Below are positions 1 through 64,000 of a DNA stretch of 64,000 nt, piece after piece. The notes beneath the pieces were generated by a model. It had not been told where the DNA came from. It did not search any database and saw only the letters and a list, made by a program, of their open reading frames with translations. The translations under genes were made by a program, and so were the position numbers. How positions within the stretch are numbered: position 1 is the stretch's first letter; the number at the start of each line of letters is the position of its first letter. The DNA comes from an uncultured delta proteobacterium (GTDB taxonomy: Bacteria; Desulfobacterota; Binatia; Binatales; Binataceae): NCBI GenBank assembly GCA_963842085.1, contig CAWJET010000001.1, positions 1,760,001-1,824,000 on the forward strand, read 5' to 3'.

Positions 1-1
1 T

Positions 2-100
2 GAGGCTTTGTATGACAGCATGTCGGACGCGCAGAAAAAGACCGCCGACGCCATGTTCCGAAGCCGGGTGCGTTCCGCGGCGGCAAAAGGCAGCAAGTGA
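2..100 (+). CDS. 3' end of a gene entering the window, probably Spy/CpxP (LTXXQ-motif) periplasmic protein
   Basis: Frame from position 2 reads EALYDSMSDAQKKTADAMFRSRVRSAAAKGSK-stop (TGA 98-100); LY-x-SMS-x-x-QKKTAD resembles the C-terminal LTXXQ repeat. Confidence 0.55.
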   Translation, partial: EALYDSMSDAQKKTADAMFRSRVRSAAAKGSK

Positions 101-173
101 CTGACAATCGGGTACTACAATACGCAACCCGCCGACATGTCGCGATTCGCTCCAAGGAAAATGGAGAGTCACC

Positions 174-500
174 ATGAAAAAGTACTCGGTAAACAAGATA
201 AGTAAAATTGCAATTGCGGTCGGTTTAGGTGTCATGATGTGCGGTGCTGCAGTAAGTCCTGCATTCGCCGACGACCACGGCCGCGGACATCAAGAGGAGC
301 GCCACGGAGATCAGGGCAGAGGCGACGATCGCGATCGGGGCGGAGTCTATGTAGCGCCGGTGCCTGACTACTATTATGCGCCCCAACCCAACTACTACTA
401 CGCGCCTGAGCCGGACTACTACAATTACAACTACCCGCCCCAGCCGGAGTACTATCCGCCACCACCGTCGCAGGGCATAGATCTCTTCTTCGGGTTCTAA
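174..500 (+). CDS. Small secreted protein with His/Gly/Asp-rich N-region and Tyr/Pro-rich C-region
   Basis: GGAG RBS upstream; signal peptide ending AFA; repeats such as APQPNYYY/APEPDYYNY. Confidence 0.75.
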   Translation: MKKYSVNKISKIAIAVGLGVMMCGAAVSPAFADDHGRGHQEERHGDQGRGDDRDRGGVYVAPVPDYYYAPQPNYYYAPEPDYYNYNYPPQPEYYPPPPSQGIDLFFGF

Positions 501-559
501 AAAGGATTCGGCTAGATCAAGTATTTCAGATTAGCCAAAGCTGAAATCAGGAGAATACG

Positions 560-943
560 ATGTCCCTTAGATTTTTGTTGGTTGTCGAATTGCTATTGCT
601 TCTGGCCGGTGGGCTTACGATGCAGGCCTACGGAGCCTCTTGTGCGGAAGCGCAGCGAATCCGGAACGTCTATTGGAACGATCTCAACACCGGGCATCCC
701 TCCGCCGCTGCTGACCTTAAGAGTCAAAACGAGTGGGCGTTCCGCGGCACTTGTGGGTCCTACGATATGTATAACTATGGTGACTACGACCACGATCGTC
801 ATTGGCACGACTCGGACTGGTGGGTCGGCCATGATCAAGGTTGGGTCAAGCAGCATCATCCGAACTGGATGAAGCAACACGAACATCACGATAACGGCCA
901 CGGCCAGGATCACAGCCAGGGTCATGGTCACGATAACCATTAG
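560..943 (+). CDS. Small secreted His/Trp-rich protein
   Basis: AGGAG RBS; hydrophobic signal peptide; two Cys; C-terminal HEHHDNGHGQDHSQGHGHDNH. Confidence 0.75.
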   Translation: MSLRFLLVVELLLLLAGGLTMQAYGASCAEAQRIRNVYWNDLNTGHPSAAADLKSQNEWAFRGTCGSYDMYNYGDYDHDRHWHDSDWWVGHDQGWVKQHHPNWMKQHEHHDNGHGQDHSQGHGHDNH

Positions 944-1000
944 TCTTCCCGCGACCTGAATTGGAGAAGTTCGCCGGATCCCAGTTCAAATCTTGCAGTT

Positions 1001-1200
1001 ATGGGCGCCGTCTTCGCCAACGCTCCGATTGAGCCAGCCGCCGTGGCCGTTCGGATCGCGAAGATCCATGGTGAACTTCCGATGCTCTGTGTCGGTGTCT
1101 CCCAAGCCACCGTGTCGCGCTACATGCCTGCTCGAAGCCGACGGTCAGGACAATGGCGGCGGACTTTTCTTCGCAATCAAGCCATGGCCTTCCCAGGGCG
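1001..1200 (+). pseudogene. Degenerate fragment of an IS transposase (integrase-core family, N-terminal HTH region)
   Basis: KIHGELxMLxxGVSQATVSRYM...WRRTFLRNQA matches the IHGELLKLG..VSQATVSRYM...WRTFLRNH motif of integrase-domain transposases; no DDE core follows. Confidence 0.6.
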
Positions 1201-1281
1201 ACGCGTGAGAGCCACTCCGCATCGACAGCGAGGACTAAACTGTTGTAAAGAGACTCGAACGCTAGAACAGGAGTCCTTTGC

Positions 1282-1932
1282 ATGGCACTGAAGATCGTCG
1301 GCGCCGGATTCGGACGAACCGGCACGCTCTCACTCAAAAGCGCGCTCGAGAAACTAGGCTTCGGCCCCTGTTATCACATGGCGGAAGTTTTTCCTCGGCC
1401 TGAGCACGTCGCGATGTGGCATCGGCTGGCATTCGGGCATCCGATGGACTGGGACGAGATCTTCCGCGGCTTCCGCGCGACGGTCGACTGGCCGGCGGCG
1501 CGATGGTGGCGCGAAATCGCCGCATACTATCCGAATGCGAAAGTGCTGCTCTCGGTGCGCGATCCGGAAGCCTGGTACAGGAGCATGAGCGAGACAATTT
1601 ACCAGCCGATGAAATCGCCAGCGCCCGACGGCGCACCGGAACTCGTCCGGCTCCAGACCGAGATGGCCCGAAAGGCAGTGCTAGCCGAGACCTTCGACAA
1701 CCGCTTCGAGGACAAGGCTCACGCGATAGAGGTGTTCAAGCGGCACAATCAGGAAGTGCGCGCCACGATCGATCCTGCGCGCCTGCTCGAGTTCGACGTG
1801 CGGCAAGGATGGGCGCCGCTGTGCCGTTTCCTCGAGGTGCCTATACCTGACGAACCGTTCCCGCGGCTCAACGACACCGCGACAACTCAGGCAATGATCC
1901 GGCTCATGCAGGAATCAATCGGCAAAGGCTGA
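1282..1932 (+). CDS. Sulfotransferase-family (Sulfotransfer_4-like) P-loop protein
   Basis: N-terminal KIVGAGFGRTGTLSLKSALEKLGFGPCYHM; C-terminal GWAPLCRFLEVPIPDEPFPRLN. Confidence 0.85.
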   Translation: MALKIVGAGFGRTGTLSLKSALEKLGFGPCYHMAEVFPRPEHVAMWHRLAFGHPMDWDEIFRGFRATVDWPAARWWREIAAYYPNAKVLLSVRDPEAWYRSMSETIYQPMKSPAPDGAPELVRLQTEMARKAVLAETFDNRFEDKAHAIEVFKRHNQEVRATIDPARLLEFDVRQGWAPLCRFLEVPIPDEPFPRLNDTATTQAMIRLMQESIGKG

Positions 1933-2152
1933 TTGCTAGCGTCCGCGACCTGCGGCCTGGTAGCTGCGTTCCGCATTTGCCGGTTTCGATGCTTCGAGTT
2001 TTTTAGGATACCGCTCTACGTCAGGCATGAACGCCGGATGCTGACGCAGTCAACACGCCTTTGGGTCCCAGATCGCGGGCGATGGACTCGGCGAGAATTC
2101 GTTGCGCTGCCTCGGACCTACACCGGTCACGATTGCAACTGGGCTCGTGTCA

Positions 2153-3364
2153 TTATCCACCAGCTGATTCCTTTTTGGACTGACTGTTGATGACACGGCT
2201 GTTTTCGAAGTGCGCTATGGCGTACGCGTCGTAGCCGATCTCTTCGAGGAGGGAGGCACTGTCCGCGCCTAGTTGAGGCGCCAGCCTGCGCACGGCAGTG
2301 GGCGTGCGATCGAAGCGAGCCGCCGCCCTCGGCATGCGGACTCTCCCGAGCGCCTCGCTGTCAAACTCTTCGAGGATATGGTTCTCACGGACCTGGCGGT
2401 CGTGCAGCAGTTCGAAACGGCTGACAACCGGCGCCGACGGAACATCGTTGGCGAGCAACCGCGGCAGGATTTCGTCGGCGCGCCACTTCTCTAGCTCCGC
2501 CGAGGTTATGGCGCGGCGCTCGACGGCATTGATCGATCGATCGCGCGCGGTCTTGAAATGAGGATCGTTGATGAGATCCTGCCGATTGAGCGCCCGGCAC
2601 ATGCCGGCCCATTCGTCGTCCGACAGCGCAGCCGCGGTTATGTAACGGTCCTGCGTGGCGAATACCAGATCGGGACCCACCTCGCCGTCCGAGGGATCGG
2701 TCTCGGCACCTACAAAGGTCAAACTCGGCATCGCCTCGGGCCACAGATAAGAGATCATCGCGTCCAGCATAGAGAGCCGCACGTGCTGTCCCTGGCCGGT
2801 GCGCTCGCGCGCGAAAAGCGCCGCGGTTATGGCCTGGGCCGCGGTCAGAGCGGTCGTGTAGTCGGCTATGATAGTTCGCACCATCCGTGGACGCCCAGTG
2901 TCCCTGTCACGCTGGATATCCGCGAGGCCCGACATAGCTTGAATCACGGGGTCATAGGCGCGCTGGTTGGCATAAGGGCCGGCGGTTCCATACCCCGTGA
3001 TCGACACGTAGACAATGTCGCGCCGGATAGCTCTCACTACCTCCTCGCCGAGTCCCATGCGCTCCGCAATGCCCGGACGAAAGTTGTGAGCAAACACTTG
3101 CGCGGTAGCTATCAGCTTCTTTACGATTTCGAGACCATCGGTTGACTTGAGATCGACCGCTAGCGAGCGCTTATTGCGGTTGCAGCTCAGGAAGGATGCG
3201 TTGATCCCGTTGCGGCCCCGGCTGAAGTGACGCATAAGGTCGCCATCTGGCGATTCGATCTTGATAACGTCGGCACCCTGGTCGGCAAGCATCATGGTCG
3301 CGACAGGTCCCGCGACCATTGTCGTCAGATCTAATATCCGCACTCCTTCAAGCGCACCCGGCAT
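2153..3364 (-). CDS. CoA-transferase family III (CaiB/BaiF)
   Basis: ALEGVRILDLTTMVAGP...LADQGADVIKIE, NRNKRS, HNFRPG, YDPVIQAMSG. Confidence 0.92.
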   Translation of the reverse strand: MPGALEGVRILDLTTMVAGPVATMMLADQGADVIKIESPDGDLMRHFSRGRNGINASFLSCNRNKRSLAVDLKSTDGLEIVKKLIATAQVFAHNFRPGIAERMGLGEEVVRAIRRDIVYVSITGYGTAGPYANQRAYDPVIQAMSGLADIQRDRDTGRPRMVRTIIADYTTALTAAQAITAALFARERTGQGQHVRLSMLDAMISYLWPEAMPSLTFVGAETDPSDGEVGPDLVFATQDRYITAAALSDDEWAGMCRALNRQDLINDPHFKTARDRSINAVERRAITSAELEKWRADEILPRLLANDVPSAPVVSRFELLHDRQVRENHILEEFDSEALGRVRMPRAAARFDRTPTAVRRLAPQLGADSASLLEEIGYDAYAIAHFENSRVINSQSKKESAGG

Positions 3365-3397
3365 TTACCTGCTCCTCGCAGCTGATCTCATCCTAGG

Positions 3398-4039
3398 TTA
3401 TCCCATCGCTGGAAAATTCCTTTCGAGAGCTTTCCGATATGCCGGCCGGACAACTATGCGCGAGCGATACTCATGCAGCGTGTCAGACAGGGGAATTCGG
3501 TCGGTCACCGCCCAATCGAGGCAAGTCATCAGAAGGATATCGGCGACGCTGAACTGGTCTCCCATAAGATATCGCCCCGACTTTGCGATCGTTGGAGCCA
3601 TCGCTTCGGCATTCTCCATGAAGTAGCTCCTGGCGGCCTCGACGGCCTTAGGCGCCGCGCCATAGATGTGCTCCAACCCTACGTGGCGGCGCATCACGTA
3701 GAGCGAGCCGGCGTCAAGCTCAGTCGCGATGAAATAACACCACTCGTTCAGAGCGGCCCGACTCTCAGGATTGCGAGGCGCTGCCATCAATTCGGGACTG
3801 GCAAAGGTCTCACTCAAGTACTGAATAATCGCGGCGCTCTCGGTCAGTATGAAAGCGCCGTGGCGAAGGACCGGAATCTTATGCCTGGGATTGAGCCGCA
3901 CAAATTCGTCGGTCTTGGTCTCTCCCGTGCGCGAGCCGATCGCATGGTAGTCATAATCCAGGCCCAGTTCGAGCAACATCCAATGAGGCCGCATCGTGCG
4001 GCTGGTCCCGACTCCCCACAGAGTTAAGTCATGCTTCAT
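3398..4039 (-). CDS. Glutathione S-transferase family protein
   Basis: Start refined to ATG 4039 (MKHDLTLWG); LNPRHKIPVL, LTESAAIIQYL, FSVADI motifs. Confidence 0.88.
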   Translation of the reverse strand: MKHDLTLWGVGTSRTMRPHWMLLELGLDYDYHAIGSRTGETKTDEFVRLNPRHKIPVLRHGAFILTESAAIIQYLSETFASPELMAAPRNPESRAALNEWCYFIATELDAGSLYVMRRHVGLEHIYGAAPKAVEAARSYFMENAEAMAPTIAKSGRYLMGDQFSVADILLMTCLDWAVTDRIPLSDTLHEYRSRIVVRPAYRKALERNFPAMG

Positions 4040-4061
4040 AGCAATCGCTCGCGCTCGCGGC

Positions 4062-4799
4062 CTAGAATTTTTCCTTGAACGGCCTGATATCGAGCTGGTG
4101 GCTCCACGCGCTGCGATCCTGATGTGCCAGGTACCAGAACGCGTCGGCGATCGCGGACGGCTTGAGGAAGTCTTCGTCCTGGGAGTCGGGGCGGAACTTC
4201 CTGAGCAGCGGCATATCGATGCCACCGTCCACGTTTACGTACGCGACGTGGATGCCTTGAGGATGAAGGTCGCGCGACATCACCTCGGCGAGGCCCCGCA
4301 CTGCAAACTTCGCCGGCGCGAACGCCGCGGAGGTCGGCCACGGCCGGACGCCGGCAGTCGCGCCGGTGATCAAAATCGAGCCGCTGCCGCGCGCGAGCAT
4401 TTCAGGCACGACCTGGCGCGCCCACAGAAACGCTCCTAAGGTGTGCAATCGCCACGTTTCCTCGAAGACCTTAGGCGTCGTTTCCATCAAGCGGCCCATC
4501 GGACGCCGGCCGCCATTGTAGATCAGGATCTCGATCGGACCGAGTTCGCGGGTGATTCCTTGATGCGCGGCCGCGACTTCCGCTTCGACAGTAGCGTCGC
4601 TCTGGATTGGAAGCGCGACGCCGCCGGCCGCCTTGATCTCGCCGGTAGTCTTTCCAATGATTTCTGCGCTCCTGGCGATGAGCGCAACCTTGTAGCCCGC
4701 GGCGAAGCGCAGCGCCAAGGCCATGCCAAGCCCTTCGCCGACGCCGACCACCACGCACACTTTGCCCGATTTAACCGAGGTAGAATCGTTCATAATCAT
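4062..4799 (-). CDS. Short-chain dehydrogenase/reductase (atypical SDR)
   Basis: VVVGVGEGLG Rossmann motif; ITGATA, AKFAVRGLA, IHVAYVNVDG. Confidence 0.88.
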   Translation of the reverse strand: MIMNDSTSVKSGKVCVVVGVGEGLGMALALRFAAGYKVALIARSAEIIGKTTGEIKAAGGVALPIQSDATVEAEVAAAHQGITRELGPIEILIYNGGRRPMGRLMETTPKVFEETWRLHTLGAFLWARQVVPEMLARGSGSILITGATAGVRPWPTSAAFAPAKFAVRGLAEVMSRDLHPQGIHVAYVNVDGGIDMPLLRKFRPDSQDEDFLKPSAIADAFWYLAHQDRSAWSHQLDIRPFKEKF

Positions 4800-4817
4800 T
4801 TCCCGCCGGCTCTATTG

Positions 4818-4858
4818 ATGACGCTCGTCATGTTTGGTATATTAATGACGTGCGTAAT
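4818..4858. promoter_or_regulatory. Two ATGACGnnCGT(C/A)AT palindromes, likely operators of the adjacent TetR
   Basis: ATGAC-GCTC-GTCAT at 4818-4831 and ATGAC-GTGC-GTAAT at 4845-4858 in the AT-rich gap between divergent SDR and TetR. Confidence 0.6.
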
Positions 4859-4899
4859 CATATGTGTCAAGGACCGAGCGACAGAATCCGGGGAGCTGG

Positions 4900-5502
4900 A
4901 TGCGAGTTTCGAAAGAAAGGGCTGCGCAGAACCGCGAACGAATCCTGACTTCCGCCGCGCGACTGTTCCGCGAACACGGCATCGGCGCCACCGGAGTTGA
5001 CTCGATCACCGAGGATGCAGGCCTGACCCACGGCGGGCTCTACAGCCAGTTCGGATCCAAGGAGGCGATCGCGGCCGAAGCGATTCGCTTTGCGCTGGCG
5101 CGGGGCAAGCGCGTCTGGCAGCGAACGGTCGAACGCCACCCGGGAAAGCGGGCGCTTCCCGCGATCGTTGAGAGTTACCTTTCTCCCGCCCATCGCGACG
5201 CACCCGGCAACGGTTGCGTGGTCGCGGCACTCGGCACGGACATCGCCAGGCAGCCCCGACGCGTTCGTCACGCTTTCACCATGCAGTTGAAAGATGATCT
5301 TGAATTCCTGTCCCGGCTGATGCCGGATGACGGCCACGCACGGCGCTACCAAAACGCGCTGGTCGCGTTCGCTTCCATGGCCGGCGCGCTGATTCTCGCG
5401 CGTGCGGTCGACGACGAGGCGCTTTCAGATTTGATATTGAAGAGCACCGCCAAGCGAGTGGTCAAGGCTGCAAAAGTCCGGGCAGGCGTCCGCCGGTCCT
5501 AG
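4900..5502 (+). CDS. TetR/AcrR family transcriptional regulator
   Basis: MRVSKE...AARLFREHGIGATGVDSITEDAGLTHGGLYSQFGSKE HTH; start refined to ATG 4900. Confidence 0.92.
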   Translation: MRVSKERAAQNRERILTSAARLFREHGIGATGVDSITEDAGLTHGGLYSQFGSKEAIAAEAIRFALARGKRVWQRTVERHPGKRALPAIVESYLSPAHRDAPGNGCVVAALGTDIARQPRRVRHAFTMQLKDDLEFLSRLMPDDGHARRYQNALVAFASMAGALILARAVDDEALSDLILKSTAKRVVKAAKVRAGVRRS

Positions 5503-5520
5503 ACGCAAGGAGGATTACCC

Positions 5521-6264
5521 TTGGAACACCGAAATGCCACGGCAGCAGTCATAGGAGCCGGCGATTACATCGGCGGCGCAATCGCCAAAAAATTCGCAGC
5601 CGAGGGCTTCACCGTCTTTGCGGGCCGCCGCCAGGGCGACAGACTCGCGCCATTGGTCGCCGAGGTCCAGGCGAACGGCGGCCGAATCTCTGCGCGCTCG
5701 CTGGACGCGCGCAAGGAAGATGACCTCACCGCTTTTCTGCAGGACGCCGACAAGCAAGCGCCGCTCGAGGTTTGCATCTTCAATATCGGCGCTAACGTCA
5801 ATTTCCCGTTGCTCGAGACGACCGATCGCGTGTTCCGCAAGGTCTGGGAGATGGCCTGCTACTCCGGGTTCGTCGCGGGCAGAGAGGCGGCCCGCCTGAT
5901 GCTTCCGCACGGGCGCGGATCTATTTTCTTTACGGGCGCCACCGCCAGTATGCGCGGCGGAGTCGGCTATGCGGCATTCGCGGCTGCGAAATTCGGTCTG
6001 CGCGCGGTTGCACAAAGCGCGGCGCGGGAACTCGGCCCGAAGAATATCCATGTCGCTCATCTGGTGATCGACGCTGGAGTGGATACGGCGTGGGTGCGCG
6101 ATCGAATCAGGGAACGCGAGGGCGACGAGGCGATGAAGAACCTCGACCCTGGACGGCTCATGCGGCCGGCGGCCGTGGCCGAGGCATATTGGCAGCTCTA
6201 CCAGCAGCCGCGTGACGCGTGGACCTTCGAGCAGGAGATCCGTCCCTTCGGAGAAAAATGGTGA
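5521..6264 (+). CDS. Short-chain dehydrogenase/reductase
   Basis: TTG start after GGAGG; VIGAGDYIG, FTGATASMRG, AAAKFGLRAVAQS. Confidence 0.9.
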   Translation: MEHRNATAAVIGAGDYIGGAIAKKFAAEGFTVFAGRRQGDRLAPLVAEVQANGGRISARSLDARKEDDLTAFLQDADKQAPLEVCIFNIGANVNFPLLETTDRVFRKVWEMACYSGFVAGREAARLMLPHGRGSIFFTGATASMRGGVGYAAFAAAKFGLRAVAQSAARELGPKNIHVAHLVIDAGVDTAWVRDRIREREGDEAMKNLDPGRLMRPAAVAEAYWQLYQQPRDAWTFEQEIRPFGEKW

Positions 6265-6268
6265 GACC

Positions 6269-6874
6269 ATGGTCAAGGTGGAATTTCATTTCGATTTCGG
6301 CAGTCCCAACGCCTATCTGAGCCACCTCGTGATTCCTGAAATCGAAAAGCGCGCGGGGGTGAAGTTCGAATACGTGCCCGTGCTGCTGGGCGGGGTCTTC
6401 AAGCTGACCAACAATCGCTCGCCGGCGCAAAGCCTGGCCGGCATCAAAAACAAGCCCGAGTACGAAAGGCTCGAGATGGCGCGCTTCATCAAACGTCACC
6501 GGATTACGCGATTTCAGAGCAATCCGTTTTTTCCCGTGAACACCCTTATGATGATGCGCGGGGCGATCGCCGCGCGGACGCTGGGCGTGTTCGAACGCTA
6601 CGTGGACGAGATGTTCCGGAACATGTGGGCTGATCCCAAAAAGATGGACGACCCCAGCGTGTTCCGCGCGGCGCTCGACGAGGCGGGGCTACCGACCGCG
6701 CGAATCCTCGAGCTGATCGAAACTCAGCCGGTGAAGGACCAACTGCTCGACAACACGAATCGCTCGGTCGGGCGCGGCACGTTCGGTTCGCCGACTTTCT
6801 ACGTCGGCAACGAGATCTTCTTCGGCAAGGATCGCCTGCGCGACGTCGAGGAAATGATCCTGGGGTCGGGCTAG
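6269..6874 (+). CDS. 2-hydroxychromene-2-carboxylate isomerase / GST-kappa (DsbA-like) family protein
   Basis: VEFHFDFGSPNAYL, GTFGSPTF, FFGKDRL motifs. Confidence 0.9.
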   Translation: MVKVEFHFDFGSPNAYLSHLVIPEIEKRAGVKFEYVPVLLGGVFKLTNNRSPAQSLAGIKNKPEYERLEMARFIKRHRITRFQSNPFFPVNTLMMMRGAIAARTLGVFERYVDEMFRNMWADPKKMDDPSVFRAALDEAGLPTARILELIETQPVKDQLLDNTNRSVGRGTFGSPTFYVGNEIFFGKDRLRDVEEMILGSG

Positions 6875-6982
6875 TCAAATCCAATAATCTCGTGACAAGT
6901 GCGTCGCTCCTTCCCTTTGCCCTAAGCCGGGGAACGGCCTAGGCTGTGTGATCCCAGAATATTGGCATCGGAGGGTTGACTC

Positions 6983-7513
6983 ATGTCTGGCGACGACGAT
7001 GACCGCGAGATGCTGTTAGATGACGAACACCCCGGCCCACAAGTTCTCGAGTCCGCGCTTGCCAACACTGTCCTTAGCGAAGTCGTATCGCAACCGGCGC
7101 TGACGGTCTCCGCATCGACCACGCTTGCCGACGCGATCCACCTGATGCAACGGGAGCGGCGGGCCTGCGTGCTGGTCATGGAGAACGACCGCCTCGCCGG
7201 CATCTTCACCGAGCGCGACGTCCTGATGAAGGTGGCGGGACAACCGCTCGACCTCGCCCGCACTCCCGTGTCGGTGTCGATGACCGCCGATCCGTTCACG
7301 CTCCCAGCCGACGCGAATGTGGCGTTCGCGCTCAGCAAGATGGTGCTCGAGGGGTTCCGCCACATTCCGCTGGTCGACGACGACGGCCGTCCTACGGCGG
7401 TGGTCTCGATGCGCAACCTGATCGAGTATCTCGGCGAAATTTACTCGCGCGAGCTGCTGACTATGCCGCCCGAGCCGCATCAGCATCGCTTCAAGAGCCG
7501 CGAAGGGGCCTGA
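6983..7513 (+). CDS. CBS-domain pair protein
   Basis: LAGIFTERD and GFRHIPLVD CBS signatures. Confidence 0.88.
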   Translation: MSGDDDDREMLLDDEHPGPQVLESALANTVLSEVVSQPALTVSASTTLADAIHLMQRERRACVLVMENDRLAGIFTERDVLMKVAGQPLDLARTPVSVSMTADPFTLPADANVAFALSKMVLEGFRHIPLVDDDGRPTAVVSMRNLIEYLGEIYSRELLTMPPEPHQHRFKSREGA

Positions 7514-7533
7514 ACTCTTCATCCTTCACCTCG

Positions 7534-8136
7534 ATGCGGTTAAAGCACCTTCGCGCGCCGGCTCTCCTGCTGACTCTTGCGCTGGTGCTCGGCGGGCTAT
7601 CGGGATGCGGCATCAACAAGATTCCTACCCTCGATGAGCAGGTGAAGGCCGCCTGGAGCGAGGTGCTGAACCAGTATCAGCGGCGTGCCGACCTCATTCC
7701 GAACCTCGTCGAGACGGTCAAGGGCTATGCGCACCAGGAGCAGACCGTCCTGACCCAGGTGACTGAGGCGCGCGCGCATGCCACGCAGATGCAGCTTCCG
7801 GCGGACATTCTGTCGAACCCGCAGGCGTTTCACCAGTTCGAGCAGAACCAGGCGGCCGTTACCGGCGCGCTCGGCCGCCTGCTCGCGGTAGCGGAGGCGT
7901 ATCCCGACCTCAAGTCGAATCAAAACTTCCTCGCGCTTCAATCGCAGCTCGAGGGCACCGAGAATCGAATCGCCGTGGCACGCCGGGATTACATTATTGC
8001 GGTGCAGAACTACAACACCATACTCAGGACCATTCCAGGACGATGGGTAGCGGCGATCGTCTACCCTGACATGAAGGTTCGCGAGACCTTCACGATCACC
8101 GAGCAAGCCCAACAGGTACCCCAGGTCAAGTTCTGA
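7534..8136 (+). CDS. lemA: LemA family lipoprotein
   Basis: Lipobox LSGC; YQRRADLIPNLVETVKGYA, YPDLKS, LEGTENRIAVAR. Confidence 0.95.
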   Translation: MRLKHLRAPALLLTLALVLGGLSGCGINKIPTLDEQVKAAWSEVLNQYQRRADLIPNLVETVKGYAHQEQTVLTQVTEARAHATQMQLPADILSNPQAFHQFEQNQAAVTGALGRLLAVAEAYPDLKSNQNFLALQSQLEGTENRIAVARRDYIIAVQNYNTILRTIPGRWVAAIVYPDMKVRETFTITEQAQQVPQVKF

Positions 8137-8951
8137 TGCGCACTCGCTGCGCATGGGCGAGCAGCGTCATTGGAGCGGCGAATGCGCTGCTCATCCTGTC
8201 CCTGATCCTCGCGTCACCGGCGCTCGCCTCCGAAGCGAAGTTTCCGCCGCTCACGGGTCGCGTCGTCGATGATGCGGGCGTCCTGAACTCTTACACCGTG
8301 GGCGAACTCACCCTCATGCTGGCCGACCACGAGCGCATCACCGGCGAGCAAGTCGTGGTGGTCACCCTGCGTTCGCTCCAGGGATACCCGATCGAAGACT
8401 TCGGCTATCAGCTGGGCCGTCACTGGGGCATCGGGCAGAAAGGTAAGAATAACGGCGCGCTGCTAATCGTGGTTCCGAAGGAACACAAAGTTCGAATCGA
8501 AGTCGGCTACGGCCTCGAAGGAACCCTCACCGACGCGACCAGCCGGACCATCATCGAGCAATCTATCCTGCCCGCATTCCGACGCGGAGATTACAACTTC
8601 GGCGTTCTGGCCGGCACGCAAGCTATCCTGCAAGTGCTGGGTGGCAATGCGCTCAGCGCGGAGCCGGTGTCGCATCCGGTCGCAAATTCGGCGGCGGCCA
8701 CAGAGGGATTCGTTGTAGTGTGGTGCCTGCTGTTCTTTGGTCCGTGGCTAATTTTCTTCATCAACTGGTTCCGCCATCGCCATGACCCGATTTGGTGGGC
8801 CCAACACCGAGGTGCTCTCATCCTCCAGCGGGTCAACGGAGGCAGCCGATCTTCAAGCTGGGGCGGCGGAGGCGGAGGAGGTGGAGACGGCGGGGGCTTC
8901 TCCGGTGGCGGCGGATCGTTTGGCGGAGGCGGCGCCTCGGGTTCCTGGTGA
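8136..8951 (+). CDS. TPM-domain (YgcG-like) membrane protein with Gly-rich tail
   Basis: FPPLTGRVVDDA, WGIGQKGKNNG, RIEVGYGLEG, GGGGSFGGGGASGSW; start overlaps lemA stop. Confidence 0.92.
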   Translation: MRTRCAWASSVIGAANALLILSLILASPALASEAKFPPLTGRVVDDAGVLNSYTVGELTLMLADHERITGEQVVVVTLRSLQGYPIEDFGYQLGRHWGIGQKGKNNGALLIVVPKEHKVRIEVGYGLEGTLTDATSRTIIEQSILPAFRRGDYNFGVLAGTQAILQVLGGNALSAEPVSHPVANSAAATEGFVVVWCLLFFGPWLIFFINWFRHRHDPIWWAQHRGALILQRVNGGSRSSSWGGGGGGGGDGGGFSGGGGSFGGGGASGSW

Positions 8952-9541
8952 TGGCATTGAATCGGCTTACCACCAGTGAGCGCGATCGTATCGAGGCCGC
9001 GATGAAAAGTGTCGGAGATCGGACCAGCGCCGACTTCGCGCTGGTGATCGTTCCGGCGAGCGATCGCTATACGCTCTATCCCGTTCTATGGGCCGCGATC
9101 ATCGCGCTTTCGGCGACGGGCATCGTCGCTCTGCTACGCCCCGGGTACACGATCCTTACCGACTTTCTAATCAATGGCGCGCTCTTCATCGCACTGGCCC
9201 TGGTACTTGACTGGATGCCGCTCCGGATGCGGCTCGTCCCGTCCGAAGTGAAGTGCAGACATGCGCGCGAACTGGCGCATCGCGAGTTTGCAGTCCGAAT
9301 CGTCGCGCCGGGCACGCATCGCGACGGCGTGATGTTCTTTGTTTCCATCGCCGAGCGTTACGTGGAAATCCTGGCCGATCGCGACACCCACGCCCTCGCG
9401 CCCGCCGGAACCTGGAACAAAATCGTCGATGAATTCCTGGCAACTGTAAAAGCCGGCCGCGTCGCCGACGGCGTTCTCCATGCCGTCGAGGCCTGCGGCG
9501 CCATCCTTGAGGAACACCATCCCGCCGCGAGCGCATCGTAA
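8951..9541 (+). CDS. Second TPM-domain membrane protein
   Basis: ATG 8951 overlaps upstream TGA; two TM segments; GVMFFVSIAERYVEILAD; usual third gene of lemA operons. Confidence 0.85.
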   Translation: MALNRLTTSERDRIEAAMKSVGDRTSADFALVIVPASDRYTLYPVLWAAIIALSATGIVALLRPGYTILTDFLINGALFIALALVLDWMPLRMRLVPSEVKCRHARELAHREFAVRIVAPGTHRDGVMFFVSIAERYVEILADRDTHALAPAGTWNKIVDEFLATVKAGRVADGVLHAVEACGAILEEHHPAASAS

Positions 9542-9581
9542 TCCTTGACGCGGCGCACGCGCCCGCGCTAACCCCACAGCT

Positions 9582-10451
9582 ATGCAAACGGTACACGCTG
9601 CCGACATCGAATGGGGCGAAGTTTCGGGGCATCGCTCGGGCGGGATCGAGTTCAAACGCTTGCTCCAAGGCACACCCGGCACGCCCGATAATTTCGAGCT
9701 GAGTATCGTGCGAACGGCCGGCGACTACTTCACCCCGCGCCATCGCCACAATTTCGACCAGGTCCGTTTCTGCCTAGAAGGCGCGATGAACTACGCACCC
9801 GGCAAGGATCTCAAGGCCGGCACCGTCGGTTACTTTCCCGAGGGCACCTTCTACGGCCCGCAGTCCGACACCAGCAAATCCGTCGTGTTGCTGCTGCAGA
9901 TGGGCGGGTCGGCCGGCTACGGCTTCATGAGCTATCAGCAGTTGCACGCGGGCTACGAAAAGCTGTCCGACCTCGGTCGATTCGATGGCGGAGTCTTCAC
10001 GCGCTCCACTCCTGACGGCCGCGTCATTCGCAAGGACGGCTACGAGGCGATTTGGGAGCACGTCAACGGCCGCCCCGTCGAGTATCCGGCGCCGCGCTAC
10101 GAGGAGCCGGTGGTCATTCATCCCGAGGGCTTCGGATGGCTTGCGACGCGCGACCCGGGCTTCGAGTTGAAGCACATGGCAACGTTCGGCGAGCGCGCCG
10201 TGAACATCGGACAGATCCGCGCCACGCGCGGAGCGCGTCACCTCGTCGATCGGCATCGCGCGCCCGAGCTCCTGCTCGTCGAGCGCGGTGCGATTCGCGA
10301 CGTTACCTCGGGCGAGGTGCTCGACACTCACTCGGCGTTCCGCGTCGATCCCGCCGACACCGGCCGCGCACTCGAAGTCGTGGAAGACTGCGTGCTGTTC
10401 TTCGTCCAGCTTCCGAAATTCGACACGAAATCGGCAGCCGCAGCCGCCTGA
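9582..10451 (+). CDS. Uncharacterised cupin-like protein
   Basis: FTPRHRHNFDQVRF and YFPEGTFYGPQ, a His-containing beta-barrel-type motif; first gene of an oxygenase operon. Confidence 0.65.
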   Translation: MQTVHAADIEWGEVSGHRSGGIEFKRLLQGTPGTPDNFELSIVRTAGDYFTPRHRHNFDQVRFCLEGAMNYAPGKDLKAGTVGYFPEGTFYGPQSDTSKSVVLLLQMGGSAGYGFMSYQQLHAGYEKLSDLGRFDGGVFTRSTPDGRVIRKDGYEAIWEHVNGRPVEYPAPRYEEPVVIHPEGFGWLATRDPGFELKHMATFGERAVNIGQIRATRGARHLVDRHRAPELLLVERGAIRDVTSGEVLDTHSAFRVDPADTGRALEVVEDCVLFFVQLPKFDTKSAAAAA

Positions 10452-10486
10452 GCGCTGCACGCGGCTGACTACTGGAGGCCCTCACG

Positions 10487-11488
10487 ATGGCATCAACGAC
10501 CGCAATACCGCGCGCGCACGGCGCCCGCACTCCCAAACCGCGCGCACGCGGTGGCCGCGCTAAGACGCCTGCGGGATTCCATCAATCGTGGTACGCGATC
10601 GCGCGCTCCGACGAAGTTGGCCTCGGCGAAGTGATCGGCCGCGACTTCCTCGACGGCCGGGCGATCGCCTATCGCGGCGAGAACGGCCAGGCCGTCGTGA
10701 TGAACGCGTATTGCCGCCATCTCGGCGCCGACTTGAGCATGGGCAAAGTCGTCGGCAACGACATCCGATGCGCGTTCCATCATTGGCAATACGGTGCCGA
10801 CGGCGGATGCACCAAAATTCCCGCGTCCGAAAAAATTCCCAAGGCTGCAAGAGTGTTCAAATTTCCGAGCGCCGAGAAGTGGGGACTGATTTGGGCGTTC
10901 AACGGAACCACGCCGCTGTTCGACGTGCCCGAATTCGTCGGCTACGCCGAGCCCGACCTCGACGTCCGCACCGCGGAGGCATTCGATTTGCCGGTCGAGC
11001 CGTGGGTGCCCTTCACCAACTCGATGGATTTTCAGCATCTGCGCGTCCTGCACGGTCTCAAGATTGAATGCGACCCCGACGCGATCGACGTCGGCGACTA
11101 CCGCATCCAGTATGATGTGCGCTTCGAGGATCCCAACCTCGGCGTCTTCGATCAGCGAATCCGCGTGACCGGCACCAACACGATCGCGCTGGCAGGACGC
11201 CTCAACGGCATGGCGATTCTCTCGATGGCGACCGGGACGCCGACGCCCGACGGCCGCACCCACGGATGGTCCGTCACGGCGACGCCGAAGTCCGAGGGCA
11301 ACGACGCCGAGCGCGAGCAGCGGCTCCAGATCGGCGAGGCATTCTTCCGCCGCCTCATCCAGGAAGACGAGCCCATCATGCAGACCATCCGCTTTCACGA
11401 CGGCTTGCTGATCGACGCCGACCGCGCGCTCGCGCGCTTCCTGCAATACGTGCGGCGCTTTCCAACCGCGCGACCCGCCGCGGATTAA
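10487..11488 (+). CDS. Rieske non-heme iron oxygenase (KshA/PrnD-like)
   Basis: Rieske CRHLG...CAFHHW and mononuclear Fe motif NSMDFQHLRVLH. Confidence 0.88.
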   Translation: MASTTAIPRAHGARTPKPRARGGRAKTPAGFHQSWYAIARSDEVGLGEVIGRDFLDGRAIAYRGENGQAVVMNAYCRHLGADLSMGKVVGNDIRCAFHHWQYGADGGCTKIPASEKIPKAARVFKFPSAEKWGLIWAFNGTTPLFDVPEFVGYAEPDLDVRTAEAFDLPVEPWVPFTNSMDFQHLRVLHGLKIECDPDAIDVGDYRIQYDVRFEDPNLGVFDQRIRVTGTNTIALAGRLNGMAILSMATGTPTPDGRTHGWSVTATPKSEGNDAEREQRLQIGEAFFRRLIQEDEPIMQTIRFHDGLLIDADRALARFLQYVRRFPTARPAAD

Positions 11489-11507
11489 CCGACAGGAGGC
11501 AAATAAA

Positions 11508-12287
11508 ATGGCTCGTCTGACCGGCAAGGTAGCGTTAATCGTCGGCGGCGGTGCGGACGGCCCGGCTAAAGCGGGCGACAAGCTCTCGATCGGCAACGGC
11601 CGCGCCACCGCAATCATGTGCGCGCGCGAAGGCGCGTCCGTGATGGTCGCCGATCGCTCGCTCGAGCTCGCGCAGCAGACCGCCGCCGCGATTCGCGACG
11701 AAGGTGGACGCGCCGACGCCGTCGCCGCCGACGTCAGCGTCGAGGAGCAATGCCGCGGCGCCGTCGAAGCCACGACGCGCGCGTTCTCCGCGCTCCATCT
11801 GCTCGTGAACAACGTCGGCATCGCCATCGGCGGCAACCTGTTGAAGACCAGCACCGAGCACTTCGATACGATGCTTGCCGTCAACCTCCGCAGCCATTTC
11901 CTGATGATGCGCTATGCAGTACCGGAAATTGCGAAAGCCGGCGGCGGCGCGATCGTCAACGTCTCGTCCCTGGCCGCGCTGCGCAGCAACTCGCAGATTT
12001 CCTACGAGGCGACCAAGGCCGCGCTGCTGGGACTCTCGCGCTCGGCCGCGGTTTCGCACGCGCGCGACAATATCCGGGTCAACACGATTCTGCCTGGACT
12101 TATCGACTCCTCGATGGTGCGACGGCTCGTCGGCGACCGCGAGAGCGCCGTCGCCCCGCGAATCCCGATGCGCCGGCAGGGCACGCCGTGGGAAATCGCA
12201 AATGCGATCGTCTTCCTCCTCTCCGACGACGCGTCCTACATCACCGGCACCGAATTGATCGTCGACGGCGGCCTCGCCGCACGCTGA
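11508..12287 (+). CDS. Classical SDR oxidoreductase
   Basis: GKVALIVGG, NNVGI, YEATK catalytic YxxxK, ITGTELIVDGG. Confidence 0.92.
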   Translation: MARLTGKVALIVGGGADGPAKAGDKLSIGNGRATAIMCAREGASVMVADRSLELAQQTAAAIRDEGGRADAVAADVSVEEQCRGAVEATTRAFSALHLLVNNVGIAIGGNLLKTSTEHFDTMLAVNLRSHFLMMRYAVPEIAKAGGGAIVNVSSLAALRSNSQISYEATKAALLGLSRSAAVSHARDNIRVNTILPGLIDSSMVRRLVGDRESAVAPRIPMRRQGTPWEIANAIVFLLSDDASYITGTELIVDGGLAAR

Positions 12288-12304
12288 ACGCCGCGAGGTG
12301 AATC

Positions 12305-13315
12305 GTGCGCAAGGTGAAAGTTGGCTATCAGCTCGATTTCCGCAATCCACCCGGCTCGACGCTGTCGTTTCGCGACCTCTACCGCGAATCGCTCGCGCAG
12401 GTTGAGGCCGCCGAGCAGCTCGGCTTCGATTCCATCTGGCTCACCGAGCATCACTTTACCGACGACGGCTACCTGCCCGCGCTGATGCCCGCGGCGGCTG
12501 CGATCGCGGCGCGCACGACGCGCGTCACCATCGGCACCTACGTCCTGCTGGCGCCGTTTTTTCATCCGCTGAAGCTGGCGGAGGAGGCGGCCTTCGTCGA
12601 CGTAGTCTCGGGCGGTCGGCTTAGGCTGGGAATCGGTCTCGGTTATCGCGCCGAGGAGTTCGAGGGCTTCGGCGTGCCGCGCGCCCAGCGACTCGGTCGC
12701 ACGCTCGAGACCATCGAAATTCTCAAGCACGCGTGGACCGGCGAGCGATTCAGCTTCGACGGTAAATATTTCAAGTTCCGCGACGTGCGCGTGCTGCCGC
12801 GACCTGTAAGCCAGCCGCATCCCGAACTCCTGTGGGGCGCAGGCGCGGCCAAGTCGATTCGGCGCGCGGCCGAGCTCGATCTCGGGTTCGCATGCGTCGG
12901 CGGCCGCCGGGAAATCGGCATCTATCTCGAGGCGCTCAAGGCCGCGGGCAAGGACGTCGCGCGCTATAGCATCGTCAACAGCCGCGTAGTTTACGTCGCC
13001 GACAGCGAGGAGCAGGCGTGGCGCGACACGCGCGACGCGCTCATGTACCAGGCCGAGCTCTACGGGAAATGGCTCTCTGCCGCGGCAGGCACCACCGACC
13101 AGAGCAAGGTGCTGATTCGTCCTGACCCCGAGCGTCTCAGACGCACCAGCGTGCTGGGAACGGCCTCCGATGTCGCCGCGCGGCTCGGCGAAATACTCGA
13201 ATCGACCCCGATGACCGAGCTTATCGTCGTGACGCAGTTGCCGGGGCTCGATCCCGCCAAGGCGCGCCGCTCGCTCGACAGGTTCGGCGCCGAAATCCTG
13301 CCGCGTCTCAGGTAG
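12305..13315 (+). CDS. LLM-class (luciferase-like) flavin-dependent oxidoreductase
   Basis: AEQLGFDSIWLTEHHF, LAEEAAFVDVVSGGRLRLGIGLGYR. Confidence 0.92.
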   Translation: MRKVKVGYQLDFRNPPGSTLSFRDLYRESLAQVEAAEQLGFDSIWLTEHHFTDDGYLPALMPAAAAIAARTTRVTIGTYVLLAPFFHPLKLAEEAAFVDVVSGGRLRLGIGLGYRAEEFEGFGVPRAQRLGRTLETIEILKHAWTGERFSFDGKYFKFRDVRVLPRPVSQPHPELLWGAGAAKSIRRAAELDLGFACVGGRREIGIYLEALKAAGKDVARYSIVNSRVVYVADSEEQAWRDTRDALMYQAELYGKWLSAAAGTTDQSKVLIRPDPERLRRTSVLGTASDVAARLGEILESTPMTELIVVTQLPGLDPAKARRSLDRFGAEILPRLR

Positions 13316-13359
13316 CCTGGCTGTCGGAAAAAGAAAGCCCCCGGAGTTACCGGGGGGCT
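13261..13359 (+). repeat. Left copy of ~100-bp imperfect direct repeat (LLM 3' end plus hairpin)
   Basis: tcgctcgacaggttcggcgccgaaatcctgccgcgtctcaggtagc...cggaaaaagaaagcccc recurs at 15765-15863. Confidence 0.85.
13328..13359 (-). terminator. Intrinsic terminator between convergent genes
   Basis: AGCCCCCGG-AGTTA-CCGGGGGGCT hairpin with an A-tract on its left (U-tract on the minus strand). Confidence 0.75.
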
Positions 13360-13379
13360 GTCGATCTCACAATTCTACA

Positions 13380-15695
13380 TCACGGCAGGTCTGGCGAGAT
13401 TGTGGCAATCGACTCTCTCATGGCTTTTAGCTGGTTGAAGATTCCCAGCAGCTTCGTGCGATCGCGATGCTTGCCGGCCTTTTGCAACTCGACCTGGAGG
13501 TTCTGCGCCTGGGTCTGAACGGTGAGGTAATCGTCCGGCACGGCCACGTGCGCTCCCGCAATGACGCGGTCAACGTCGCCAAGATCCGAGGTGCAGTTGA
13601 GGACCGGTACTGTAATGGGCAAGCCGGCATCAATTCGATTGATGGAATCGTCCACCAGCCGCTCGCAATCGGCGATGCTGTATACAGTGCTCAACGCGCG
13701 CAGGAAGAAGCCGATCTGATTCAATACCTGCTGCGTGTCGCCGCCAGTATAAGTGCTGGCCAGGTTGGTCAGCGACAAAGCTCCGCAACCCGTCCCACCA
13801 GGGCAGCCTCTGCCTCTTGGGGGAGCAGAGGGAAACCCGGCGTCTAGAGACTCGTCGAAGGCGGTGGTGAAGTAGAACGACGCGGCGTCCTCGATATTGG
13901 TGGCGATTCCGCTGTCGTGGAAGAACGCATTCTTGCGAGGGGCTTCGATGATCGACTGGATGTTAAAATCGCCCTGAAACGCCCCCTGATCCTGGGGGAT
14001 CACGACCGGGGAAACCACCTCATTTAGCGGAAGCGAGCCACCGGGGCCCGAAAAACCGGCAAACGGATCGCCAACTTCCCTCAAGGCATCCGTGTTAGTG
14101 CTGGTGATGAAGTTTCTTCCTGCTTTGCTTAGCCGCTGACTGGCGATTCCAAGATTGAGCCAGGTGATTTCGTTATCTACCACCGTGTCTCCGATCACGG
14201 TTGGCCAAGCCGGCTCGACCGCGCCGGAGGTTCCAACGGCACCGGCGCTGCTGGTGTAGGCGAGGAAGAGATACGGATTGGTCGCATCGGTCGGCGTTAC
14301 GACGCCCCATCGCGAATTGTTCGGCGAGCCGATTGCCGGGACGTAGGTTTGACCGGGCTGCCATGTCGTCGCGACATTTTCCGGGCTGACGACCAGAGCT
14401 GGCGCTAAGGCGGGTTCTCCGCGAATGCCATCGGCAGTAGCCTGCGCCCCGCCGTTGAAATGGCAGAGATTACAGCTCGCACGGCTGTCGAGAAAGATTG
14501 CCTTGCCCGTCTCCGCAACAGCGTCGTTGAAGGTGATTACGCTTTGCGAGAATGAAGTCTGAGTTCCGTTCCTGCCTGTGGCGAAAGCGCTGGCCGAGAA
14601 CTGCGCGCCCGTGCAAATCGCCGAGGGAGCCGAGTTGGAACAGAGCGCGAGTTCGAATTGGCGGCCTAGGTATTCCTGGAATGCTGCCATCGCGTCGAGT
14701 TCGGCGGCAGTTGGGCATCGAAAATCGGGGCCGGGAACCCGGTTCAGGCTGCGCGTAAAATGTTTGCGGACCGCGCCAAGTGAAAATGTCCGGAGCGCAA
14801 GCGTGAGATCGGTCGGACGCGCCGCAAACTCATTGATCGCGTCAACGCAGTCGGCGTTCTTCGGAGAATTGGCAATTATCGACGGATCGATCAGGGCACC
14901 GTCTCCACCCCATCCAAGTTCAATATCCCGGGTGCCGTCGTCGGCGACGCCTCCTCCGATAGCTGCACCCGGACAAGGTGCAGCAACTATCATGAAGCCG
15001 CCGCTGCCTGTGCCCGAGGTCACCGACGCGAAAGTGAACTGCGTCGCCGAGAGCACGCCGGAGGCTGTAGTAGGCGCGATCAGGCCAGTTACCGTTGCGG
15101 TCGCATTGAATCCATCAATCGAATTGTTTTCGAATGAGATTGTCTCTCCTTCGAAAAGCTCCATGGGTTCGATCATCGTCACGGTAGCAGTCGCACCGTC
15201 GCCCGTGATCGAGGAAACCACCCCGGAATTCACGCAGAGGTTCGAGGTCGTAAACGCCAAACCTCCGAGCGCCATCGAAGCCCGGAGCGGACCTTCGGGG
15301 TTGTTGACGTTGCCCGGGGGTCCGTTCGCGATGTTGAACAACGTTAGCTTCTGAACTGTCGTCGGGTTTTCAAGATTCGGGTTCTTAGTCGCCAGAACCA
15401 GGTTCCTGTCGTGAGCACTCATCGAGGCGAGGTCCGAGGGAGCCAGGCCGTAGTCGTGCTCGGGTATATGGCAGGTCTTGCAGGTGCGGCCGTTGCCGTT
15501 GAATGTTTCCTGGGTGAAAAGCTTGAATCCCTTATCGATCAGCTTTGCGCCCTTTACGTCAAATGCCGACGCGGTCGGCGAGCCAGCCAACCCCCATGCC
15601 AGCAGTGCCAAGGCATGGATTGTGAGGGTTGACCGCCAGGTGCTTTGTCTTGCGACTCGCTTGCGGCAGGAAATCAGCCGGTGCTGCAGTTTCAT
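13380..15695 (-). CDS. Secreted di-heme cytochrome c peroxidase/MauG-superfamily protein with inserted domains
   Basis: GGAGG RBS before ATG 15695; signal peptide; LFTQETFNGNGRTCKTCH, GWGGDG, GKAIF...CNLCH, FFHDSG. Confidence 0.75.
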   Translation of the reverse strand: MKLQHRLISCRKRVARQSTWRSTLTIHALALLAWGLAGSPTASAFDVKGAKLIDKGFKLFTQETFNGNGRTCKTCHIPEHDYGLAPSDLASMSAHDRNLVLATKNPNLENPTTVQKLTLFNIANGPPGNVNNPEGPLRASMALGGLAFTTSNLCVNSGVVSSITGDGATATVTMIEPMELFEGETISFENNSIDGFNATATVTGLIAPTTASGVLSATQFTFASVTSGTGSGGFMIVAAPCPGAAIGGGVADDGTRDIELGWGGDGALIDPSIIANSPKNADCVDAINEFAARPTDLTLALRTFSLGAVRKHFTRSLNRVPGPDFRCPTAAELDAMAAFQEYLGRQFELALCSNSAPSAICTGAQFSASAFATGRNGTQTSFSQSVITFNDAVAETGKAIFLDSRASCNLCHFNGGAQATADGIRGEPALAPALVVSPENVATTWQPGQTYVPAIGSPNNSRWGVVTPTDATNPYLFLAYTSSAGAVGTSGAVEPAWPTVIGDTVVDNEITWLNLGIASQRLSKAGRNFITSTNTDALREVGDPFAGFSGPGGSLPLNEVVSPVVIPQDQGAFQGDFNIQSIIEAPRKNAFFHDSGIATNIEDAASFYFTTAFDESLDAGFPSAPPRGRGCPGGTGCGALSLTNLASTYTGGDTQQVLNQIGFFLRALSTVYSIADCERLVDDSINRIDAGLPITVPVLNCTSDLGDVDRVIAGAHVAVPDDYLTVQTQAQNLQVELQKAGKHRDRTKLLGIFNQLKAMRESIATISPDLP

Positions 15696-15764
15696 CGCAA
15701 ATCCTCCCGTTAAGACAAGCAGGCCAATCCGCACATTTGGACCGCAACGTAGTCGCCACTCGCC

Positions 15765-15863
15765 GGCGTGGCGGTCGCTCGACCGGGTTCGGCGCCGAAG
15801 TCCTGCCGCGTCTCAGGCAGCTTCGATTCCGGAAGAAGAAAACCCCGAGTTGATGGGGTTTTC
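15765..15863 (+). repeat. Right copy of the ~100-bp direct repeat, with GAAAACCCC/GGGGTTTTC hairpin
   Basis: tcgctcgaccgggttcggcgccgaagtcctgccgcgtctcaggcagc...cggaagaagaaaacccc; translates FGAEVLPRLR versus the LLM end FGAEILPRLR. Confidence 0.85.
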
Positions 15864-16200
15864 GGTTCACACGACCAAGTTGATCCCGGTCCCCTTGGGA
15901 CAGTTGCCGGAAGATTCATCGCAGAAAACTATCGGTAGAGTCAATCGTTTTATTGAACCTACTTTAGATAACAATCGCATATCTCGCTATTTTGCATCTT
16001 AGACACTCATTGGCGGAGTGCATGATGTCGGCTCGTGACCTGAGGTTCGCACGCTTCATTGGCCCTCTTCCAATGAATATTGCGCGGGCACAAACGTCTC
16101 ATGCGGCGCAGCTAGCTCGTAACCAGCAGACGTTCCCGCCAGAGCGCGGCCCGGCGGCTGCGTTTGCCGAATGCTCCGGCGCCATCGTAGAGTGAGTTGC

Positions 16201-17049
16201 ATGCCGGTCGCATACATCCCCCGTACCCGCGAGCTCTACAGCGAGTTCACTCCCTACCGATGGGTCGAGAACGAATCCGCGCCGTTCACTCCGCTGACCA
16301 AGCCTATCGCCGAGTGCAGAGTCGCCATGATCAGTTCGGGCGGAATCATGTATCGCGATCAGCCGCGCTTCCATCGCGAAGACGCATCGTACCGCCGCAT
16401 CCCCGTTCACGCGCGCGCTGACGAACTCAGCGTGTGGCACTTCGGCTATCCCACTCGCGACGCCGAGCGCGACGTGAACTGCGTCTTCCCGCTCGCGCGG
16501 ATGCGTGAGCTCGAAGCGGCCGGCGTGATCGGCGAACTCGCCGACCCCGTGTTCAGCTTCATGGGCGGCATCTATTCGGCGCGGAAAGTCCGCGACGAAC
16601 TTGCGCCGCAAATCGTCGACGAGCTCAAGCGCGCCCACGCCGACGCCTTCTTCCTCGTCCCCGCATGACCCGTCTGCCATCAGTCCGTTGGACTGATCGC
16701 ACGCGCAGTCGAAGCAGCGGGAATTCCCACGCTCTCAATGACTTCGGCGCTCGACATCACTCAGTCGGTCAAGCCGCCGCGCGCGGTGTTCCTCAATTTC
16801 CCGCTCGGCCATCAGACTGGCCCGCCCGATCAACCCGAACTGCAACGCCGGATCGTTACCGACGCGATGCGCGCGTTCGAGACCATTACCGCTCCCGCGA
16901 CAATCGTCGAGCTGTCCTACGTCTGGGACGCCAACGATCGCTCGTGGGAAGAAATCGACTACACCAAGGGATGGATGCCGGCGCGTCCGTCGCGCGAAGC
17001 TGCCGACGCACTCGAAGTCGAGCGCCAGTCCAAATTCCGCCGCAGCTAG
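16201..17049 (+). CDS. Selenoprotein of the glycine/sarcosine/betaine reductase B / D-proline reductase PrdB family (Sec at codon 156, 282 aa)
   Basis: ORFs 16171-16668 and 16738-17049 share a frame; reading through TGA 16666-16668 gives FLVPA-U-PVCHQSVGLIARAVEAAGIPT (UxxC active-site motif); also RVAMISSGG, DVNCVFPL, PPRAVFLNFPLGH. Confidence 0.92.
16675..16701 (+). promoter_or_regulatory. Bacterial SECIS-like stem-loop
   Basis: TGC-C-ATCAGTCC-GTT-GGACTGAT-C-GCA: perfect 8-bp upper stem, loop starting with G after an 18-nt spacer from the UGA. Confidence 0.8.
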
Positions 17050-17139
17050 TTCCGCACTCCACATCTCGCACTTTGCGACCGGCGCGAGTAGTTTCATCCG
17101 AGCGGCCGCCGCGGCGCGGCAACCACACGGGGAGGCGCG

Positions 17140-17538
17140 ATGTATATGGTTGGATATCACGAACTCGAGATCGTAACGCTGCTGGCGTTGCTCGAATACT
17201 CGATACTAGGCGTGATGGTTGGACGCGCGCGGCTAACGTATGGCGTCGAGGCGCCTGCGACCACCGGCAATCCCGACTTCGAGCGCTACTTCCGCGTCCA
17301 TGTAAACACGCTCGAGAGTCTCATCGTTTTCATCCCCGCAGTGTGGATTTTCTCGCTGACGGTGAGCTACCACTTCGGCGTCGCACTCGGATTGCTGTTC
17401 GTAATCGCGCGCATTATCTACGCATCGGGCTACCTGAGTGCGGCGTCCAAGCGCGCACCGGGCGCGATCGCCACCGCGGTGATTAACGGCATCCTGGTGC
17501 TGGGCGCCCTGATCACAATCACAATCAAAGCACTGTAA
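17140..17538 (+). CDS. MAPEG family membrane protein
   Basis: VGRARLTYGVEAPATTGNPDFERYFRVHVNTLE; multiple TM helices. Confidence 0.9.
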   Translation: MYMVGYHELEIVTLLALLEYSILGVMVGRARLTYGVEAPATTGNPDFERYFRVHVNTLESLIVFIPAVWIFSLTVSYHFGVALGLLFVIARIIYASGYLSAASKRAPGAIATAVINGILVLGALITITIKAL

Positions 17539-17700
17539 CTCGCGGAATCTGGAACTCGGTCAATTACCCGGCAACGGGCGAAGCAAAGAAGAGCCGGGAA
17601 TTCTTCCACCTTAACAAGTTCTAAAGTTCCTTCCGCTTTACCTCCTGCCCCCGCCACGGTTAAAGTTCTCTTTGATTCAATCATCGAGGAGAGTTCACTC

Positions 17701-18222
17701 ATGGCGGAAGAACGCAAAGGCGCCGTTACGATGCGGGGAAACCCGATGACCCTGGTGGGCCCCGAAATCAAGGTCGGACAAAAAGCACCCAACTTCACCG
17801 TCGTCGGCAAGGGGATGCAGCCGGCGACACTCGATCAATTCAAGGGCAAGGTCAAAATCATCACGACCGTGCCCTCGCTCGACACTCCCGTTTGCGACGC
17901 CGAAACGCGCCGCTTCAACGTCGAGGCGAGCAACTTGCCCGGCGACGTGCAGATTCTCTCGGTCTCGATGGACCTGCCGTTTGCGCAAGCACGATGGTGC
18001 GGCGCGGCCGGCGTGGACAAGGTCACCACGCTAAGCGACTGGCGCAGCGCTAACTTCGGCACCAGCTACGGCGCGTTGATCAAGGAACTGCATCTGCTGG
18101 CGCGAGCCGTCTTCGTCGTGGACAAGAACGACAACGTCACCTACGTCGAATACGTCAAGGAGATCGCCAACCAGCCCAACTTCGAGGCCGCGCTGGAAGC
18201 AGCCAAAAAAGCCGCCGCCTGA
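17701..18222 (+). CDS. tpx: Thiol peroxidase (atypical 2-Cys peroxiredoxin)
   Basis: VPSLDTPVCDAETRRFN, SMDLPFAQARWCGA, LLARAVFVVD. Confidence 0.95.
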   Translation: MAEERKGAVTMRGNPMTLVGPEIKVGQKAPNFTVVGKGMQPATLDQFKGKVKIITTVPSLDTPVCDAETRRFNVEASNLPGDVQILSVSMDLPFAQARWCGAAGVDKVTTLSDWRSANFGTSYGALIKELHLLARAVFVVDKNDNVTYVEYVKEIANQPNFEAALEAAKKAAA

Positions 18223-18343
18223 TCCCTCGTCCGTTATACGCGAGAGGCGGCCGACCGCCCGGCGGCCGGTAGGTGAAGGTTCTGCCGCCGCTGCACGAGG
18301 CTAATACAACCCGCGGGCGGACGTGTCATCGGCGCGTCCGCCC

Positions 18344-19144
18344 ATGATAGATCTTCCTTTCTTCATGCCAACTTCCGCACCCAATCACCACGCCTTCACC
18401 GACGCACTCAAGCGCGGCCTCTACGAGGCCATTTTTCGACGCCGCGACATCCGCGAGTTCATCGCCGATCCGATTCCCGACGAGGTGCTCGCGCGGGTGC
18501 TGGTCGCGGCCCACCATGCGGCCAGCGTCGGCTTCACGCAGCCGTGGGACTTCGTCGTCGTGCGCGACCCTGAGCGGCGCCGCCGTGTGAAGGAAGTGTT
18601 CGAAGCCGAGCGTCAGAAGAATGCGGCCCAGTTCAGCGGCGCGCGGCGCGAAAAATATCTCTCGCTCAAGCTCGAGGGCATCCTCGAAGCCCCGCTCAAC
18701 CTGATCGTCACCTGCAAGCCCGATCGCTTTGGCCCCGCCGTGCTCGGCAAGACCAGCATCCGCGACGTCGAGGTTTACTCGGCGTGCCTGGCGGTCGAAA
18801 ATCTGTGGCTCACCGCGCGCGCCGAAGGCCTCGGCATAGGATGGGTCAGTATCCTGCGCAACGACGCGCTCGCCGAAATTTTCGGCATCCCCGATGACGT
18901 CATTCCCATCGCCTATCTGTGCGTCGGCTACGTCCACGAATTTCCCGACCGCCCCATTCTCGCCAGTGCGGATTGGGCACAACGCCTGCCGCCGCGCTCG
19001 TTGATTCACTTCGATTCGTGGAACGACGCCGGCGAGCGCAACTCACCCGCCGCCGAGTCCCTGCTCAAAAAGATCGACGATCACTCCATCTGGATGTCGA
19101 TCTTCCCCGAAGATTCCCCGGACAAACCGCCCTCCCGCGAATGA
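18344..19144 (+). CDS. bluB: 5,6-dimethylbenzimidazole synthase (flavin destructase)
   Basis: LYEAIFRRRDIR, SVGFTQPWDF, YLSLKLEGILEAP, NLWLTARAEGLGIGWVS; cob context; exact start uncertain. Confidence 0.9.
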   Translation: MIDLPFFMPTSAPNHHAFTDALKRGLYEAIFRRRDIREFIADPIPDEVLARVLVAAHHAASVGFTQPWDFVVVRDPERRRRVKEVFEAERQKNAAQFSGARREKYLSLKLEGILEAPLNLIVTCKPDRFGPAVLGKTSIRDVEVYSACLAVENLWLTARAEGLGIGWVSILRNDALAEIFGIPDDVIPIAYLCVGYVHEFPDRPILASADWAQRLPPRSLIHFDSWNDAGERNSPAAESLLKKIDDHSIWMSIFPEDSPDKPPSRE

Positions 19145-19158
19145 CCGCCGCAACCTGG

Positions 19159-19932
19159 TCAGGCGTTGCTGTTCCGAGCTAACGTGCGTAGTCCCCACAA
19201 GACTGTGACGATTACGGCCGCGAATGTGACGATCAGGCTGGAGACTCGCGGATCGTAATAGGAACCGTAGATCGGAAACAGTTGCCAGCTGAGGTTTGAC
19301 GTGGCGTGGAACAGCGCCGCGGCGAATACGCTCTTGCCCGTATTGTTGTACAGCCAGACGATGAGAACACGGAACGCAACCGTGAAGAGACTGTGCCAAG
19401 CGATCCATACCAAAGATCTGTTCGCCTCGATCAACGGCACGAAGTGCCAGGCCGCCCACACCAACCCCAATAGAATGCCGGCCCCGAGCGCGCCCCACCG
19501 ATCCTGCATCGGGTCAGTGATGTATCCCGACCAGCCCAGCTCTTCACCCAAAGCGCTGATGAAGAACGAAGCGAGCATGACGATTGTTCCCAGAACCTTA
19601 AACTGCGGGGCCGGAAGAGGCGCCCCCATCAGGCGCATCAGCCCATACGACAAGGCATAGATGCCGGGCATCAGAAGGATGATCGGCGCATACCAGACCT
19701 TTGCTCTGATTCGCTTGTAGTCGAAGGATCGCTCCAGCAGCTCGGTCACGCCCGCGGTCTTGTTCTCTTTGTAAACGAAAATCAGCGCCGCCGTCATCGG
19801 GCACACGAACATGAGTGCAGCCAGCGGGAGCCCCTGTGACAGCTGTAGCCCCGTCGCGGCGCCGGCTAACCAGAACGGGATAGAGAGCCCGAAAACCAAC
19901 AAGAAGAACTTGAGCGGCGATCTATTGTCCAT
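19159..19932 (-). CDS. CPBP (CAAX protease/Abi) family intramembrane metalloprotease
   Basis: GEELGWSG, WAAWHF, FHATSN motifs; polytopic membrane protein. Confidence 0.88.
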   Translation of the reverse strand: MDNRSPLKFFLLVFGLSIPFWLAGAATGLQLSQGLPLAALMFVCPMTAALIFVYKENKTAGVTELLERSFDYKRIRAKVWYAPIILLMPGIYALSYGLMRLMGAPLPAPQFKVLGTIVMLASFFISALGEELGWSGYITDPMQDRWGALGAGILLGLVWAAWHFVPLIEANRSLVWIAWHSLFTVAFRVLIVWLYNNTGKSVFAAALFHATSNLSWQLFPIYGSYYDPRVSSLIVTFAAVIVTVLWGLRTLARNSNA

Positions 19933-20031
19933 ATCGTGTCAGAGTTTCATGATCTCGCCATGACGCGTGTTGCATCTGGTCCTGAGACTTTTGGCGCCCG
20001 AACTTCTTGAGCTTCATAACACTACGAAACA

Positions 20032-21573
20032 GTGAAAAGAGAACCCAATGCTCTGACGTCGCAACGCCCGGATTGGCGCCTCGTCGGCGGCTTCGCGGCG
20101 CTTACCATCCTGATCCATTTCCTGACTAACGGCGCCTACGGATATTTCCGCGACGAGTTGTATTTCATTGACTGCGGCAACCATCTGGCGTGGGGATACG
20201 TCGATCTGCCGCCGATGGTCGCGCTGGTCGCCAGGCTGAGCCGCGCCACGATGGGCGACTCGCTCTTTGCAATCCGGTTTTTTCCGGCGCTGGCCGGCGG
20301 CGCGACCGTCGCCATCGCCGGCATCCTCGCATGGGAATTCGGCGGCGGCCGTTTCGCGCAAGCGCTCGCGATGCTGGCGGCGATGCTTGCTCCGATCTAC
20401 CTCGCGCTCGGCAACCTGCTCACGATGAACGCCTTCGATCCGATCTTCTGGATGGGATGCGTGTGGGCGCTGATTCGGTTGATCAAGAGCGGCGATCCGC
20501 GATGGTGGCTGATATTCGGCGCGTCGGCGGGACTCGGGCTCGAGAACAAGGAGTCGATAGTTTTCCTTGGCTTCGGCATCGTCGCCGGACTCGCGCTGGT
20601 GCCGGAGCGCAAGCTGATGTTCAACCGATGGTTCGTGCTTGGCGGCATCGTCGCGTCGTTGCTCTTCATGCCGACGCTGGTCTGGCAGGCGATGCACCAC
20701 TTTCCGATGTACGAGGAACTGACCAACGTCAAAGCCAGCACCAAGAACGCGCCCATGACGCTGCTCAGCTTCTTCGGCGCGCAAACGCTTTTGATGTCGC
20801 CGCCTTCGGTCGTTCTCTGGGTAAGCGGCCTCTACTTCCTCCTGGTCTCGGCGCGCGGCCATCAGTTCCGCACGATAGGAATCGCCTATCTCGTGATCTA
20901 CGTCACTTTCGTGCTGATGAAGGGCAAGGTCTATTACATCGCGCCATTCTTCCCGGTCCTGTTGGGCGCGGGCGCAGTTCAACTCGAATCGATCGCTGCG
21001 CGCGGGTGGCGTCCCGCGATTCGCTATGCGCTTCCCGCCGTGATCCTCATCGTCGGCCTGATTGTTGCGCCTCTGGCGATTCCGGTGTTACCGGTCGAAA
21101 CCTTCATACGCTATCAGCGCGCACTCGGCATTGAGGTTAAAACTGAGACTCGCAAGACGACCGACCTGCCGCAAAACTATGCCGACATGTTCGGATGGCC
21201 CGAGATGACCGCGACGGTCGCGAAGGTCTACGATTCACTACCTCCGGACCAGCTCGCCAGCACCACGATCTTCGCCCAGAACTACGGCGAGGCCGGCGCG
21301 ATCGATTTCTTCGGCCCGCGCTACGGCCTGCCTAAGGCAATCAGCGGCCACATGAGCTATTACATCTGGGGCCCCGGCAATCGCGATGCCAACGTCGTGA
21401 TCGCCATCGGCGCAGGCGAACCAACCTTGAAGCGCCTCTTCGCAAGCGTCGAGCAGGTAGCAACAACAGGCACCAAATACTCGATGCCAGACGAACACGT
21501 CCCGGTCTACCTATGCCGCAACCCAAAGCTCTCGCTCAAGCAAATGTGGCCGCTGGCAAAAGTCTATCGCTAG
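20032..21573 (+). CDS. GT39/ArnT-like (PMT_2) membrane glycosyltransferase
   Basis: YGYFRDELYF, LAWGYVDLPP, NYGEAGAIDF, SGHMSYYIWG; many TM helices. Confidence 0.85.
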   Translation: MKREPNALTSQRPDWRLVGGFAALTILIHFLTNGAYGYFRDELYFIDCGNHLAWGYVDLPPMVALVARLSRATMGDSLFAIRFFPALAGGATVAIAGILAWEFGGGRFAQALAMLAAMLAPIYLALGNLLTMNAFDPIFWMGCVWALIRLIKSGDPRWWLIFGASAGLGLENKESIVFLGFGIVAGLALVPERKLMFNRWFVLGGIVASLLFMPTLVWQAMHHFPMYEELTNVKASTKNAPMTLLSFFGAQTLLMSPPSVVLWVSGLYFLLVSARGHQFRTIGIAYLVIYVTFVLMKGKVYYIAPFFPVLLGAGAVQLESIAARGWRPAIRYALPAVILIVGLIVAPLAIPVLPVETFIRYQRALGIEVKTETRKTTDLPQNYADMFGWPEMTATVAKVYDSLPPDQLASTTIFAQNYGEAGAIDFFGPRYGLPKAISGHMSYYIWGPGNRDANVVIAIGAGEPTLKRLFASVEQVATTGTKYSMPDEHVPVYLCRNPKLSLKQMWPLAKVYR

Positions 21574-21720
21574 AAATGCGCCACAGAGCAGTGCTTCAAA
21601 GCGTGCTCGACGGGGCGCATCAACGCGATTGCTCACGTGGCCGGCAAATGAATTCTCGCCGACCGAGCACCGCGATCGCGTCCTTGTAAGCTGCCGCCGA
21701 GCATGATGCGATCACGCGGC

Positions 21721-22785
21721 ATGTCTTTGCTCAAACAAACTATCGCCTCGATCCTTCCGCTCGACAACGAAGCGGCGTGGGCCGCCGACGCGCGCCTGAA
21801 CTCTCTCACCAAGCCGCCCGGCAGCCTCGGCCATCTCGAGGAACTCGTGCGCCGCTACGCCGCAATCCGCCACGACGAGTCGGTGAAATCCGGGCGCGGC
21901 GCAATCGCCGTCTTCGTCGCCGATCACGGCGTCGCGGACGAGGGCGTCAGCGCGTTTCCGCAGGCCGTCACCGCCGAGATGCTTCGCAATATCGCCGCCG
22001 GCGGCGCCGCGATCAGCGTGCTCGCGCGTCGCTTCGGCTACGCGCTCAAAGTCGTCGATGTAGGCGTCAAAACCGATACCAGCGCCCAGCCGCTTAAGGG
22101 CGTGACTTATCGTCGCGTCGGCGCCGGCACCCGCAACTTTTTAGACGGCCCGGCGATGACGCCCGAAGAGACCACGCGCGCACTCGAAATCGGAATCGAA
22201 ATCGCTCGCGAGCTAGCCGATAGCGGCGCGACGCTTATCGGCATCGGCGAGATGGGAATTGCGAACAGCACGCCCGCCGCCGCAATCCTCTGCGCGCTGA
22301 CCGCAATCCCGCCCGACTTGATAGTGGGACGCGGCACCGGCCTCGACGACGCCGGCGTCCGCCGCAAAATCGAAGTGGTCACGCGCGCGCTCGAGATTCA
22401 TCGCGACGCGCTGGCATCGGGCGAATCGATGCTGGCGGCGCTCGGCGGTTTCGAGATAGCCGCGATGGCCGGGGTGTGCATCGGCGGCGCGGCATTCAAC
22501 GTCCCGGTGGTGGTTGACGGTTATATCGCGACGGCCGCCGCCGCGGTCGCGGAGAAGATTCATCCTCGGCTGTTCGATCATCTTTTTTTCAGCCATCGCT
22601 CGGCCGAAGGCGGGCATGCGCTCGCGCTCGATCATTTCAAGCTCCGTCCAGTTCTCGATCTGGACCTCAGACTCGGCGAGGGCACCGGCGCCGCGCTCGC
22701 GATGAACGTGATCGACTCCGCGCTCGACCTGCTCCACAACATGGCGACCTTCGCGGGCGCCGGCGTGTCCGGCAAAGTGCGATGA
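21721..22785 (+). CDS. cobT: Nicotinate-nucleotide-dimethylbenzimidazole phosphoribosyltransferase
   Basis: LTKPPGSLG, ADHGV, GEMGIANST, GGFEI, LRLGEGTGA. Confidence 0.96.
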   Translation: MSLLKQTIASILPLDNEAAWAADARLNSLTKPPGSLGHLEELVRRYAAIRHDESVKSGRGAIAVFVADHGVADEGVSAFPQAVTAEMLRNIAAGGAAISVLARRFGYALKVVDVGVKTDTSAQPLKGVTYRRVGAGTRNFLDGPAMTPEETTRALEIGIEIARELADSGATLIGIGEMGIANSTPAAAILCALTAIPPDLIVGRGTGLDDAGVRRKIEVVTRALEIHRDALASGESMLAALGGFEIAAMAGVCIGGAAFNVPVVVDGYIATAAAAVAEKIHPRLFDHLFFSHRSAEGGHALALDHFKLRPVLDLDLRLGEGTGAALAMNVIDSALDLLHNMATFAGAGVSGKVR

Positions 22786-23552
22786 GCGACGACGCCTGCG
22801 CGCCGTCCGGCGGGCTCCCGACCGAACTGCGGCTCGCATTAAGCTTCCTCACGATCGTTCCGGTGATCGATCAGCGTCGCGCATCCGAGGATACCGTCGC
22901 CGCATCGTTCGCATGGTTCCCGATTGTCGGATTCGTCCTCGGCGCCGCGCTAGCCGCTGAGGATTGGCTGCTCGCTCAAATTTTCGCGCAAGTGATTCGC
23001 TCGGTTCTCATCATCGTCTCGCTCACCGTCATCACCGGCGCGGTTCATCTGGACGGACTGGCGGACACGGCCGACGCACTCGGCGCGGGACGCGACCGCG
23101 AGCGCGCCCTCGACATCCTCCGCGACAGCCGCGTCGGGACGTTCGGCGCAAGCGCAATTTTCTTCGACCTCACGCTGAAAATTCTCGCGCTCTCGACGCT
23201 CGCCGGCTATCGCCGGTACGCCGCTCTGCTTTTGGCACCGATGCTCGCACGGTGGGCGATGGTGCTGGTCGCATCTGGACTGCCGTATCTGCGCGCCTCC
23301 GGCGCAGGCTCGACGCTGCTCAGCAGCAAAAGACTGGGTTCGCGCGTTGTCTTCGTCGCGATTTTTACGATCGTCGCGATGCTGATGCTTGGCGGGTTGC
23401 GCACGACCGCGCTGGCGACATTGGTCGCAATCGCAATCGTGTTCGCGATGCGATTGTTCTACCGGCGATGGCTGGGCGGAGTGTCGGGCGACTTGATCGG
23501 CGCCTGCGGCGAGCTGGTCGAGATCGCCGTCCTCGTCACGATGGCATCGTGA
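22782..23552 (+). CDS. cobS: Cobalamin-5'-phosphate synthase
   Basis: TGAVHLDGLADTADA, LRDSRVGTFG, GGVSGDLIGA; overlaps cobT stop. Confidence 0.95.
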   Translation: MSDDACAPSGGLPTELRLALSFLTIVPVIDQRRASEDTVAASFAWFPIVGFVLGAALAAEDWLLAQIFAQVIRSVLIIVSLTVITGAVHLDGLADTADALGAGRDRERALDILRDSRVGTFGASAIFFDLTLKILALSTLAGYRRYAALLLAPMLARWAMVLVASGLPYLRASGAGSTLLSSKRLGSRVVFVAIFTIVAMLMLGGLRTTALATLVAIAIVFAMRLFYRRWLGGVSGDLIGACGELVEIAVLVTMAS

Positions 23553-23555
23553 CGG

Positions 23556-24077
23556 CTATTTCACCCTGAGCGGATATCCCGTAACCATCAGCAGCACCTG
23601 GTCCGCGACGGCCGCGACTCTCTGATTGGTCCATCCCAACAGGTCGCGGAACCGGCGCGACTCCGCATGATCCGTCGGCACGATTCCCGCTCCAACTTCA
23701 TCGGTCACGACGATGCTCGCGAACGGTGCATTCGTCAGCGCCGCCGCGAGCTTGTCCGCCTCGGCGAGAATCGTCCCGTCGTCCGTCCCGTGCCGCTGCA
23801 TCAGGTTGGAGATCCACAGCGTCAGGCAATCGAGCACGACCAAGTCGGCGCCGGTGCGGAGCTTCTCGAGCGCAGCGACAACCTGCACCGGCTCCTCGAC
23901 GGTTTGAAAGTCCGGCGGCCGCGTGGTGCGATGAAATTCGATTCGCGCCGACATTTCGTCGTCGAGCGCCTGCCCGGTCGCGACGAAGAATTTTCGTTGA
24001 TACGGGAGCGCGAGCTTCAACGCCTGCATGCTCTTGCCGCTGCGCGCGCCGCCGGTGATTAGCGTGATCGTGCCCAT
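23556..24077 (-). CDS. cobU: Adenosylcobinamide kinase / cobinamide-phosphate guanylyltransferase
   Basis: LITGGARSGKS, DDEMSARIEFH, LDCLTLWISN, EVGAGIVP, FRDLLG. Confidence 0.95.
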   Translation of the reverse strand: MGTITLITGGARSGKSMQALKLALPYQRKFFVATGQALDDEMSARIEFHRTTRPPDFQTVEEPVQVVAALEKLRTGADLVVLDCLTLWISNLMQRHGTDDGTILAEADKLAAALTNAPFASIVVTDEVGAGIVPTDHAESRRFRDLLGWTNQRVAAVADQVLLMVTGYPLRVK

Positions 24078-24143
24078 GCGAATCATCAAGCCTACACGAT
24101 CGCGTCGCACGTGACGAAAATTTTCGCTCGACTCGAACTCGGG

Positions 24144-24172
24144 TTGACTGCACGCGGTACCGCGCGTAACGT
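24144..24172 (+). promoter_or_regulatory. Sigma70-type promoter upstream of the riboswitch
   Basis: TTGACT (24144-24149), 17-nt spacer, TAACGT (24167-24172). Confidence 0.55.
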
Positions 24173-24181
24173 CTGCGACGC

Positions 24182-24315
24182 ACCCGGTGCACGGGAAGCC
24201 GGTTCAAATCCGGCGCTGCCCCGCAACTGTGTGGGGGGACGACGGCCCATCACGCCACCGCTTGAGCGGGAAGGCGGGCCCGAGGAGGAACCCCAAGCCA
24301 GGAGACCGGCCGGGT
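24182..24315 (+). ncRNA. Cobalamin riboswitch
   Basis: GGGAAGCCGGT..AAATCCGGCGCTGCCCCGCAACTGT...GCCAC...GGGAAGGC...AAGCCAGGAGACCGGCC (B12 box); lies upstream of a TonB receptor. Confidence 0.93.
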
Positions 24316-24368
24316 CACGAACTGTCTGCCTTCCGCGGGGAGGGTGGCCTCAGGCACGAATTTCCTGA

Positions 24369-24408
24369 AGCCCGATCCCTCGATTCGCGAGGGGTCGGGT
24401 TTTTTCTT
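24369..24408 (+). terminator. Intrinsic terminator serving as riboswitch expression platform
   Basis: CCCGATCCCTCG-ATTCG-CGAGGGGTCGGG followed by TTTTTTCTT, before the receptor start. Confidence 0.85.
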
Positions 24409-24459
24409 GCCTGATCGCTCCTCCGCGTGCGCGGCAGCCTTTGAACTCGGAGGGAGTTC

Positions 24460-26508
24460 ATGCGGTCTTTTAATTGGATCCTGCCAACGATAGTCGCGTT
24501 AACGCTTTTAGTGCCGATCGCACATGCCGAGCAGCCTGCGTCCGCGCCTTCAGCGTCGCAGACCCGGAACAAAAAACCAGTGCCGGCAAAGAAGAAAGCC
24601 CATCCGCCGACGACGAAGCAGGAGGCGCAGAAGTTGACTCCGGTGGTCGTCACGGCGACGCGAATCCCACAGCCGATCGCCGATATCGGTACGACGATCA
24701 CGGTCGTCGAAGACCCGCAAATCCAGGAGCAGAAGATCGGCCGGGTCGAGAACGTGCTGCGCGAGGTGCCCGGCGTGCAGGTTACACAAAGCGGCTCGCC
24801 TGGCGCGGAGACCGACGTCTCGATTCGCGGTGCGACGCCGTCGCAGACGCTGGTGCTTGTGGATGGGGTCGAAGTAAACGCGGGCGCGACCGGCAGCTTC
24901 GACCTGGCCAACCTGACTACGGACAACCTCGATCGCGTCGAGATTTTGCGCGGTGCGGGCGGTTCGCTGTACGGCTCGCAGGCTATAGGCGGCGTCGTCA
25001 ACGTGCTGTCGCAGGAAGGCGAGGGCCCGCCGACGGCGAGCCTGCTTTCAGGCGGCGGCAATCGCGCGACCAGCGAGCAGGTCGCGACCGTCAGCGGCGC
25101 CGAGGGAAATCTCGGCTATTCCGGCGCCGTGTCGTACTTCTCGACCGACGGGTTTCGTCCGGTCAACGACAACTCCGACAATCTCGCGCTCAACGGGCGG
25201 CTCGACTACCACTTTGGCGACGACACCGTGCTCCGGGGCTTCGCGCGTTACATCGCGTCGAACGTGAGCCTGCCGAACTTCAACGTTTTTTCAGGGTCTG
25301 ACCTCGACCCAACCGCGCATGAGCGCAATGAGTTCATGCTGTTCAAGGGCGAAATCGAGCATCACTTCGGCGAGAAGTTGCTGGTGCGCACTAACTCGTT
25401 TTTCGTGCGCCAGGATCAGCGTACGACGTCAGTTCCGTATCAGGGCGCGATGAGCAGCGAGGAGGATCGCATCCCCGACGAGACTCGCGGCGGACTTATC
25501 GAGGCGCTCTACACCTGGGGCGCCGGCTTTCGCACGCTGGCAGGATTCGAGTTCAGGGATTTGTGGGTCCGCTCGGATAGCATCTCGACGTTCCTGAACT
25601 TCGCCCCGCCTCCCCACTTCTCCACGTCGACCAGCCTGTACCGCGCGCGCCGCCAGGAATACGCGGGTTACCTCGAGCAGGAAGGCAGTTTTTTCAACGG
25701 CCACGTTCTGCTGACTGGCGGATTTCGCGTCGATGGCAACAGCCAGTTCGGCAAGGAGGTCAGCCCTGCGTGGTCGGTCGCGATTCCGATTACCCAAATC
25801 TCGACCACCTTGCGCGGCAGTTACAGCGAAGGCTTTCGCGCGCCGGCATTCGACGAGCTGTACTTCCCGAACTTCGGCAATCCCAATCTGAAGCCCGAGA
25901 TTTCGAGCGAGTACGACGGCGGATTCACCACCAATTTCGGCGAGCGTGCGTCTTTCACCGCGACCTATTTCTCGCGCCGCGTGAAGAACCTGATTGTCAC
26001 AGTGCCGTGCCCGTCGTGCCTCTTCGGTTCGGAAGCGGGCAATGCGGCGCGCGTTGATGTGCAAGGGGTGGAGATCGTGCCGAGTCTGACGCTCGTCAAG
26101 GGGCTCACGCTCAGCGGCAACGTGACTGTTCTCGACGAGACTCACGCCGATGCGGCCGGCTCAACGGCGGCACCCCTGCGCGTGGCAAAGCATACGGCAT
26201 CGGCGCTGCTGCAATACGTGCGGAGCGCGAATTTTCTTCCGCACGATCGGATCACAGCCAGCGTGAACTACATCTTCATCGGCGATCGCGACGACATCAC
26301 GGTCGAGTCCACGGTCGCGAATCACTCTGCGTACAGCCTCGTGAACGCGGTCGTCTCGTACGCGATGGGAATCCCGCTCAAGCATGTGCGCAACGAGGAA
26401 ATTTTCACGCGCGTGAATAACTTCATGGACCGCGACTATTCGGAGGCGTTCGGATTCAAAGCGCCGACGATTAACGTGCTGGCGGGGGTGAAGCTGGATT
26501 TCGACTAG
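24460..26508 (+). CDS. btuB: TonB-dependent corrinoid receptor (BtuB-like)
   Basis: Signal peptide, TonB-box-like VVVTATR, plug motif RVEILRGAGGSLYGSQAIGGVVN, beta-barrel; B12 riboswitch leader. Confidence 0.88.
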   Translation: MRSFNWILPTIVALTLLVPIAHAEQPASAPSASQTRNKKPVPAKKKAHPPTTKQEAQKLTPVVVTATRIPQPIADIGTTITVVEDPQIQEQKIGRVENVLREVPGVQVTQSGSPGAETDVSIRGATPSQTLVLVDGVEVNAGATGSFDLANLTTDNLDRVEILRGAGGSLYGSQAIGGVVNVLSQEGEGPPTASLLSGGGNRATSEQVATVSGAEGNLGYSGAVSYFSTDGFRPVNDNSDNLALNGRLDYHFGDDTVLRGFARYIASNVSLPNFNVFSGSDLDPTAHERNEFMLFKGEIEHHFGEKLLVRTNSFFVRQDQRTTSVPYQGAMSSEEDRIPDETRGGLIEALYTWGAGFRTLAGFEFRDLWVRSDSISTFLNFAPPPHFSTSTSLYRARRQEYAGYLEQEGSFFNGHVLLTGGFRVDGNSQFGKEVSPAWSVAIPITQISTTLRGSYSEGFRAPAFDELYFPNFGNPNLKPEISSEYDGGFTTNFGERASFTATYFSRRVKNLIVTVPCPSCLFGSEAGNAARVDVQGVEIVPSLTLVKGLTLSGNVTVLDETHADAAGSTAAPLRVAKHTASALLQYVRSANFLPHDRITASVNYIFIGDRDDITVESTVANHSAYSLVNAVVSYAMGIPLKHVRNEEIFTRVNNFMDRDYSEAFGFKAPTINVLAGVKLDFD

Positions 26509-26517
26509 GCCTGCTTC

Positions 26518-26606
26518 TTGTCATTCTGAGCGGAGCGAAGGAATCCCGGTAACTGTGCGAAGGCAAGTATCACATCCGGGATTCTTTGCTTCGCTCAGAA
26601 TGACAA
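26518..26606. repeat. REP-like palindromic intergenic element
   Basis: TTGTCATTCTGAGCGGAGCGAAGGAATCCCGG ... CCGGGATTCTTTGCTTCGCTCAGAATGACAA long inverted repeat between convergent btuB and glnE. Confidence 0.85.
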
Positions 26607-26620
26607 AGTGGACGCGCGCA

Positions 26621-29614
26621 TCAAGTTCCGCTCGCTTGCGCGGCGGCGAAATAACGCTCGAAGATTGCGCGGATTCGATCGCGGCGCTCGGACAGCTCGG
26701 CGAGCATTCGCGCGGCACCGTCTGCGCCTTCGAATCCCATCCGGCGGGCTAGCGGGCGCAGACCCGTCACGGAGGTCGGGATTGCCCAAGCGGGCTGATC
26801 GCTCTCGATGCGGAGCCGATTTTCCAGCCGCGCCAAAAACCGGTAGTCGTCTTCGAGAGCGTCCGCGTCGGCGGGCGCCAGCAGATTTAGGCTGCCGAGC
26901 GCCTCGAGCAATCCGATCGTGTCGCGCACGCGCAGCTCCGGATGGCGATGGCCGTGAGACAGCGCCATCATCTGCGCCAGGAACTCGACATCCACCAGAC
27001 CGCCGTGACCCTGCTTGATGTTGAGCCGGGTCTTGTCCTCGGCGCCGATTTCCATCTCCATCCGGTGGCGCATCGCGGCGATTTCGCCGACCTCGGCCGC
27101 CGTCAGTCCGCGGCCGTACACGAATTCCTGGCGCGCCGCTTCGACTTCGCGGCCCAGTTCGCGGTCGCCGGTTATCACGCGCGCGCGCACCAGCGCCTGG
27201 CGCTCCCAGACCGCCGAACTTTGCCGATGATAGTCGCGAAAGCCCGCGAGCGACGTAACCAGCGGACCCGCGTTGCCTGACGGCCGCAGGCGCAGATCGA
27301 GCTTATAGGCGTAACCTTCGCGCGTGCGCGATTCGAGGATCGCGATCAACTTCTGAGTTATTCTTGATGCAATTTCGCGGCTGCCGGCGGCGACTTCCGC
27401 GCGATCGTCATAGACAAAGATCAAGTCGAGGTCGGAGTTGTATGACATTTCACCGGCGCCGAGCCGGCCCATCGCAATCGCGCACAGCCGCATCGTGGCC
27501 GGAATCGCGAAGCGAGCCTCGGTCTGGATTCGCGCGAGCGCCATCGCCTCGTCCAGCACTGTTTCGGCCAGCGTCGTGAGCTCGCGTTCGACGTCGAACA
27601 GTTCAAGGTCCCCGGCCAGGTCGGCGATTGCGATGCGCAAAAACTCCTGATGGCGAAACGTGCGGAGCGCGTCGAGCTTGCTCTCGAAATCGGGACTCGC
27701 GGCGATCAATCCCGCCAGCTCGTCGCGGAGTTCAGCCGGACTGCGCCGCGTCGCCGCGAGGTCGGAGCGCACGAGCGTATCGAGCATGTCGGGATGGCGG
27801 ATGAAGATGGTCGAGAGGTAGGCGCTCGAGGCGAACAGCCGCAGCAGGATGCGCCGGGTTGCGGGATGCTGCTCGAGCAGCGCCAGGAACGAGGTCCGCG
27901 CGCCGATCGCAGCGATGAGCTCGGCCAGGTTCATCAGCGCGAGATCGGGATCAGGCAGCCTGCCTATCTCATCGATCAGCATCGGGCCCAGGCGTTCGAG
28001 CAGCTCGCGACGGCGCGGGCTGGTCGGCGCATGCGAGGGTCCGCGCGCGAGCAGCTCGAGATGGCGCGCGCTTTGGTCGGCGCGGGCAAAGCCGAGCTCG
28101 CGCAGGTAGCGGGTCGAGGAGTCCGGGTCGAGGGCGGAGTTCCACGCCAGCTCCGCCGCGGAGGACACAGAACGGGTCGATTCTTCGTCGCCGCCGGCGA
28201 GAGTCTCGCGGAATTGCAGCTCGATCAGCGCGCGATGCGACTTCAATTTCTCGCTGAATTTCTCGAGTGAGCCCGCGCGCTTGCCAAATCCCAGCCGCGC
28301 GGCAAGCGCGCGCATCCCGTCCTGGTCGGCGGGCAGCACATGGGTCTGCAGGCCGGCGACGATTTGCAGCTTGTGTTCGACGTCGCGCAGGAACAGGTAC
28401 GCGTCGGAAAGTTCACGCGCGCGTTTCGACGGCAGGTAGCCGAGCGAATCGAGCTTGTCGAGCGCGGCGACAGTCTGCTCGACTCGAAGCCGGGGGTCGC
28501 GTCCACCGTAGATCAGCGTGAGCGCCTGCACGATGAATTCGAGCTCGCGGATCCCGCCGCGGCCGAGCTTGATGTTGCGCTCGACCATCGCGGGCGTTTT
28601 CAGTTCCGCCTCGATCTGATGCTTCATCGCGCGCAACTGGCGCAACGTGTCGAAATCGAGGTAGCTGCGAAACACAAAGTGATTCAGCTCGGCGCGCAGT
28701 TGATGGCCGATCTCGAGCGCGCCAGCGACCGGCCGTGCGCGCAGCAGCGCGGCGCGCTCCCACGTCTCGCCAAGATTCTCGTAGTAGTTGATCGCGCCTT
28801 CAATCGGCGTAACCAGCGGCGCGAAACGGCCGCCGGGCCGCAGGCGCAGATCGATTCGAAAGCATCGTGCCGACAAAATTTCGGTAAACCACTCGCCCAG
28901 GCGCGCCGCCGCTTCGGAACTATCCGGCGAGCCCGAGGACGCGTGAAGATAAACCAAATCGACGTCCGAGCTAAGGTTCAGTTCGCGCGCCCCAAGCTTG
29001 CCCATCGCCAGGATGCAGAATCGCCCAATCTCGCCCGCGCGTTCGCCCAGGAACCGAGTCGCAAGTTCGAGCGCGGTGCGAACGCATTCGTCGGCCAGCT
29101 CCGACATCGCGAGCGCCGTCTCGCCGACACTGATCCGGTCGAGCAGATCGGCAATCGCCACCTGGACCATCGTGCGGCGCATGAAACGCCCGAGCACCGC
29201 GGCCGCGGTCTGCCGGTCCGGCGCGTCGATCGCGGCGCGTTCCGTTCGCATTGCGGCGACCAGCCCGTCGATAGTCTGGGCGCGCGCGTCGAGAAAAATT
29301 TTCGCCCAATCCGCGCCGGCCAAGGACAACTCGGTCGCGATCAGCTCCGATGAACCGAGGCAAAAAATCAGGTCGCCGCCCGCGGCGCGATCGCGCAGCA
29401 CCTCCTTCAACGCGGCGGCGGAAATCTCGGCAAGCTTGGTTAGAAACGCGAGCGCCAATTGGTCGTCCGGCGCGCGATCCTTGACCGCGGCGAGCGCACT
29501 ATTCGCCAGGCGATCGTTGGCCAGGCGGTCCCTCAACCGATCGGCGAGGACGGTGTGCTGCGACGATTGCGCGGCCTTGCGTGGCATCAGGTTAACGATA
29601 ACAGACGCAGCCAT
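26621..29614 (-). CDS. glnE: Bifunctional glutamine synthetase adenylyltransferase/deadenylase
   Basis: Two NTase domains: MGKLGARELNLSSDVDL and MGRLGAGEMSYNSDLDL; DLRLRP twice; start probably 29614 or 29587. Confidence 0.95.
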   Translation of the reverse strand: MAASVIVNLMPRKAAQSSQHTVLADRLRDRLANDRLANSALAAVKDRAPDDQLALAFLTKLAEISAAALKEVLRDRAAGGDLIFCLGSSELIATELSLAGADWAKIFLDARAQTIDGLVAAMRTERAAIDAPDRQTAAAVLGRFMRRTMVQVAIADLLDRISVGETALAMSELADECVRTALELATRFLGERAGEIGRFCILAMGKLGARELNLSSDVDLVYLHASSGSPDSSEAAARLGEWFTEILSARCFRIDLRLRPGGRFAPLVTPIEGAINYYENLGETWERAALLRARPVAGALEIGHQLRAELNHFVFRSYLDFDTLRQLRAMKHQIEAELKTPAMVERNIKLGRGGIRELEFIVQALTLIYGGRDPRLRVEQTVAALDKLDSLGYLPSKRARELSDAYLFLRDVEHKLQIVAGLQTHVLPADQDGMRALAARLGFGKRAGSLEKFSEKLKSHRALIELQFRETLAGGDEESTRSVSSAAELAWNSALDPDSSTRYLRELGFARADQSARHLELLARGPSHAPTSPRRRELLERLGPMLIDEIGRLPDPDLALMNLAELIAAIGARTSFLALLEQHPATRRILLRLFASSAYLSTIFIRHPDMLDTLVRSDLAATRRSPAELRDELAGLIAASPDFESKLDALRTFRHQEFLRIAIADLAGDLELFDVERELTTLAETVLDEAMALARIQTEARFAIPATMRLCAIAMGRLGAGEMSYNSDLDLIFVYDDRAEVAAGSREIASRITQKLIAILESRTREGYAYKLDLRLRPSGNAGPLVTSLAGFRDYHRQSSAVWERQALVRARVITGDRELGREVEAARQEFVYGRGLTAAEVGEIAAMRHRMEMEIGAEDKTRLNIKQGHGGLVDVEFLAQMMALSHGHRHPELRVRDTIGLLEALGSLNLLAPADADALEDDYRFLARLENRLRIESDQPAWAIPTSVTGLRPLARRMGFEGADGAARMLAELSERRDRIRAIFERYFAAAQASGT

Positions 29615-29698
29615 GCGCGCGCCGCAAGTTTGCGATGGCCCAGTTCGCGCCGCCGATGTTAAAATCCGGGCGTCAAAATCCACCGAAGGAGTCACGCC

Positions 29699-30373
29699 GT
29701 GATCGTTCTCTATACCACCGAACGCGATTATCCGTGGGGCACGTTGCGCTCGACGCACGCCTGCAAGACCAAGGTCGTCCTCGAAGAGAAAAACATCCCG
29801 TACCGGATCGAGAACCTGCCGCCGGGAAATCTCTGGAAGAAACCGCCCGAGATGCTCGCGAAGCATCCGCTCGGCAAGGTGCCCTATATTGAGGATGGCG
29901 AGCTGGTGATTTTCGACTCGACGGTAATCGACGAGTACCTCGAGGAGCGCTACGGGCCGCCGCGCCTGATGCCGTCGGATCCGAAGCAGCGGATGCGCGT
30001 GCGCGAGATCGAGAATTTCGCCGACGAGGCGATGTTGATCGGCAGCGTGCCGCTTATCTGGCCGCCCTACTGGAGCCCGCCAGAAAAGCGCGATGCCGCA
30101 AGCATGGAGCGAGGGCGCGAGATGCTACGAACACGCGACCTGCCGTTCATCGAGCGCGTGCTCGGGCAGGCTGGCGCCGGCGGTTACGTGTGCGGAGAAT
30201 TTTCGCTGGCTGACGTGCCGCTGATGGCGCTGGCGATGGTGCTCGACGTTGACGCGATGAAGCTCGATGCGTTCCCACGAGTCGACAAGTATCTCAAGCG
30301 GCTGCGCGAGCGCCCGAGCTATCGCGCTATCAGCCCGCACACGAAGGTGGCCGAAGCAAGCTCGCGCGCCTGA
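29699..30373 (+). CDS. Glutathione S-transferase family protein
   Basis: HPLGKVPYI, IFDSTVIDEYLEE, FSLADV; GTG start after AAGGAG. Confidence 0.9.
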   Translation: MIVLYTTERDYPWGTLRSTHACKTKVVLEEKNIPYRIENLPPGNLWKKPPEMLAKHPLGKVPYIEDGELVIFDSTVIDEYLEERYGPPRLMPSDPKQRMRVREIENFADEAMLIGSVPLIWPPYWSPPEKRDAASMERGREMLRTRDLPFIERVLGQAGAGGYVCGEFSLADVPLMALAMVLDVDAMKLDAFPRVDKYLKRLRERPSYRAISPHTKVAEASSRA

Positions 30374-30385
30374 CCCCGCGCAAGA

Positions 30386-31519
30386 TCAGGTATTCTGCGC
30401 GACAGTCCTTTTCGAGTGATGGGTCTTCGAGGAAGCGTGGTGATGTGACGCGTGCGACCTCCGCGAGCGTTTCGGCGGCGCGAAGTCGGTCTTGATCGGC
30501 GCGGGCCGAATGGCAGGCTCGTCCTCGATGCCCGGGAAGTACTTGTCCTCGTTGCGATGTACCTGCAAGGCGGCCAGGAACTCCGCGTAGTAATTCTTCA
30601 CGGCGAAGCCGAAATGCGGTCCCTGGTAATGCTCGACCATTTCCGAGTAGTCGCCGCCGTAAATTCCGGCCGCGCGTGCGATTCCGCCGGTGCCGTAGTT
30701 GTATGCCGTGATCGCCAGCGGCCAATCGCCGAGCGTCTCGTAGTTCGACCGCAGCAGCTTGGCGGCAGCTTGGGTCTCGCGCACCGGATTCAGGCGATCG
30801 TCGTGATAGCGCGTGATTCTCATGTAGTGCTTGCCGGTATCGCGCGTGAACTGCCAGATCCCGACCGCGCCCGCGCTCGAGCGCGAAGCGCCGTGGAAGC
30901 CCGACTCGACGTGCGCCAGAGTCACCAACTCGGGCGGGAGCCCCGCGCTGCGGAAAATCCGCTCCATCGTCGGCATATAGTAACGGCTGCGCAACAGCCC
31001 GTCGTGAAATTGTTCGCGCAGCCCTTCCTGCACGCGCAAGTTCTGCGCCGCGGCGGCGCAGGCGCTCGGCGGCTCGCCCTTGAACATCGCGGCGATTTGA
31101 CGCTCTTCGTCGTCGGCCGGTTCGCGTCCCGCAGCGAGGCGATTGAGGATATCGCCATATTTTATCTTGAGGTAGTCGTTCGCCCAGTCGATGTCGCTGC
31201 GGGTCGGCTGGCCGTCACCCGGAAGATGGAACACGCGGTAGATGCGGGACACGTCGTCGCGATCGACGACCACGAAGTCGCGTTCTGAGTACTTTGTAAA
31301 AACATTGACCCAGAAATCGACATTAGGCTCGATCGAAGCCGGGTGCGGGAACGGAAGCTTGGTTTCCGACGACGCGTTGGGCGGGGCCGCAATGCCGAAA
31401 ACAATCGCGAGCGTTAACGCCGCGACTGCCTTTACGATTCGGCTCGCTGCCAGCTTCGTTCCGAGCAAAATCTTCTCCCCGCGCTCGAGCCCCCATTCGA
31501 GCGCCCTTCCCGGCCACAA
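30386..31519 (-). CDS. Lytic transglycosylase (MltD-like SLT domain)
   Basis: LAHVESGF, SSAGAVGIWQF, GDWPLAITAYNYG; start uncertain. Confidence 0.9.
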   Translation of the reverse strand: MWPGRALEWGLERGEKILLGTKLAASRIVKAVAALTLAIVFGIAAPPNASSETKLPFPHPASIEPNVDFWVNVFTKYSERDFVVVDRDDVSRIYRVFHLPGDGQPTRSDIDWANDYLKIKYGDILNRLAAGREPADDEERQIAAMFKGEPPSACAAAAQNLRVQEGLREQFHDGLLRSRYYMPTMERIFRSAGLPPELVTLAHVESGFHGASRSSAGAVGIWQFTRDTGKHYMRITRYHDDRLNPVRETQAAAKLLRSNYETLGDWPLAITAYNYGTGGIARAAGIYGGDYSEMVEHYQGPHFGFAVKNYYAEFLAALQVHRNEDKYFPGIEDEPAIRPAPIKTDFAPPKRSRRSHASHHHASSKTHHSKRTVAQNT

Positions 31520-31640
31520 GCTCCCCGCCGGAAAAGATACTCTATGAATTAGCTGCCATTGCTCCAGTAGTCAACGAATTCCATGCCTAGGCTTCAGGTG
31601 AAACTTGCGATCACCCGTTTAAGACGCTGGCGGGTGGTGC

Positions 31641-31684
31641 TTGACATCGCGGGTGCGCCGATGTAATTGAGAATCATTCTCAAT
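31641..31684 (+). promoter_or_regulatory. Promoter with Fur-type box
   Basis: TTGACA at 31641-31646; perfect 9-1-9 palindrome ATTGAGAAT-C-ATTCTCAAT at 31666-31684 overlapping the -10 region. Confidence 0.85.
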
Positions 31685-31698
31685 CTCAGGAGCGCCTC

Positions 31699-32055
31699 GT
31701 GACTCTCAAGACCATTTCTACCGCCTCAGCCATCGCAATCGCTTCACTCGCAGTCCTCGCCGTATGTGCATCGTCATCAGCGCGCGCCGCCGGCGATTCG
31801 TCGCAACTGCGCTTCCACGCCGGTGCCGTTGAGCCCACAAGTCTGACGCTGCCTGCCAACACTCCCGTCCAACTGCAGGTCACCAATGATGGCGATGCGG
31901 CCGTCGAGTTCGAGAGCTTCGAGCTGCACCGCGAGCGCGTCGTGCAACCGGGACAGACGATCACCGTGTACCTCCCGGCGCTACCGCCCGGCACCTATCC
32001 GTTCTTCGACGACTTCAGTCACGGCGCGGTCAAGGGCGAGATTGTCTCGCGCTGA
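31699..32055 (+). CDS. Periplasmic cupredoxin-domain protein (EfeO-N/FtrB-like)
   Basis: Signal peptide; EFESFELHRERVVQPG and PGTYPFFDDF motifs. Confidence 0.85.
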   Translation: MTLKTISTASAIAIASLAVLAVCASSSARAAGDSSQLRFHAGAVEPTSLTLPANTPVQLQVTNDGDAAVEFESFELHRERVVQPGQTITVYLPALPPGTYPFFDDFSHGAVKGEIVSR

Positions 32056-32083
32056 CGCTCCGACGGGTCGCCGCGCGTGCCGG

Positions 32084-32548
32084 GTGATCCTTTGGTCAAC
32101 AGCAATCGCGATGGTGACGGCACAGTTCGTCCGCATCGATCGTTCCAATCCCGCGGTGGACGGGGACTTGTCCGCGCCGCCGGTCGTCAAAAATGCCATT
32201 CAGCGCGCCTGTTACGATTGCCATTCGAACCAAACGCGGTGGCCGTGGTACAGCGCCGTGGCGCCGGTCTCCTGGTGGATTCAATACGAGGTCGATGAGG
32301 GGCGGAGGCGAATGAACTTCTCGTCATGGACCGACTACACGTCGGATCCCGGCACCGAGGATCAAAAGCTGGGCGAGGTCGCGCGACTGATTGCAAGCGA
32401 TGCGATGCCGCCGTGGTACTACCGCGCGATGCATCCAGGGGCGCATCTGACGCAAAGCGAGCGTGCCGCTATCACGCGCTGGATCGTCGACGAGAAGTCC
32501 TCGCACGCGTCGCCAGCCGGCGATCACTCCGAGCGTGGCGCGCGATGA
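32084..32548 (+). CDS. Haem-binding-domain monoheme cytochrome c
   Basis: RACYDCHSNQTRWPWYS..APVSW, MNFSSW, MPPWYYRAMHP; start GTG 32084 or ATG 32111. Confidence 0.85.
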   Translation: MILWSTAIAMVTAQFVRIDRSNPAVDGDLSAPPVVKNAIQRACYDCHSNQTRWPWYSAVAPVSWWIQYEVDEGRRRMNFSSWTDYTSDPGTEDQKLGEVARLIASDAMPPWYYRAMHPGAHLTQSERAAITRWIVDEKSSHASPAGDHSERGAR

Positions 32549-33351
32549 GTCTGCGGACGATCGTTCTCGCCGCGGCGCTCGTGCTGATCGCCGCAAACGC
32601 GTCCGCGCAAGTCGATCCTTTCGAGTTCGAGGTGTACCCGTATCAAACCGAAGGCAAGGGCATGGTCGAGCTGGAATCGCTCAACAGCTTCGTGCCGAAC
32701 GGTCATAACCATGGCGATGACGGCACGTCGGCCGGCGATTTCCCCAGCCAGGACATGTATCGCACGGCGTTCGAACTGACCTACGGCCTTACCGACCACG
32801 TCGAGGGCGCCGCCTACCTCAATCTCGCCCATCCCAACGCCGAGTCGTTTCAATACGCGGGCTCGAAGTTTCGCGTGCGGGGCAGCCTGTTCGAGCAGGG
32901 CGAGTTGCCGATCGATTTGGGCTGGTACCTCGAGATGGAATGGCATCGGACGCCGCAATTCGACGACAACCAGCTCGAACTCGAGCTGAAACCGATTATC
33001 GAGAAAGATTTCCGGAAGGTCGAAGTCGAACTCAATCCGATTTTCGAAAAGGGCGTTTTCGTCGGACCCAACAAGAACAAAGGATTCGAGTTCGGCTACG
33101 CCGCGGGGATCTACTACGACTACCTGCGCGAGATTTCGCCGGGCCTCGAGTTCTACGGCGCGCTCGGCCTGATCGACGACAACGACCCGCTGCACGCGCA
33201 GCAGCACTATATCTTCCCGGTGCTCAAGGGCGAGGTGCCGGGTGGAATCGAATACAACGTCGGTCCCGGCATCGGCCTCACGCGCGGCTCCGACCGGGTG
33301 CTGATCAAGTTCAATCTCGAGCTCGAGCACTTCGTCGGCTCGCTGTTCTAG
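32545..33351 (+). CDS. Secreted probable outer-membrane beta-barrel protein
   Basis: ATG overlaps upstream stop (ATGA); signal peptide ending ASA; alternating beta-strand pattern; C-terminal Phe. Confidence 0.7.
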   Translation: MSLRTIVLAAALVLIAANASAQVDPFEFEVYPYQTEGKGMVELESLNSFVPNGHNHGDDGTSAGDFPSQDMYRTAFELTYGLTDHVEGAAYLNLAHPNAESFQYAGSKFRVRGSLFEQGELPIDLGWYLEMEWHRTPQFDDNQLELELKPIIEKDFRKVEVELNPIFEKGVFVGPNKNKGFEFGYAAGIYYDYLREISPGLEFYGALGLIDDNDPLHAQQHYIFPVLKGEVPGGIEYNVGPGIGLTRGSDRVLIKFNLELEHFVGSLF

Positions 33352-34319
33352 GCTTTGCCTGCGAATGCGTATTGGTTAGTCGCGCGGATCAGTTCCCTGG
33401 TGATGCCCGCGTTGGAGGCGTCGTGTCCGGCGTCATCGACGATCGCAAGCTTGGCGCGCGGCCACACGCGCTTGAGGTCCCACGCCCAGCCGATCGGCGC
33501 CTGAAGGTCGAAGCGTCCATTCACCATGACGCCGGGAATGTCGGCAATCGCGCGTGCGCCGCGAAGGACGCTCCCGTCCTCGAGCCACGCGTCGTGCCGG
33601 ACGTAATGGGTCACGATGCGCGCGAACGCCATTGCATACGCGGGATCTCTGAACCGCGGCGACAGCCCATCAGCAGGCGGCCACGCTGGCGTCGCAGACT
33701 CCCACGTACACCATGCCAACGCGGCTCGATTGCGAATCGCGGGGTCGGGATCGTCCAGCAGCCGGCAGTAGGCATCGACGATATCGCCATCTCGCATAGC
33801 GGCGGGCACGGCATCGCGCAGACGCTCCCACTGCTCCGGGAATAGAATCGCTACGCCGCCGCGGAACAGCCAGTCGAACTCCATCCGGCGCCCCGTCGAG
33901 ACCCCAAACAAAATGATCTCCGTGACGCGATTCGGATAACGTTCCGCATAAGCGAGCGCCAGTATGCTGCCCCACGAACCGCCGAGTACCAGCCATCGCT
34001 CGATGCCCAGGTGCTGGCGGATTCGTTCGATATCCGCGACGAGGTTCAACGTGTGGTTACTCGCGAGATCCGTGTCAGGCGCGCTCGCATGCGGCGTGCT
34101 CCGTCCGCAATTGCGTTGATCGAACAGCACGACGCGATAGGCGTCCGGATCGAACAGCCTGCGATGCCACGGCGTGCATCCCGAGCCGGGACCGCCATGC
34201 AGGACGACGGCCGGCTTTCCGCGTGGATTGCCGCACGTCTCCCAGTACACGCGATTGCCGTCGCCAACCTCGAGCATGCCGTGCTCGTAAGGTTCGATCG
34301 CTGGATAAAGCTGCGTCAC
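33348..34319 (-). CDS. pip: Prolyl aminopeptidase
   Basis: LHGGPGSG, FDQRNCGRS, GGSWGS nucleophile motif, DAGH. Confidence 0.93.
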   Translation of the reverse strand: MTQLYPAIEPYEHGMLEVGDGNRVYWETCGNPRGKPAVVLHGGPGSGCTPWHRRLFDPDAYRVVLFDQRNCGRSTPHASAPDTDLASNHTLNLVADIERIRQHLGIERWLVLGGSWGSILALAYAERYPNRVTEIILFGVSTGRRMEFDWLFRGGVAILFPEQWERLRDAVPAAMRDGDIVDAYCRLLDDPDPAIRNRAALAWCTWESATPAWPPADGLSPRFRDPAYAMAFARIVTHYVRHDAWLEDGSVLRGARAIADIPGVMVNGRFDLQAPIGWAWDLKRVWPRAKLAIVDDAGHDASNAGITRELIRATNQYAFAGKA

Positions 34320-34422
34320 GCGGGTTCAGACTCGCACCTCGACGGCCCGATGTTCCAGTCTTTCAATTGTTCCGTCCAGTCGCGATACTTGGCCATCTGC
34401 TCCGGGGAAGGTCGGTCGCAAA

Positions 34423-37400
34423 ATGCATTGCGCGAAGTGCGGCATCGACAATGCCGCAGACGCCAGATTCTGCAATCAGTGCGCGACGCCACTCAGTCGG
34501 GCGTGTCCAAAATGCGCTCGTCTGAACGCGCCTGATGCGAAATTCTGCTCGCAATGTGCCGCCGTACTCGATGGGCAAGCCGCGGTTGGCTCGAACGTTT
34601 CGGTGCCGCCCCGGCCGCGCGGTGGTGTTCGCGTCGCGACGGAAGACTCTGACGCTCCTGCCCCGGCAGACGGAGAGCGCAAGACGGTCACCGCGCTGTT
34701 TGCCGACATCAAGGGCTCGACCGAGCTCGAGCAGGACCTCGATCCCGAAGAGGCGCGCGCAATTGTTGATCCCGCCCTCAAGCTGATGATCGACGCGGTG
34801 CAGCGCTACGACGGTTACGTCGTGCAGTCGACCGGCGACGGCATCTTCGCACTGTTCGGCGCGCCGGTTGCGCACGAGGACCATCCGCAGCGCGCACTGT
34901 ACGCCGCGCTGCGCCTGCAAGAAGAGCTGAAGCGTTACTCGGCTAGGTTGCGCGAGGCCGGCAACCTGCCACTCGAAGCGCGCGTCGGTGTGAACACTGG
35001 CGAGGTTGTCGTTCGTTCGATCACTACCGGCGCGGGCCACACCGAGTACACGCCAATCGGCCATACGGCCAATCTTGCCTCTCGGATGCAGGCGCTCGCG
35101 CCGACCGGCTCGATCGCCATCAGTGAGCAAACGCGCAAGTTCTGCGAAGGTTACTTCACGCTCAAACCGCTGGGTCCGACCAAGGTCAAGGGCGTTACCG
35201 AGCCCGTCAACGTTTACGAAGTAACGGGACTTGGACCCTGCGCACGCGGCTGCAACGCTCGGCGGGACGCGGTTTGTCGAAATTCGTGGGTCGGCAGGCC
35301 GAGATGGACATGCTCAAGCGCGCGGCCGAGCGGGCCAAGGAGGGACGCGGGCAGATCGTCGCGGCGATGGCGGAACCGGGAGTGGGCAAGTCACGGCTGT
35401 TTTTCGAGTTCAAGGCGACTTCGCAATCTGGATGGATGGTGCTCGAAGCCTTCTCAGTCTCGCACGGCAAGGCGTCGGCGTTCGTGCCGGTGATCGATCT
35501 GCTCTGGAGCTATTTCAGGATTACCTCCGATGACGACGAGCGCACGCGCCGCGAGAAGATCAACGGCAAGATCCTCACGCTCGACCGCTCGCTGGAGGAC
35601 GTGCTGCCATACTTGCACGCGCTGCTCGGTCTGAGTGAACAGAACAGTCCGCTCGCCGAGATCGAGCCGCAGACCCGCAAGCGCCGCTCGCTGGACGCGA
35701 TCAAGCGCATCCTGCTGCGCGAGAGTCTCAGCCAGCCGCTGATAGTGATCTTCGAGGACTTGCACTGGGTCGATGAAGAGTCGCAGGGATTTCTGAATCT
35801 GCTCGCCGACTCCATCGGCACCGCGCGCATCCTGATGCTGGTCAACTATCGACCCGAGTACCGCCATGAGTGGGGTCACAAGACCTACTACACGCAGTTG
35901 CGGCTCGACCCGCTCGGCAAAGAGAGCGCCGATGAGATGCTGAGCGCGCTGCTCGGCGAAAGCAAGGAACTGGCGCCGCTCAAGCGCCTGATCATAGAGC
36001 GCACCGAAGGCAACCCGTTCTTCATGGAAGAGACGGTGCAGGTGCTGCTCGACGAAGGGGTTCTGGTGCGCAACGGAACTACCAAACTCACCAAGCCGCT
36101 CGCACAACTGAAGATTCCGCCTACGGTGCAGGACATTCTCGCCTCGCGAATCGACCGGCTGGCGCCGGATCAGAAGGACCTGCTCCAGACCCTCTCGGTA
36201 ATTGGCACTGAGTTCAAACTCGGTCTGGTCCGTAAAGTGGTCGCGAAGCCGGGACCGGAGTTGGAGCCGATGCTCTCAGAACTCCAGCTGGGCGAGTTCA
36301 TCTACGAGCAGCCCGCGGTCGGCGACATCGAGTACACCTTCAAGCACGCGCTGACCCACGACGTCGCCTACCACTCGGTGCTGAACGAGCGCCGCCGAAT
36401 GCTGCACGGACGAATCGGCGCGGCGCTGGAGTCGATCTACGCCGACAGCCTCGACGACCACGTCGCCGAGTTGGCGCATCACTGCGCGCGCAGCGGCAAT
36501 CCGGGCAAGGCGGTGGAATATTGCCTGCGTGCCGTCCGGCAGTGCGCTCATCGAGGTTCATTTGCCGAAGCCGTCGCGCAGTTTGAGACCGCGCTCGAAT
36601 TACTGCAGAAGCTTCCCGATGACGACCGGCGCGCCGAGCTGGAACTGGACCTCAGAAACGCAGTGGGTGTGGCACTGTCCGTAATCAAGGGCTACGGCTC
36701 GCCCGAAGACAAGCAATCGTCCGCGCGCGCAGTAGAGCTTTGCCGGCGGCCCGAGGTCGACTGGGTAAAGAGATGGTCAGCACTTCGCATAGCATTTGTT
36801 CCCCGCGTGGGCGACCTGCGTGCGGGCGAAATAGCCGCCGAGCTGGTTGCCTTGGCTGAGGAGCACGGCGGCGCGGAACGTATTGCGGAAGCGGTGACCC
36901 TCTTGGCACAAAATAGAATGTTTTTGGGCGACTTCGAGCCAGCCGCCCAAGGCTACGACCGGGCGTGGGCGACGTGGGAATCCACAGGGAAACCGGCCTT
37001 GCGCGGCAACTGGATGGCGTCCCACTACCGCATGCAGTCGGCATACAACCTTTGGTTCCTGGGTTACCCTGACCGCGCAGTGGAGCGAGCAATTATTGCG
37101 ACCGCGAACGCCCAAGAATCCGGGTCGAAGCTTATCCTGTCAGAGGTACACTACTGGGCAGCCGCTCTTTATGAACTCCGCCGCGAAATGGACCATATGA
37201 CGGAGCGGGCAGAAACAGCGCTGGCAGCAGCGAGCGAAGTGGGCAATCGTGTTATTCGCAGTCTCAGCGAAATTTACCTCGGGTGGGCGGATGCGATAGC
37301 CGGTGATCTCGAGGGCGGCATCGCTCGGATGAGAGCTGGAGGAACCTCACGTCCCATCCTGATTGCCACCGCTCTGGGTCGGATGGGGCGGTTCGATGAA

Positions 37401-37748
37401 GGTCTTCGCACGATCGATGAGTCATTCCCGTTCATCGAGAGAACCGGCTCGCGGTTATATGAGGCGGAGATGCGTCGAGTAAAGGGTGAATTGTTGCTGG
37501 CGCAGGACGCATCGAACGCCGCGCCAGCGGGGCAATCCTTCCGCACCGCAATCGAAATCTCGCGCAAGCAGCACGCGAAGTCGTGGGAATTGCGCGCGAC
37601 CACGAGTCTCGCGCGGCTGCTTGCGACGCAGGGACATCGCGACGAGGCGCGCGCGATGCTCGCCGAGATCTACCACTGGTTCACCGAGGGCTTCGACACC
37701 GCCGACTTGAAAGACGCGAAAGCCCTGCTCGACGAATTAAAACCTTAG
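34423..37748 (+). pseudogene. Double zinc ribbon + class III adenylate/guanylate cyclase + AAA/STAND ATPase + TPR-like protein, frameshifted near 35237
   Basis: CxxC ribbons, ERKTVTALFADIKGST, GDGIFALFGAP; at GGACCCTGCGCACG one base is missing and GLGP-LRTRLQRSAGRGLSKFVGR continues in the frame of ORF 35274-37748 (AEPGVGKSRL, FEDLHW). Confidence 0.85.
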
Positions 37749-37814
37749 CGGCTCGGACTCTGCCAGCGCATCACCGCCGATAAATCGGACAAGCTCGACG
37801 CACCATGGCGCCTC

Positions 37815-37874
37815 TTGACAGTATCGCGCCACGGTCATATGGTGAGCATCTACTCACTGAGTTGATACTCAGTG
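37815..37874 (+). promoter_or_regulatory. Sigma70 promoter with overlapping TetR-type operators
   Basis: TTGACA (37815), 17 nt, TATGGT (37838); GTGAG-N6-CTCAC at 37842-37857 and CACTGAGT-TGAT-ACTCAGTG at 37855-37874. Confidence 0.75.
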
Positions 37875-37890
37875 GAAGACTTGGAGCGCG

Positions 37891-38478
37891 ATGCAGGCAG
37901 CGACACGGCGGGAGCAAAAAGTGGTGACGCGGGACCGGTTGGTCAATGCGGCCATGGCGCTGTTCGCGCGCAAGGGCATCGTCAATACGACGACTGCCGA
38001 TGTGGCCAGGTCGGTTCGCATGTCGCACGGCGTCGTGTTCCTGCATTTTCCCCGGCGCGACGACCTGGTGATCGCCGTGATCGACGAGTTCGGGCGCCGG
38101 CTGTCGGCCGAGTTTCGGCAGGCCTTCGAGCGTGACCTTGGCCTCCGCGCCGTTCTGCAGGCGCATCTGCGCGTGCTCGCCGAGTTCGAGCCGTTCTACG
38201 CGCGGCTGGTGACCGAAGCGCCGATGCTGCCGCCCAAAGTGCGCAGCACTCTGATGATGCTGCACGCTGCCGTGTCCTACGAGCTGTTCATCGCGCTGGA
38301 GCGCGAACGCAAGGCGGGCCGCGCGCGCAAGATCGAACGGCCACTGCTGTTCAATACCTGGATCGGGCTGGTGCATCACTACCTCGTCAATCGGGACGTG
38401 TTCGCCACCGGGGACTCCGTGATCGCGGAGCAGGGAGAAACCCTGGTGAATCATTTTATGACGCTGATGAAATCGTAA
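37891..38478 (+). CDS. TetR/AcrR family regulator
   Basis: AAMALFARKGIVNTTTADVARSVRMSHGVVFLHF HTH. Confidence 0.9.
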   Translation: MQAATRREQKVVTRDRLVNAAMALFARKGIVNTTTADVARSVRMSHGVVFLHFPRRDDLVIAVIDEFGRRLSAEFRQAFERDLGLRAVLQAHLRVLAEFEPFYARLVTEAPMLPPKVRSTLMMLHAAVSYELFIALERERKAGRARKIERPLLFNTWIGLVHHYLVNRDVFATGDSVIAEQGETLVNHFMTLMKS

Positions 38479-38492
38479 AAGGAGAAAAGACC

Positions 38493-38747
38493 ATGGCTGA
38501 AAAATGTCCCGCTTGTGGTTCATGCGGAATGCCGATGGAGAAACCCGAAGACTACGCGCTCGGCGACGTGACGCACCCCTACTGCCGCTATTGCACCGAC
38601 GCGCGCGGCGAGCTGCTGCCCTACGAGCAGGTGCTCGCGACCAACGCCCGCTTCTACGTGGAGTCGCAGGGCGTCACGCCTGCGGCGGCGAACGCGATGG
38701 CGCGCGCGATGCTGGCGGACATGCCCGCGTGGCGCGGTAGACATTAA
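38493..38747 (+). CDS. Small zinc-ribbon domain protein
   Basis: CGSCGMPM...YCRYC; C-terminal MPAW; AGGAG RBS. Confidence 0.8.
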   Translation: MAEKCPACGSCGMPMEKPEDYALGDVTHPYCRYCTDARGELLPYEQVLATNARFYVESQGVTPAAANAMARAMLADMPAWRGRH

Positions 38748-38792
38748 GGATTCGAAGAACAAAAAACGAAAATTCAGAACAAGGAGAAAGTC

Positions 38793-39155
38793 ATGTTTGA
38801 TCACATCCAGCTGAAGGTGAAGGACCTCAAATCGAGCAAGCGCTTCTACACTGCCGCCTTGGCGCCGTTTGGGTTCAGCGTGCAGTACGATGCCGACGGC
38901 GTGGTAGGCTTCGGCCCCAAGGGCGCGCCGGCCTTGTGGTTGGCTGAGGGCGAGCCGCGCGGTCCCGTGCATGTCGCATTCACGGCGAAGGACCGCGCTG
39001 CCGTGCGGGCATTCTACGCGGCTGCTCTGCCGGCGGGCGGCAAGGACAATGGCAAGCCAGGGCTCAGGCCCGACTATTCCGCCAATTACTACGGCGGGTT
39101 CGTGAAGGATCCCGACGGCAACAACATCGAGGCCGTCTGCCATAAAGAAGAATAG
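38793..39155 (+). CDS. VOC/glyoxalase family protein
   Basis: MFDHIQL, HVAF, GGKDNGKPGLRPDY, DPDGNNIEAVCH. Confidence 0.93.
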   Translation: MFDHIQLKVKDLKSSKRFYTAALAPFGFSVQYDADGVVGFGPKGAPALWLAEGEPRGPVHVAFTAKDRAAVRAFYAAALPAGGKDNGKPGLRPDYSANYYGGFVKDPDGNNIEAVCHKEE

Positions 39156-39164
39156 CTAAGGCGA

Positions 39165-39203
39165 GGGACTGTCCTGATCGGCCGCGTCGATCAGGGCAGT
39201 CCC
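39165..39203. repeat. 16-bp intergenic hairpin without U-tract
   Basis: GGGACTGTCCTGATCG-N7-CGATCAGGGCAGTCCC. Confidence 0.65.
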
Positions 39204-39225
39204 GAACGAGTTCAAGGAGGCGGTT

Positions 39226-39696
39226 ATGAATCTGGAAGGTGGATGTTCATGCGGAGCTATCCGCTACAAACTGACCAACAGTCCGCTAATCGTTCATGCC
39301 TGCCACTGCCGGGATTGCCAGCGCGTCACCGGCAGCGGCTTTGTGGTCAACATCTGGATCGAGAAGCAGTTCGTGGAAAGGACGGGCGCAGTTCCGAAGT
39401 CATTCACGCTCAAGGGAGGCACCGGCAAGGATCACGAGGTGTTCTTCTGCGACAAGTGCGGCACCTACGTCTGGAGCCGTTATCAGGTCGCGCCCGGCGG
39501 CGACGCCTTGTTCGTTCGGGCAGGGACGCTGGATAATCCCGACGCGGTCACGCCTGACGTGCACATCTTTACCAGGAGCAAGTTGCCGTGGCTGAGACTT
39601 CCGGAGGGTGCGACCGCGTTCGAGACAGCATACAAGATCGACGACGTCTGGCCGGCGGCGAGCAAGGAGCGTCTGCGTCGCAATGCCGAGCGCTAG
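39226..39696 (+). CDS. GFA (CENP-V/Mss4-like) family protein
   Basis: EGGCSCGAIRY, CHCRDCQR, FCDKCGT, PDVHIFTRSK. Confidence 0.92.
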   Translation: MNLEGGCSCGAIRYKLTNSPLIVHACHCRDCQRVTGSGFVVNIWIEKQFVERTGAVPKSFTLKGGTGKDHEVFFCDKCGTYVWSRYQVAPGGDALFVRAGTLDNPDAVTPDVHIFTRSKLPWLRLPEGATAFETAYKIDDVWPAASKERLRRNAER

Positions 39697-39717
39697 AGCT
39701 GGTCTTGCCGCGACGCG

Positions 39718-40263
39718 TCAGTAGTTCGTATCCAGCCCCGATGAGGAGCTGTAGTGGGTATCCAACCCTGACGAGGAATAGTGGGTATCCAGCCCCTGAC
39801 GATTGTTGTTGAATTGGCTGGGCGGAAAGCGATCGGAAGAGGACAGGTCGGTGCGAGTGGGGAATCGATCCTTATCCTGGAATCGTGCGGACGAATCGGC
39901 GAACCTGTCAGAGTTTTGTCCGCTCTGAAACTGTGACTTTGGCCAGCGCGATTGCGAGGCCGCTCCTCCAGTCATCGAGCCCGCCCGCGAATCGAAATTG
40001 CCACCAGCGGCAGAAGACGACGCAGCCCCGGCCCTTTCCTCAAAGGTGCTGCCCAATGAGCTGGCGCCCCACGTCCGCGACCCTCCGCCCAAGTCGTCCG
40101 AGCCGACCGTGGACCCGATGCTGGTACCCATCGAGCTGCCGCCGGTTCCGACTCCCGCCGTCGTGGTTGCGTACTCGCCCATCGTTTGCGCGTTCGCATG
40201 CGGCGCGAATACTGCGAGCCCCGCGATTAGCGCGGCTGGTACGATCATCTTGACGAGTCTCAT
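39718..40263 (-). CDS. Secreted low-complexity Gly/Ser-rich protein with C-terminal GLDT(H/N)Y repeats
   Basis: GGAGG RBS; signal peptide ending ANA; three GLDTxY units. Confidence 0.65.
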   Translation of the reverse strand: MRLVKMIVPAALIAGLAVFAPHANAQTMGEYATTTAGVGTGGSSMGTSIGSTVGSDDLGGGSRTWGASSLGSTFEERAGAASSSAAGGNFDSRAGSMTGGAASQSRWPKSQFQSGQNSDRFADSSARFQDKDRFPTRTDLSSSDRFPPSQFNNNRQGLDTHYSSSGLDTHYSSSSGLDTNY

Positions 40264-40424
40264 GGCCTTCGACCTCCCCTGAGCCTACTGCCAGTAACGT
40301 TCGATACTGTAGTCGTAGCGTCAAGTACGAGGCAATAACCCGCCCGGGCGGTCGCACGCGAGCGGCCATGCTTGTTACCTATCAATCCCCGCGGTTAGTC
40401 TGGAATGGATACTCAAAGAAGACC

Positions 40425-41726
40425 GTGGACGAAATCGAAATCACTCCCCTGACCGCCCCGCTCGACGCCCGCGTCGTGCTGCCCGGCTCCAAGAGCATAA
40501 CGAACCGCGCGATGGTGCTGGCCGCGCTGGCGCAGGGCCGCTCGGTCCTCGAGGCGGTCCTGCTGAGCGACGACACGCGCTACATGAGCGACGCGCTGCG
40601 GGTGATGGGGTTCATCGTCGAGATTGACGAGCCGGCGCGCAGAATCACAGTCAGCGGGCGTGGCGGCACGATCCCGACGCGTGGCGGTGAGATCTTCGTC
40701 GGCGGCGCCGGCACCGTGATGCGATTTCTGGTCGCGATGGTCACGCTCGGCGAGGGACGTTTTCGGGTCGACGGCAATCAGCGGATGCGTCAGCGTCCGA
40801 TCGGTCCGCAGCTCGACGCGATGCAACGCCTGGGCGCCAGTGTGTACAGCGAGCGCGACAACAACTGCCCGCCGGTGATCGTCGATGCGTCCCGGGCGCG
40901 CTTCGAAGGGGGCGAAACTTCGATCGACGCGCGCGTCTCGTCGCAATTCGTCTCGGCAATGCTGATGCCGGCGCCGATCTGGAAGGCCGGCCTCAAGCTG
41001 CGGGTGATCGGAGACGCGGCGCGGCCGTTCATCGACATGACGCTCAGGCTGATGGAAGTGTGGGGCGCGCATAGCTCGGTCGAAGGCGAAACGATCGTAG
41101 TGCCCGGCGGCCAGTGGTATCGCGCGCAGCGCTTCATCGTCGAGCCGGACGCGTCGAGCGCAAGCTATTTTGCCGCGGCCGCCGCGCTGGTCGGCGGCAG
41201 CGTCCGAATCGAAGGCATCAGCTCGAACTCGGTGCAGGGCGACATCGGTTTTCTCGGCGTGCTGCAGCGGATGGGCGCGCGCGTGCTGTGGCATCCCGAC
41301 TATGTCGAGGTCGCGGGAACCGGGCAGCTTGCCGGCGTCGACGTGGCGATGAATTCGATGCCGGACATGGTGGCGACGCTCGCCGCGATTGCCCCATTCG
41401 CTTCGTCGCCGACCAGAATCCGCAACGTCGCGTTCATCCGGCATCACGAAAGCGATCGCATCCGCGCGCTCGCGACCGAACTGCGGCGGCTGGGTGCGAC
41501 CGTTATCGAGAACGACGACGGACTCGAGATTGCGCCGTCCGCGATGCATCCGGCGGCGGTCGAGACCTACGACGATCATCGAATCGCGATGAGTTTTGCG
41601 GTGACGGGTCTGAAACTCGGCGGCGTGAGGATCAAGGATCCCGGATGCGTCGCCAAGACTTTCCCGGATTTCTTCGAGCGTGTCGCCGCGCTTGGCAGCG
41701 CAGCAGCCTCTGGACGTGGCCAGTAA
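40425..41726 (+). CDS. aroA: 3-phosphoshikimate 1-carboxyvinyltransferase
   Basis: PGSKSITNR, AGTVMRF, SSQFVS, EPDASSASY, HESDRI, TYDDHRIAMSF; start probably GTG 40425. Confidence 0.96.
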   Translation: MDEIEITPLTAPLDARVVLPGSKSITNRAMVLAALAQGRSVLEAVLLSDDTRYMSDALRVMGFIVEIDEPARRITVSGRGGTIPTRGGEIFVGGAGTVMRFLVAMVTLGEGRFRVDGNQRMRQRPIGPQLDAMQRLGASVYSERDNNCPPVIVDASRARFEGGETSIDARVSSQFVSAMLMPAPIWKAGLKLRVIGDAARPFIDMTLRLMEVWGAHSSVEGETIVVPGGQWYRAQRFIVEPDASSASYFAAAAALVGGSVRIEGISSNSVQGDIGFLGVLQRMGARVLWHPDYVEVAGTGQLAGVDVAMNSMPDMVATLAAIAPFASSPTRIRNVAFIRHHESDRIRALATELRRLGATVIENDDGLEIAPSAMHPAAVETYDDHRIAMSFAVTGLKLGGVRIKDPGCVAKTFPDFFERVAALGSAAASGRGQ

Positions 41727-42582
41727 AAGGACGAATCCGGAGCGGTTCGTCCTCGGTTTCATCAAGTTTTTCGGCACACCGCTATGCATCGCCGCGCTGC
41801 TCGCCGCGATGGTTGCGGTCACCCGCGCGCGCGCCGGGCGATGGGAGGACGCGGCGCTGGCCGCGTCACTCGCGCTGGCATGTGCGGGCGCGGGAATCGG
41901 CGCGAGCTGGTGGGTTCGATACCACGCGCGCGCGCCGGATGCTTCCGAGCGATTGCGCGCGGCGAATCCCGACGCGCCGTGGATGTGGCGGGAGGACTGG
42001 GCCGCGGGCGAAGTCCGCACTTCGGCGCGGCGCGACGCGAATCGACTGACGCTCATCGCGCTCGCATGGTGCGTCGCGACGTTTCCGATCTTCTTCATCG
42101 CGCCGCACCGCGCGCTCCGAGGCGCCGACTACTTCGCGCTGCCGTCTTTGATATTGCCGCTCGCCGGCGTCGTCATGCTGACGTGGGCGATGCGGATGCG
42201 GCGGCGACTCCGCGAATACGGCGAATCCCGGTTCGCGATCGCTTCCGTGCCCGGGCAAATCGGCGGTTCGCTCGACGGTTCGATTCATATCGACAAGCCG
42301 ATCCCGGCAGGGCAACAAGTCGCGCTCGAACTCGAATGCATCAACCGCACGACCCGCGGCTCCTGGCACAGTCTCACGACGTGGGACTGGATTTTGTGGC
42401 GCGCCGAGCAAACTTCGATGAGCGATTCGACGGGATCGATTCCCGCCGCGTTCATGATCGCGCCGGACTGCCGGCCTACCGACGACTCGAATCCTCGAAG
42501 CCGAATCGTCTGGCGCCTGAGCGCGAGGGCAGGGGAATACCGCGCGGAGTTCGAGGTGCCAGTGTTCCTTATTGTCGCCTGA
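41716..42582 (+). CDS. Hypothetical membrane protein
   Basis: About 4 TM segments, PDAPWMWREDWAAG, C-terminal beta domain ending FEVPVF; overlaps aroA end. Confidence 0.7.
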   Translation: MASKRTNPERFVLGFIKFFGTPLCIAALLAAMVAVTRARAGRWEDAALAASLALACAGAGIGASWWVRYHARAPDASERLRAANPDAPWMWREDWAAGEVRTSARRDANRLTLIALAWCVATFPIFFIAPHRALRGADYFALPSLILPLAGVVMLTWAMRMRRRLREYGESRFAIASVPGQIGGSLDGSIHIDKPIPAGQQVALELECINRTTRGSWHSLTTWDWILWRAEQTSMSDSTGSIPAAFMIAPDCRPTDDSNPRSRIVWRLSARAGEYRAEFEVPVFLIVA

Positions 42583-42649
42583 CCCGAGCCGCCGGACCGC
42601 TTCGCGATTTCAAAACCGGAACCGGCGTCGCTTGCGCGCGGCTGTCCGA

Positions 42650-42694
42650 GATCCTTCCTGCCGCTCGCGATGCTCGCTTCGTCAGGATGACAAA
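42650..42694. repeat. Half-copy of a REP-like element related to 26518-26606
   Basis: GATCCTTC...GCTTCGTCAGGATGACAAA resembles the right arm GATTCTTTGCTTCGCTCAGAATGACAAA; also between convergent genes. Confidence 0.6.
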
Positions 42695-42728
42695 CGGGGA
42701 TCGATCCTTTTTGCCAAACCATTACGGC

Positions 42729-43850
42729 TCAGACTTCGCCCAGCGCTTCGCGGATGGAGCGGTGGAAATGTTCGAGCGCGTTTTCGTAGCGGCCGTACAT
42801 CACTTTTCTGATCGCGCCGGATTCGAAGCCGTGCTGGATGCCCTCGCCCAGGGTGAAATCCTGATCGACCACGCCGAGCAGAAGATCCATCGTGCGCGAC
42901 CATTTTGGCGACGGCTCGGGCGCCAGGATGCTGACGGCGGTGACGCTCTCACCGACGCCGTCCGGGAAGATGCGGTAAACCTCGGCGTGATCGGATTGCA
43001 TCACGAGGATGGTCTTGGGAAACAGGTTCATCAGGATGGTTGTGTGGGGTATTAGGTTCCACTTCTCTTCGGGGAGGTCGCGCAGCTTCTCGATTGACTT
43101 GCGCACGCCGATGTAGCGGGTGTTGCGGCCGAACGCGTCGAACATCGCGAGGTTCTTGATGAACAGCGGGCCGACGTTACCAGCGTGCAGCACTTTGATG
43201 TGGTACGCCTCCCAGAATGTGTCGCTGACCAGCTTCCAATTCATCCGGCGGCGGACGACGCGCGTCTCCTGATGCGCCATCGTGGCGATGCCGTACGACC
43301 CGATGTCGTCGCCGAGACCGGCGAGCATCGCGTCAACGTCGATCGCCTCGCCCGGACCGGGGGTCGCGAAGATGAGGCCGTACTTCTCGGCGACCGGCAA
43401 TGCGACCAAGCCGCTGGCGGCGCGATCGAGACCTTCGAATCCGTAGTCGTCGGGAATCGCGACGAGGCGTCCGTCGGTGTCGTAGCTCCACGCGTGATAG
43501 GGGCATGAAAACAGCTTCGCGGTGTGGCCGCATCCGGCGAGGAGCTGGGCGCCGCGATGACGGCAGATATTCACGAAGGCGCGCAACTCGCCGGAGGTGT
43601 TGCGCACGACGAGGATTGGCACAGGCGCGAGATCCTCGGTGAGGTAGTCGCCGGGATTGGGAATCTGGGAGCTGAAGCCGGCGACGATCGGATGATGCCG
43701 AAACAGCACGTCACGTTCGCGGGCGGCACGCTGCGGCGACGTGTACGCGGACGTATCGTTGCGCGTGAATCGCTCGGCCATCGGCGGCGTCCCGCGATCG
43801 ATCGCGTCGAAGATCTGGTGGATGAGATTGACCTGGGTTGAGTGCTTCAT
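42729..43850 (-). CDS. Ring-hydroxylating Rieske oxygenase alpha subunit
   Basis: NICRHRG, CPYHAWSY, NWKLVSDTFWEAYHIKVLH. Confidence 0.92.
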   Translation of the reverse strand: MKHSTQVNLIHQIFDAIDRGTPPMAERFTRNDTSAYTSPQRAARERDVLFRHHPIVAGFSSQIPNPGDYLTEDLAPVPILVVRNTSGELRAFVNICRHRGAQLLAGCGHTAKLFSCPYHAWSYDTDGRLVAIPDDYGFEGLDRAASGLVALPVAEKYGLIFATPGPGEAIDVDAMLAGLGDDIGSYGIATMAHQETRVVRRRMNWKLVSDTFWEAYHIKVLHAGNVGPLFIKNLAMFDAFGRNTRYIGVRKSIEKLRDLPEEKWNLIPHTTILMNLFPKTILVMQSDHAEVYRIFPDGVGESVTAVSILAPEPSPKWSRTMDLLLGVVDQDFTLGEGIQHGFESGAIRKVMYGRYENALEHFHRSIREALGEV

Positions 43851-43978
43851 TGGGGAAGTCGGGATGCGAAGATCATCGGGAGATGGGTAAGCTATACCAT
43901 GTCATGGGTTGTGGTTCACTGGCTTATGTGCCACCAAGGATAGGTAGTGGGTGGTTTTGAAAATTGGAGATCAGGGCG

Positions 43979-44116
43979 ATGAGTAGTAAGAACAAGATAC
44001 TGACTATAGTACCGGCGATGGCACTCGGAATTGGGCTGGCACTGCCGGCTCTTGCACAGGAAACGAGTGGCCGTTATTCAATCTGCGATTCTGATCCTGG
44101 GAAGACAATTCTTTGA
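43979..44116 (+). pseudogene. Short ORF that is mostly a signal peptide; probable truncated secreted-protein gene
   Basis: MSSKNKILTIVPAMALGIGLALPALA-QETSG..., stop after 45 aa; GGAG upstream; below the ORF-track cutoff. Confidence 0.4.
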
Positions 44117-44159
44117 TCGAAACCGGATCAGGGAATATGCACCAGTCGGCAGCTGCTAA

Positions 44160-45143
44160 CTATTGCCTCGCTATATTCTCAACGGTAATCACCAGTCCAG
44201 GCATCACTCGCAGAATTCCGAATAGCGACGGCAATCCTCGATTGACTAGATGAACACCGTGCGCTGCCGCCAAACCATTTTCTTGGGAGCTTCGCTCAAT
44301 CAGCGCAAAAGGTACAAGGAATGACGCTGGATGCGTTTCAGGCTTCTCCACCCGGTGGGCTTCCGCCTGAGCCGGCAAGTTGCCTAGTCGAACGCGGTTG
44401 ATCTCATTCTCCAGTTCTTGGCCTATTGTCTCCGCTTCGATCTTTTTGGCGTCGGCTCTTGCCCTCTCGGCATCGGCTCTTGCCCTCTCGGCATCGGTTT
44501 TTGCCTGCTCGGCGTCGCTTCTTCCCTTTTCGGACCTTCGCTTCTGCCAATTCAGCGTCAGATCGATAGCACCGGTGAGAACAGCCGTTCCTGCTATTAC
44601 AGGAACAGAAATCACACCGACACCGCACGTAGTGAGTAAACTCAACCCACCGACGACCAAACCAGGACCCGTTGCGAGAAAGTCCACCGAACCTTTGACA
44701 ACCCGAACAGTCGGCATCGCGGCATCCGCGCCAAACGAGCGATTTGCCGCCAAAAGCGATGTAACGAGTTCTGTCAGCGCTAATGAGGTGGCTGCGACTT
44801 CGGAAAGTGGCAGCCCACCATCGAGGGCAGCGCGCATCGCCGGATGGCTAAATCGAACAAGAAATTCGCGCGGCTCCAGCAGACTGCGGTCAAAAGGCAA
44901 CATTCCGCTTTGAACGAGCTGGACCATCTCATCGTCTGAAGGATCGATTCTTCGTAAGAGGTGCGGGAGTATCTTGGCGCCATTTTGAGTTACCCAAGAA
45001 TCCGCCTCTTCCAGATCTCCATCCTCTGCGTCTCCGCGTAAGAGCGACGGCCTATCGTCACTTATCTCTGCCTCGCGGATGATCTCAAGCCGATCGGCTT
45101 CGGTAAGTTTAAGAATGAGCTCTCGCAATACTTCACTCGGCAT
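44160..45143 (-). CDS. Hypothetical protein with hydrophobic segment and heptad (DAERARA) repeats
   Basis: GGAGG RBS before ATG 45143; 21-bp tandem repeat near 44448-44520; visibly lower GC than the flanks. Confidence 0.65.
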   Translation of the reverse strand: MPSEVLRELILKLTEADRLEIIREAEISDDRPSLLRGDAEDGDLEEADSWVTQNGAKILPHLLRRIDPSDDEMVQLVQSGMLPFDRSLLEPREFLVRFSHPAMRAALDGGLPLSEVAATSLALTELVTSLLAANRSFGADAAMPTVRVVKGSVDFLATGPGLVVGGLSLLTTCGVGVISVPVIAGTAVLTGAIDLTLNWQKRRSEKGRSDAEQAKTDAERARADAERARADAKKIEAETIGQELENEINRVRLGNLPAQAEAHRVEKPETHPASFLVPFALIERSSQENGLAAAHGVHLVNRGLPSLFGILRVMPGLVITVENIARQ

Positions 45144-45370
45144 CGCGGCACCTCCGGGGCATCTTGCCCCTGACCGGCTTCGCATCGAGCCTACATTCGC
45201 CCATAATTTATCCGCAAAAGCAAAAGGCGAAATGAAGCACAAAGGTGTCTCGATTCCAGAGACGGATCATCGAGCGCGTGGTGGAATTCCTCCCCAACCG
45301 CAATATCCGCGTCGATATGGTCCCGATCAGCGCCGCTGAGTATTTCAAAAAAGCAATTGAGCCTGTGTGA

Positions 45371-45392
45371 ATCGGTTATATGGATAACCGAT
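45371..45392. promoter_or_regulatory. Perfect 9-4-9 palindrome, putative operator
   Basis: ATCGGTTAT-ATGG-ATAACCGAT in the AT-rich divergent promoter region. Confidence 0.6.
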
Positions 45393-45454
45393 CTCGTCGA
45401 ATAAACGCTGCGCGCTCAGCCTGATCACGTGAGAATCAGCCAGCCTGCTATATT

Positions 45455-46174
45455 GTGTCAATGACCGCTGCTCGTGCATCGCCCCGGAGACTAGAAAGCC
45501 TCAAGAACATCTCCTGGCTCACGGCGCGCCAGCTCGACAAGCTCTCCAACGCGCTAACGGTCAGCACCATCGAAAAGCGCGCGATCATTTTCGACGAGAA
45601 ACATTCACCCGACTCCGCATACATCTTGCTCGCGGGAGTGGCACGAATCACATGCCGCAATCGCAAGGGTCGGCGTACCCTGGTGATCATGGTCGCGCCC
45701 GGTATGGTTCCCGGCTTCCCGCCGGCGGTACCCGGCTTCAGTTACGATTTTCGCTGCGAAGCGGTTACCCCTTGTCGGATAGGGACGATCCAACTCGACT
45801 CGTTGATCGAAATAACACTGGGCATTGCTTCGACAAACTTCAAACGGATGGCGGCGAGCTACCTGGGCCGCTGGGATTTAGTTCAACTGCGCTGCGCAAA
45901 TTTCATGAGCTGTACTTTGGAAGAACGGTTGGCTCTAATTCTGCTGGAATTGAGTGAAACTTTTGGGGCTTCCGATGGAAAAGAAATACGGCTGACATTA
46001 CCGGTCCGGCACAGGGATTTGGCTGAACTGATCGGTGCCTCGCGCCCCCGAATTACCGAACAGTTGGCTTTGTTCGAGCAAAAGCATCTGATTTCGCGCA
46101 AAGGCCACCAGCTCGTTGTCAATCGCGATCGATTGGAAGGTCTTTTGGCGCAAACTCACATTTCTGAAAATTAG
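45455..46174 (+). CDS. Crp/Fnr family transcriptional regulator
   Basis: cNMP-binding-like N domain; LEERLALILLELSETFG; HTH RHRDLAELIGASRPRITEQL. Confidence 0.88.
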   Translation: MSMTAARASPRRLESLKNISWLTARQLDKLSNALTVSTIEKRAIIFDEKHSPDSAYILLAGVARITCRNRKGRRTLVIMVAPGMVPGFPPAVPGFSYDFRCEAVTPCRIGTIQLDSLIEITLGIASTNFKRMAASYLGRWDLVQLRCANFMSCTLEERLALILLELSETFGASDGKEIRLTLPVRHRDLAELIGASRPRITEQLALFEQKHLISRKGHQLVVNRDRLEGLLAQTHISEN

Positions 46175-46498
46175 CGCTTTTACCGTTGTGGTTCCTCACA
46201 ACTTGATCCGAGCGAATTGGTGGGTGGTTTCGATCGGCTGGCGATAGCCTGCGGTGGCATGGAAATGTCGACAAACGAGTCATTCCAGGTAGCCGGAAGC
46301 GCGAACCGCGAACCCGCACCGTCGCGGCGCCACTTTCCTGATTCGAAGTCCACCGCGTTAGCGCGCCCCGGCGAGTCTCCCGCGTTTCCGTGCGCGCGGA
46401 TGAGGTTTTGAGGAATCATGCCCTCATGGTGAAGCCAACGCGTGCCTCTCCTTTTTTTGGGCGTCCTATCTTAGAGTGAATTTTCGGTAACTGTGCCT

Positions 46499-47505
46499 CT
46501 AGCTGCTGCTGCCGCGCAACGAGTAGGAACTCAGCACGCGGACATAGTTGGAGCGCTGGAAGGCCGCCGGGTTGGGCACATTGCGCTGACTCATGCTGCC
46601 GCACATCTGGCGAATAGACTCGTACTCGTGCTCCTCCATCCATCTCAGGAGGTCGCGCAAGACGGCGTCGAGATGCTCGACGCCGTTGCGGAGCAGTGCC
46701 GAGGTCATCATCGTGATCCGCGCGCCGGCCATCATGGCTTTCAGCACATCCTGCGCGCTATGCACGCCGCCGGTGATCGCAAGGTCGGCATCAACATGTC
46801 CGAAGAGGATCGCGACCCAATGCAGCCTCAGCAGCAATTCTTCGGGGCGACTCAGAGTCAGGCTGGGCGTGACTTCGAGCAGCTCGAGATCCAAATCGGG
46901 CTGGTAGAAGCGATTGAACAGCACCAGCGCATTCGCGCCGACGCCATCGAATCGTTTTGCGATGTTCGCGGGAGCACTGAAGAATGGCGACAGCTTCACC
47001 GCGACGGGAACCCGTACACTTTGTTTTACCTCGCGAACCAGCTCGAGGTATGCCCGCTCGACGTCGCCGGCGGTGAGTTGCGGGTCGGTCACTACCGAAT
47101 AGAGGTTCAGCTCGATGGCGTCGGCGCCCGCTTGTTCCATCTCGCGCGCATAACGGAGCCAACCGCCGGCTGAGACGCCATTGAGGCTGCCGATGACAGG
47201 AATCGAGACGCTCGCCTTGGCCTTGCGAATCAGCTCCAGGTAGCCGTCGGGACCGAGGTTGTAGGTCGTCAGGTCGGGAAAGTAGTTCAGCGACTCGGCG
47301 AAGCTTTCAGCGCCGCGAAACAGATCCGCGTCAAGCGTCTCACTTTCCAGCGTGAGCTGCTCTTCGAAGAGCGATGGCAGCACGACGGCGGCGATCGCGT
47401 GATCTTCGAGCTGCCGAATCTTGTCGAGCGAATCGCTGAGTGGCGACGCCGACGCGACGATGGGGTTTTTCAATGCAAGGCCCAGGTACGTCGTCGTAAG
47501 GTCGA

Positions 47506-47509
<4 letters not shown>
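46499..47509 (-). CDS. Dihydroorotate dehydrogenase-like FMN protein (PFOR-associated)
   Basis: [44 protein letters not shown]; start overlaps PFOR stop. Confidence 0.88.
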
Positions 47510-51111
<3,602 letters not shown>

Positions 51112-51264
51112 TTCTAAGCTCCCGCTGAACGCTGCCGCGCGACAGACGAGTGAGACGTGCCGGCGATCCTACCACAAAAAAATCAGCGCTGGTGACCCTT
51201 TCCCCCGCCCGTTCACGGATTACAGGCAGGAGGAATTTCAACTTGGGATTCAAGCGCCATTTTG

Positions 51265-51278
51265 TTACTTACAAGTAA
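51265..51278. promoter_or_regulatory. Short perfect palindrome in divergent promoter region
   Basis: TTACTT-AC-AAGTAA between PFOR and the 51337 ORF. Confidence 0.35.
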
Positions 51279-51336
51279 TCGGCAAGAGTCAAACCTGATC
51301 ACCATCCTCCTGCGTCTTCGAAAAAGGAGTTGATCC

Positions 51337-51804
51337 ATGGCTGACACGACCGGAATCGGCAAAGTGCTGCGCGACATAGCGCAAGCATATGTTGATGGCC
51401 TCTCGACAATAGGTGGCGCGATTGGTGATCTCGCCAAGCGCCGCATACCCGACGGCGAACGACAGATGGAGCACTGGATCGGAGTTGCCCGCGCCGCCAA
51501 GGACGGCTACGTAGCGGCAATCGATCAGAGCTTCGCCGTTTGGGAGCGGCGGATTCGCCGGACGATGGCTCCCCCGCAGTCATCCTCTTCCGGAAAGAAG
51601 TCGAACAGCGAGCAGAAAGCTCCAGCGAGTCAAATCGAAGCGTGGTTCGAGGCGTGGCGCGATGCGAACGAGTCTTTCATGCAGTCGATTCGAGATAGCG
51701 GACTCGGCGAGGAGGCTCTCAAACAAACCAGAGAATTGCGCAAGACGCTCGACGATGGCCTCAAGAATTTGCAGAAGCTGTGGCAGCCCTCGAGCAAGGG
51801 ATAG
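51337..51804 (+). CDS. Hypothetical amphipathic helical protein (phasin-like character)
   Basis: AAGGAG RBS; two helical Trp-containing halves separated by a Ser-rich linker; no TM or signal peptide. Confidence 0.6.
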   Translation: MADTTGIGKVLRDIAQAYVDGLSTIGGAIGDLAKRRIPDGERQMEHWIGVARAAKDGYVAAIDQSFAVWERRIRRTMAPPQSSSSGKKSNSEQKAPASQIEAWFEAWRDANESFMQSIRDSGLGEEALKQTRELRKTLDDGLKNLQKLWQPSSKG

Positions 51805-51865
51805 GCTCTGCCGGGCGTCAACCGCAACTCCCGGACTCCCCGATTTCCTGCAAGCGCGGCGCCGA

Positions 51866-53458
51866 TCAGTGGGCGTTCATCGCCGCGAGACCCGGATGCG
51901 GAGAATCATCGCGGATCGCGAGCGGCGTGCCCACCTGTTTCGGTCTCTTCGGACGCGGCGGAGCTGCCGCAGGCACGTTCTGGGCGACGGCGGCCCGCTT
52001 CAGTTCCTCGAAGACCTGCTCGACCAGCGACTTCATGCGATCCGGATCGGGCATCAGATTGGGTGCAGCCATCATCGTGAAATAGAGATTCTGGTTGTAG
52101 CTGATGATCGGCACGCCGAATCCGAGATTGGCGCCCAACGGAAGCAGGCCGAGGTAGTCGACCATCCGATGGCCCGCGAGATAGAGCGGCACCTGTGAGC
52201 CGGGAACGTTGGTGGCGATGAAACTTATCCCCATCGGCTGCGCCGCGCGTCTGACCCATGACGGGAAAATTCGCTGGAACGACACTGCGGTATCCATCGC
52301 CGTGGTTGCAAATCCGGCGAGCGTCGCGACCAATGCCGGCGGCGAGGCACTCAGGCCGATACTCATCAATCTTTCGAGCGCCTGCGGCTCCGCGGCTTCC
52401 TTGATCCTTTGGGTCTCAGCCGTGACGAGCTTCAGCCTGGCCACCGGATCCATTGGTTCAGCGGGCAATTCGGGGAACATCATCGAAACCCGGTTCCCCA
52501 ACGACCCGTTTTCGTCGTCGTGTCTCACACTGACCGGGCACCCGATTCGGAAGGGTGCGCCAGGCTGCACGCGATGATCGCGCAGGTAGCGGGCGGCGCC
52601 CTCGCTGAGCATCGTCAGCACGACATCGTTGATGGTGCCGCCAAAGGCGCTGCGAATCGCCCGGATATCCGCAAACGACGTGCGCAGCCAGGCCAGCGTC
52701 CGCTCCTGGGTGACCAGGCCGGCGCTCCAAGGTGTGGCCGCGATCGGTCGAATCATCTGCCGGGCCAACTTGGCGAGCGCGCCGGCATCCGCGCCAAGAT
52801 CCTTAACCAACGACCGAACGTCCGGGGCCTTTCGACTCAGGCGGCGCATCGAGTCGACCTGTTCCTGAGCGCGGTCGAGCGCGACGTCGACCAGCTGTCG
52901 CAGCGGTCCTGGCAGAGGTTTTGGAGACCATCGCTCGACATACGGTTCCGGCGCCGGGGGGTCCGGCCGGAAATCCATCACCACGTTCAGCAACTCCATT
53001 CCCGACACGCCATCGACGAGGCAATGGTGAATCGTCCACATCACGACCGAGCGATTGCCCTTGAAGCCGTTGAACAGGTTCACCTCCCACAGTGGGCGGT
53101 TGCGATCCAGCGGCTTGCGGAAGACCGCCATGGCCGTCTCGATCAGCTGCGCTTCGGAAGTATCCTCAGGCAACTGATGGAACTTGACGTGATTCTCGAT
53201 CGTGAAGTCGGGATCGTCCTCCAGCGTCGCGCGATCAAGATTGAAAGGCACCGGGATCAGGCGCTGACGGTAACGCGGAACCAGACGCAGTTTGCTCTCG
53301 AAATGACGGATCAACTCCGGATACGTGATCTCGTCATCGAAGAACGAGAGCGAGCCGACATGCAGTGGCCCGTTGCGCGACTCGCCGTAAATGAAGGTGG
53401 CATCCTGACCAGTGAGGCGATGGCTCAGCTTTTCAATTGCGATAGACTTTTCAGCCAT
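51866..53458 (-). CDS. Wax ester synthase/diacylglycerol acyltransferase (WS/DGAT)
   Basis: PLHVG, LDRNRPLWE, catalytic HHCLVDG (HHxxxDG), TINDVVL, TNVPG. Confidence 0.93.
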   Translation of the reverse strand: MAEKSIAIEKLSHRLTGQDATFIYGESRNGPLHVGSLSFFDDEITYPELIRHFESKLRLVPRYRQRLIPVPFNLDRATLEDDPDFTIENHVKFHQLPEDTSEAQLIETAMAVFRKPLDRNRPLWEVNLFNGFKGNRSVVMWTIHHCLVDGVSGMELLNVVMDFRPDPPAPEPYVERWSPKPLPGPLRQLVDVALDRAQEQVDSMRRLSRKAPDVRSLVKDLGADAGALAKLARQMIRPIAATPWSAGLVTQERTLAWLRTSFADIRAIRSAFGGTINDVVLTMLSEGAARYLRDHRVQPGAPFRIGCPVSVRHDDENGSLGNRVSMMFPELPAEPMDPVARLKLVTAETQRIKEAAEPQALERLMSIGLSASPPALVATLAGFATTAMDTAVSFQRIFPSWVRRAAQPMGISFIATNVPGSQVPLYLAGHRMVDYLGLLPLGANLGFGVPIISYNQNLYFTMMAAPNLMPDPDRMKSLVEQVFEELKRAAVAQNVPAAAPPRPKRPKQVGTPLAIRDDSPHPGLAAMNAH

Positions 53459-53853
53459 TGTTCTCAAGCCTCCAAGGTCGCCTCATTCACTGGTCGTTGC
53501 TGCCGATTCAGGCGCCTTCGATCATTCGTCATTTTTGTTCAACGATCAGCAAGCAAGGAGTACGCCACCCGACGTTCTCAGAACATGCTCAAGATAACAT
53601 GGGTAGAGATTGACCAGCCTGTCACCAAAAGGCACAGGTGGCTCCGTCGGACGCATCCGACAACAGTGAGTGGAGGCGCAGATCCTAGAATCGTCGTCCG
53701 ACTACGACATGCCAGCGAAAAACCGATTCAGCCGCCGGCCGAGGCTCTACAGCATAAGGGCGACGCTCGCTACGCTGAGTGCGGGCGCGATATGAACCGG
53801 CATGGGAAATGCTCTACTGTTCGCAGCGAAGAGCCGGTAACGGAGGAACTGCA

Positions 53854-54957
53854 ATGAAGTTCGGGATGCTGCATTTCTTTGAACATCCTGCAGGGGGCAA
53901 GAGTGAGCACCAAATAATCAGAGAGCAGCTCGATTGCATGCGCGCGGCCGAGGACTTGGGCTTCGACTCCATCTGGGCACCCGAACATCATTCCACCGAA
54001 TATGGCTTCAGCGCGTCGCCTATGTTGACGCTTGCGGCGATTGCATCCGTTACGAAACGGATCCGATTGGGGAGCGGTGTCATGGTGCTGCCGTTTAACG
54101 ACCCGATCCGGGTAGCCGAGGAAGGAGCGATGGTCGACCTGATGAGCGATGGCAGGCTCGACCTTGGGGTTGGGAGAGGCTTCCAGCCAATCGAGTACCA
54201 GGGGTTCACAGTCAATCAGGCCAGGTCACGCGAGATTTTTGACGAGGCTCTCGACGTAATTGTGCGCGCATGGACGGAGGAACCGATGAGCTTCAAAGGA
54301 GCTCACTTCGACATTCCCGAGCAGTCGGTGCGTCCCAAGCCGTTGCAGAAGCCTCACCCGCCCATATGGATCGCCGCCATCAGCGAGCCTTCCTTCGAAT
54401 TGGCCGGTCGACGGGGGTTCAATCTGCTCTGTTCGCTGGTCTACGGCTTTAAGTCTGATCGCCTTCACCAGCTTCTTGCGGACTACCGCGATGCTTTACG
54501 CGAAAAAGGATTTAACCCCGAAGAGCGCGAGCTCGGCGCCTTGTGCATGGTCTATTGCTCGGAGTCAACCGAACAGGCTCGGCTGGACTTCGGTGCACCG
54601 GTGTTATGGTACTACCGAACCATTGCGAACCTCGTAGCTCCTCCACTCGGCCAGCTACCTCCAGAAGGCTACGAAGCCTATCCGAACATTCGCAAGGCGG
54701 CGCAAACTGTGCAGTGGGACGAGCTTGTGAACAGTGGCACCCTGATATGCGGAAACCCGGCGTCGTGCATCCGGCAGATTGAGGAGCTGCAGACGAAATA
54801 CGGTTTCACTCAGATACTGTGCTGGACCAGGCTATCCGGTCTTGAGAACCGAAAGGTTCTGAGAAGCATGGAGCTTATGCAAACGCATGTGATTCCGCAC
54901 TTCAAACGTCAGGCTCAAGACCGAGGTACCCGGCACGGCTTGCGTTCCCAAGAGTGA
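53854..54957 (+). CDS. LLM-class flavin-dependent oxidoreductase
   Basis: GGAGG RBS; AEDLGFDSIWAPEHH, VAEEGAMVDLMSDGRLDLGVGRG, PKPLQKPHPP. Confidence 0.92.
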   Translation: MKFGMLHFFEHPAGGKSEHQIIREQLDCMRAAEDLGFDSIWAPEHHSTEYGFSASPMLTLAAIASVTKRIRLGSGVMVLPFNDPIRVAEEGAMVDLMSDGRLDLGVGRGFQPIEYQGFTVNQARSREIFDEALDVIVRAWTEEPMSFKGAHFDIPEQSVRPKPLQKPHPPIWIAAISEPSFELAGRRGFNLLCSLVYGFKSDRLHQLLADYRDALREKGFNPEERELGALCMVYCSESTEQARLDFGAPVLWYYRTIANLVAPPLGQLPPEGYEAYPNIRKAAQTVQWDELVNSGTLICGNPASCIRQIEELQTKYGFTQILCWTRLSGLENRKVLRSMELMQTHVIPHFKRQAQDRGTRHGLRSQE

Positions 54958-55043
54958 CGCAGCTCGCATGCAAGTATTACGGCGGGCTCGGCCGTTTCCA
55001 GTATACACGCGCTCCCGCCCTCGATTTCCCGGCGCTTGACCCG

Positions 55044-56729
55044 CTACTTACTTGCCGCGGGCACCGGCGTCCGCTGATGCGCGAGGAAGCGCGCGATGTC
55101 CTCGATCTCGGTGTGGGTCAGCTTGCCCTTCGGCTCCAGGAACGAAGGCATCTTGCTCTGCGAGAAGATCGCCTTGGGATCCTCGATGTAGCGGTGGATG
55201 AACGAAACCGACCGCACCAGCCCAATTCCGCTCAGGTCGGGTCCTTCGGCGCCGCCGTGGCCTGCCACGGTGTGGCACTTGCCGCAGTTTCGGTAGAACA
55301 GCCGGGGCGCCTTGTCGCTATAAGGCCCGCCACCCTGCAATTCCTCAATGTAGTCGAACAGGTCCGCGCCTTCCTCCGGCAACAATCCGGTCATTGCGGT
55401 GCGCATACCGGGCCGCACCACTTGGCCGGGCTGCTCGAGATGGGACAGTATCCAGACTTTGTCGTGCTTGAGCGGATCCAGCATCAGGTCGGGCCCGATG
55501 TTGGCCCCGCGGCCATTGACGCTGTGGCAGTATGCGCAATTCAGCGCGTGAAAGAGCCGGTGACCCTCGGCGACGGTCGGCAGTTCCGGCACATATGGGT
55601 TGAGTAGCGGCGACTGCGCGCCGATCACGGTCAACGCAATCACACCAACCAGCGCGGAGATACCGAAGGCGACGGCAATCGGACGGTCGAGCGGATGTTG
55701 GCGCATCCGCCGATCGAAGAAAGGCACTGCCAGGAGGATCAGCAATGCGATCCCCGGCAGCCCGACTGCCGCAACCGATTCCAGGCTTCCGGGAAAATAC
55801 TTGAGCGCCTGAAACAGGAACAGGAAGTACCAGTCGGGCCGCGGATTGAAGCTGATGCTGGCGGGGTCGGCCATCTCGCCGATCTCGACCGGATATCTCC
55901 AGGCCAGAAAGGCCACCACAAGAAACGCAATCACGACCGCGACTACGTCCTTGGCCAGGTAGAACGGATAGAACGATTCGCCTGCCTCTTTGCGGCGATG
56001 GTATTCCTCGTCCGCCATCCGCCGCTGGGTTTCGATGTCCAGGTTGTCGTATTCGGGATGATGCGAGGGCGGCGCCGAAATGCCCTGCCGCACGACCATG
56101 AAAAGATGCGCCGACACGAAAACGATAAGCGCCGCCGGCAGCATCAGCACGTGCATTGCGTAGAAGCGGGACAACGTCTGTGGGCCGACTTCGCTGCCGC
56201 CGCGGAAGAAGCGCACGATGTACTGTCCTATCATCGGGGTTGCGCCCGCGATGTTGGTGCCGACCACGGTCGCCCAGTACGCTTTCTGGTTCCAGGGCAG
56301 CAGGTATCCGGTGAACCCGAACAGCATCACGACCAGGAACAGGACGACGCCGGTAACCCAGGTTGTCTCGCGCGGATACTTGTAGCTGCCCGAGAGAAAC
56401 GTGGTCAGCATATGCGCGCCGATCACCACCACCATCGCGCTTGCGCCCCAAAAGTGAAGCCCGCGGATGAACCAGCCCAGGAAAGCGCGCGTCGAGATGT
56501 AACGCGCGGCGTCGTAGGCGTGATCGGGGCTGGCCACATAGTTCATCGCCAGCATCATCCCGGTCACTGCTTGCAGGATAAAAAAGAACAGCAGAATGCT
56601 GCCGAGCGTGTAGATCCACTCGACCAGCGGGCTGCTTTTCGGAATATTGCGATCGAACAGCGCCTGCCGGATGGTGCGCGTGCCGAGGCGCTCGTCAAAC
56701 CACTTGCTTAATCGGGGTCGGGACCACAT
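55044..56729 (-). CDS. Cytochrome b (b6-like) + subunit IV + two c-type heme domains in one polypeptide
   Basis: Heme-b His pairs RGLHFWGAS...GAHML and YAMHVL...SAHLF; TGYLLPWNQKAYWA; Qo motif PDWY; CAYCH and CGKCH. Confidence 0.92.
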   Translation of the reverse strand: MWSRPRLSKWFDERLGTRTIRQALFDRNIPKSSPLVEWIYTLGSILLFFFILQAVTGMMLAMNYVASPDHAYDAARYISTRAFLGWFIRGLHFWGASAMVVVIGAHMLTTFLSGSYKYPRETTWVTGVVLFLVVMLFGFTGYLLPWNQKAYWATVVGTNIAGATPMIGQYIVRFFRGGSEVGPQTLSRFYAMHVLMLPAALIVFVSAHLFMVVRQGISAPPSHHPEYDNLDIETQRRMADEEYHRRKEAGESFYPFYLAKDVVAVVIAFLVVAFLAWRYPVEIGEMADPASISFNPRPDWYFLFLFQALKYFPGSLESVAAVGLPGIALLILLAVPFFDRRMRQHPLDRPIAVAFGISALVGVIALTVIGAQSPLLNPYVPELPTVAEGHRLFHALNCAYCHSVNGRGANIGPDLMLDPLKHDKVWILSHLEQPGQVVRPGMRTAMTGLLPEEGADLFDYIEELQGGGPYSDKAPRLFYRNCGKCHTVAGHGGAEGPDLSGIGLVRSVSFIHRYIEDPKAIFSQSKMPSFLEPKGKLTHTEIEDIARFLAHQRTPVPAASK

Positions 56730-57228
56730 AAAGGAAGCCCTCGCGGACCTCAGTCGCGTAAATGTCCAGCGGACGCGGGGGAGGACCGCTGACCACCTTC
56801 CCGGTCATGCTGAACACGCCGGCATGGCACGGACAGAAGAACTGCTTGGCCTGCTCGACCCATCGGTAGGCGCATCCCAGGTGGGTGCAATGCGGATCGA
56901 ACGCGAGGATTTTGTCCGGCAGCCGCACCACCCACGCCGTCACCTGCGAATCGTCCGTCTCCCATCCCTCGACCACGCGCCGGGCGACCTCGAGCCGCTG
57001 GGGAAAGTTGAGCGGAAGGTCGTCGACCTTTCCTACCCGCACCCAATCTTTGGCTTTGGGCGCGCCAAACAGCGGACCGATGAGATAAGTCAGGATGGGC
57101 GCCGCGATGCCGACGGTGACCAATCCGACGCCGGACCAGAACACCCGCGCCAGAAACCGCCGCCGTGATCCGTTCCCTACCTCGCCGGCCGCAACCTCGG
57201 CGGTGTCTGCACCATCACCCGGGGACAT
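56695..57228 (-). CDS. Rieske 2Fe-2S subunit of a bc-type complex
   Basis: Tat motif SRRRFL plus TM helix; CTHLGC and CPCHAGVF boxes; GPPPRPL. Confidence 0.93.
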   Translation of the reverse strand: MSPGDGADTAEVAAGEVGNGSRRRFLARVFWSGVGLVTVGIAAPILTYLIGPLFGAPKAKDWVRVGKVDDLPLNFPQRLEVARRVVEGWETDDSQVTAWVVRLPDKILAFDPHCTHLGCAYRWVEQAKQFFCPCHAGVFSMTGKVVSGPPPRPLDIYATEVREGFLYVVPTPIKQVV

Positions 57229-57242
57229 GGCTTGCAGCGCTT

Positions 57243-57647
57243 TTACTTGTTGCAGAAGCTGCGGACGTAGGCGACCAGCCCGCGAATCTCGTCGTCGTCG
57301 TAGGCCTTGCCGAAATCTCCCATGTCCTTGCTTTTGCCCACTGACTTGCCGCCGTTCTTGATGACGTTAAAAAGATAATCGTCGGTGTATTTGGACATCG
57401 CCGCGCAATCCGTGTAGTTGGCGGGCTTGGCGCCCTTCAGCTCGGCGGCCTTGGGTCCGTCGCCTTTGCCCGACTGACCGTGGCAGTCGGCGCACGAATC
57501 CGCATAATTGCTGGCCGCGGCCTTCAGATCGACCGCGGCGGCGCGGGCTGTGCTCGAAATCAAGGCGAGCGCTGCAACCGCCGGTATGGCCGACGCGGTC
57601 CAAATCCACAGTCTCGATCGAATCCTGGTTCTCAAACTCTCAGACAT
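57243..57647 (-). CDS. Periplasmic monoheme class I cytochrome c
   Basis: GGAG RBS before ATG 57647; signal peptide; CADCH; probable distal Met in SKDMGDF. Confidence 0.9.
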   Translation of the reverse strand: MSESLRTRIRSRLWIWTASAIPAVAALALISSTARAAAVDLKAAASNYADSCADCHGQSGKGDGPKAAELKGAKPANYTDCAAMSKYTDDYLFNVIKNGGKSVGKSKDMGDFGKAYDDDEIRGLVAYVRSFCNK

Positions 57648-57770
57648 GGCTCCTCCGATTCCCTCTATTCCCTTCCTGACACCTGGTTCGCGGGCCGGGT
57701 CGCGGTGGAAGGTGGTCGTTCGTTGTTTGCCCCGGCCTCTCGCTGTTCGCAAATATATACCAACCTCCGA

Positions 57771-60023
57771 CTAAAATTTGTATTTCAGGGTTATGAATCC
57801 GACATTGGCGTCGTAGGGAGACCAGTCACTGTTGCCGAGGAATGTCGAGTTTGGGCTGGCATGCGGCATGTAGTTCTGGACTTGATCCGTCATGAAATTG
57901 TGTTCGCCGAAGTTGCTGAAGTAGTAGCCGATGTTGATCGCGAAGTTGTCGCGCAAATCGTACTCGTACTGAATCATCAAGTCGTGCAACCTGGTGCCGG
58001 TATCGGGATAGTCGATCGCCGGCGTTGACGACGCAGTATCTCCCGACTGGTGGATGCTGCTGTTGCCAACCGTGTACGTGTACTGGAGTTTCAGGTGCGA
58101 CGGCCTGAGCAAAAAACGATTCTGCGGTATCGCGATGTCCATGCCGACATCAATATTGTTGCCCTGATTGCGGCCCACGGCCGTCCAAACCGACGTTTTC
58201 CCCGGCGGTGGCGGCGGCGCAGGGATCGTGCTTTCGTCAAGTGACCGTGTGTTCCAATCGTACGCCTGCCATTCGTAGTCGCCAAAGACGTGCACGCCCG
58301 GCAGTGGATCCCAACTGGCCCCTACCGACGGTGAATAGCTTGAAGTGTGCTGCAGGCCGAAATCGGTGGACGGGTAGTTATAGTCGTCGTAGTTGAAGGC
58401 CGCGAACATCGTCAGGTGTTCGATCGGCTGCACGGAGGCGTAGAGCGAAGTCTGGTTCACATCGAGCGTGGCCTCGTCGAACCGCCGCAGGTCCTGCAGC
58501 TCCTCGATATCTCCCGGGGTCCCGCCGAGCACCTCGACCAGGCTGGCGCGGTTGTTGTTGTATCCCGGCGAGTCGCGATGCGCGTGCTGGTAATCGGCGC
58601 GGAAATTCAGCCACGGGTATGGGTTCCAATCGAGCGCTGGTCCATAGCTGGTTTGATCCTGCTGCAGTACCATCAGCCCGCCGTTGTGGTTGGTCTGCCA
58701 CTCGAAATTAAAGTGCGCGGCGAGAGTATCGGTCACGCGGTAGGTTGGCTCGATGCTGACGTCCTGCTCCGAGAAAGCAAAGGGATAAGCGGTGAAAGGA
58801 GTCTGCGCGCTCGCCACGTCATTCAGCGACTTGACGCCGGTGAAGGTGATCGCCGGCGTCAGGTTGTCGTAATCGAAATAGGAATAGGTTGCGGTTAGAT
58901 TCAGCCGTTCGATCGGATTGCTGTCGATCGTGAAGTTGGCGAAGAAAGGTTGCACGTCGCCGCCAAGGCTATTGGGCGCTCCGACCGAACTTAATGACTG
59001 CTGCAGCTTGCTGTTGCTGGTAAGCGGGATGAAGGGCGAGTTCTGCAGCCAGAATCCGTACTCCAGGCTGCCCATTACGTGCGTGTTGTATGGGAGCTGA
59101 CCTGCTCCGTTCACGATGAAGTTGTGCGCCTGGTTGTTCGGGTACATCGCCGCTCGTCCCTGGCAGGGGCCGGTAAGCGACGTGGAACTGAAGCTGATGG
59201 AATCAACGCAGTTACTGCCAACTCCGCTGGTATTGAGGGGATTGTCCCAGGTCAGGGTGGAGTAGTCGTCAACGAAGAAGGATCCCTGGTACTGGAATCC
59301 GAGCATCCATCCGTTTTTCGCGTATTCTGCGCCCGCGCCGAAGTTATAGGTGTAGTACTGCGTTGGCACCCAGAGTTCATTCACTTTGAAAGTACCCGGG
59401 CTGCTGCCAAACATAAAGCTGCCGCCGAAAGGCTGTTGGCCGGTGGGGTTCTGATAATCCAGGTTCGCACTGAAGCTCAGCGACGGCGTCGGCGTATAGC
59501 GCAGGTTGATGTCCGCGATACCTTCGAGCAGGCTCATGTCGAACGGCTGGCCGTTCGCTTCCAGCCAGGAATGGAGAGCGGCGCCGGTACCAGTGGGCTT
59601 CGAGGATAGAGTGAAGCTGCCGCCGTTTTCGTCGTACGGCGTGCTCGCGACGTGGTCGCTGAAGAAGTGCGGAATCTCGATGAATTTTACCTGAACATCG
59701 AGCAGACCGTACTCGCCGAAGCGCAGCGAGTACATCTGGTTTTTTTGCCCGACGTTGACGCCATCGAACTGGACGTAGTAGTTCTCGGCCTTGTCGCCCA
59801 GGATCAACTGGAGTTTCGGGGCGATGAACTGCTGCGCAAGATCGCGGTACTCCTGATACTTCGCGGCGACGTCGTCATAAGGAACCGGCTGGGGAATGGC
59901 GCCCGCCTCGACCGAACCCTGCGCTGTGTATTGCCCGAGATCGACCTGTGCCAGTGCCGGCGAAAGCATTGACAGCACCAGCGCCACCGTTCCGTACCCG
60001 GCGAATAACCGCTTCAGGTTCAT
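57771..60023 (-). CDS. MtrB/PioB/MtoB-family outer-membrane porin
   Basis: 750 aa, signal peptide, AKYQEYRD, LTWDNP, P.N.AH motif, beta-strand pattern, C-terminal YKF; directly after a decaheme cytochrome. Confidence 0.9.
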   Translation of the reverse strand: MNLKRLFAGYGTVALVLSMLSPALAQVDLGQYTAQGSVEAGAIPQPVPYDDVAAKYQEYRDLAQQFIAPKLQLILGDKAENYYVQFDGVNVGQKNQMYSLRFGEYGLLDVQVKFIEIPHFFSDHVASTPYDENGGSFTLSSKPTGTGAALHSWLEANGQPFDMSLLEGIADINLRYTPTPSLSFSANLDYQNPTGQQPFGGSFMFGSSPGTFKVNELWVPTQYYTYNFGAGAEYAKNGWMLGFQYQGSFFVDDYSTLTWDNPLNTSGVGSNCVDSISFSSTSLTGPCQGRAAMYPNNQAHNFIVNGAGQLPYNTHVMGSLEYGFWLQNSPFIPLTSNSKLQQSLSSVGAPNSLGGDVQPFFANFTIDSNPIERLNLTATYSYFDYDNLTPAITFTGVKSLNDVASAQTPFTAYPFAFSEQDVSIEPTYRVTDTLAAHFNFEWQTNHNGGLMVLQQDQTSYGPALDWNPYPWLNFRADYQHAHRDSPGYNNNRASLVEVLGGTPGDIEELQDLRRFDEATLDVNQTSLYASVQPIEHLTMFAAFNYDDYNYPSTDFGLQHTSSYSPSVGASWDPLPGVHVFGDYEWQAYDWNTRSLDESTIPAPPPPPGKTSVWTAVGRNQGNNIDVGMDIAIPQNRFLLRPSHLKLQYTYTVGNSSIHQSGDTASSTPAIDYPDTGTRLHDLMIQYEYDLRDNFAINIGYYFSNFGEHNFMTDQVQNYMPHASPNSTFLGNSDWSPYDANVGFITLKYKF

Positions 60024-60095
60024 TACCTTCCCTCCCGAGAGGCCGCAAAACCGCGGTGCGGCCCAGCGATGCCGTGCCTTCGTCTGCTTCCCGCA

Positions 60096-61133
60096 TCAGC
60101 GCGTGAAATATCTCCCGCCCGGCGAGTTGGAGCCGTGTATCTGCGAATGGCAATTGGTGCATTGCTGGTTGATAACGAAAATTTGTCCCCTCGCATGGGG
60201 CGAACTTGGATGATGGGTGCCGATGTGGCAGCGCTGGCAGAGCAGCGGCATGTTGATTACCAGCATGTGCTGGTTGACGCTGCCGTGCGGCAGATGGCAG
60301 TTCAGGCAGTTCATCGCCACCGGCGCGTGCATCCACAGGAACGGCCCGCGCTTTTCGGCATGACAGCGGTAGCAGACCTCATTGACCATCGCCGCCCGCA
60401 ATTGATGCTGGTAGGGTCCGCCGTGCGGATTGTGGCAGTCGGTGCAGGTCATCGACCCTTCGCGCAACGGCATGTGCGAGGGCAAATTGATTTCCATCTT
60501 CTTGTCCATATGGCAGCGGAGGCAGACCTGGGTTTCGGGGCGCGTCACGATGAATGGATTGATGAATTCCGTGCCCAGCGGTGACTTCTTGAGTTGCGGC
60601 TCCGGCAGCGCACTCGCCGTCACCGGACACATCACGGCGTGGCAATCGACGCATCGGATGCCGCGGGTGGCGTGTGGACTGACGTCCCAGAACGCACGCT
60701 CGCCGTTCTGATGGCATTCGAGGCAGCGTTCGTTCTCAATCTTGATGTCAGTGAAGGAGGTCTCTTGAAAATTCAGAAATCCCGGCGCCGGCTTGTGCGG
60801 ATGGCGTATGTGCTCGCGGCCGGGACCATGACAGGACTGGCAGGCGAGGCCCTCCTGCTCGTCGCGCGGCCGGCCCAGCATGAGATGGCCCATCATTGTC
60901 TGCCGGAAGGACTTGACCTGTACATCATGGCAACTGGTGCAGGTCGAATTATCGACGTAGCCGCGCGGCAGGGTGGCCCCCGATGCCGTCGCTTGGGAAG
61001 GCAGGGTGCCGTCCGCGCCGATTGCCGGGGTGGATGAACTCAGGGAGGCGATTCCAAACGCGAGCAACGCCACGAAAACACCCGCCCAAAATTTTCGCGG
61101 ACCGCGTTCCCCCTCCATCCTGGTGTCCTCCAT
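60096..61133 (-). CDS. DmsE/MtrA/PioA/MtoA-family decaheme c-type cytochrome
   Basis: Ten CxxCH motifs counted; CQSCHGPG, SHMPLREG, CHAEKRGPFLWMHAPV, C-terminal CTNCHSQIHGSNSP. Confidence 0.95.
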   Translation of the reverse strand: MEDTRMEGERGPRKFWAGVFVALLAFGIASLSSSTPAIGADGTLPSQATASGATLPRGYVDNSTCTSCHDVQVKSFRQTMMGHLMLGRPRDEQEGLACQSCHGPGREHIRHPHKPAPGFLNFQETSFTDIKIENERCLECHQNGERAFWDVSPHATRGIRCVDCHAVMCPVTASALPEPQLKKSPLGTEFINPFIVTRPETQVCLRCHMDKKMEINLPSHMPLREGSMTCTDCHNPHGGPYQHQLRAAMVNEVCYRCHAEKRGPFLWMHAPVAMNCLNCHLPHGSVNQHMLVINMPLLCQRCHIGTHHPSSPHARGQIFVINQQCTNCHSQIHGSNSPGGRYFTR

Positions 61134-61448
61134 TTCGGGCGCCAGCCGTTGGCGCCCGTTCGGCAGCTTACCGCCGGCGCTTACACGTGCTCCTCACAGC
61201 GACGAATGTAGTCGAAACTGTCGAGCGGCAGGCGTAGCTCCCGGTCCGCCTTCGCCTCGATGGTCCCTAGGCTCGATCGCATACCTTCCCCCGCGTTCTC
61301 GAACTCGCCCCTCACTGGTCCGAGAATCCGACTGTGCCCCGATCGGAACTGAATCCAAGTAGCCCAGACGGTCTGCCTTTGCAAGGTTCCAAGTGGGTTT
61401 GGTAGTGTCCCCGGACAAATGCATGCGCGCAAGACAAAGAGGGCGGTG

Positions 61449-62198
61449 ATGGGCAAAGTGGCCGGCAAGGTCGGGACGTGGATTTGCGTTATCCTGGTTG
61501 CGGCTATTTCCGCTTCCTGGGCCGCGGAACTCCCGAAGGCCGACAGTGTCGGCGGCACGATCGAAGGATTCGTCCGAATCGAGGGCGAGGTGCCGAAACT
61601 GGCGCCGCTCGACGTCAACAAGGACACGGACATCTGCAAAGACGTGCCCAACGAAACGCTGGTCGTTGGCCCGGGCAAGGGCGTGCAATACACGGTGGTC
61701 ACTATCGAGGGGTTGGTGAAGGCGCCGGAACCAGGAGGCGGCGATCAGGTCTCCACCGTAAACCGGCTCGACAACAAGGGCTGCCGGTTCGTGCCACATG
61801 TGCTCGCGATGGAGGTGAATCAATTTCTCGAGATCGACAATAGCGATCCGATTCTGCACGCCACGCACGCCCTGTTCCATGAGGGGCAGCCGCAATTCAA
61901 CGTGGGTCTATATCCCGGAAGAATCGTTCGCAAACCGATTGTAACGCCAGGCCCGGTGAAGATGATTTGCGAAGTGCATCCGTGGATGAGTGCCTACGTC
62001 TACGTCACGCAGAACCCGTACCACGCTGTTACCGACATCTATGGAAGGTATGAGATTCGCGGCGTACCGCCAGGCACCTACCGACTCAAGGCCTGGCATG
62101 AACGTCTGGGTATGCAGGAGCAAAAGGTCGTAGTCACAGAGGGCAAGACGACCGAGGCGACCTTCACCTTCAAGCCCGACGTGAGTGCGAGCCGATGA
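61449..62198 (+). CDS. Secreted cupredoxin-like / carboxypeptidase-regulatory-like domain protein
   Basis: Signal peptide; GCRFVPHV, NSDPILHATH, CEVHPWM, PPGTYRLKAWHE; start 61449 or 61419. Confidence 0.8.
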   Translation: MGKVAGKVGTWICVILVAAISASWAAELPKADSVGGTIEGFVRIEGEVPKLAPLDVNKDTDICKDVPNETLVVGPGKGVQYTVVTIEGLVKAPEPGGGDQVSTVNRLDNKGCRFVPHVLAMEVNQFLEIDNSDPILHATHALFHEGQPQFNVGLYPGRIVRKPIVTPGPVKMICEVHPWMSAYVYVTQNPYHAVTDIYGRYEIRGVPPGTYRLKAWHERLGMQEQKVVVTEGKTTEATFTFKPDVSASR

Positions 62199-62818
62199 GA
62201 ATCATTTCCGCGCTGTTGGCTGCCGCTCTGTTGATTGGCGGCAACGTCGCCGCACTGGCTGCGGGTCCGGATTCAAATTCGGGAGCCGTTGTCGGTACCG
62301 TCACTGTTAACGGACAGCCGACCTCGGATGTCGTCGTTTCCGTCGAGGGGTTGCCGCCGCCTGGCAATGAAAAAAGCCCGAACCCGGCGGCACCTCCACC
62401 GCAAGCGACGATGGCTCAACAGGATCTGAAATTCGTTCCTCACGTTCTGCCTATCCTGGTCGGAACGACGGTAGCATTTCCAAACAACGATCAGGTTTGG
62501 CACAACGTCTACTCGGACTCCAAGGTCAAGAAGTTCGACTTGGGCCTGTACGGTCCGGGCAAGAGCAAGTCAGTAATCTTCGACACGCCGGGTGTCGTGC
62601 GAATCCGCTGCAACGTTCATCCGGCCATGGAGGCTTACATCGTTGTCGAGGCTCAACCGAATTTCGCTTCTCCCGATGCGCAAGGCAACTACAAATTCGT
62701 GGGGTTACCGCTAGGCACCTACCACCTTCAGGTCTGGCATCCGTCGCTTGGCGTCAAGACGGAGTCATTCACGCTGGAGCGGGCTGGCGAGGTGCAGCAG
62801 ATAGACGTCAATTTCTAA
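62195..62818 (+). CDS. Second secreted cupredoxin-like / carboxypeptidase-regulatory-like protein
   Basis: ATGA overlap; FVPHVLPILVGTTVAFPNND..WHNVYS, FDLGLY, CNVHPAM. Confidence 0.82.
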   Translation: MRIISALLAAALLIGGNVAALAAGPDSNSGAVVGTVTVNGQPTSDVVVSVEGLPPPGNEKSPNPAAPPPQATMAQQDLKFVPHVLPILVGTTVAFPNNDQVWHNVYSDSKVKKFDLGLYGPGKSKSVIFDTPGVVRIRCNVHPAMEAYIVVEAQPNFASPDAQGNYKFVGLPLGTYHLQVWHPSLGVKTESFTLERAGEVQQIDVNF

Positions 62819-62907
62819 TCGGGAAGAGCGCGGAGTTGGGCAAGGCTGCAGCGCTTTGAATCGTTCGGCGCGGTAGCTATGGCTTCTCAAGACTTGATCG
62901 GCGCGGA

Positions 62908-64000
62908 TCAATCGGTGGTTGTAGGCATAGCTGTCGCGGGATAATAGATTCCTTCCGGCTGCCGGACCCACCAGGCGCCGGTGGCTTTCTTTTCTTCCGG
63001 GCTGGAATAGCGATAGTCGTAAAGCAGGGCCCGCACGTAGAGAGGCGCCTTACCAGGAAACGGATTGCTCCCGAGCAGGGCGGTCACCTCCGGCGAATTT
63101 TCCAGCAACCGCTGCAAGAACAGCGAAAACCAGGGACTTTGCGACGCCGGCCCGAGAGCGGCAAACCACATCTGCCAGTCAAGGCGCGGCTGGTGCGGAA
63201 TGTTCCACTGCGGTCGGCGCATGACGTCGCCCGGTTTGTACTTAAATCCGTACTCGCGCCAGTGAACGCCATCATCCGATCCCTCGACGATGATTTCCGG
63301 CAAAGTGGTCGTCATCACCGCAAACAAACCATAAGTATTGACGATACGCAGTGGCGCAATTTCAGCGTTGACCCACGTACCCAGGGCGGAGATTCGGCCG
63401 TTGAGCACCGCATGGAGCTGCACAAGACCGGTGAACACGATCAACATCGCGAACGCGCCGACGGCAAAAGAAACGATCTCCCCCGGCTTGATATCGCGGA
63501 CCTGGCGTTGCACAAACCGGGTCGCGCGCTCAGGAAGAACCTTGCGCAGCGCGGCATCGTCAAACAGCGCCAGGCACAAGGCCATCGTCAGGAGATTGAA
63601 GAAAGCATAGTTGCCGGTGAGAAGGATCACCACCTGCAATAACAAAATGCCGAATGCTGCGACGAACCTCAGCCGCCGCGGGAAGAAAATCAAAAACGGC
63701 AGCCCCAGTTCAATGACCAGGGTCGCCGCCGTTGACGCTGTGAGTACCGCCTGCGGTAGGTGATGCGCGTACCAGGCCAGCGGTGTCGGCAGCGGCTCGG
63801 TCTGAAAATAGTAGGAGAGCGCGGAAAGGTTGGCCCATGTAGGGTCGCCGCTCAGGAGCTTTACCGCGCCCGAAAGAAACATGAAGCGGAATAGAAGCCA
63901 GCGCAGCAGCCATATACCCGGCTTTGTCGCCATGCTCAGAACAAGCGTAAGGAAGCCGGATTCGAGCAAAAGCAGATCCCACTGAAAGCCCATGAACTCC
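62908..64000 (-). CDS. Lipase maturation factor (LMF) family membrane protein, 5' end outside the window
   Basis: FQWDLLLLESGF, RWLLFRFMFLSG, TQ/EPLPTP, YGLFAVMT, PHQPRLDWQMWFAAL. Confidence 0.92.
   Translation of the reverse strand, partial: EFMGFQWDLLLLESGFLTLVLSMATKPGIWLLRWLLFRFMFLSGAVKLLSGDPTWANLSALSYYFQTEPLPTPLAWYAHHLPQAVLTASTAATLVIELGLPFLIFFPRRLRFVAAFGILLLQVVILLTGNYAFFNLLTMALCLALFDDAALRKVLPERATRFVQRQVRDIKPGEIVSFAVGAFAMLIVFTGLVQLHAVLNGRISALGTWVNAEIAPLRIVNTYGLFAVMTTTLPEIIVEGSDDGVHWREYGFKYKPGDVMRRPQWNIPHQPRLDWQMWFAALGPASQSPWFSLFLQRLLENSPEVTALLGSNPFPGKAPLYVRALLYDYRYSSPEEKKATGAWWVRQPEGIYYPATAMPTTTD

Follow-up and report, generated by a model that had tools for sequence, protein, structure and literature searches.

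A decahaem/porin conduit encoded with a Rieske/cytochrome b complex in a five-gene operon of a Candidatus Binataceae bacterium

Background

The pairing of an outer-membrane electron conduit with a Rieske/cytochrome b complex is not new. In the genome survey of Castelle et al. 2013 (Nat Commun 4:2120), the MtrAB homologues of Zixibacteria RBG-1 cluster with PetAB (cytochrome b and Rieske protein), and the cluster was read as mixotrophic Fe(II) oxidation; in the accounts drawn on here, the pairing has never been tested experimentally. A related arrangement is the extHIJKLMNOPQS cluster of Geobacter sulfurreducens, which Jahan et al. 2018 describe as encoding a porin-like protein, multihaem cytochromes, the Rieske protein ExtO, the cytochrome b ExtP and the membrane protein ExtQ. 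In the MtoAB–MtoD–CymA/MtoC system of Sideroxydans lithotrophicus and in PioABC of Rhodopseudomonas palustris, as these are described, an MtrC-less decahaem/barrel pair is followed by a small periplasmic carrier, and any bc1 complex is encoded elsewhere. The petI operon of Acidithiobacillus ferrooxidans (cycA-sdrA-petABC) is described as encoding an extra, dedicated bc complex together with a cytochrome c of its own; this complex supports uphill electron flow from Fe(II) together with the cupredoxin rusticyanin and an outer-membrane cytochrome.

The locus considered here lies in a 64-kb stretch of DNA, called the window below, from a Candidatus Binataceae soil bacterium; the Binataceae are little studied. 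A preliminary description had allowed that bc-type genes near mtrAB homologues might already have been noted in genome surveys, and the studies of Castelle et al. 2013 and, for the related ext cluster, Jahan et al. 2018 confirm that they have. The closest counterpart, RBG-1, shares with the window an MtrA decahaem and MtrB, monohaem cytochromes and PetAB, and no extracellular cytochrome is described for it. Compared by description, it differs in phylum and in having several multihaem cytochromes within the cluster, nearer to the long form found in relative L007 (below), while the window has five genes only, a fused cytochrome b/subunit IV/dihaem c and a chimeric cytochrome c. The window resembles the Mto and Pio systems in its MtrC-less decahaem/barrel and small carrier, and differs in that its operon encodes the quinone link, a Rieske/cytochrome b complex, with neither a CymA/MtoC tetrahaem nor a HiPIP among the scanned ORFs of at least 100 aa; the missing NapC/NirT-type tetrahaem places the locus outside the Mto system. 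With the ext cluster it shares an outer-membrane porin encoded alongside Rieske and cytochrome b proteins. ExtI, however, a porin of 45 kDa, is described as having no analogue among known conduits, whereas the window porin is an MtrB/PioB barrel, and the window has no rhodanese, selenoprotein cytochrome or split b/IV subunits; the ExtP equivalog model (NF040969) scores 213.3 bits against the fusion, under its cut-off of 290, which rules out membership of the Geobacter ExtOPQ module. The petI operon is similar in its dedicated bc complex, but its outer-membrane part is the fused porin-cytochrome Cyc2, encoded in the separate rus operon, and its bc1 complex contains a cytochrome c1, as in the proteobacterial type, and is no b6-type fusion.

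Results

Five tightly packed genes occupy positions 55044–61133 on the minus strand of the 64-kb window, and two further genes diverge from them across an intergenic region:

60096..61133, minus strand: decahaem cytochrome c of the MtrA/MtoA/PioA/DmsE family (345 aa, 10 CxxCH, TIGR03508)
57771..60023, minus strand: MtrB/PioB-type outer-membrane beta-barrel (750 aa, PF11854)
57243..57752, minus strand: class I monohaem cytochrome c, predicted to be secreted (PF13442/PF00034, one CxxCH)
56695..57228, minus strand: Rieske [2Fe-2S] subunit with a predicted Tat signal, b6f-like (PF00355, motifs)
55044..56729, minus strand: cytochrome b6 + subunit IV + dihaem cytochrome c fusion, 561 aa (PF00033, PF00032, two PF00034)
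61134..61418, no strand: intergenic region of 285 bp from which the decahaem gene and the cupredoxin pair diverge, presumed to act as promoter region
61419..62198, plus strand: protein predicted to be secreted or anchored, with a cupredoxin-like segment and CarboxypepD_reg as its C-terminal domain (PF13620, motif)
62195..62818, plus strand: predicted type 1 copper (amicyanin/plastocyanin-like) domain with a CarboxypepD_reg domain (PF00127)

The pairing of an outer-membrane conduit with a quinone-linked Rieske/cytochrome b complex in one five-gene operon is real. All five co-oriented genes of the preliminary description were recovered on the minus strand, and domain models, CxxCH counts and motifs agree with the identities it had given them. 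Its spacing, with gaps of at most 124 bp and one overlapping pair, was likewise reproduced: by gene coordinates the decahaem and porin genes are 72 bp apart, the porin and cytochrome c genes 18 bp (123 bp if the cytochrome c begins at the likelier ATG at 57647, giving 134 aa) and the cytochrome c and Rieske genes 14 bp, and the Rieske and cytochrome b genes overlap by 35 bp at the cytochrome b start. This operon-like packing suggests that the five genes are co-transcribed. A terminator scan placed no terminator-like site in any of the operon junctions, the total of 11 such sites being within the shuffle expectation of 8.1 ± 3.3. Neither a promoter-like nor a sigma-54-like site was found in 61134–61418; the sole promoter-like site in 54500–63000 is on the plus strand at 57480–57508. 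DNA similarity between the window and L007 stops at window position 61205. A pyruvate:ferredoxin oxidoreductase is encoded 4 kb from the operon.

The decahaem cytochrome has exactly 10 CxxCH motifs in its 345 aa and an N-terminal signal anchor. Its score against the DmsE-family model TIGR03508 is 228.8 bits (cut-off 192.2), and it aligns with PDB 6r2q chain A at E 1.8e-53 (query 49–343 to chain 54–331). The 750-aa protein, which had been put forward as an MtrB-type barrel, matches PF11854 (MtrB_PioB) with 260.6 bits against a cut-off of 23, over model positions 7–635 of 635, so that both the DmsE-family and the MtrB/PioB models are passed. On the narrower TIGR03509 it reaches 209.8 bits, under the cut-off of 240.05, indicating a divergent member of the MtrB/PioB family. 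The barrel assignment is upheld by a porin-family profile (alignment A1), which matches 6r2q_B at E 5e-39 (80-745 / 93-693), and by an AlphaFold2 model of moderate confidence (mean pLDDT 64.9; strands high, loops low), for which the top Foldseek match is again 6r2q_B (E 3.3e-24, TM 0.63/0.72), the runner-up being at E 1.3e-07 and TM ~0.3. Because the family-level matches run over whole proteins, chance matches are not an issue. The two proteins thus resemble chains A and B of Shewanella MtrCAB (6R2Q; model TM 0.72), although the structurally aligned porins share just 17% identity and the window has no MtrC/OmcA and no CymA; the lack of a surface decahaem MtrC/OmcA in the 64 kb excludes the locus from the MtrCAB extracellular respiration systems. 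Of the 55 related loci, 52 have a decahaem match upstream of their porin, and two of the three exceptions begin inside the porin gene.

That no MtrC or DmsAB partner is encoded in the window, as had been claimed, was supported by a scan of CxxCH frames and of 57 ORFs of 100 aa or longer. Beyond the operon, CxxCH motifs occur in just three frames of the 64-kb window, none with more than two: 13383–15812 (two motifs), 31847–32545 (one) and 45608–45877 (one). The OmcA/MtrC model TIGR03507 gave only an 18.4-bit partial match, on the decahaem itself. The 57 scanned ORFs include no molybdopterin enzyme and no HiPIP, the window holds no NapC/NirT-type tetrahaem of the CymA/MtoC type, and there is no molybdoenzyme or other terminal reductase in or beside the operon.

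The Rieske protein (40.6 bits to PF00355) carries the motif RRRFL at residue 22, a twin-arginine signal from which Tat export is predicted, and the boxes CTHLGC at 114 and CPCHAG at 132. Its best NCBIfam matches are PetC-type and fall under their cut-offs; in an alignment with b6f PetC, CPCHGSQY there corresponds to CPCHAGVF here, and the Ser/Tyr pair is absent. The cytochrome b fusion matches PF00033 with 172.3 bits, PF00032 with 33.9 bits and PF00034 in two stretches. With its histidine pairs H92/H106 (13 residues between) and H193/H208 (14 between), the Qo-site motif PDWY at 298 and the Rieske boxes, the pair falls within the bc1/b6f superfamily. A PDWY motif combined with a Rieske protein without the Ser/Tyr pair is a mark of low-potential menaquinol enzymes, and its presence suggests an enzyme of this kind. 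In cytochrome b6f and Bacillus-type bc complexes, haem ci is bound covalently by a conserved N-terminal cysteine of cytochrome b6. The fusion lacks this cysteine, as its only four (398–401, 482–485) all sit in the CxxCH motifs at 398 and 482, and its score against the cytochrome b6 model NF002990, 229.7 bits, is under the cut-off of 325; b6f membership is thereby ruled out, although the 14-residue histidine spacing and the best PDB matches (cytochrome b6, E 2.5e-49) are b6-like. The fusion architecture is common: 4931 of 8000 scored proteins match at E <= 0.001, and cytochrome b and c domains occur together in 117 of the top 120 matches listed.

The product of 61419–62198 contains the C-x2-H-x2-M motif CEVHPWM at residue 184, with VPH upstream of it; it matches PF13620 and no cupredoxin model. 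For 62195–62818, PF00127 gives 28.1 bits (cut-off 21.2), blue copper domains in the PDB match at E 4.7e-05 and weaker, and a CNVHPAM loop at 139 completes the type 1 ligand pattern, from which copper binding is predicted. In 13 of the 22 clade C loci, the decahaem gene is preceded on its own strand by homologues of both genes, those of 61419–62198 being 50–57% identical, and this linkage suggests that the copper-protein genes belong to the conduit system.

In 12 of the 55 related species-representative loci with which the locus was compared, the conduit is followed by a Rieske/cytochrome b pair, always on the same strand; three more loci end in a Rieske match. Fusions like that of the window are found in L002, L003, L005, L007 and L048, an unfused cytochrome b type (35% identical) in L026, L027, L031, L037, L038 and L046, and a third type, with a flavoprotein subunit, in L013, so that there are at least three Rieske/cytochrome b lineages, spread over three porin clades and over records that carry different phylum labels. 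The link therefore recurs but is not universal. The five genes in their exact order and without interruption were seen in none of the 55 loci. Where at least 9.5 kb of downstream sequence is available, cytochrome b is present in 11 of 35 loci and absent from 24. The multihaem–Rieske–cytochrome b order of clade C resembles ExtN–ExtO–ExtP as described for Geobacter, and all 16 clade B loci have the Mto-like order decahaem–porin–cytochrome c–NapC/NirT, the NapC/NirT-type cytochrome being present in 30 of the 55 overall. Downstream neighbourhoods are highly variable in the window's own clade.

In four close relatives, about 6.3 kb of additional sequence separates the porin from the bc genes and encodes two cytochromes c, a NapC/NirT-type cytochrome, a multihaem + b561 module and an SPFH protein; in this long form a same-strand block of 11 genes, nearly all cytochromes, ends with the bc genes. 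Three further close relatives (L009, L012 and L015) have the long block with no Rieske/cytochrome b match after it, which, with the 24 of 35 loci without cytochrome b, indicates that the complex is dispensable for the conduit.

The five-gene form is derived, a shortened version of the longer cluster. Its cytochrome c is a chimera of a cytcA-type signal peptide (porin-adjacent) and a cytc3-type mature domain (bc-adjacent), cytcA and cytc3 being the first and last cytochromes c of the long-form cluster. The signal part is identical to cytcA at 30–32 of 38 positions, compared to 17 of 40 for cytc3, and the mature part to cytc3 at 76–79 of 96, compared to 55–60 of 102 for cytcA; the DNA alignment of the window with L007 skips from L007 position 12794 to 18643. 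The chimeric protein is retained in 13 further 90%-identity protein clusters (74–99% identity), so that an assembly artefact and a recent accident can both be dismissed. It also matches 4xxl_A, which we take to be MtoD, weakly (E 0.005, 20.4 bits). Recombination between the two paralogous cytochrome c genes would have produced the five-gene operon, with loss of the NapC/NirT-type and multihaem/b561 quinone modules, and would have left the Rieske/cytochrome b complex as the sole quinone link in the locus.

Discussion

Our tentative proposal is that this recombined remnant of a longer cluster encodes a dedicated electron path between the cell surface and the quinone pool, running inward. The decahaem would sit inside the MtrB-type barrel and span the outer membrane, electron transport across the periplasm would fall to the secreted monohaem cytochrome c, possibly with both blue copper proteins, and the b6-type Rieske/cytochrome b complex would link to the quinone pool, probably of menaquinone, with the fused dihaem c domain as docking site; the docking partners are presumed ones. 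Direction cannot be read from sequence, and uptake from Fe(II) or reduced humics is a possibility that we slightly favour over export coupled to the Q cycle. Fe(II) or reduced humic matter would give up electrons at the MtrC-less conduit, in line with the proposals made for MtoAB, PioAB and the RBG-1 cluster. These electrons would enter the cytochrome c/cupredoxin pool and pass to a terminal oxidase or, alternatively, would be driven by the proton-motive force backwards across the Rieske/cytochrome b complex to the quinone pool.

Uptake is favoured because no MtrC-like protein is encoded in the window, a class I cytochrome c occupies the MtoD position, and two type 1 copper proteins (one by motif only) adjoin the conduit in a conserved linkage; in addition, Castelle et al. 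2013 read an analogous cluster likewise, and the Binatales are reported mainly from acidic wetland and forest soils (Murphy et al. 2021). The same report describes the Binatota as methylotrophs and alkane degraders, a lifestyle with little need for reverse electron flow, which counts against uptake, as would a low-potential menaquinol enzyme, for which uphill flow from Fe(II) is costlier. According to Baker 2022, MtoA and PioA form no function-specific clades, which makes the absence of MtrC weak evidence of direction.

The same machine run outward is the strongest alternative, though we consider it somewhat unlikely. The Rieske/cytochrome b complex would oxidise quinol with Q-cycle proton translocation and pass electrons through the fused dihaem c, the monohaem cytochrome c and the decahaem/porin to high-potential extracellular acceptors such as oxidised humics, Mn(IV) or, at acid pH, Fe(III) complexes. 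Rieske/cytochrome b complexes usually work as quinol oxidases, and the Qo and Rieske features here are of the low-potential type. The NapC/NirT-type and multihaem + b561 modules in the relatives' clusters presumably resemble Geobacter ImcH and CbcL, quinol oxidases tuned to acceptor potential, and such alternative quinol oxidases suit export better. The haem potentials measured in known MtrA-type decahaems, however, are lower than that of electrons leaving a bc complex, and the step from cytochrome c to decahaem would be uphill unless these haems are unusual. In the metal reducer Geobacter, the ext cluster as described does couple a Rieske/cytochrome b pair with a porin, the Fe(III)/Fe(II) potentials of acidic wetland are by our estimate high enough for electrons from a bc complex, a heterotroph would benefit from an alternative terminal acceptor, and a pyruvate:ferredoxin oxidoreductase is encoded near the operon. 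Against this, a surface MtrC/OmcA-type cytochrome is absent from the window, blue copper proteins with class I cytochromes c typify aerobic and Fe(II)-oxidising chains, and the literature searched yielded no experimental case of bc-fed extracellular respiration.

It is improbable that the adjacency is functionally meaningless, the cytochrome c–Rieske–cytochrome b set being a general complex III that came to lie beside the conduit after the deletion and shares with it at most a periplasmic cytochrome c pool. The common fusion architecture, the loci whose conduit has no bc complex near it and the variable downstream neighbourhoods of the window's clade would all fit such an accident. They are countered by the finding that at least three unrelated Rieske/cytochrome b lineages follow these conduits in the same orientation, in loci that span three porin clades and differently labelled phyla, by the position of the long-form bc genes at the close of a block almost entirely of cytochromes, and by the retention of the deletion product in 13 other clusters. 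Murphy et al. 2021 also report alternative complex III (ACIII) in all Binatota genomes, which argues against the bc genes as the only quinol:cytochrome c oxidoreductase. In L006, no cytochrome b lies within 10 kb of the porin, and a more distant copy of the fusion (P0157, 59% identical) appears to be encoded elsewhere in the chromosome, which supports an accessory role. These observations, with the ACIII of the host taken from the phylum-wide report, argue that the complex is accessory and not the sole complex III.

Least likely is that the conduit serves, in place of iron, some other redox substrate outside the cell or in the periplasm, either DMSO-like (compare DmsEF) or Mn(II) for oxidation (compare the porin-cytochromes of Candidatus Manganitrophus), for although DmsE is the best curated model for the decahaem, a distant homologue (22% identity) occurs in a Candidatus Manganitrophus genome (L055) and molybdopterin enzymes stand beside some distant clusters (NapAB-like in L031; Mo/FeS/NrfD modules in L029 and L039), no such enzyme or terminal reductase accompanies the window operon, and the L055 match is remote, its long tree branch unreliable.

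If such a dedicated link from quinone pool to cell surface exists, the cell could trade electrons with iron or humic matter outside.

A compact operon joining an MtrAB-type conduit to a Rieske/cytochrome b complex

The five co-oriented genes reported in the preliminary description at window 55044-61133 are borne out, all on the minus strand and separated by gaps of 72, 18 (or 123) and 14 bp, with the Rieske and cytochrome b genes overlapping by 35 bp.

60096-61133, minus strand: decahaem cytochrome, 345 residues with exactly ten CxxCH motifs
57771-60023, minus strand: porin, 750 residues
57243-57752 (probable start ATG at 57647), minus strand: monohaem cytochrome c, a secreted class I cytochrome c
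56695-57228, minus strand: Rieske protein with an RRRFL twin-arginine motif and CTHLGC/CPCH boxes
55044-56729, minus strand: cytochrome b fusion, consisting of cytochrome b6, subunit IV and two class I cytochrome c domains

The decahaem cytochrome scored 228.8 bits on the DmsE-family model TIGR03508 (cut-off 192.2), confirming the initial assignment, and a PDB sequence search matched it along its whole length to MtrA, chain A of the solved Shewanella Mtr complex 6R2Q (E 1.8e-53). The 750-residue protein proved to be an MtrB-type barrel, as had been proposed. It matches Pfam MtrB_PioB across the entire model (260.6 bits), with a score of 209.8 bits on the narrower TIGR03509, under its cut-off of 240.05. 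As a single sequence it gave no match at E <= 0.01 in a phmmer search of PDB sequences, and a profile of 21 porin homologues (alignment A1) retrieved MtrB (6r2q_B) at E 5e-39. An AlphaFold2 model built from A1 had a mean pLDDT of 64.9, with confident strands and poor loops; its best Foldseek match was again 6r2q_B (E 3.3e-24, TM 0.63/0.72), followed in the list by TonB-dependent receptors seventeen orders of magnitude behind. The PDB name file is misleading for this entry, calling the MtrA chain "Cystathionine beta-synthase" and MtrB "Uncharacterized protein", while the fold library names it "Structure of the Mtr complex".

The identities first given to the Rieske protein and the cytochrome b fusion also hold, the former by its motifs and the latter by the His pairs H92/H106 (13 residues between) and H193/H208 (14 between), a PDWY Qo motif and two CxxCH motifs. 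The closest solved structures to the fusion are cytochromes b6 (E 2.5e-49), and since it has no further cysteine there is no site for a covalent haem ci.

A promoter and terminator scan found nothing exceeding shuffle expectation: no terminator-like site fell in any operon junction, the site total matched that of shuffled sequence, and the 3'-terminal part of the Rieske gene contains one weak stem, 5 bp ahead of the cytochrome b start. The sigma-54 promoter pattern was uninformative; it matched 56 times in the window, where 65.7 matches were expected, and not at all in 61134-61418.

Copper proteins and other surroundings

Two proteins, one a putative and the other a clear copper protein, are encoded beside the operon, both with a C-terminal CarboxypepD_reg domain.

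61419-62198, divergent from the decahaem gene: putative copper protein
62195-62818, divergent from the decahaem gene: type 1 copper protein

A PF00127 match, matches to PDB blue copper domains and a CNVHPAM loop clearly mark the second as a type 1 copper protein. The C-x2-H-x2-M loop is shared by the first, but its putative copper part matches no model, and a protein atlas search with it returned solely unnamed CarboxypepD_reg clusters. DNA similarity to close relatives stops at window 61205 (position 8816 of the related locus L007), which leaves 72 bp before the decahaem gene begins. Beyond this point these relatives have genes for a histidine kinase and a sigma-54 response regulator, where the window has the inverted copper-protein pair, a pair otherwise seen just in a distant clade of conduit loci (clade C).

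No other multihaem cytochrome, molybdoenzyme partner or second bc complex was found within the 64-kb window, in line with the earlier statement that it holds no MtrC or DmsAB partner. The remainder encodes ordinary metabolism, and the named homologues of the porin, the cytochrome c and the cytochrome b fusion belong to Candidatus Binataceae or Candidatus Binatus. The minus-strand stretch immediately following the operon (47506-53467) encodes a wax ester/triacylglycerol synthase and a full-length pyruvate:ferredoxin oxidoreductase (1790 bits), and a Crp/Fnr-type regulator is encoded at 45455-46174. Far from the operon are a small cupredoxin (31699-32055, plus strand; PF13473, 85.7 bits) and a cobalamin riboswitch (24168-24328, plus strand; 96.8 bits) directly 5' of a TonB-dependent receptor (24460-26508, plus strand), with CobT-, CobS- and CobU-like salvage genes at 21703-24110. 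A 784-residue protein (13380-15734, minus strand) has two CxxCH motifs and, as its only family signal, a sub-threshold cytochrome c match of 17.8 bits; its neighbours (10493-11884, 16099-16680 and 16665-17486) likewise lack a Pfam match.

Linkage to Rieske/cytochrome b complexes is recurrent but facultative

Fifty-five related loci from species-representative genomes were drawn by the porin alignment A1 and searched by tblastn with the window proteins and the proteins of four loci; seven loci were annotated with Pfam. A porin tree of the window and 50 loci (quick IQ-TREE run, LG+G4), leaving out the short or broken porins of L035, L044, L052, L053 and L054, resolved three clades. The window falls in clade A (15 loci, Binataceae, porins 59-85% identical to the window's). 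All 16 loci of clade B (43-52%) have the Mto-like order decahaem, porin, cytochrome c, NapC/NirT, and the 22 loci of clade C (30-37%) come from records labelled Binatia, Acidiferrales, Verrucomicrobiia and Syntrophobacteraceae. Same-strand homologues of the two copper/CarboxypepD_reg proteins precede the cluster in 13 of the 22 clade C loci and in 0 of the 31 in clades A and B; several of the clade C clusters then have multihaem cytochromes, a Rieske protein and a cytochrome b downstream.

In 12 of the 55 loci (5/15 in A, 1/16 in B, 6/22 in C) the porin is followed, on its own strand, by a cytochrome b core; of the 35 loci with at least 9.5 kb of downstream sequence, 11 have one, and three further clade C loci stop within a Rieske match at the edge of the flank. 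The complexes are of three kinds. A window-like fusion occurs in L002, L003, L005 and L007 (80-82% identity) and in L048 (60%). An unfused 366-residue b/IV protein, ~35% identical to the window's and preceded by a multihaem cytochrome, is found in L026, L027, L031, L037, L038 and L046. At L013 (15869-19364), a Rieske/cytochrome b pair, its cytochrome b assigned by tblastn only, follows a 638-residue GltD-like NAD(P)/FAD/Fe-S subunit, a combination that we take to be the one known from anammox Rieske/cytochrome b complexes. That different Rieske/cytochrome b lineages have repeatedly been recruited to one position argues more strongly than anything else for a functional link with the conduit. 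On the opposing side, no cytochrome b lies downstream in 24 of the 35 loci with full flanks, and the region is highly variable even within clade A, where L002, L003, L005 and L007 carry a long block together with the bc genes, L009, L012 and L015 the block without them, and L004, L006 and L008 unrelated genes. Linkage of the conduit to bc genes is thus recurrent but facultative. The original interpretation is partly supported by this survey: the association recurs, and the contiguous five-gene order of the window is found in 0 of the 55 loci. Mere adjacency of the bc genes and the conduit is considered unlikely.

Several loci had features of separate interest. The L004 record carries the label Bryobacterales (Acidobacteriota), but in the decahaem and porin genes its DNA is 87% identical to the window's, and the homology stops exactly at the porin stop codon. 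Either the contig was mis-binned or the genes were transferred recently. Several conduit clusters contain, in addition to other quinone modules, a Qrc-/ACIII-like module of multihaem c, molybdopterin-type, 4Fe-4S and NrfD membrane subunits (L039 12792-17891, L029 14840-19836); L015 has only its multihaem c, 4Fe-4S and NrfD genes (14991-17528) and L009 only the molybdopterin gene (9435-11891). In the Verrucomicrobiia record L031, a NapA-like molybdopterin enzyme and a NapB-like cytochrome (3804-6739) immediately precede the copper proteins and conduit, which hints at a link between conduit and nitrate reduction.

The compact operon carries a chimeric cytochrome c

In L002, L003, L005 and L007 the genes run decahaem, porin, a porin-adjacent cytochrome c (cytcA), cytcB, a NapC/NirT-type cytochrome, a small ORF, a 439-residue multihaem cytochrome, a b561-type membrane cytochrome, an SPFH protein, a bc-adjacent cytochrome c (cytc3), Rieske and cytochrome b fusion. 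The clade B locus L048 is built on the same logic, which indicates that this long form is old. Window DNA aligns with L007 in two blocks, one that begins ahead of the decahaem gene and extends through cytcA (L007 8816-12794, 84.5% identity) and one that begins inside cytc3 and extends through the cytochrome b gene (L007 18643-21265, 82-84%), and the two alignments overlap within the cytochrome c gene of the window, where sliding identity places the switch near 57590-57540. The signal peptide of the window protein is identical to cytcA of L007 and L005 at 30-32 of 38 positions, compared with 17 of 40 for cytc3, while the mature domain is identical to cytc3 at 76-79 of 96, compared with 55-60 of 102 for cytcA, and has indels in common with cytc3. 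The simplest reading of these alignments is that ~6.3 kb were deleted by recombination between the two paralogous genes, the polarity of the change being deduced.

The same chimera occurs in 13 other 90%-identity protein clusters (P0241-P0255, among 22 examined) that are 74-99% identical to the window protein, indicating that the event is old and has been retained; an assembly collapse is ruled out by the recurrence of the junction. Plain cytc3 (P0258, P0259, P0266, P0272) and plain cytcA (P0304, P0318, P0329) were also present, and P0264 and P0277 combine a cytc3-type mature part with a signal peptide of neither type. The chimera illustrates the modularity of these clusters.

A possible conduit-linked subfamily of the cytochrome b fusion

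Two lines of evidence bear indirectly on whether the bc genes are the housekeeping complex III. All Binatota genomes are reported to encode an alternative complex III (Murphy et al. 2021). The second line is the lengths of the contigs that carry the fusions. In four cases fusions 77-88% identical to the window's have a longest contig equal in length to that of a porin cluster (71,684, 150,287, 13,713 and 15,966 bp), and such matches among porin, cytochrome c and cytochrome b clusters suggest further linked loci. The fusion of cluster P0157 is only 59% identical; its longest contig (3,659,033 bp) has the length of the one carrying L006, where no cytochrome b was found within 10 kb of the conduit. 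These length matches suggest that the fusion family splits into a conduit-linked subfamily and an unlinked one.

Proposed electron path and its direction

Established knowledge of these families outlines a chain in which electrons would pass between the quinone pool, the Rieske/cytochrome b complex, the fused dihaem c, the soluble cytochrome c, the decahaem cytochrome in its barrel and the outside, each step being reversible in principle; the copper proteins may serve as carriers alongside the soluble cytochrome c. Of the contacts along this chain, that of decahaem and porin is a textbook pairing, and the others are much less certain. Uptake, in which Fe(II) or reduced humics would be oxidised at the surface and electrons passed inward, is the direction towards which we tentatively lean, at a little short of an even chance. 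MtrC is absent, a cytochrome c occupies the MtoD position, the linked candidate carriers are blue copper proteins, and the analogous cluster of Zixibacteria RBG-1 was interpreted likewise (Castelle et al. 2013).

Export, with quinol oxidised by the bc complex and electrons leaving through the conduit, is a more doubtful possibility. Quinol oxidation is the normal direction of a Rieske/cytochrome b enzyme, and the PDWY motif and a Rieske box reading CPCHAGVF, where b6f has CPCHGSQY, are presumably marks of low-potential, menaquinol-type complexes. Relatives carry modules that we take to resemble ImcH and CbcL, and Fe(III) in acid wetlands is, by estimate, a high-potential acceptor. The hosts are heterotrophs of acid wetlands (Murphy et al. 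2021). Reverse electron flow would be of little use to them. A conduit serving some other substrate altogether is improbable.

One possible form of export, which we put forward speculatively, would make the Rieske/cytochrome b complex the sole quinol oxidase feeding an MtrAB-type conduit, in a Q-cycle-coupled respiration of high-potential extracellular acceptors in acid peat such as Fe(III)-organic complexes, Mn(IV) and oxidised humics. The long clusters of relatives would then supply three alternative quinol oxidases matched to acceptor potential. If true, coupling of a proton-motive Q cycle to extracellular respiration would be an energy-conserving form of the process, which to our knowledge has been demonstrated for no organism.

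Relation to known systems and significance

Clusters that combine an MtrAB-type conduit and a Rieske/cytochrome b complex have been published before: the RBG-1 cluster, analogous to that of the window, pairs MtrAB-type with PetAB genes and was proposed to serve mixotrophic Fe(II) oxidation (Castelle et al. 2013), and the Geobacter extHIJKLMNOPQS cluster encodes a porin-like ExtI, a Rieske ExtO and a cytochrome b ExtP (Jahan et al. 2018). In the Pio, Cyc2 and Leptospirillum models of iron-oxidation reviews the bc1 complexes are encoded separately, whereas the window has its bc complex inside the operon. A survey of mtrCAB neighbourhoods found MtoA/PioA without function-specific clades, and the words Rieske, bc1 and cytochrome b do not occur in its main text (Baker et al. 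2022). The terms "multiheme", "decaheme" and "cytochrome bc" are absent from the Binatota genome paper (Murphy et al. 2021), and, subscription journals aside, literature on Binatota/Binatia with MtrB, extracellular electron transfer or FeGenie yielded no description of a conduit. Novel features are the lineage of the host, the minimal five-gene form in which the bc complex is the only quinone link, its origin via a cytochrome c chimera, the linked copper proteins and the count of a recurrent, facultative linkage.

The compact operon reduces the system to a conduit, a single carrier and a single quinone enzyme. It makes a natural minimal construct, well suited to asking whether a Rieske/cytochrome b complex drives, or is driven by, an MtrAB-type conduit, a question that dates from 2013. 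Acidic wetland and forest soils hold abundant Binatota, which have been described to date as methylotrophs and alkane degraders (Murphy et al. 2021); access through a conduit to iron or humic matter outside the cell would bring them into the iron and carbon cycling of peat.
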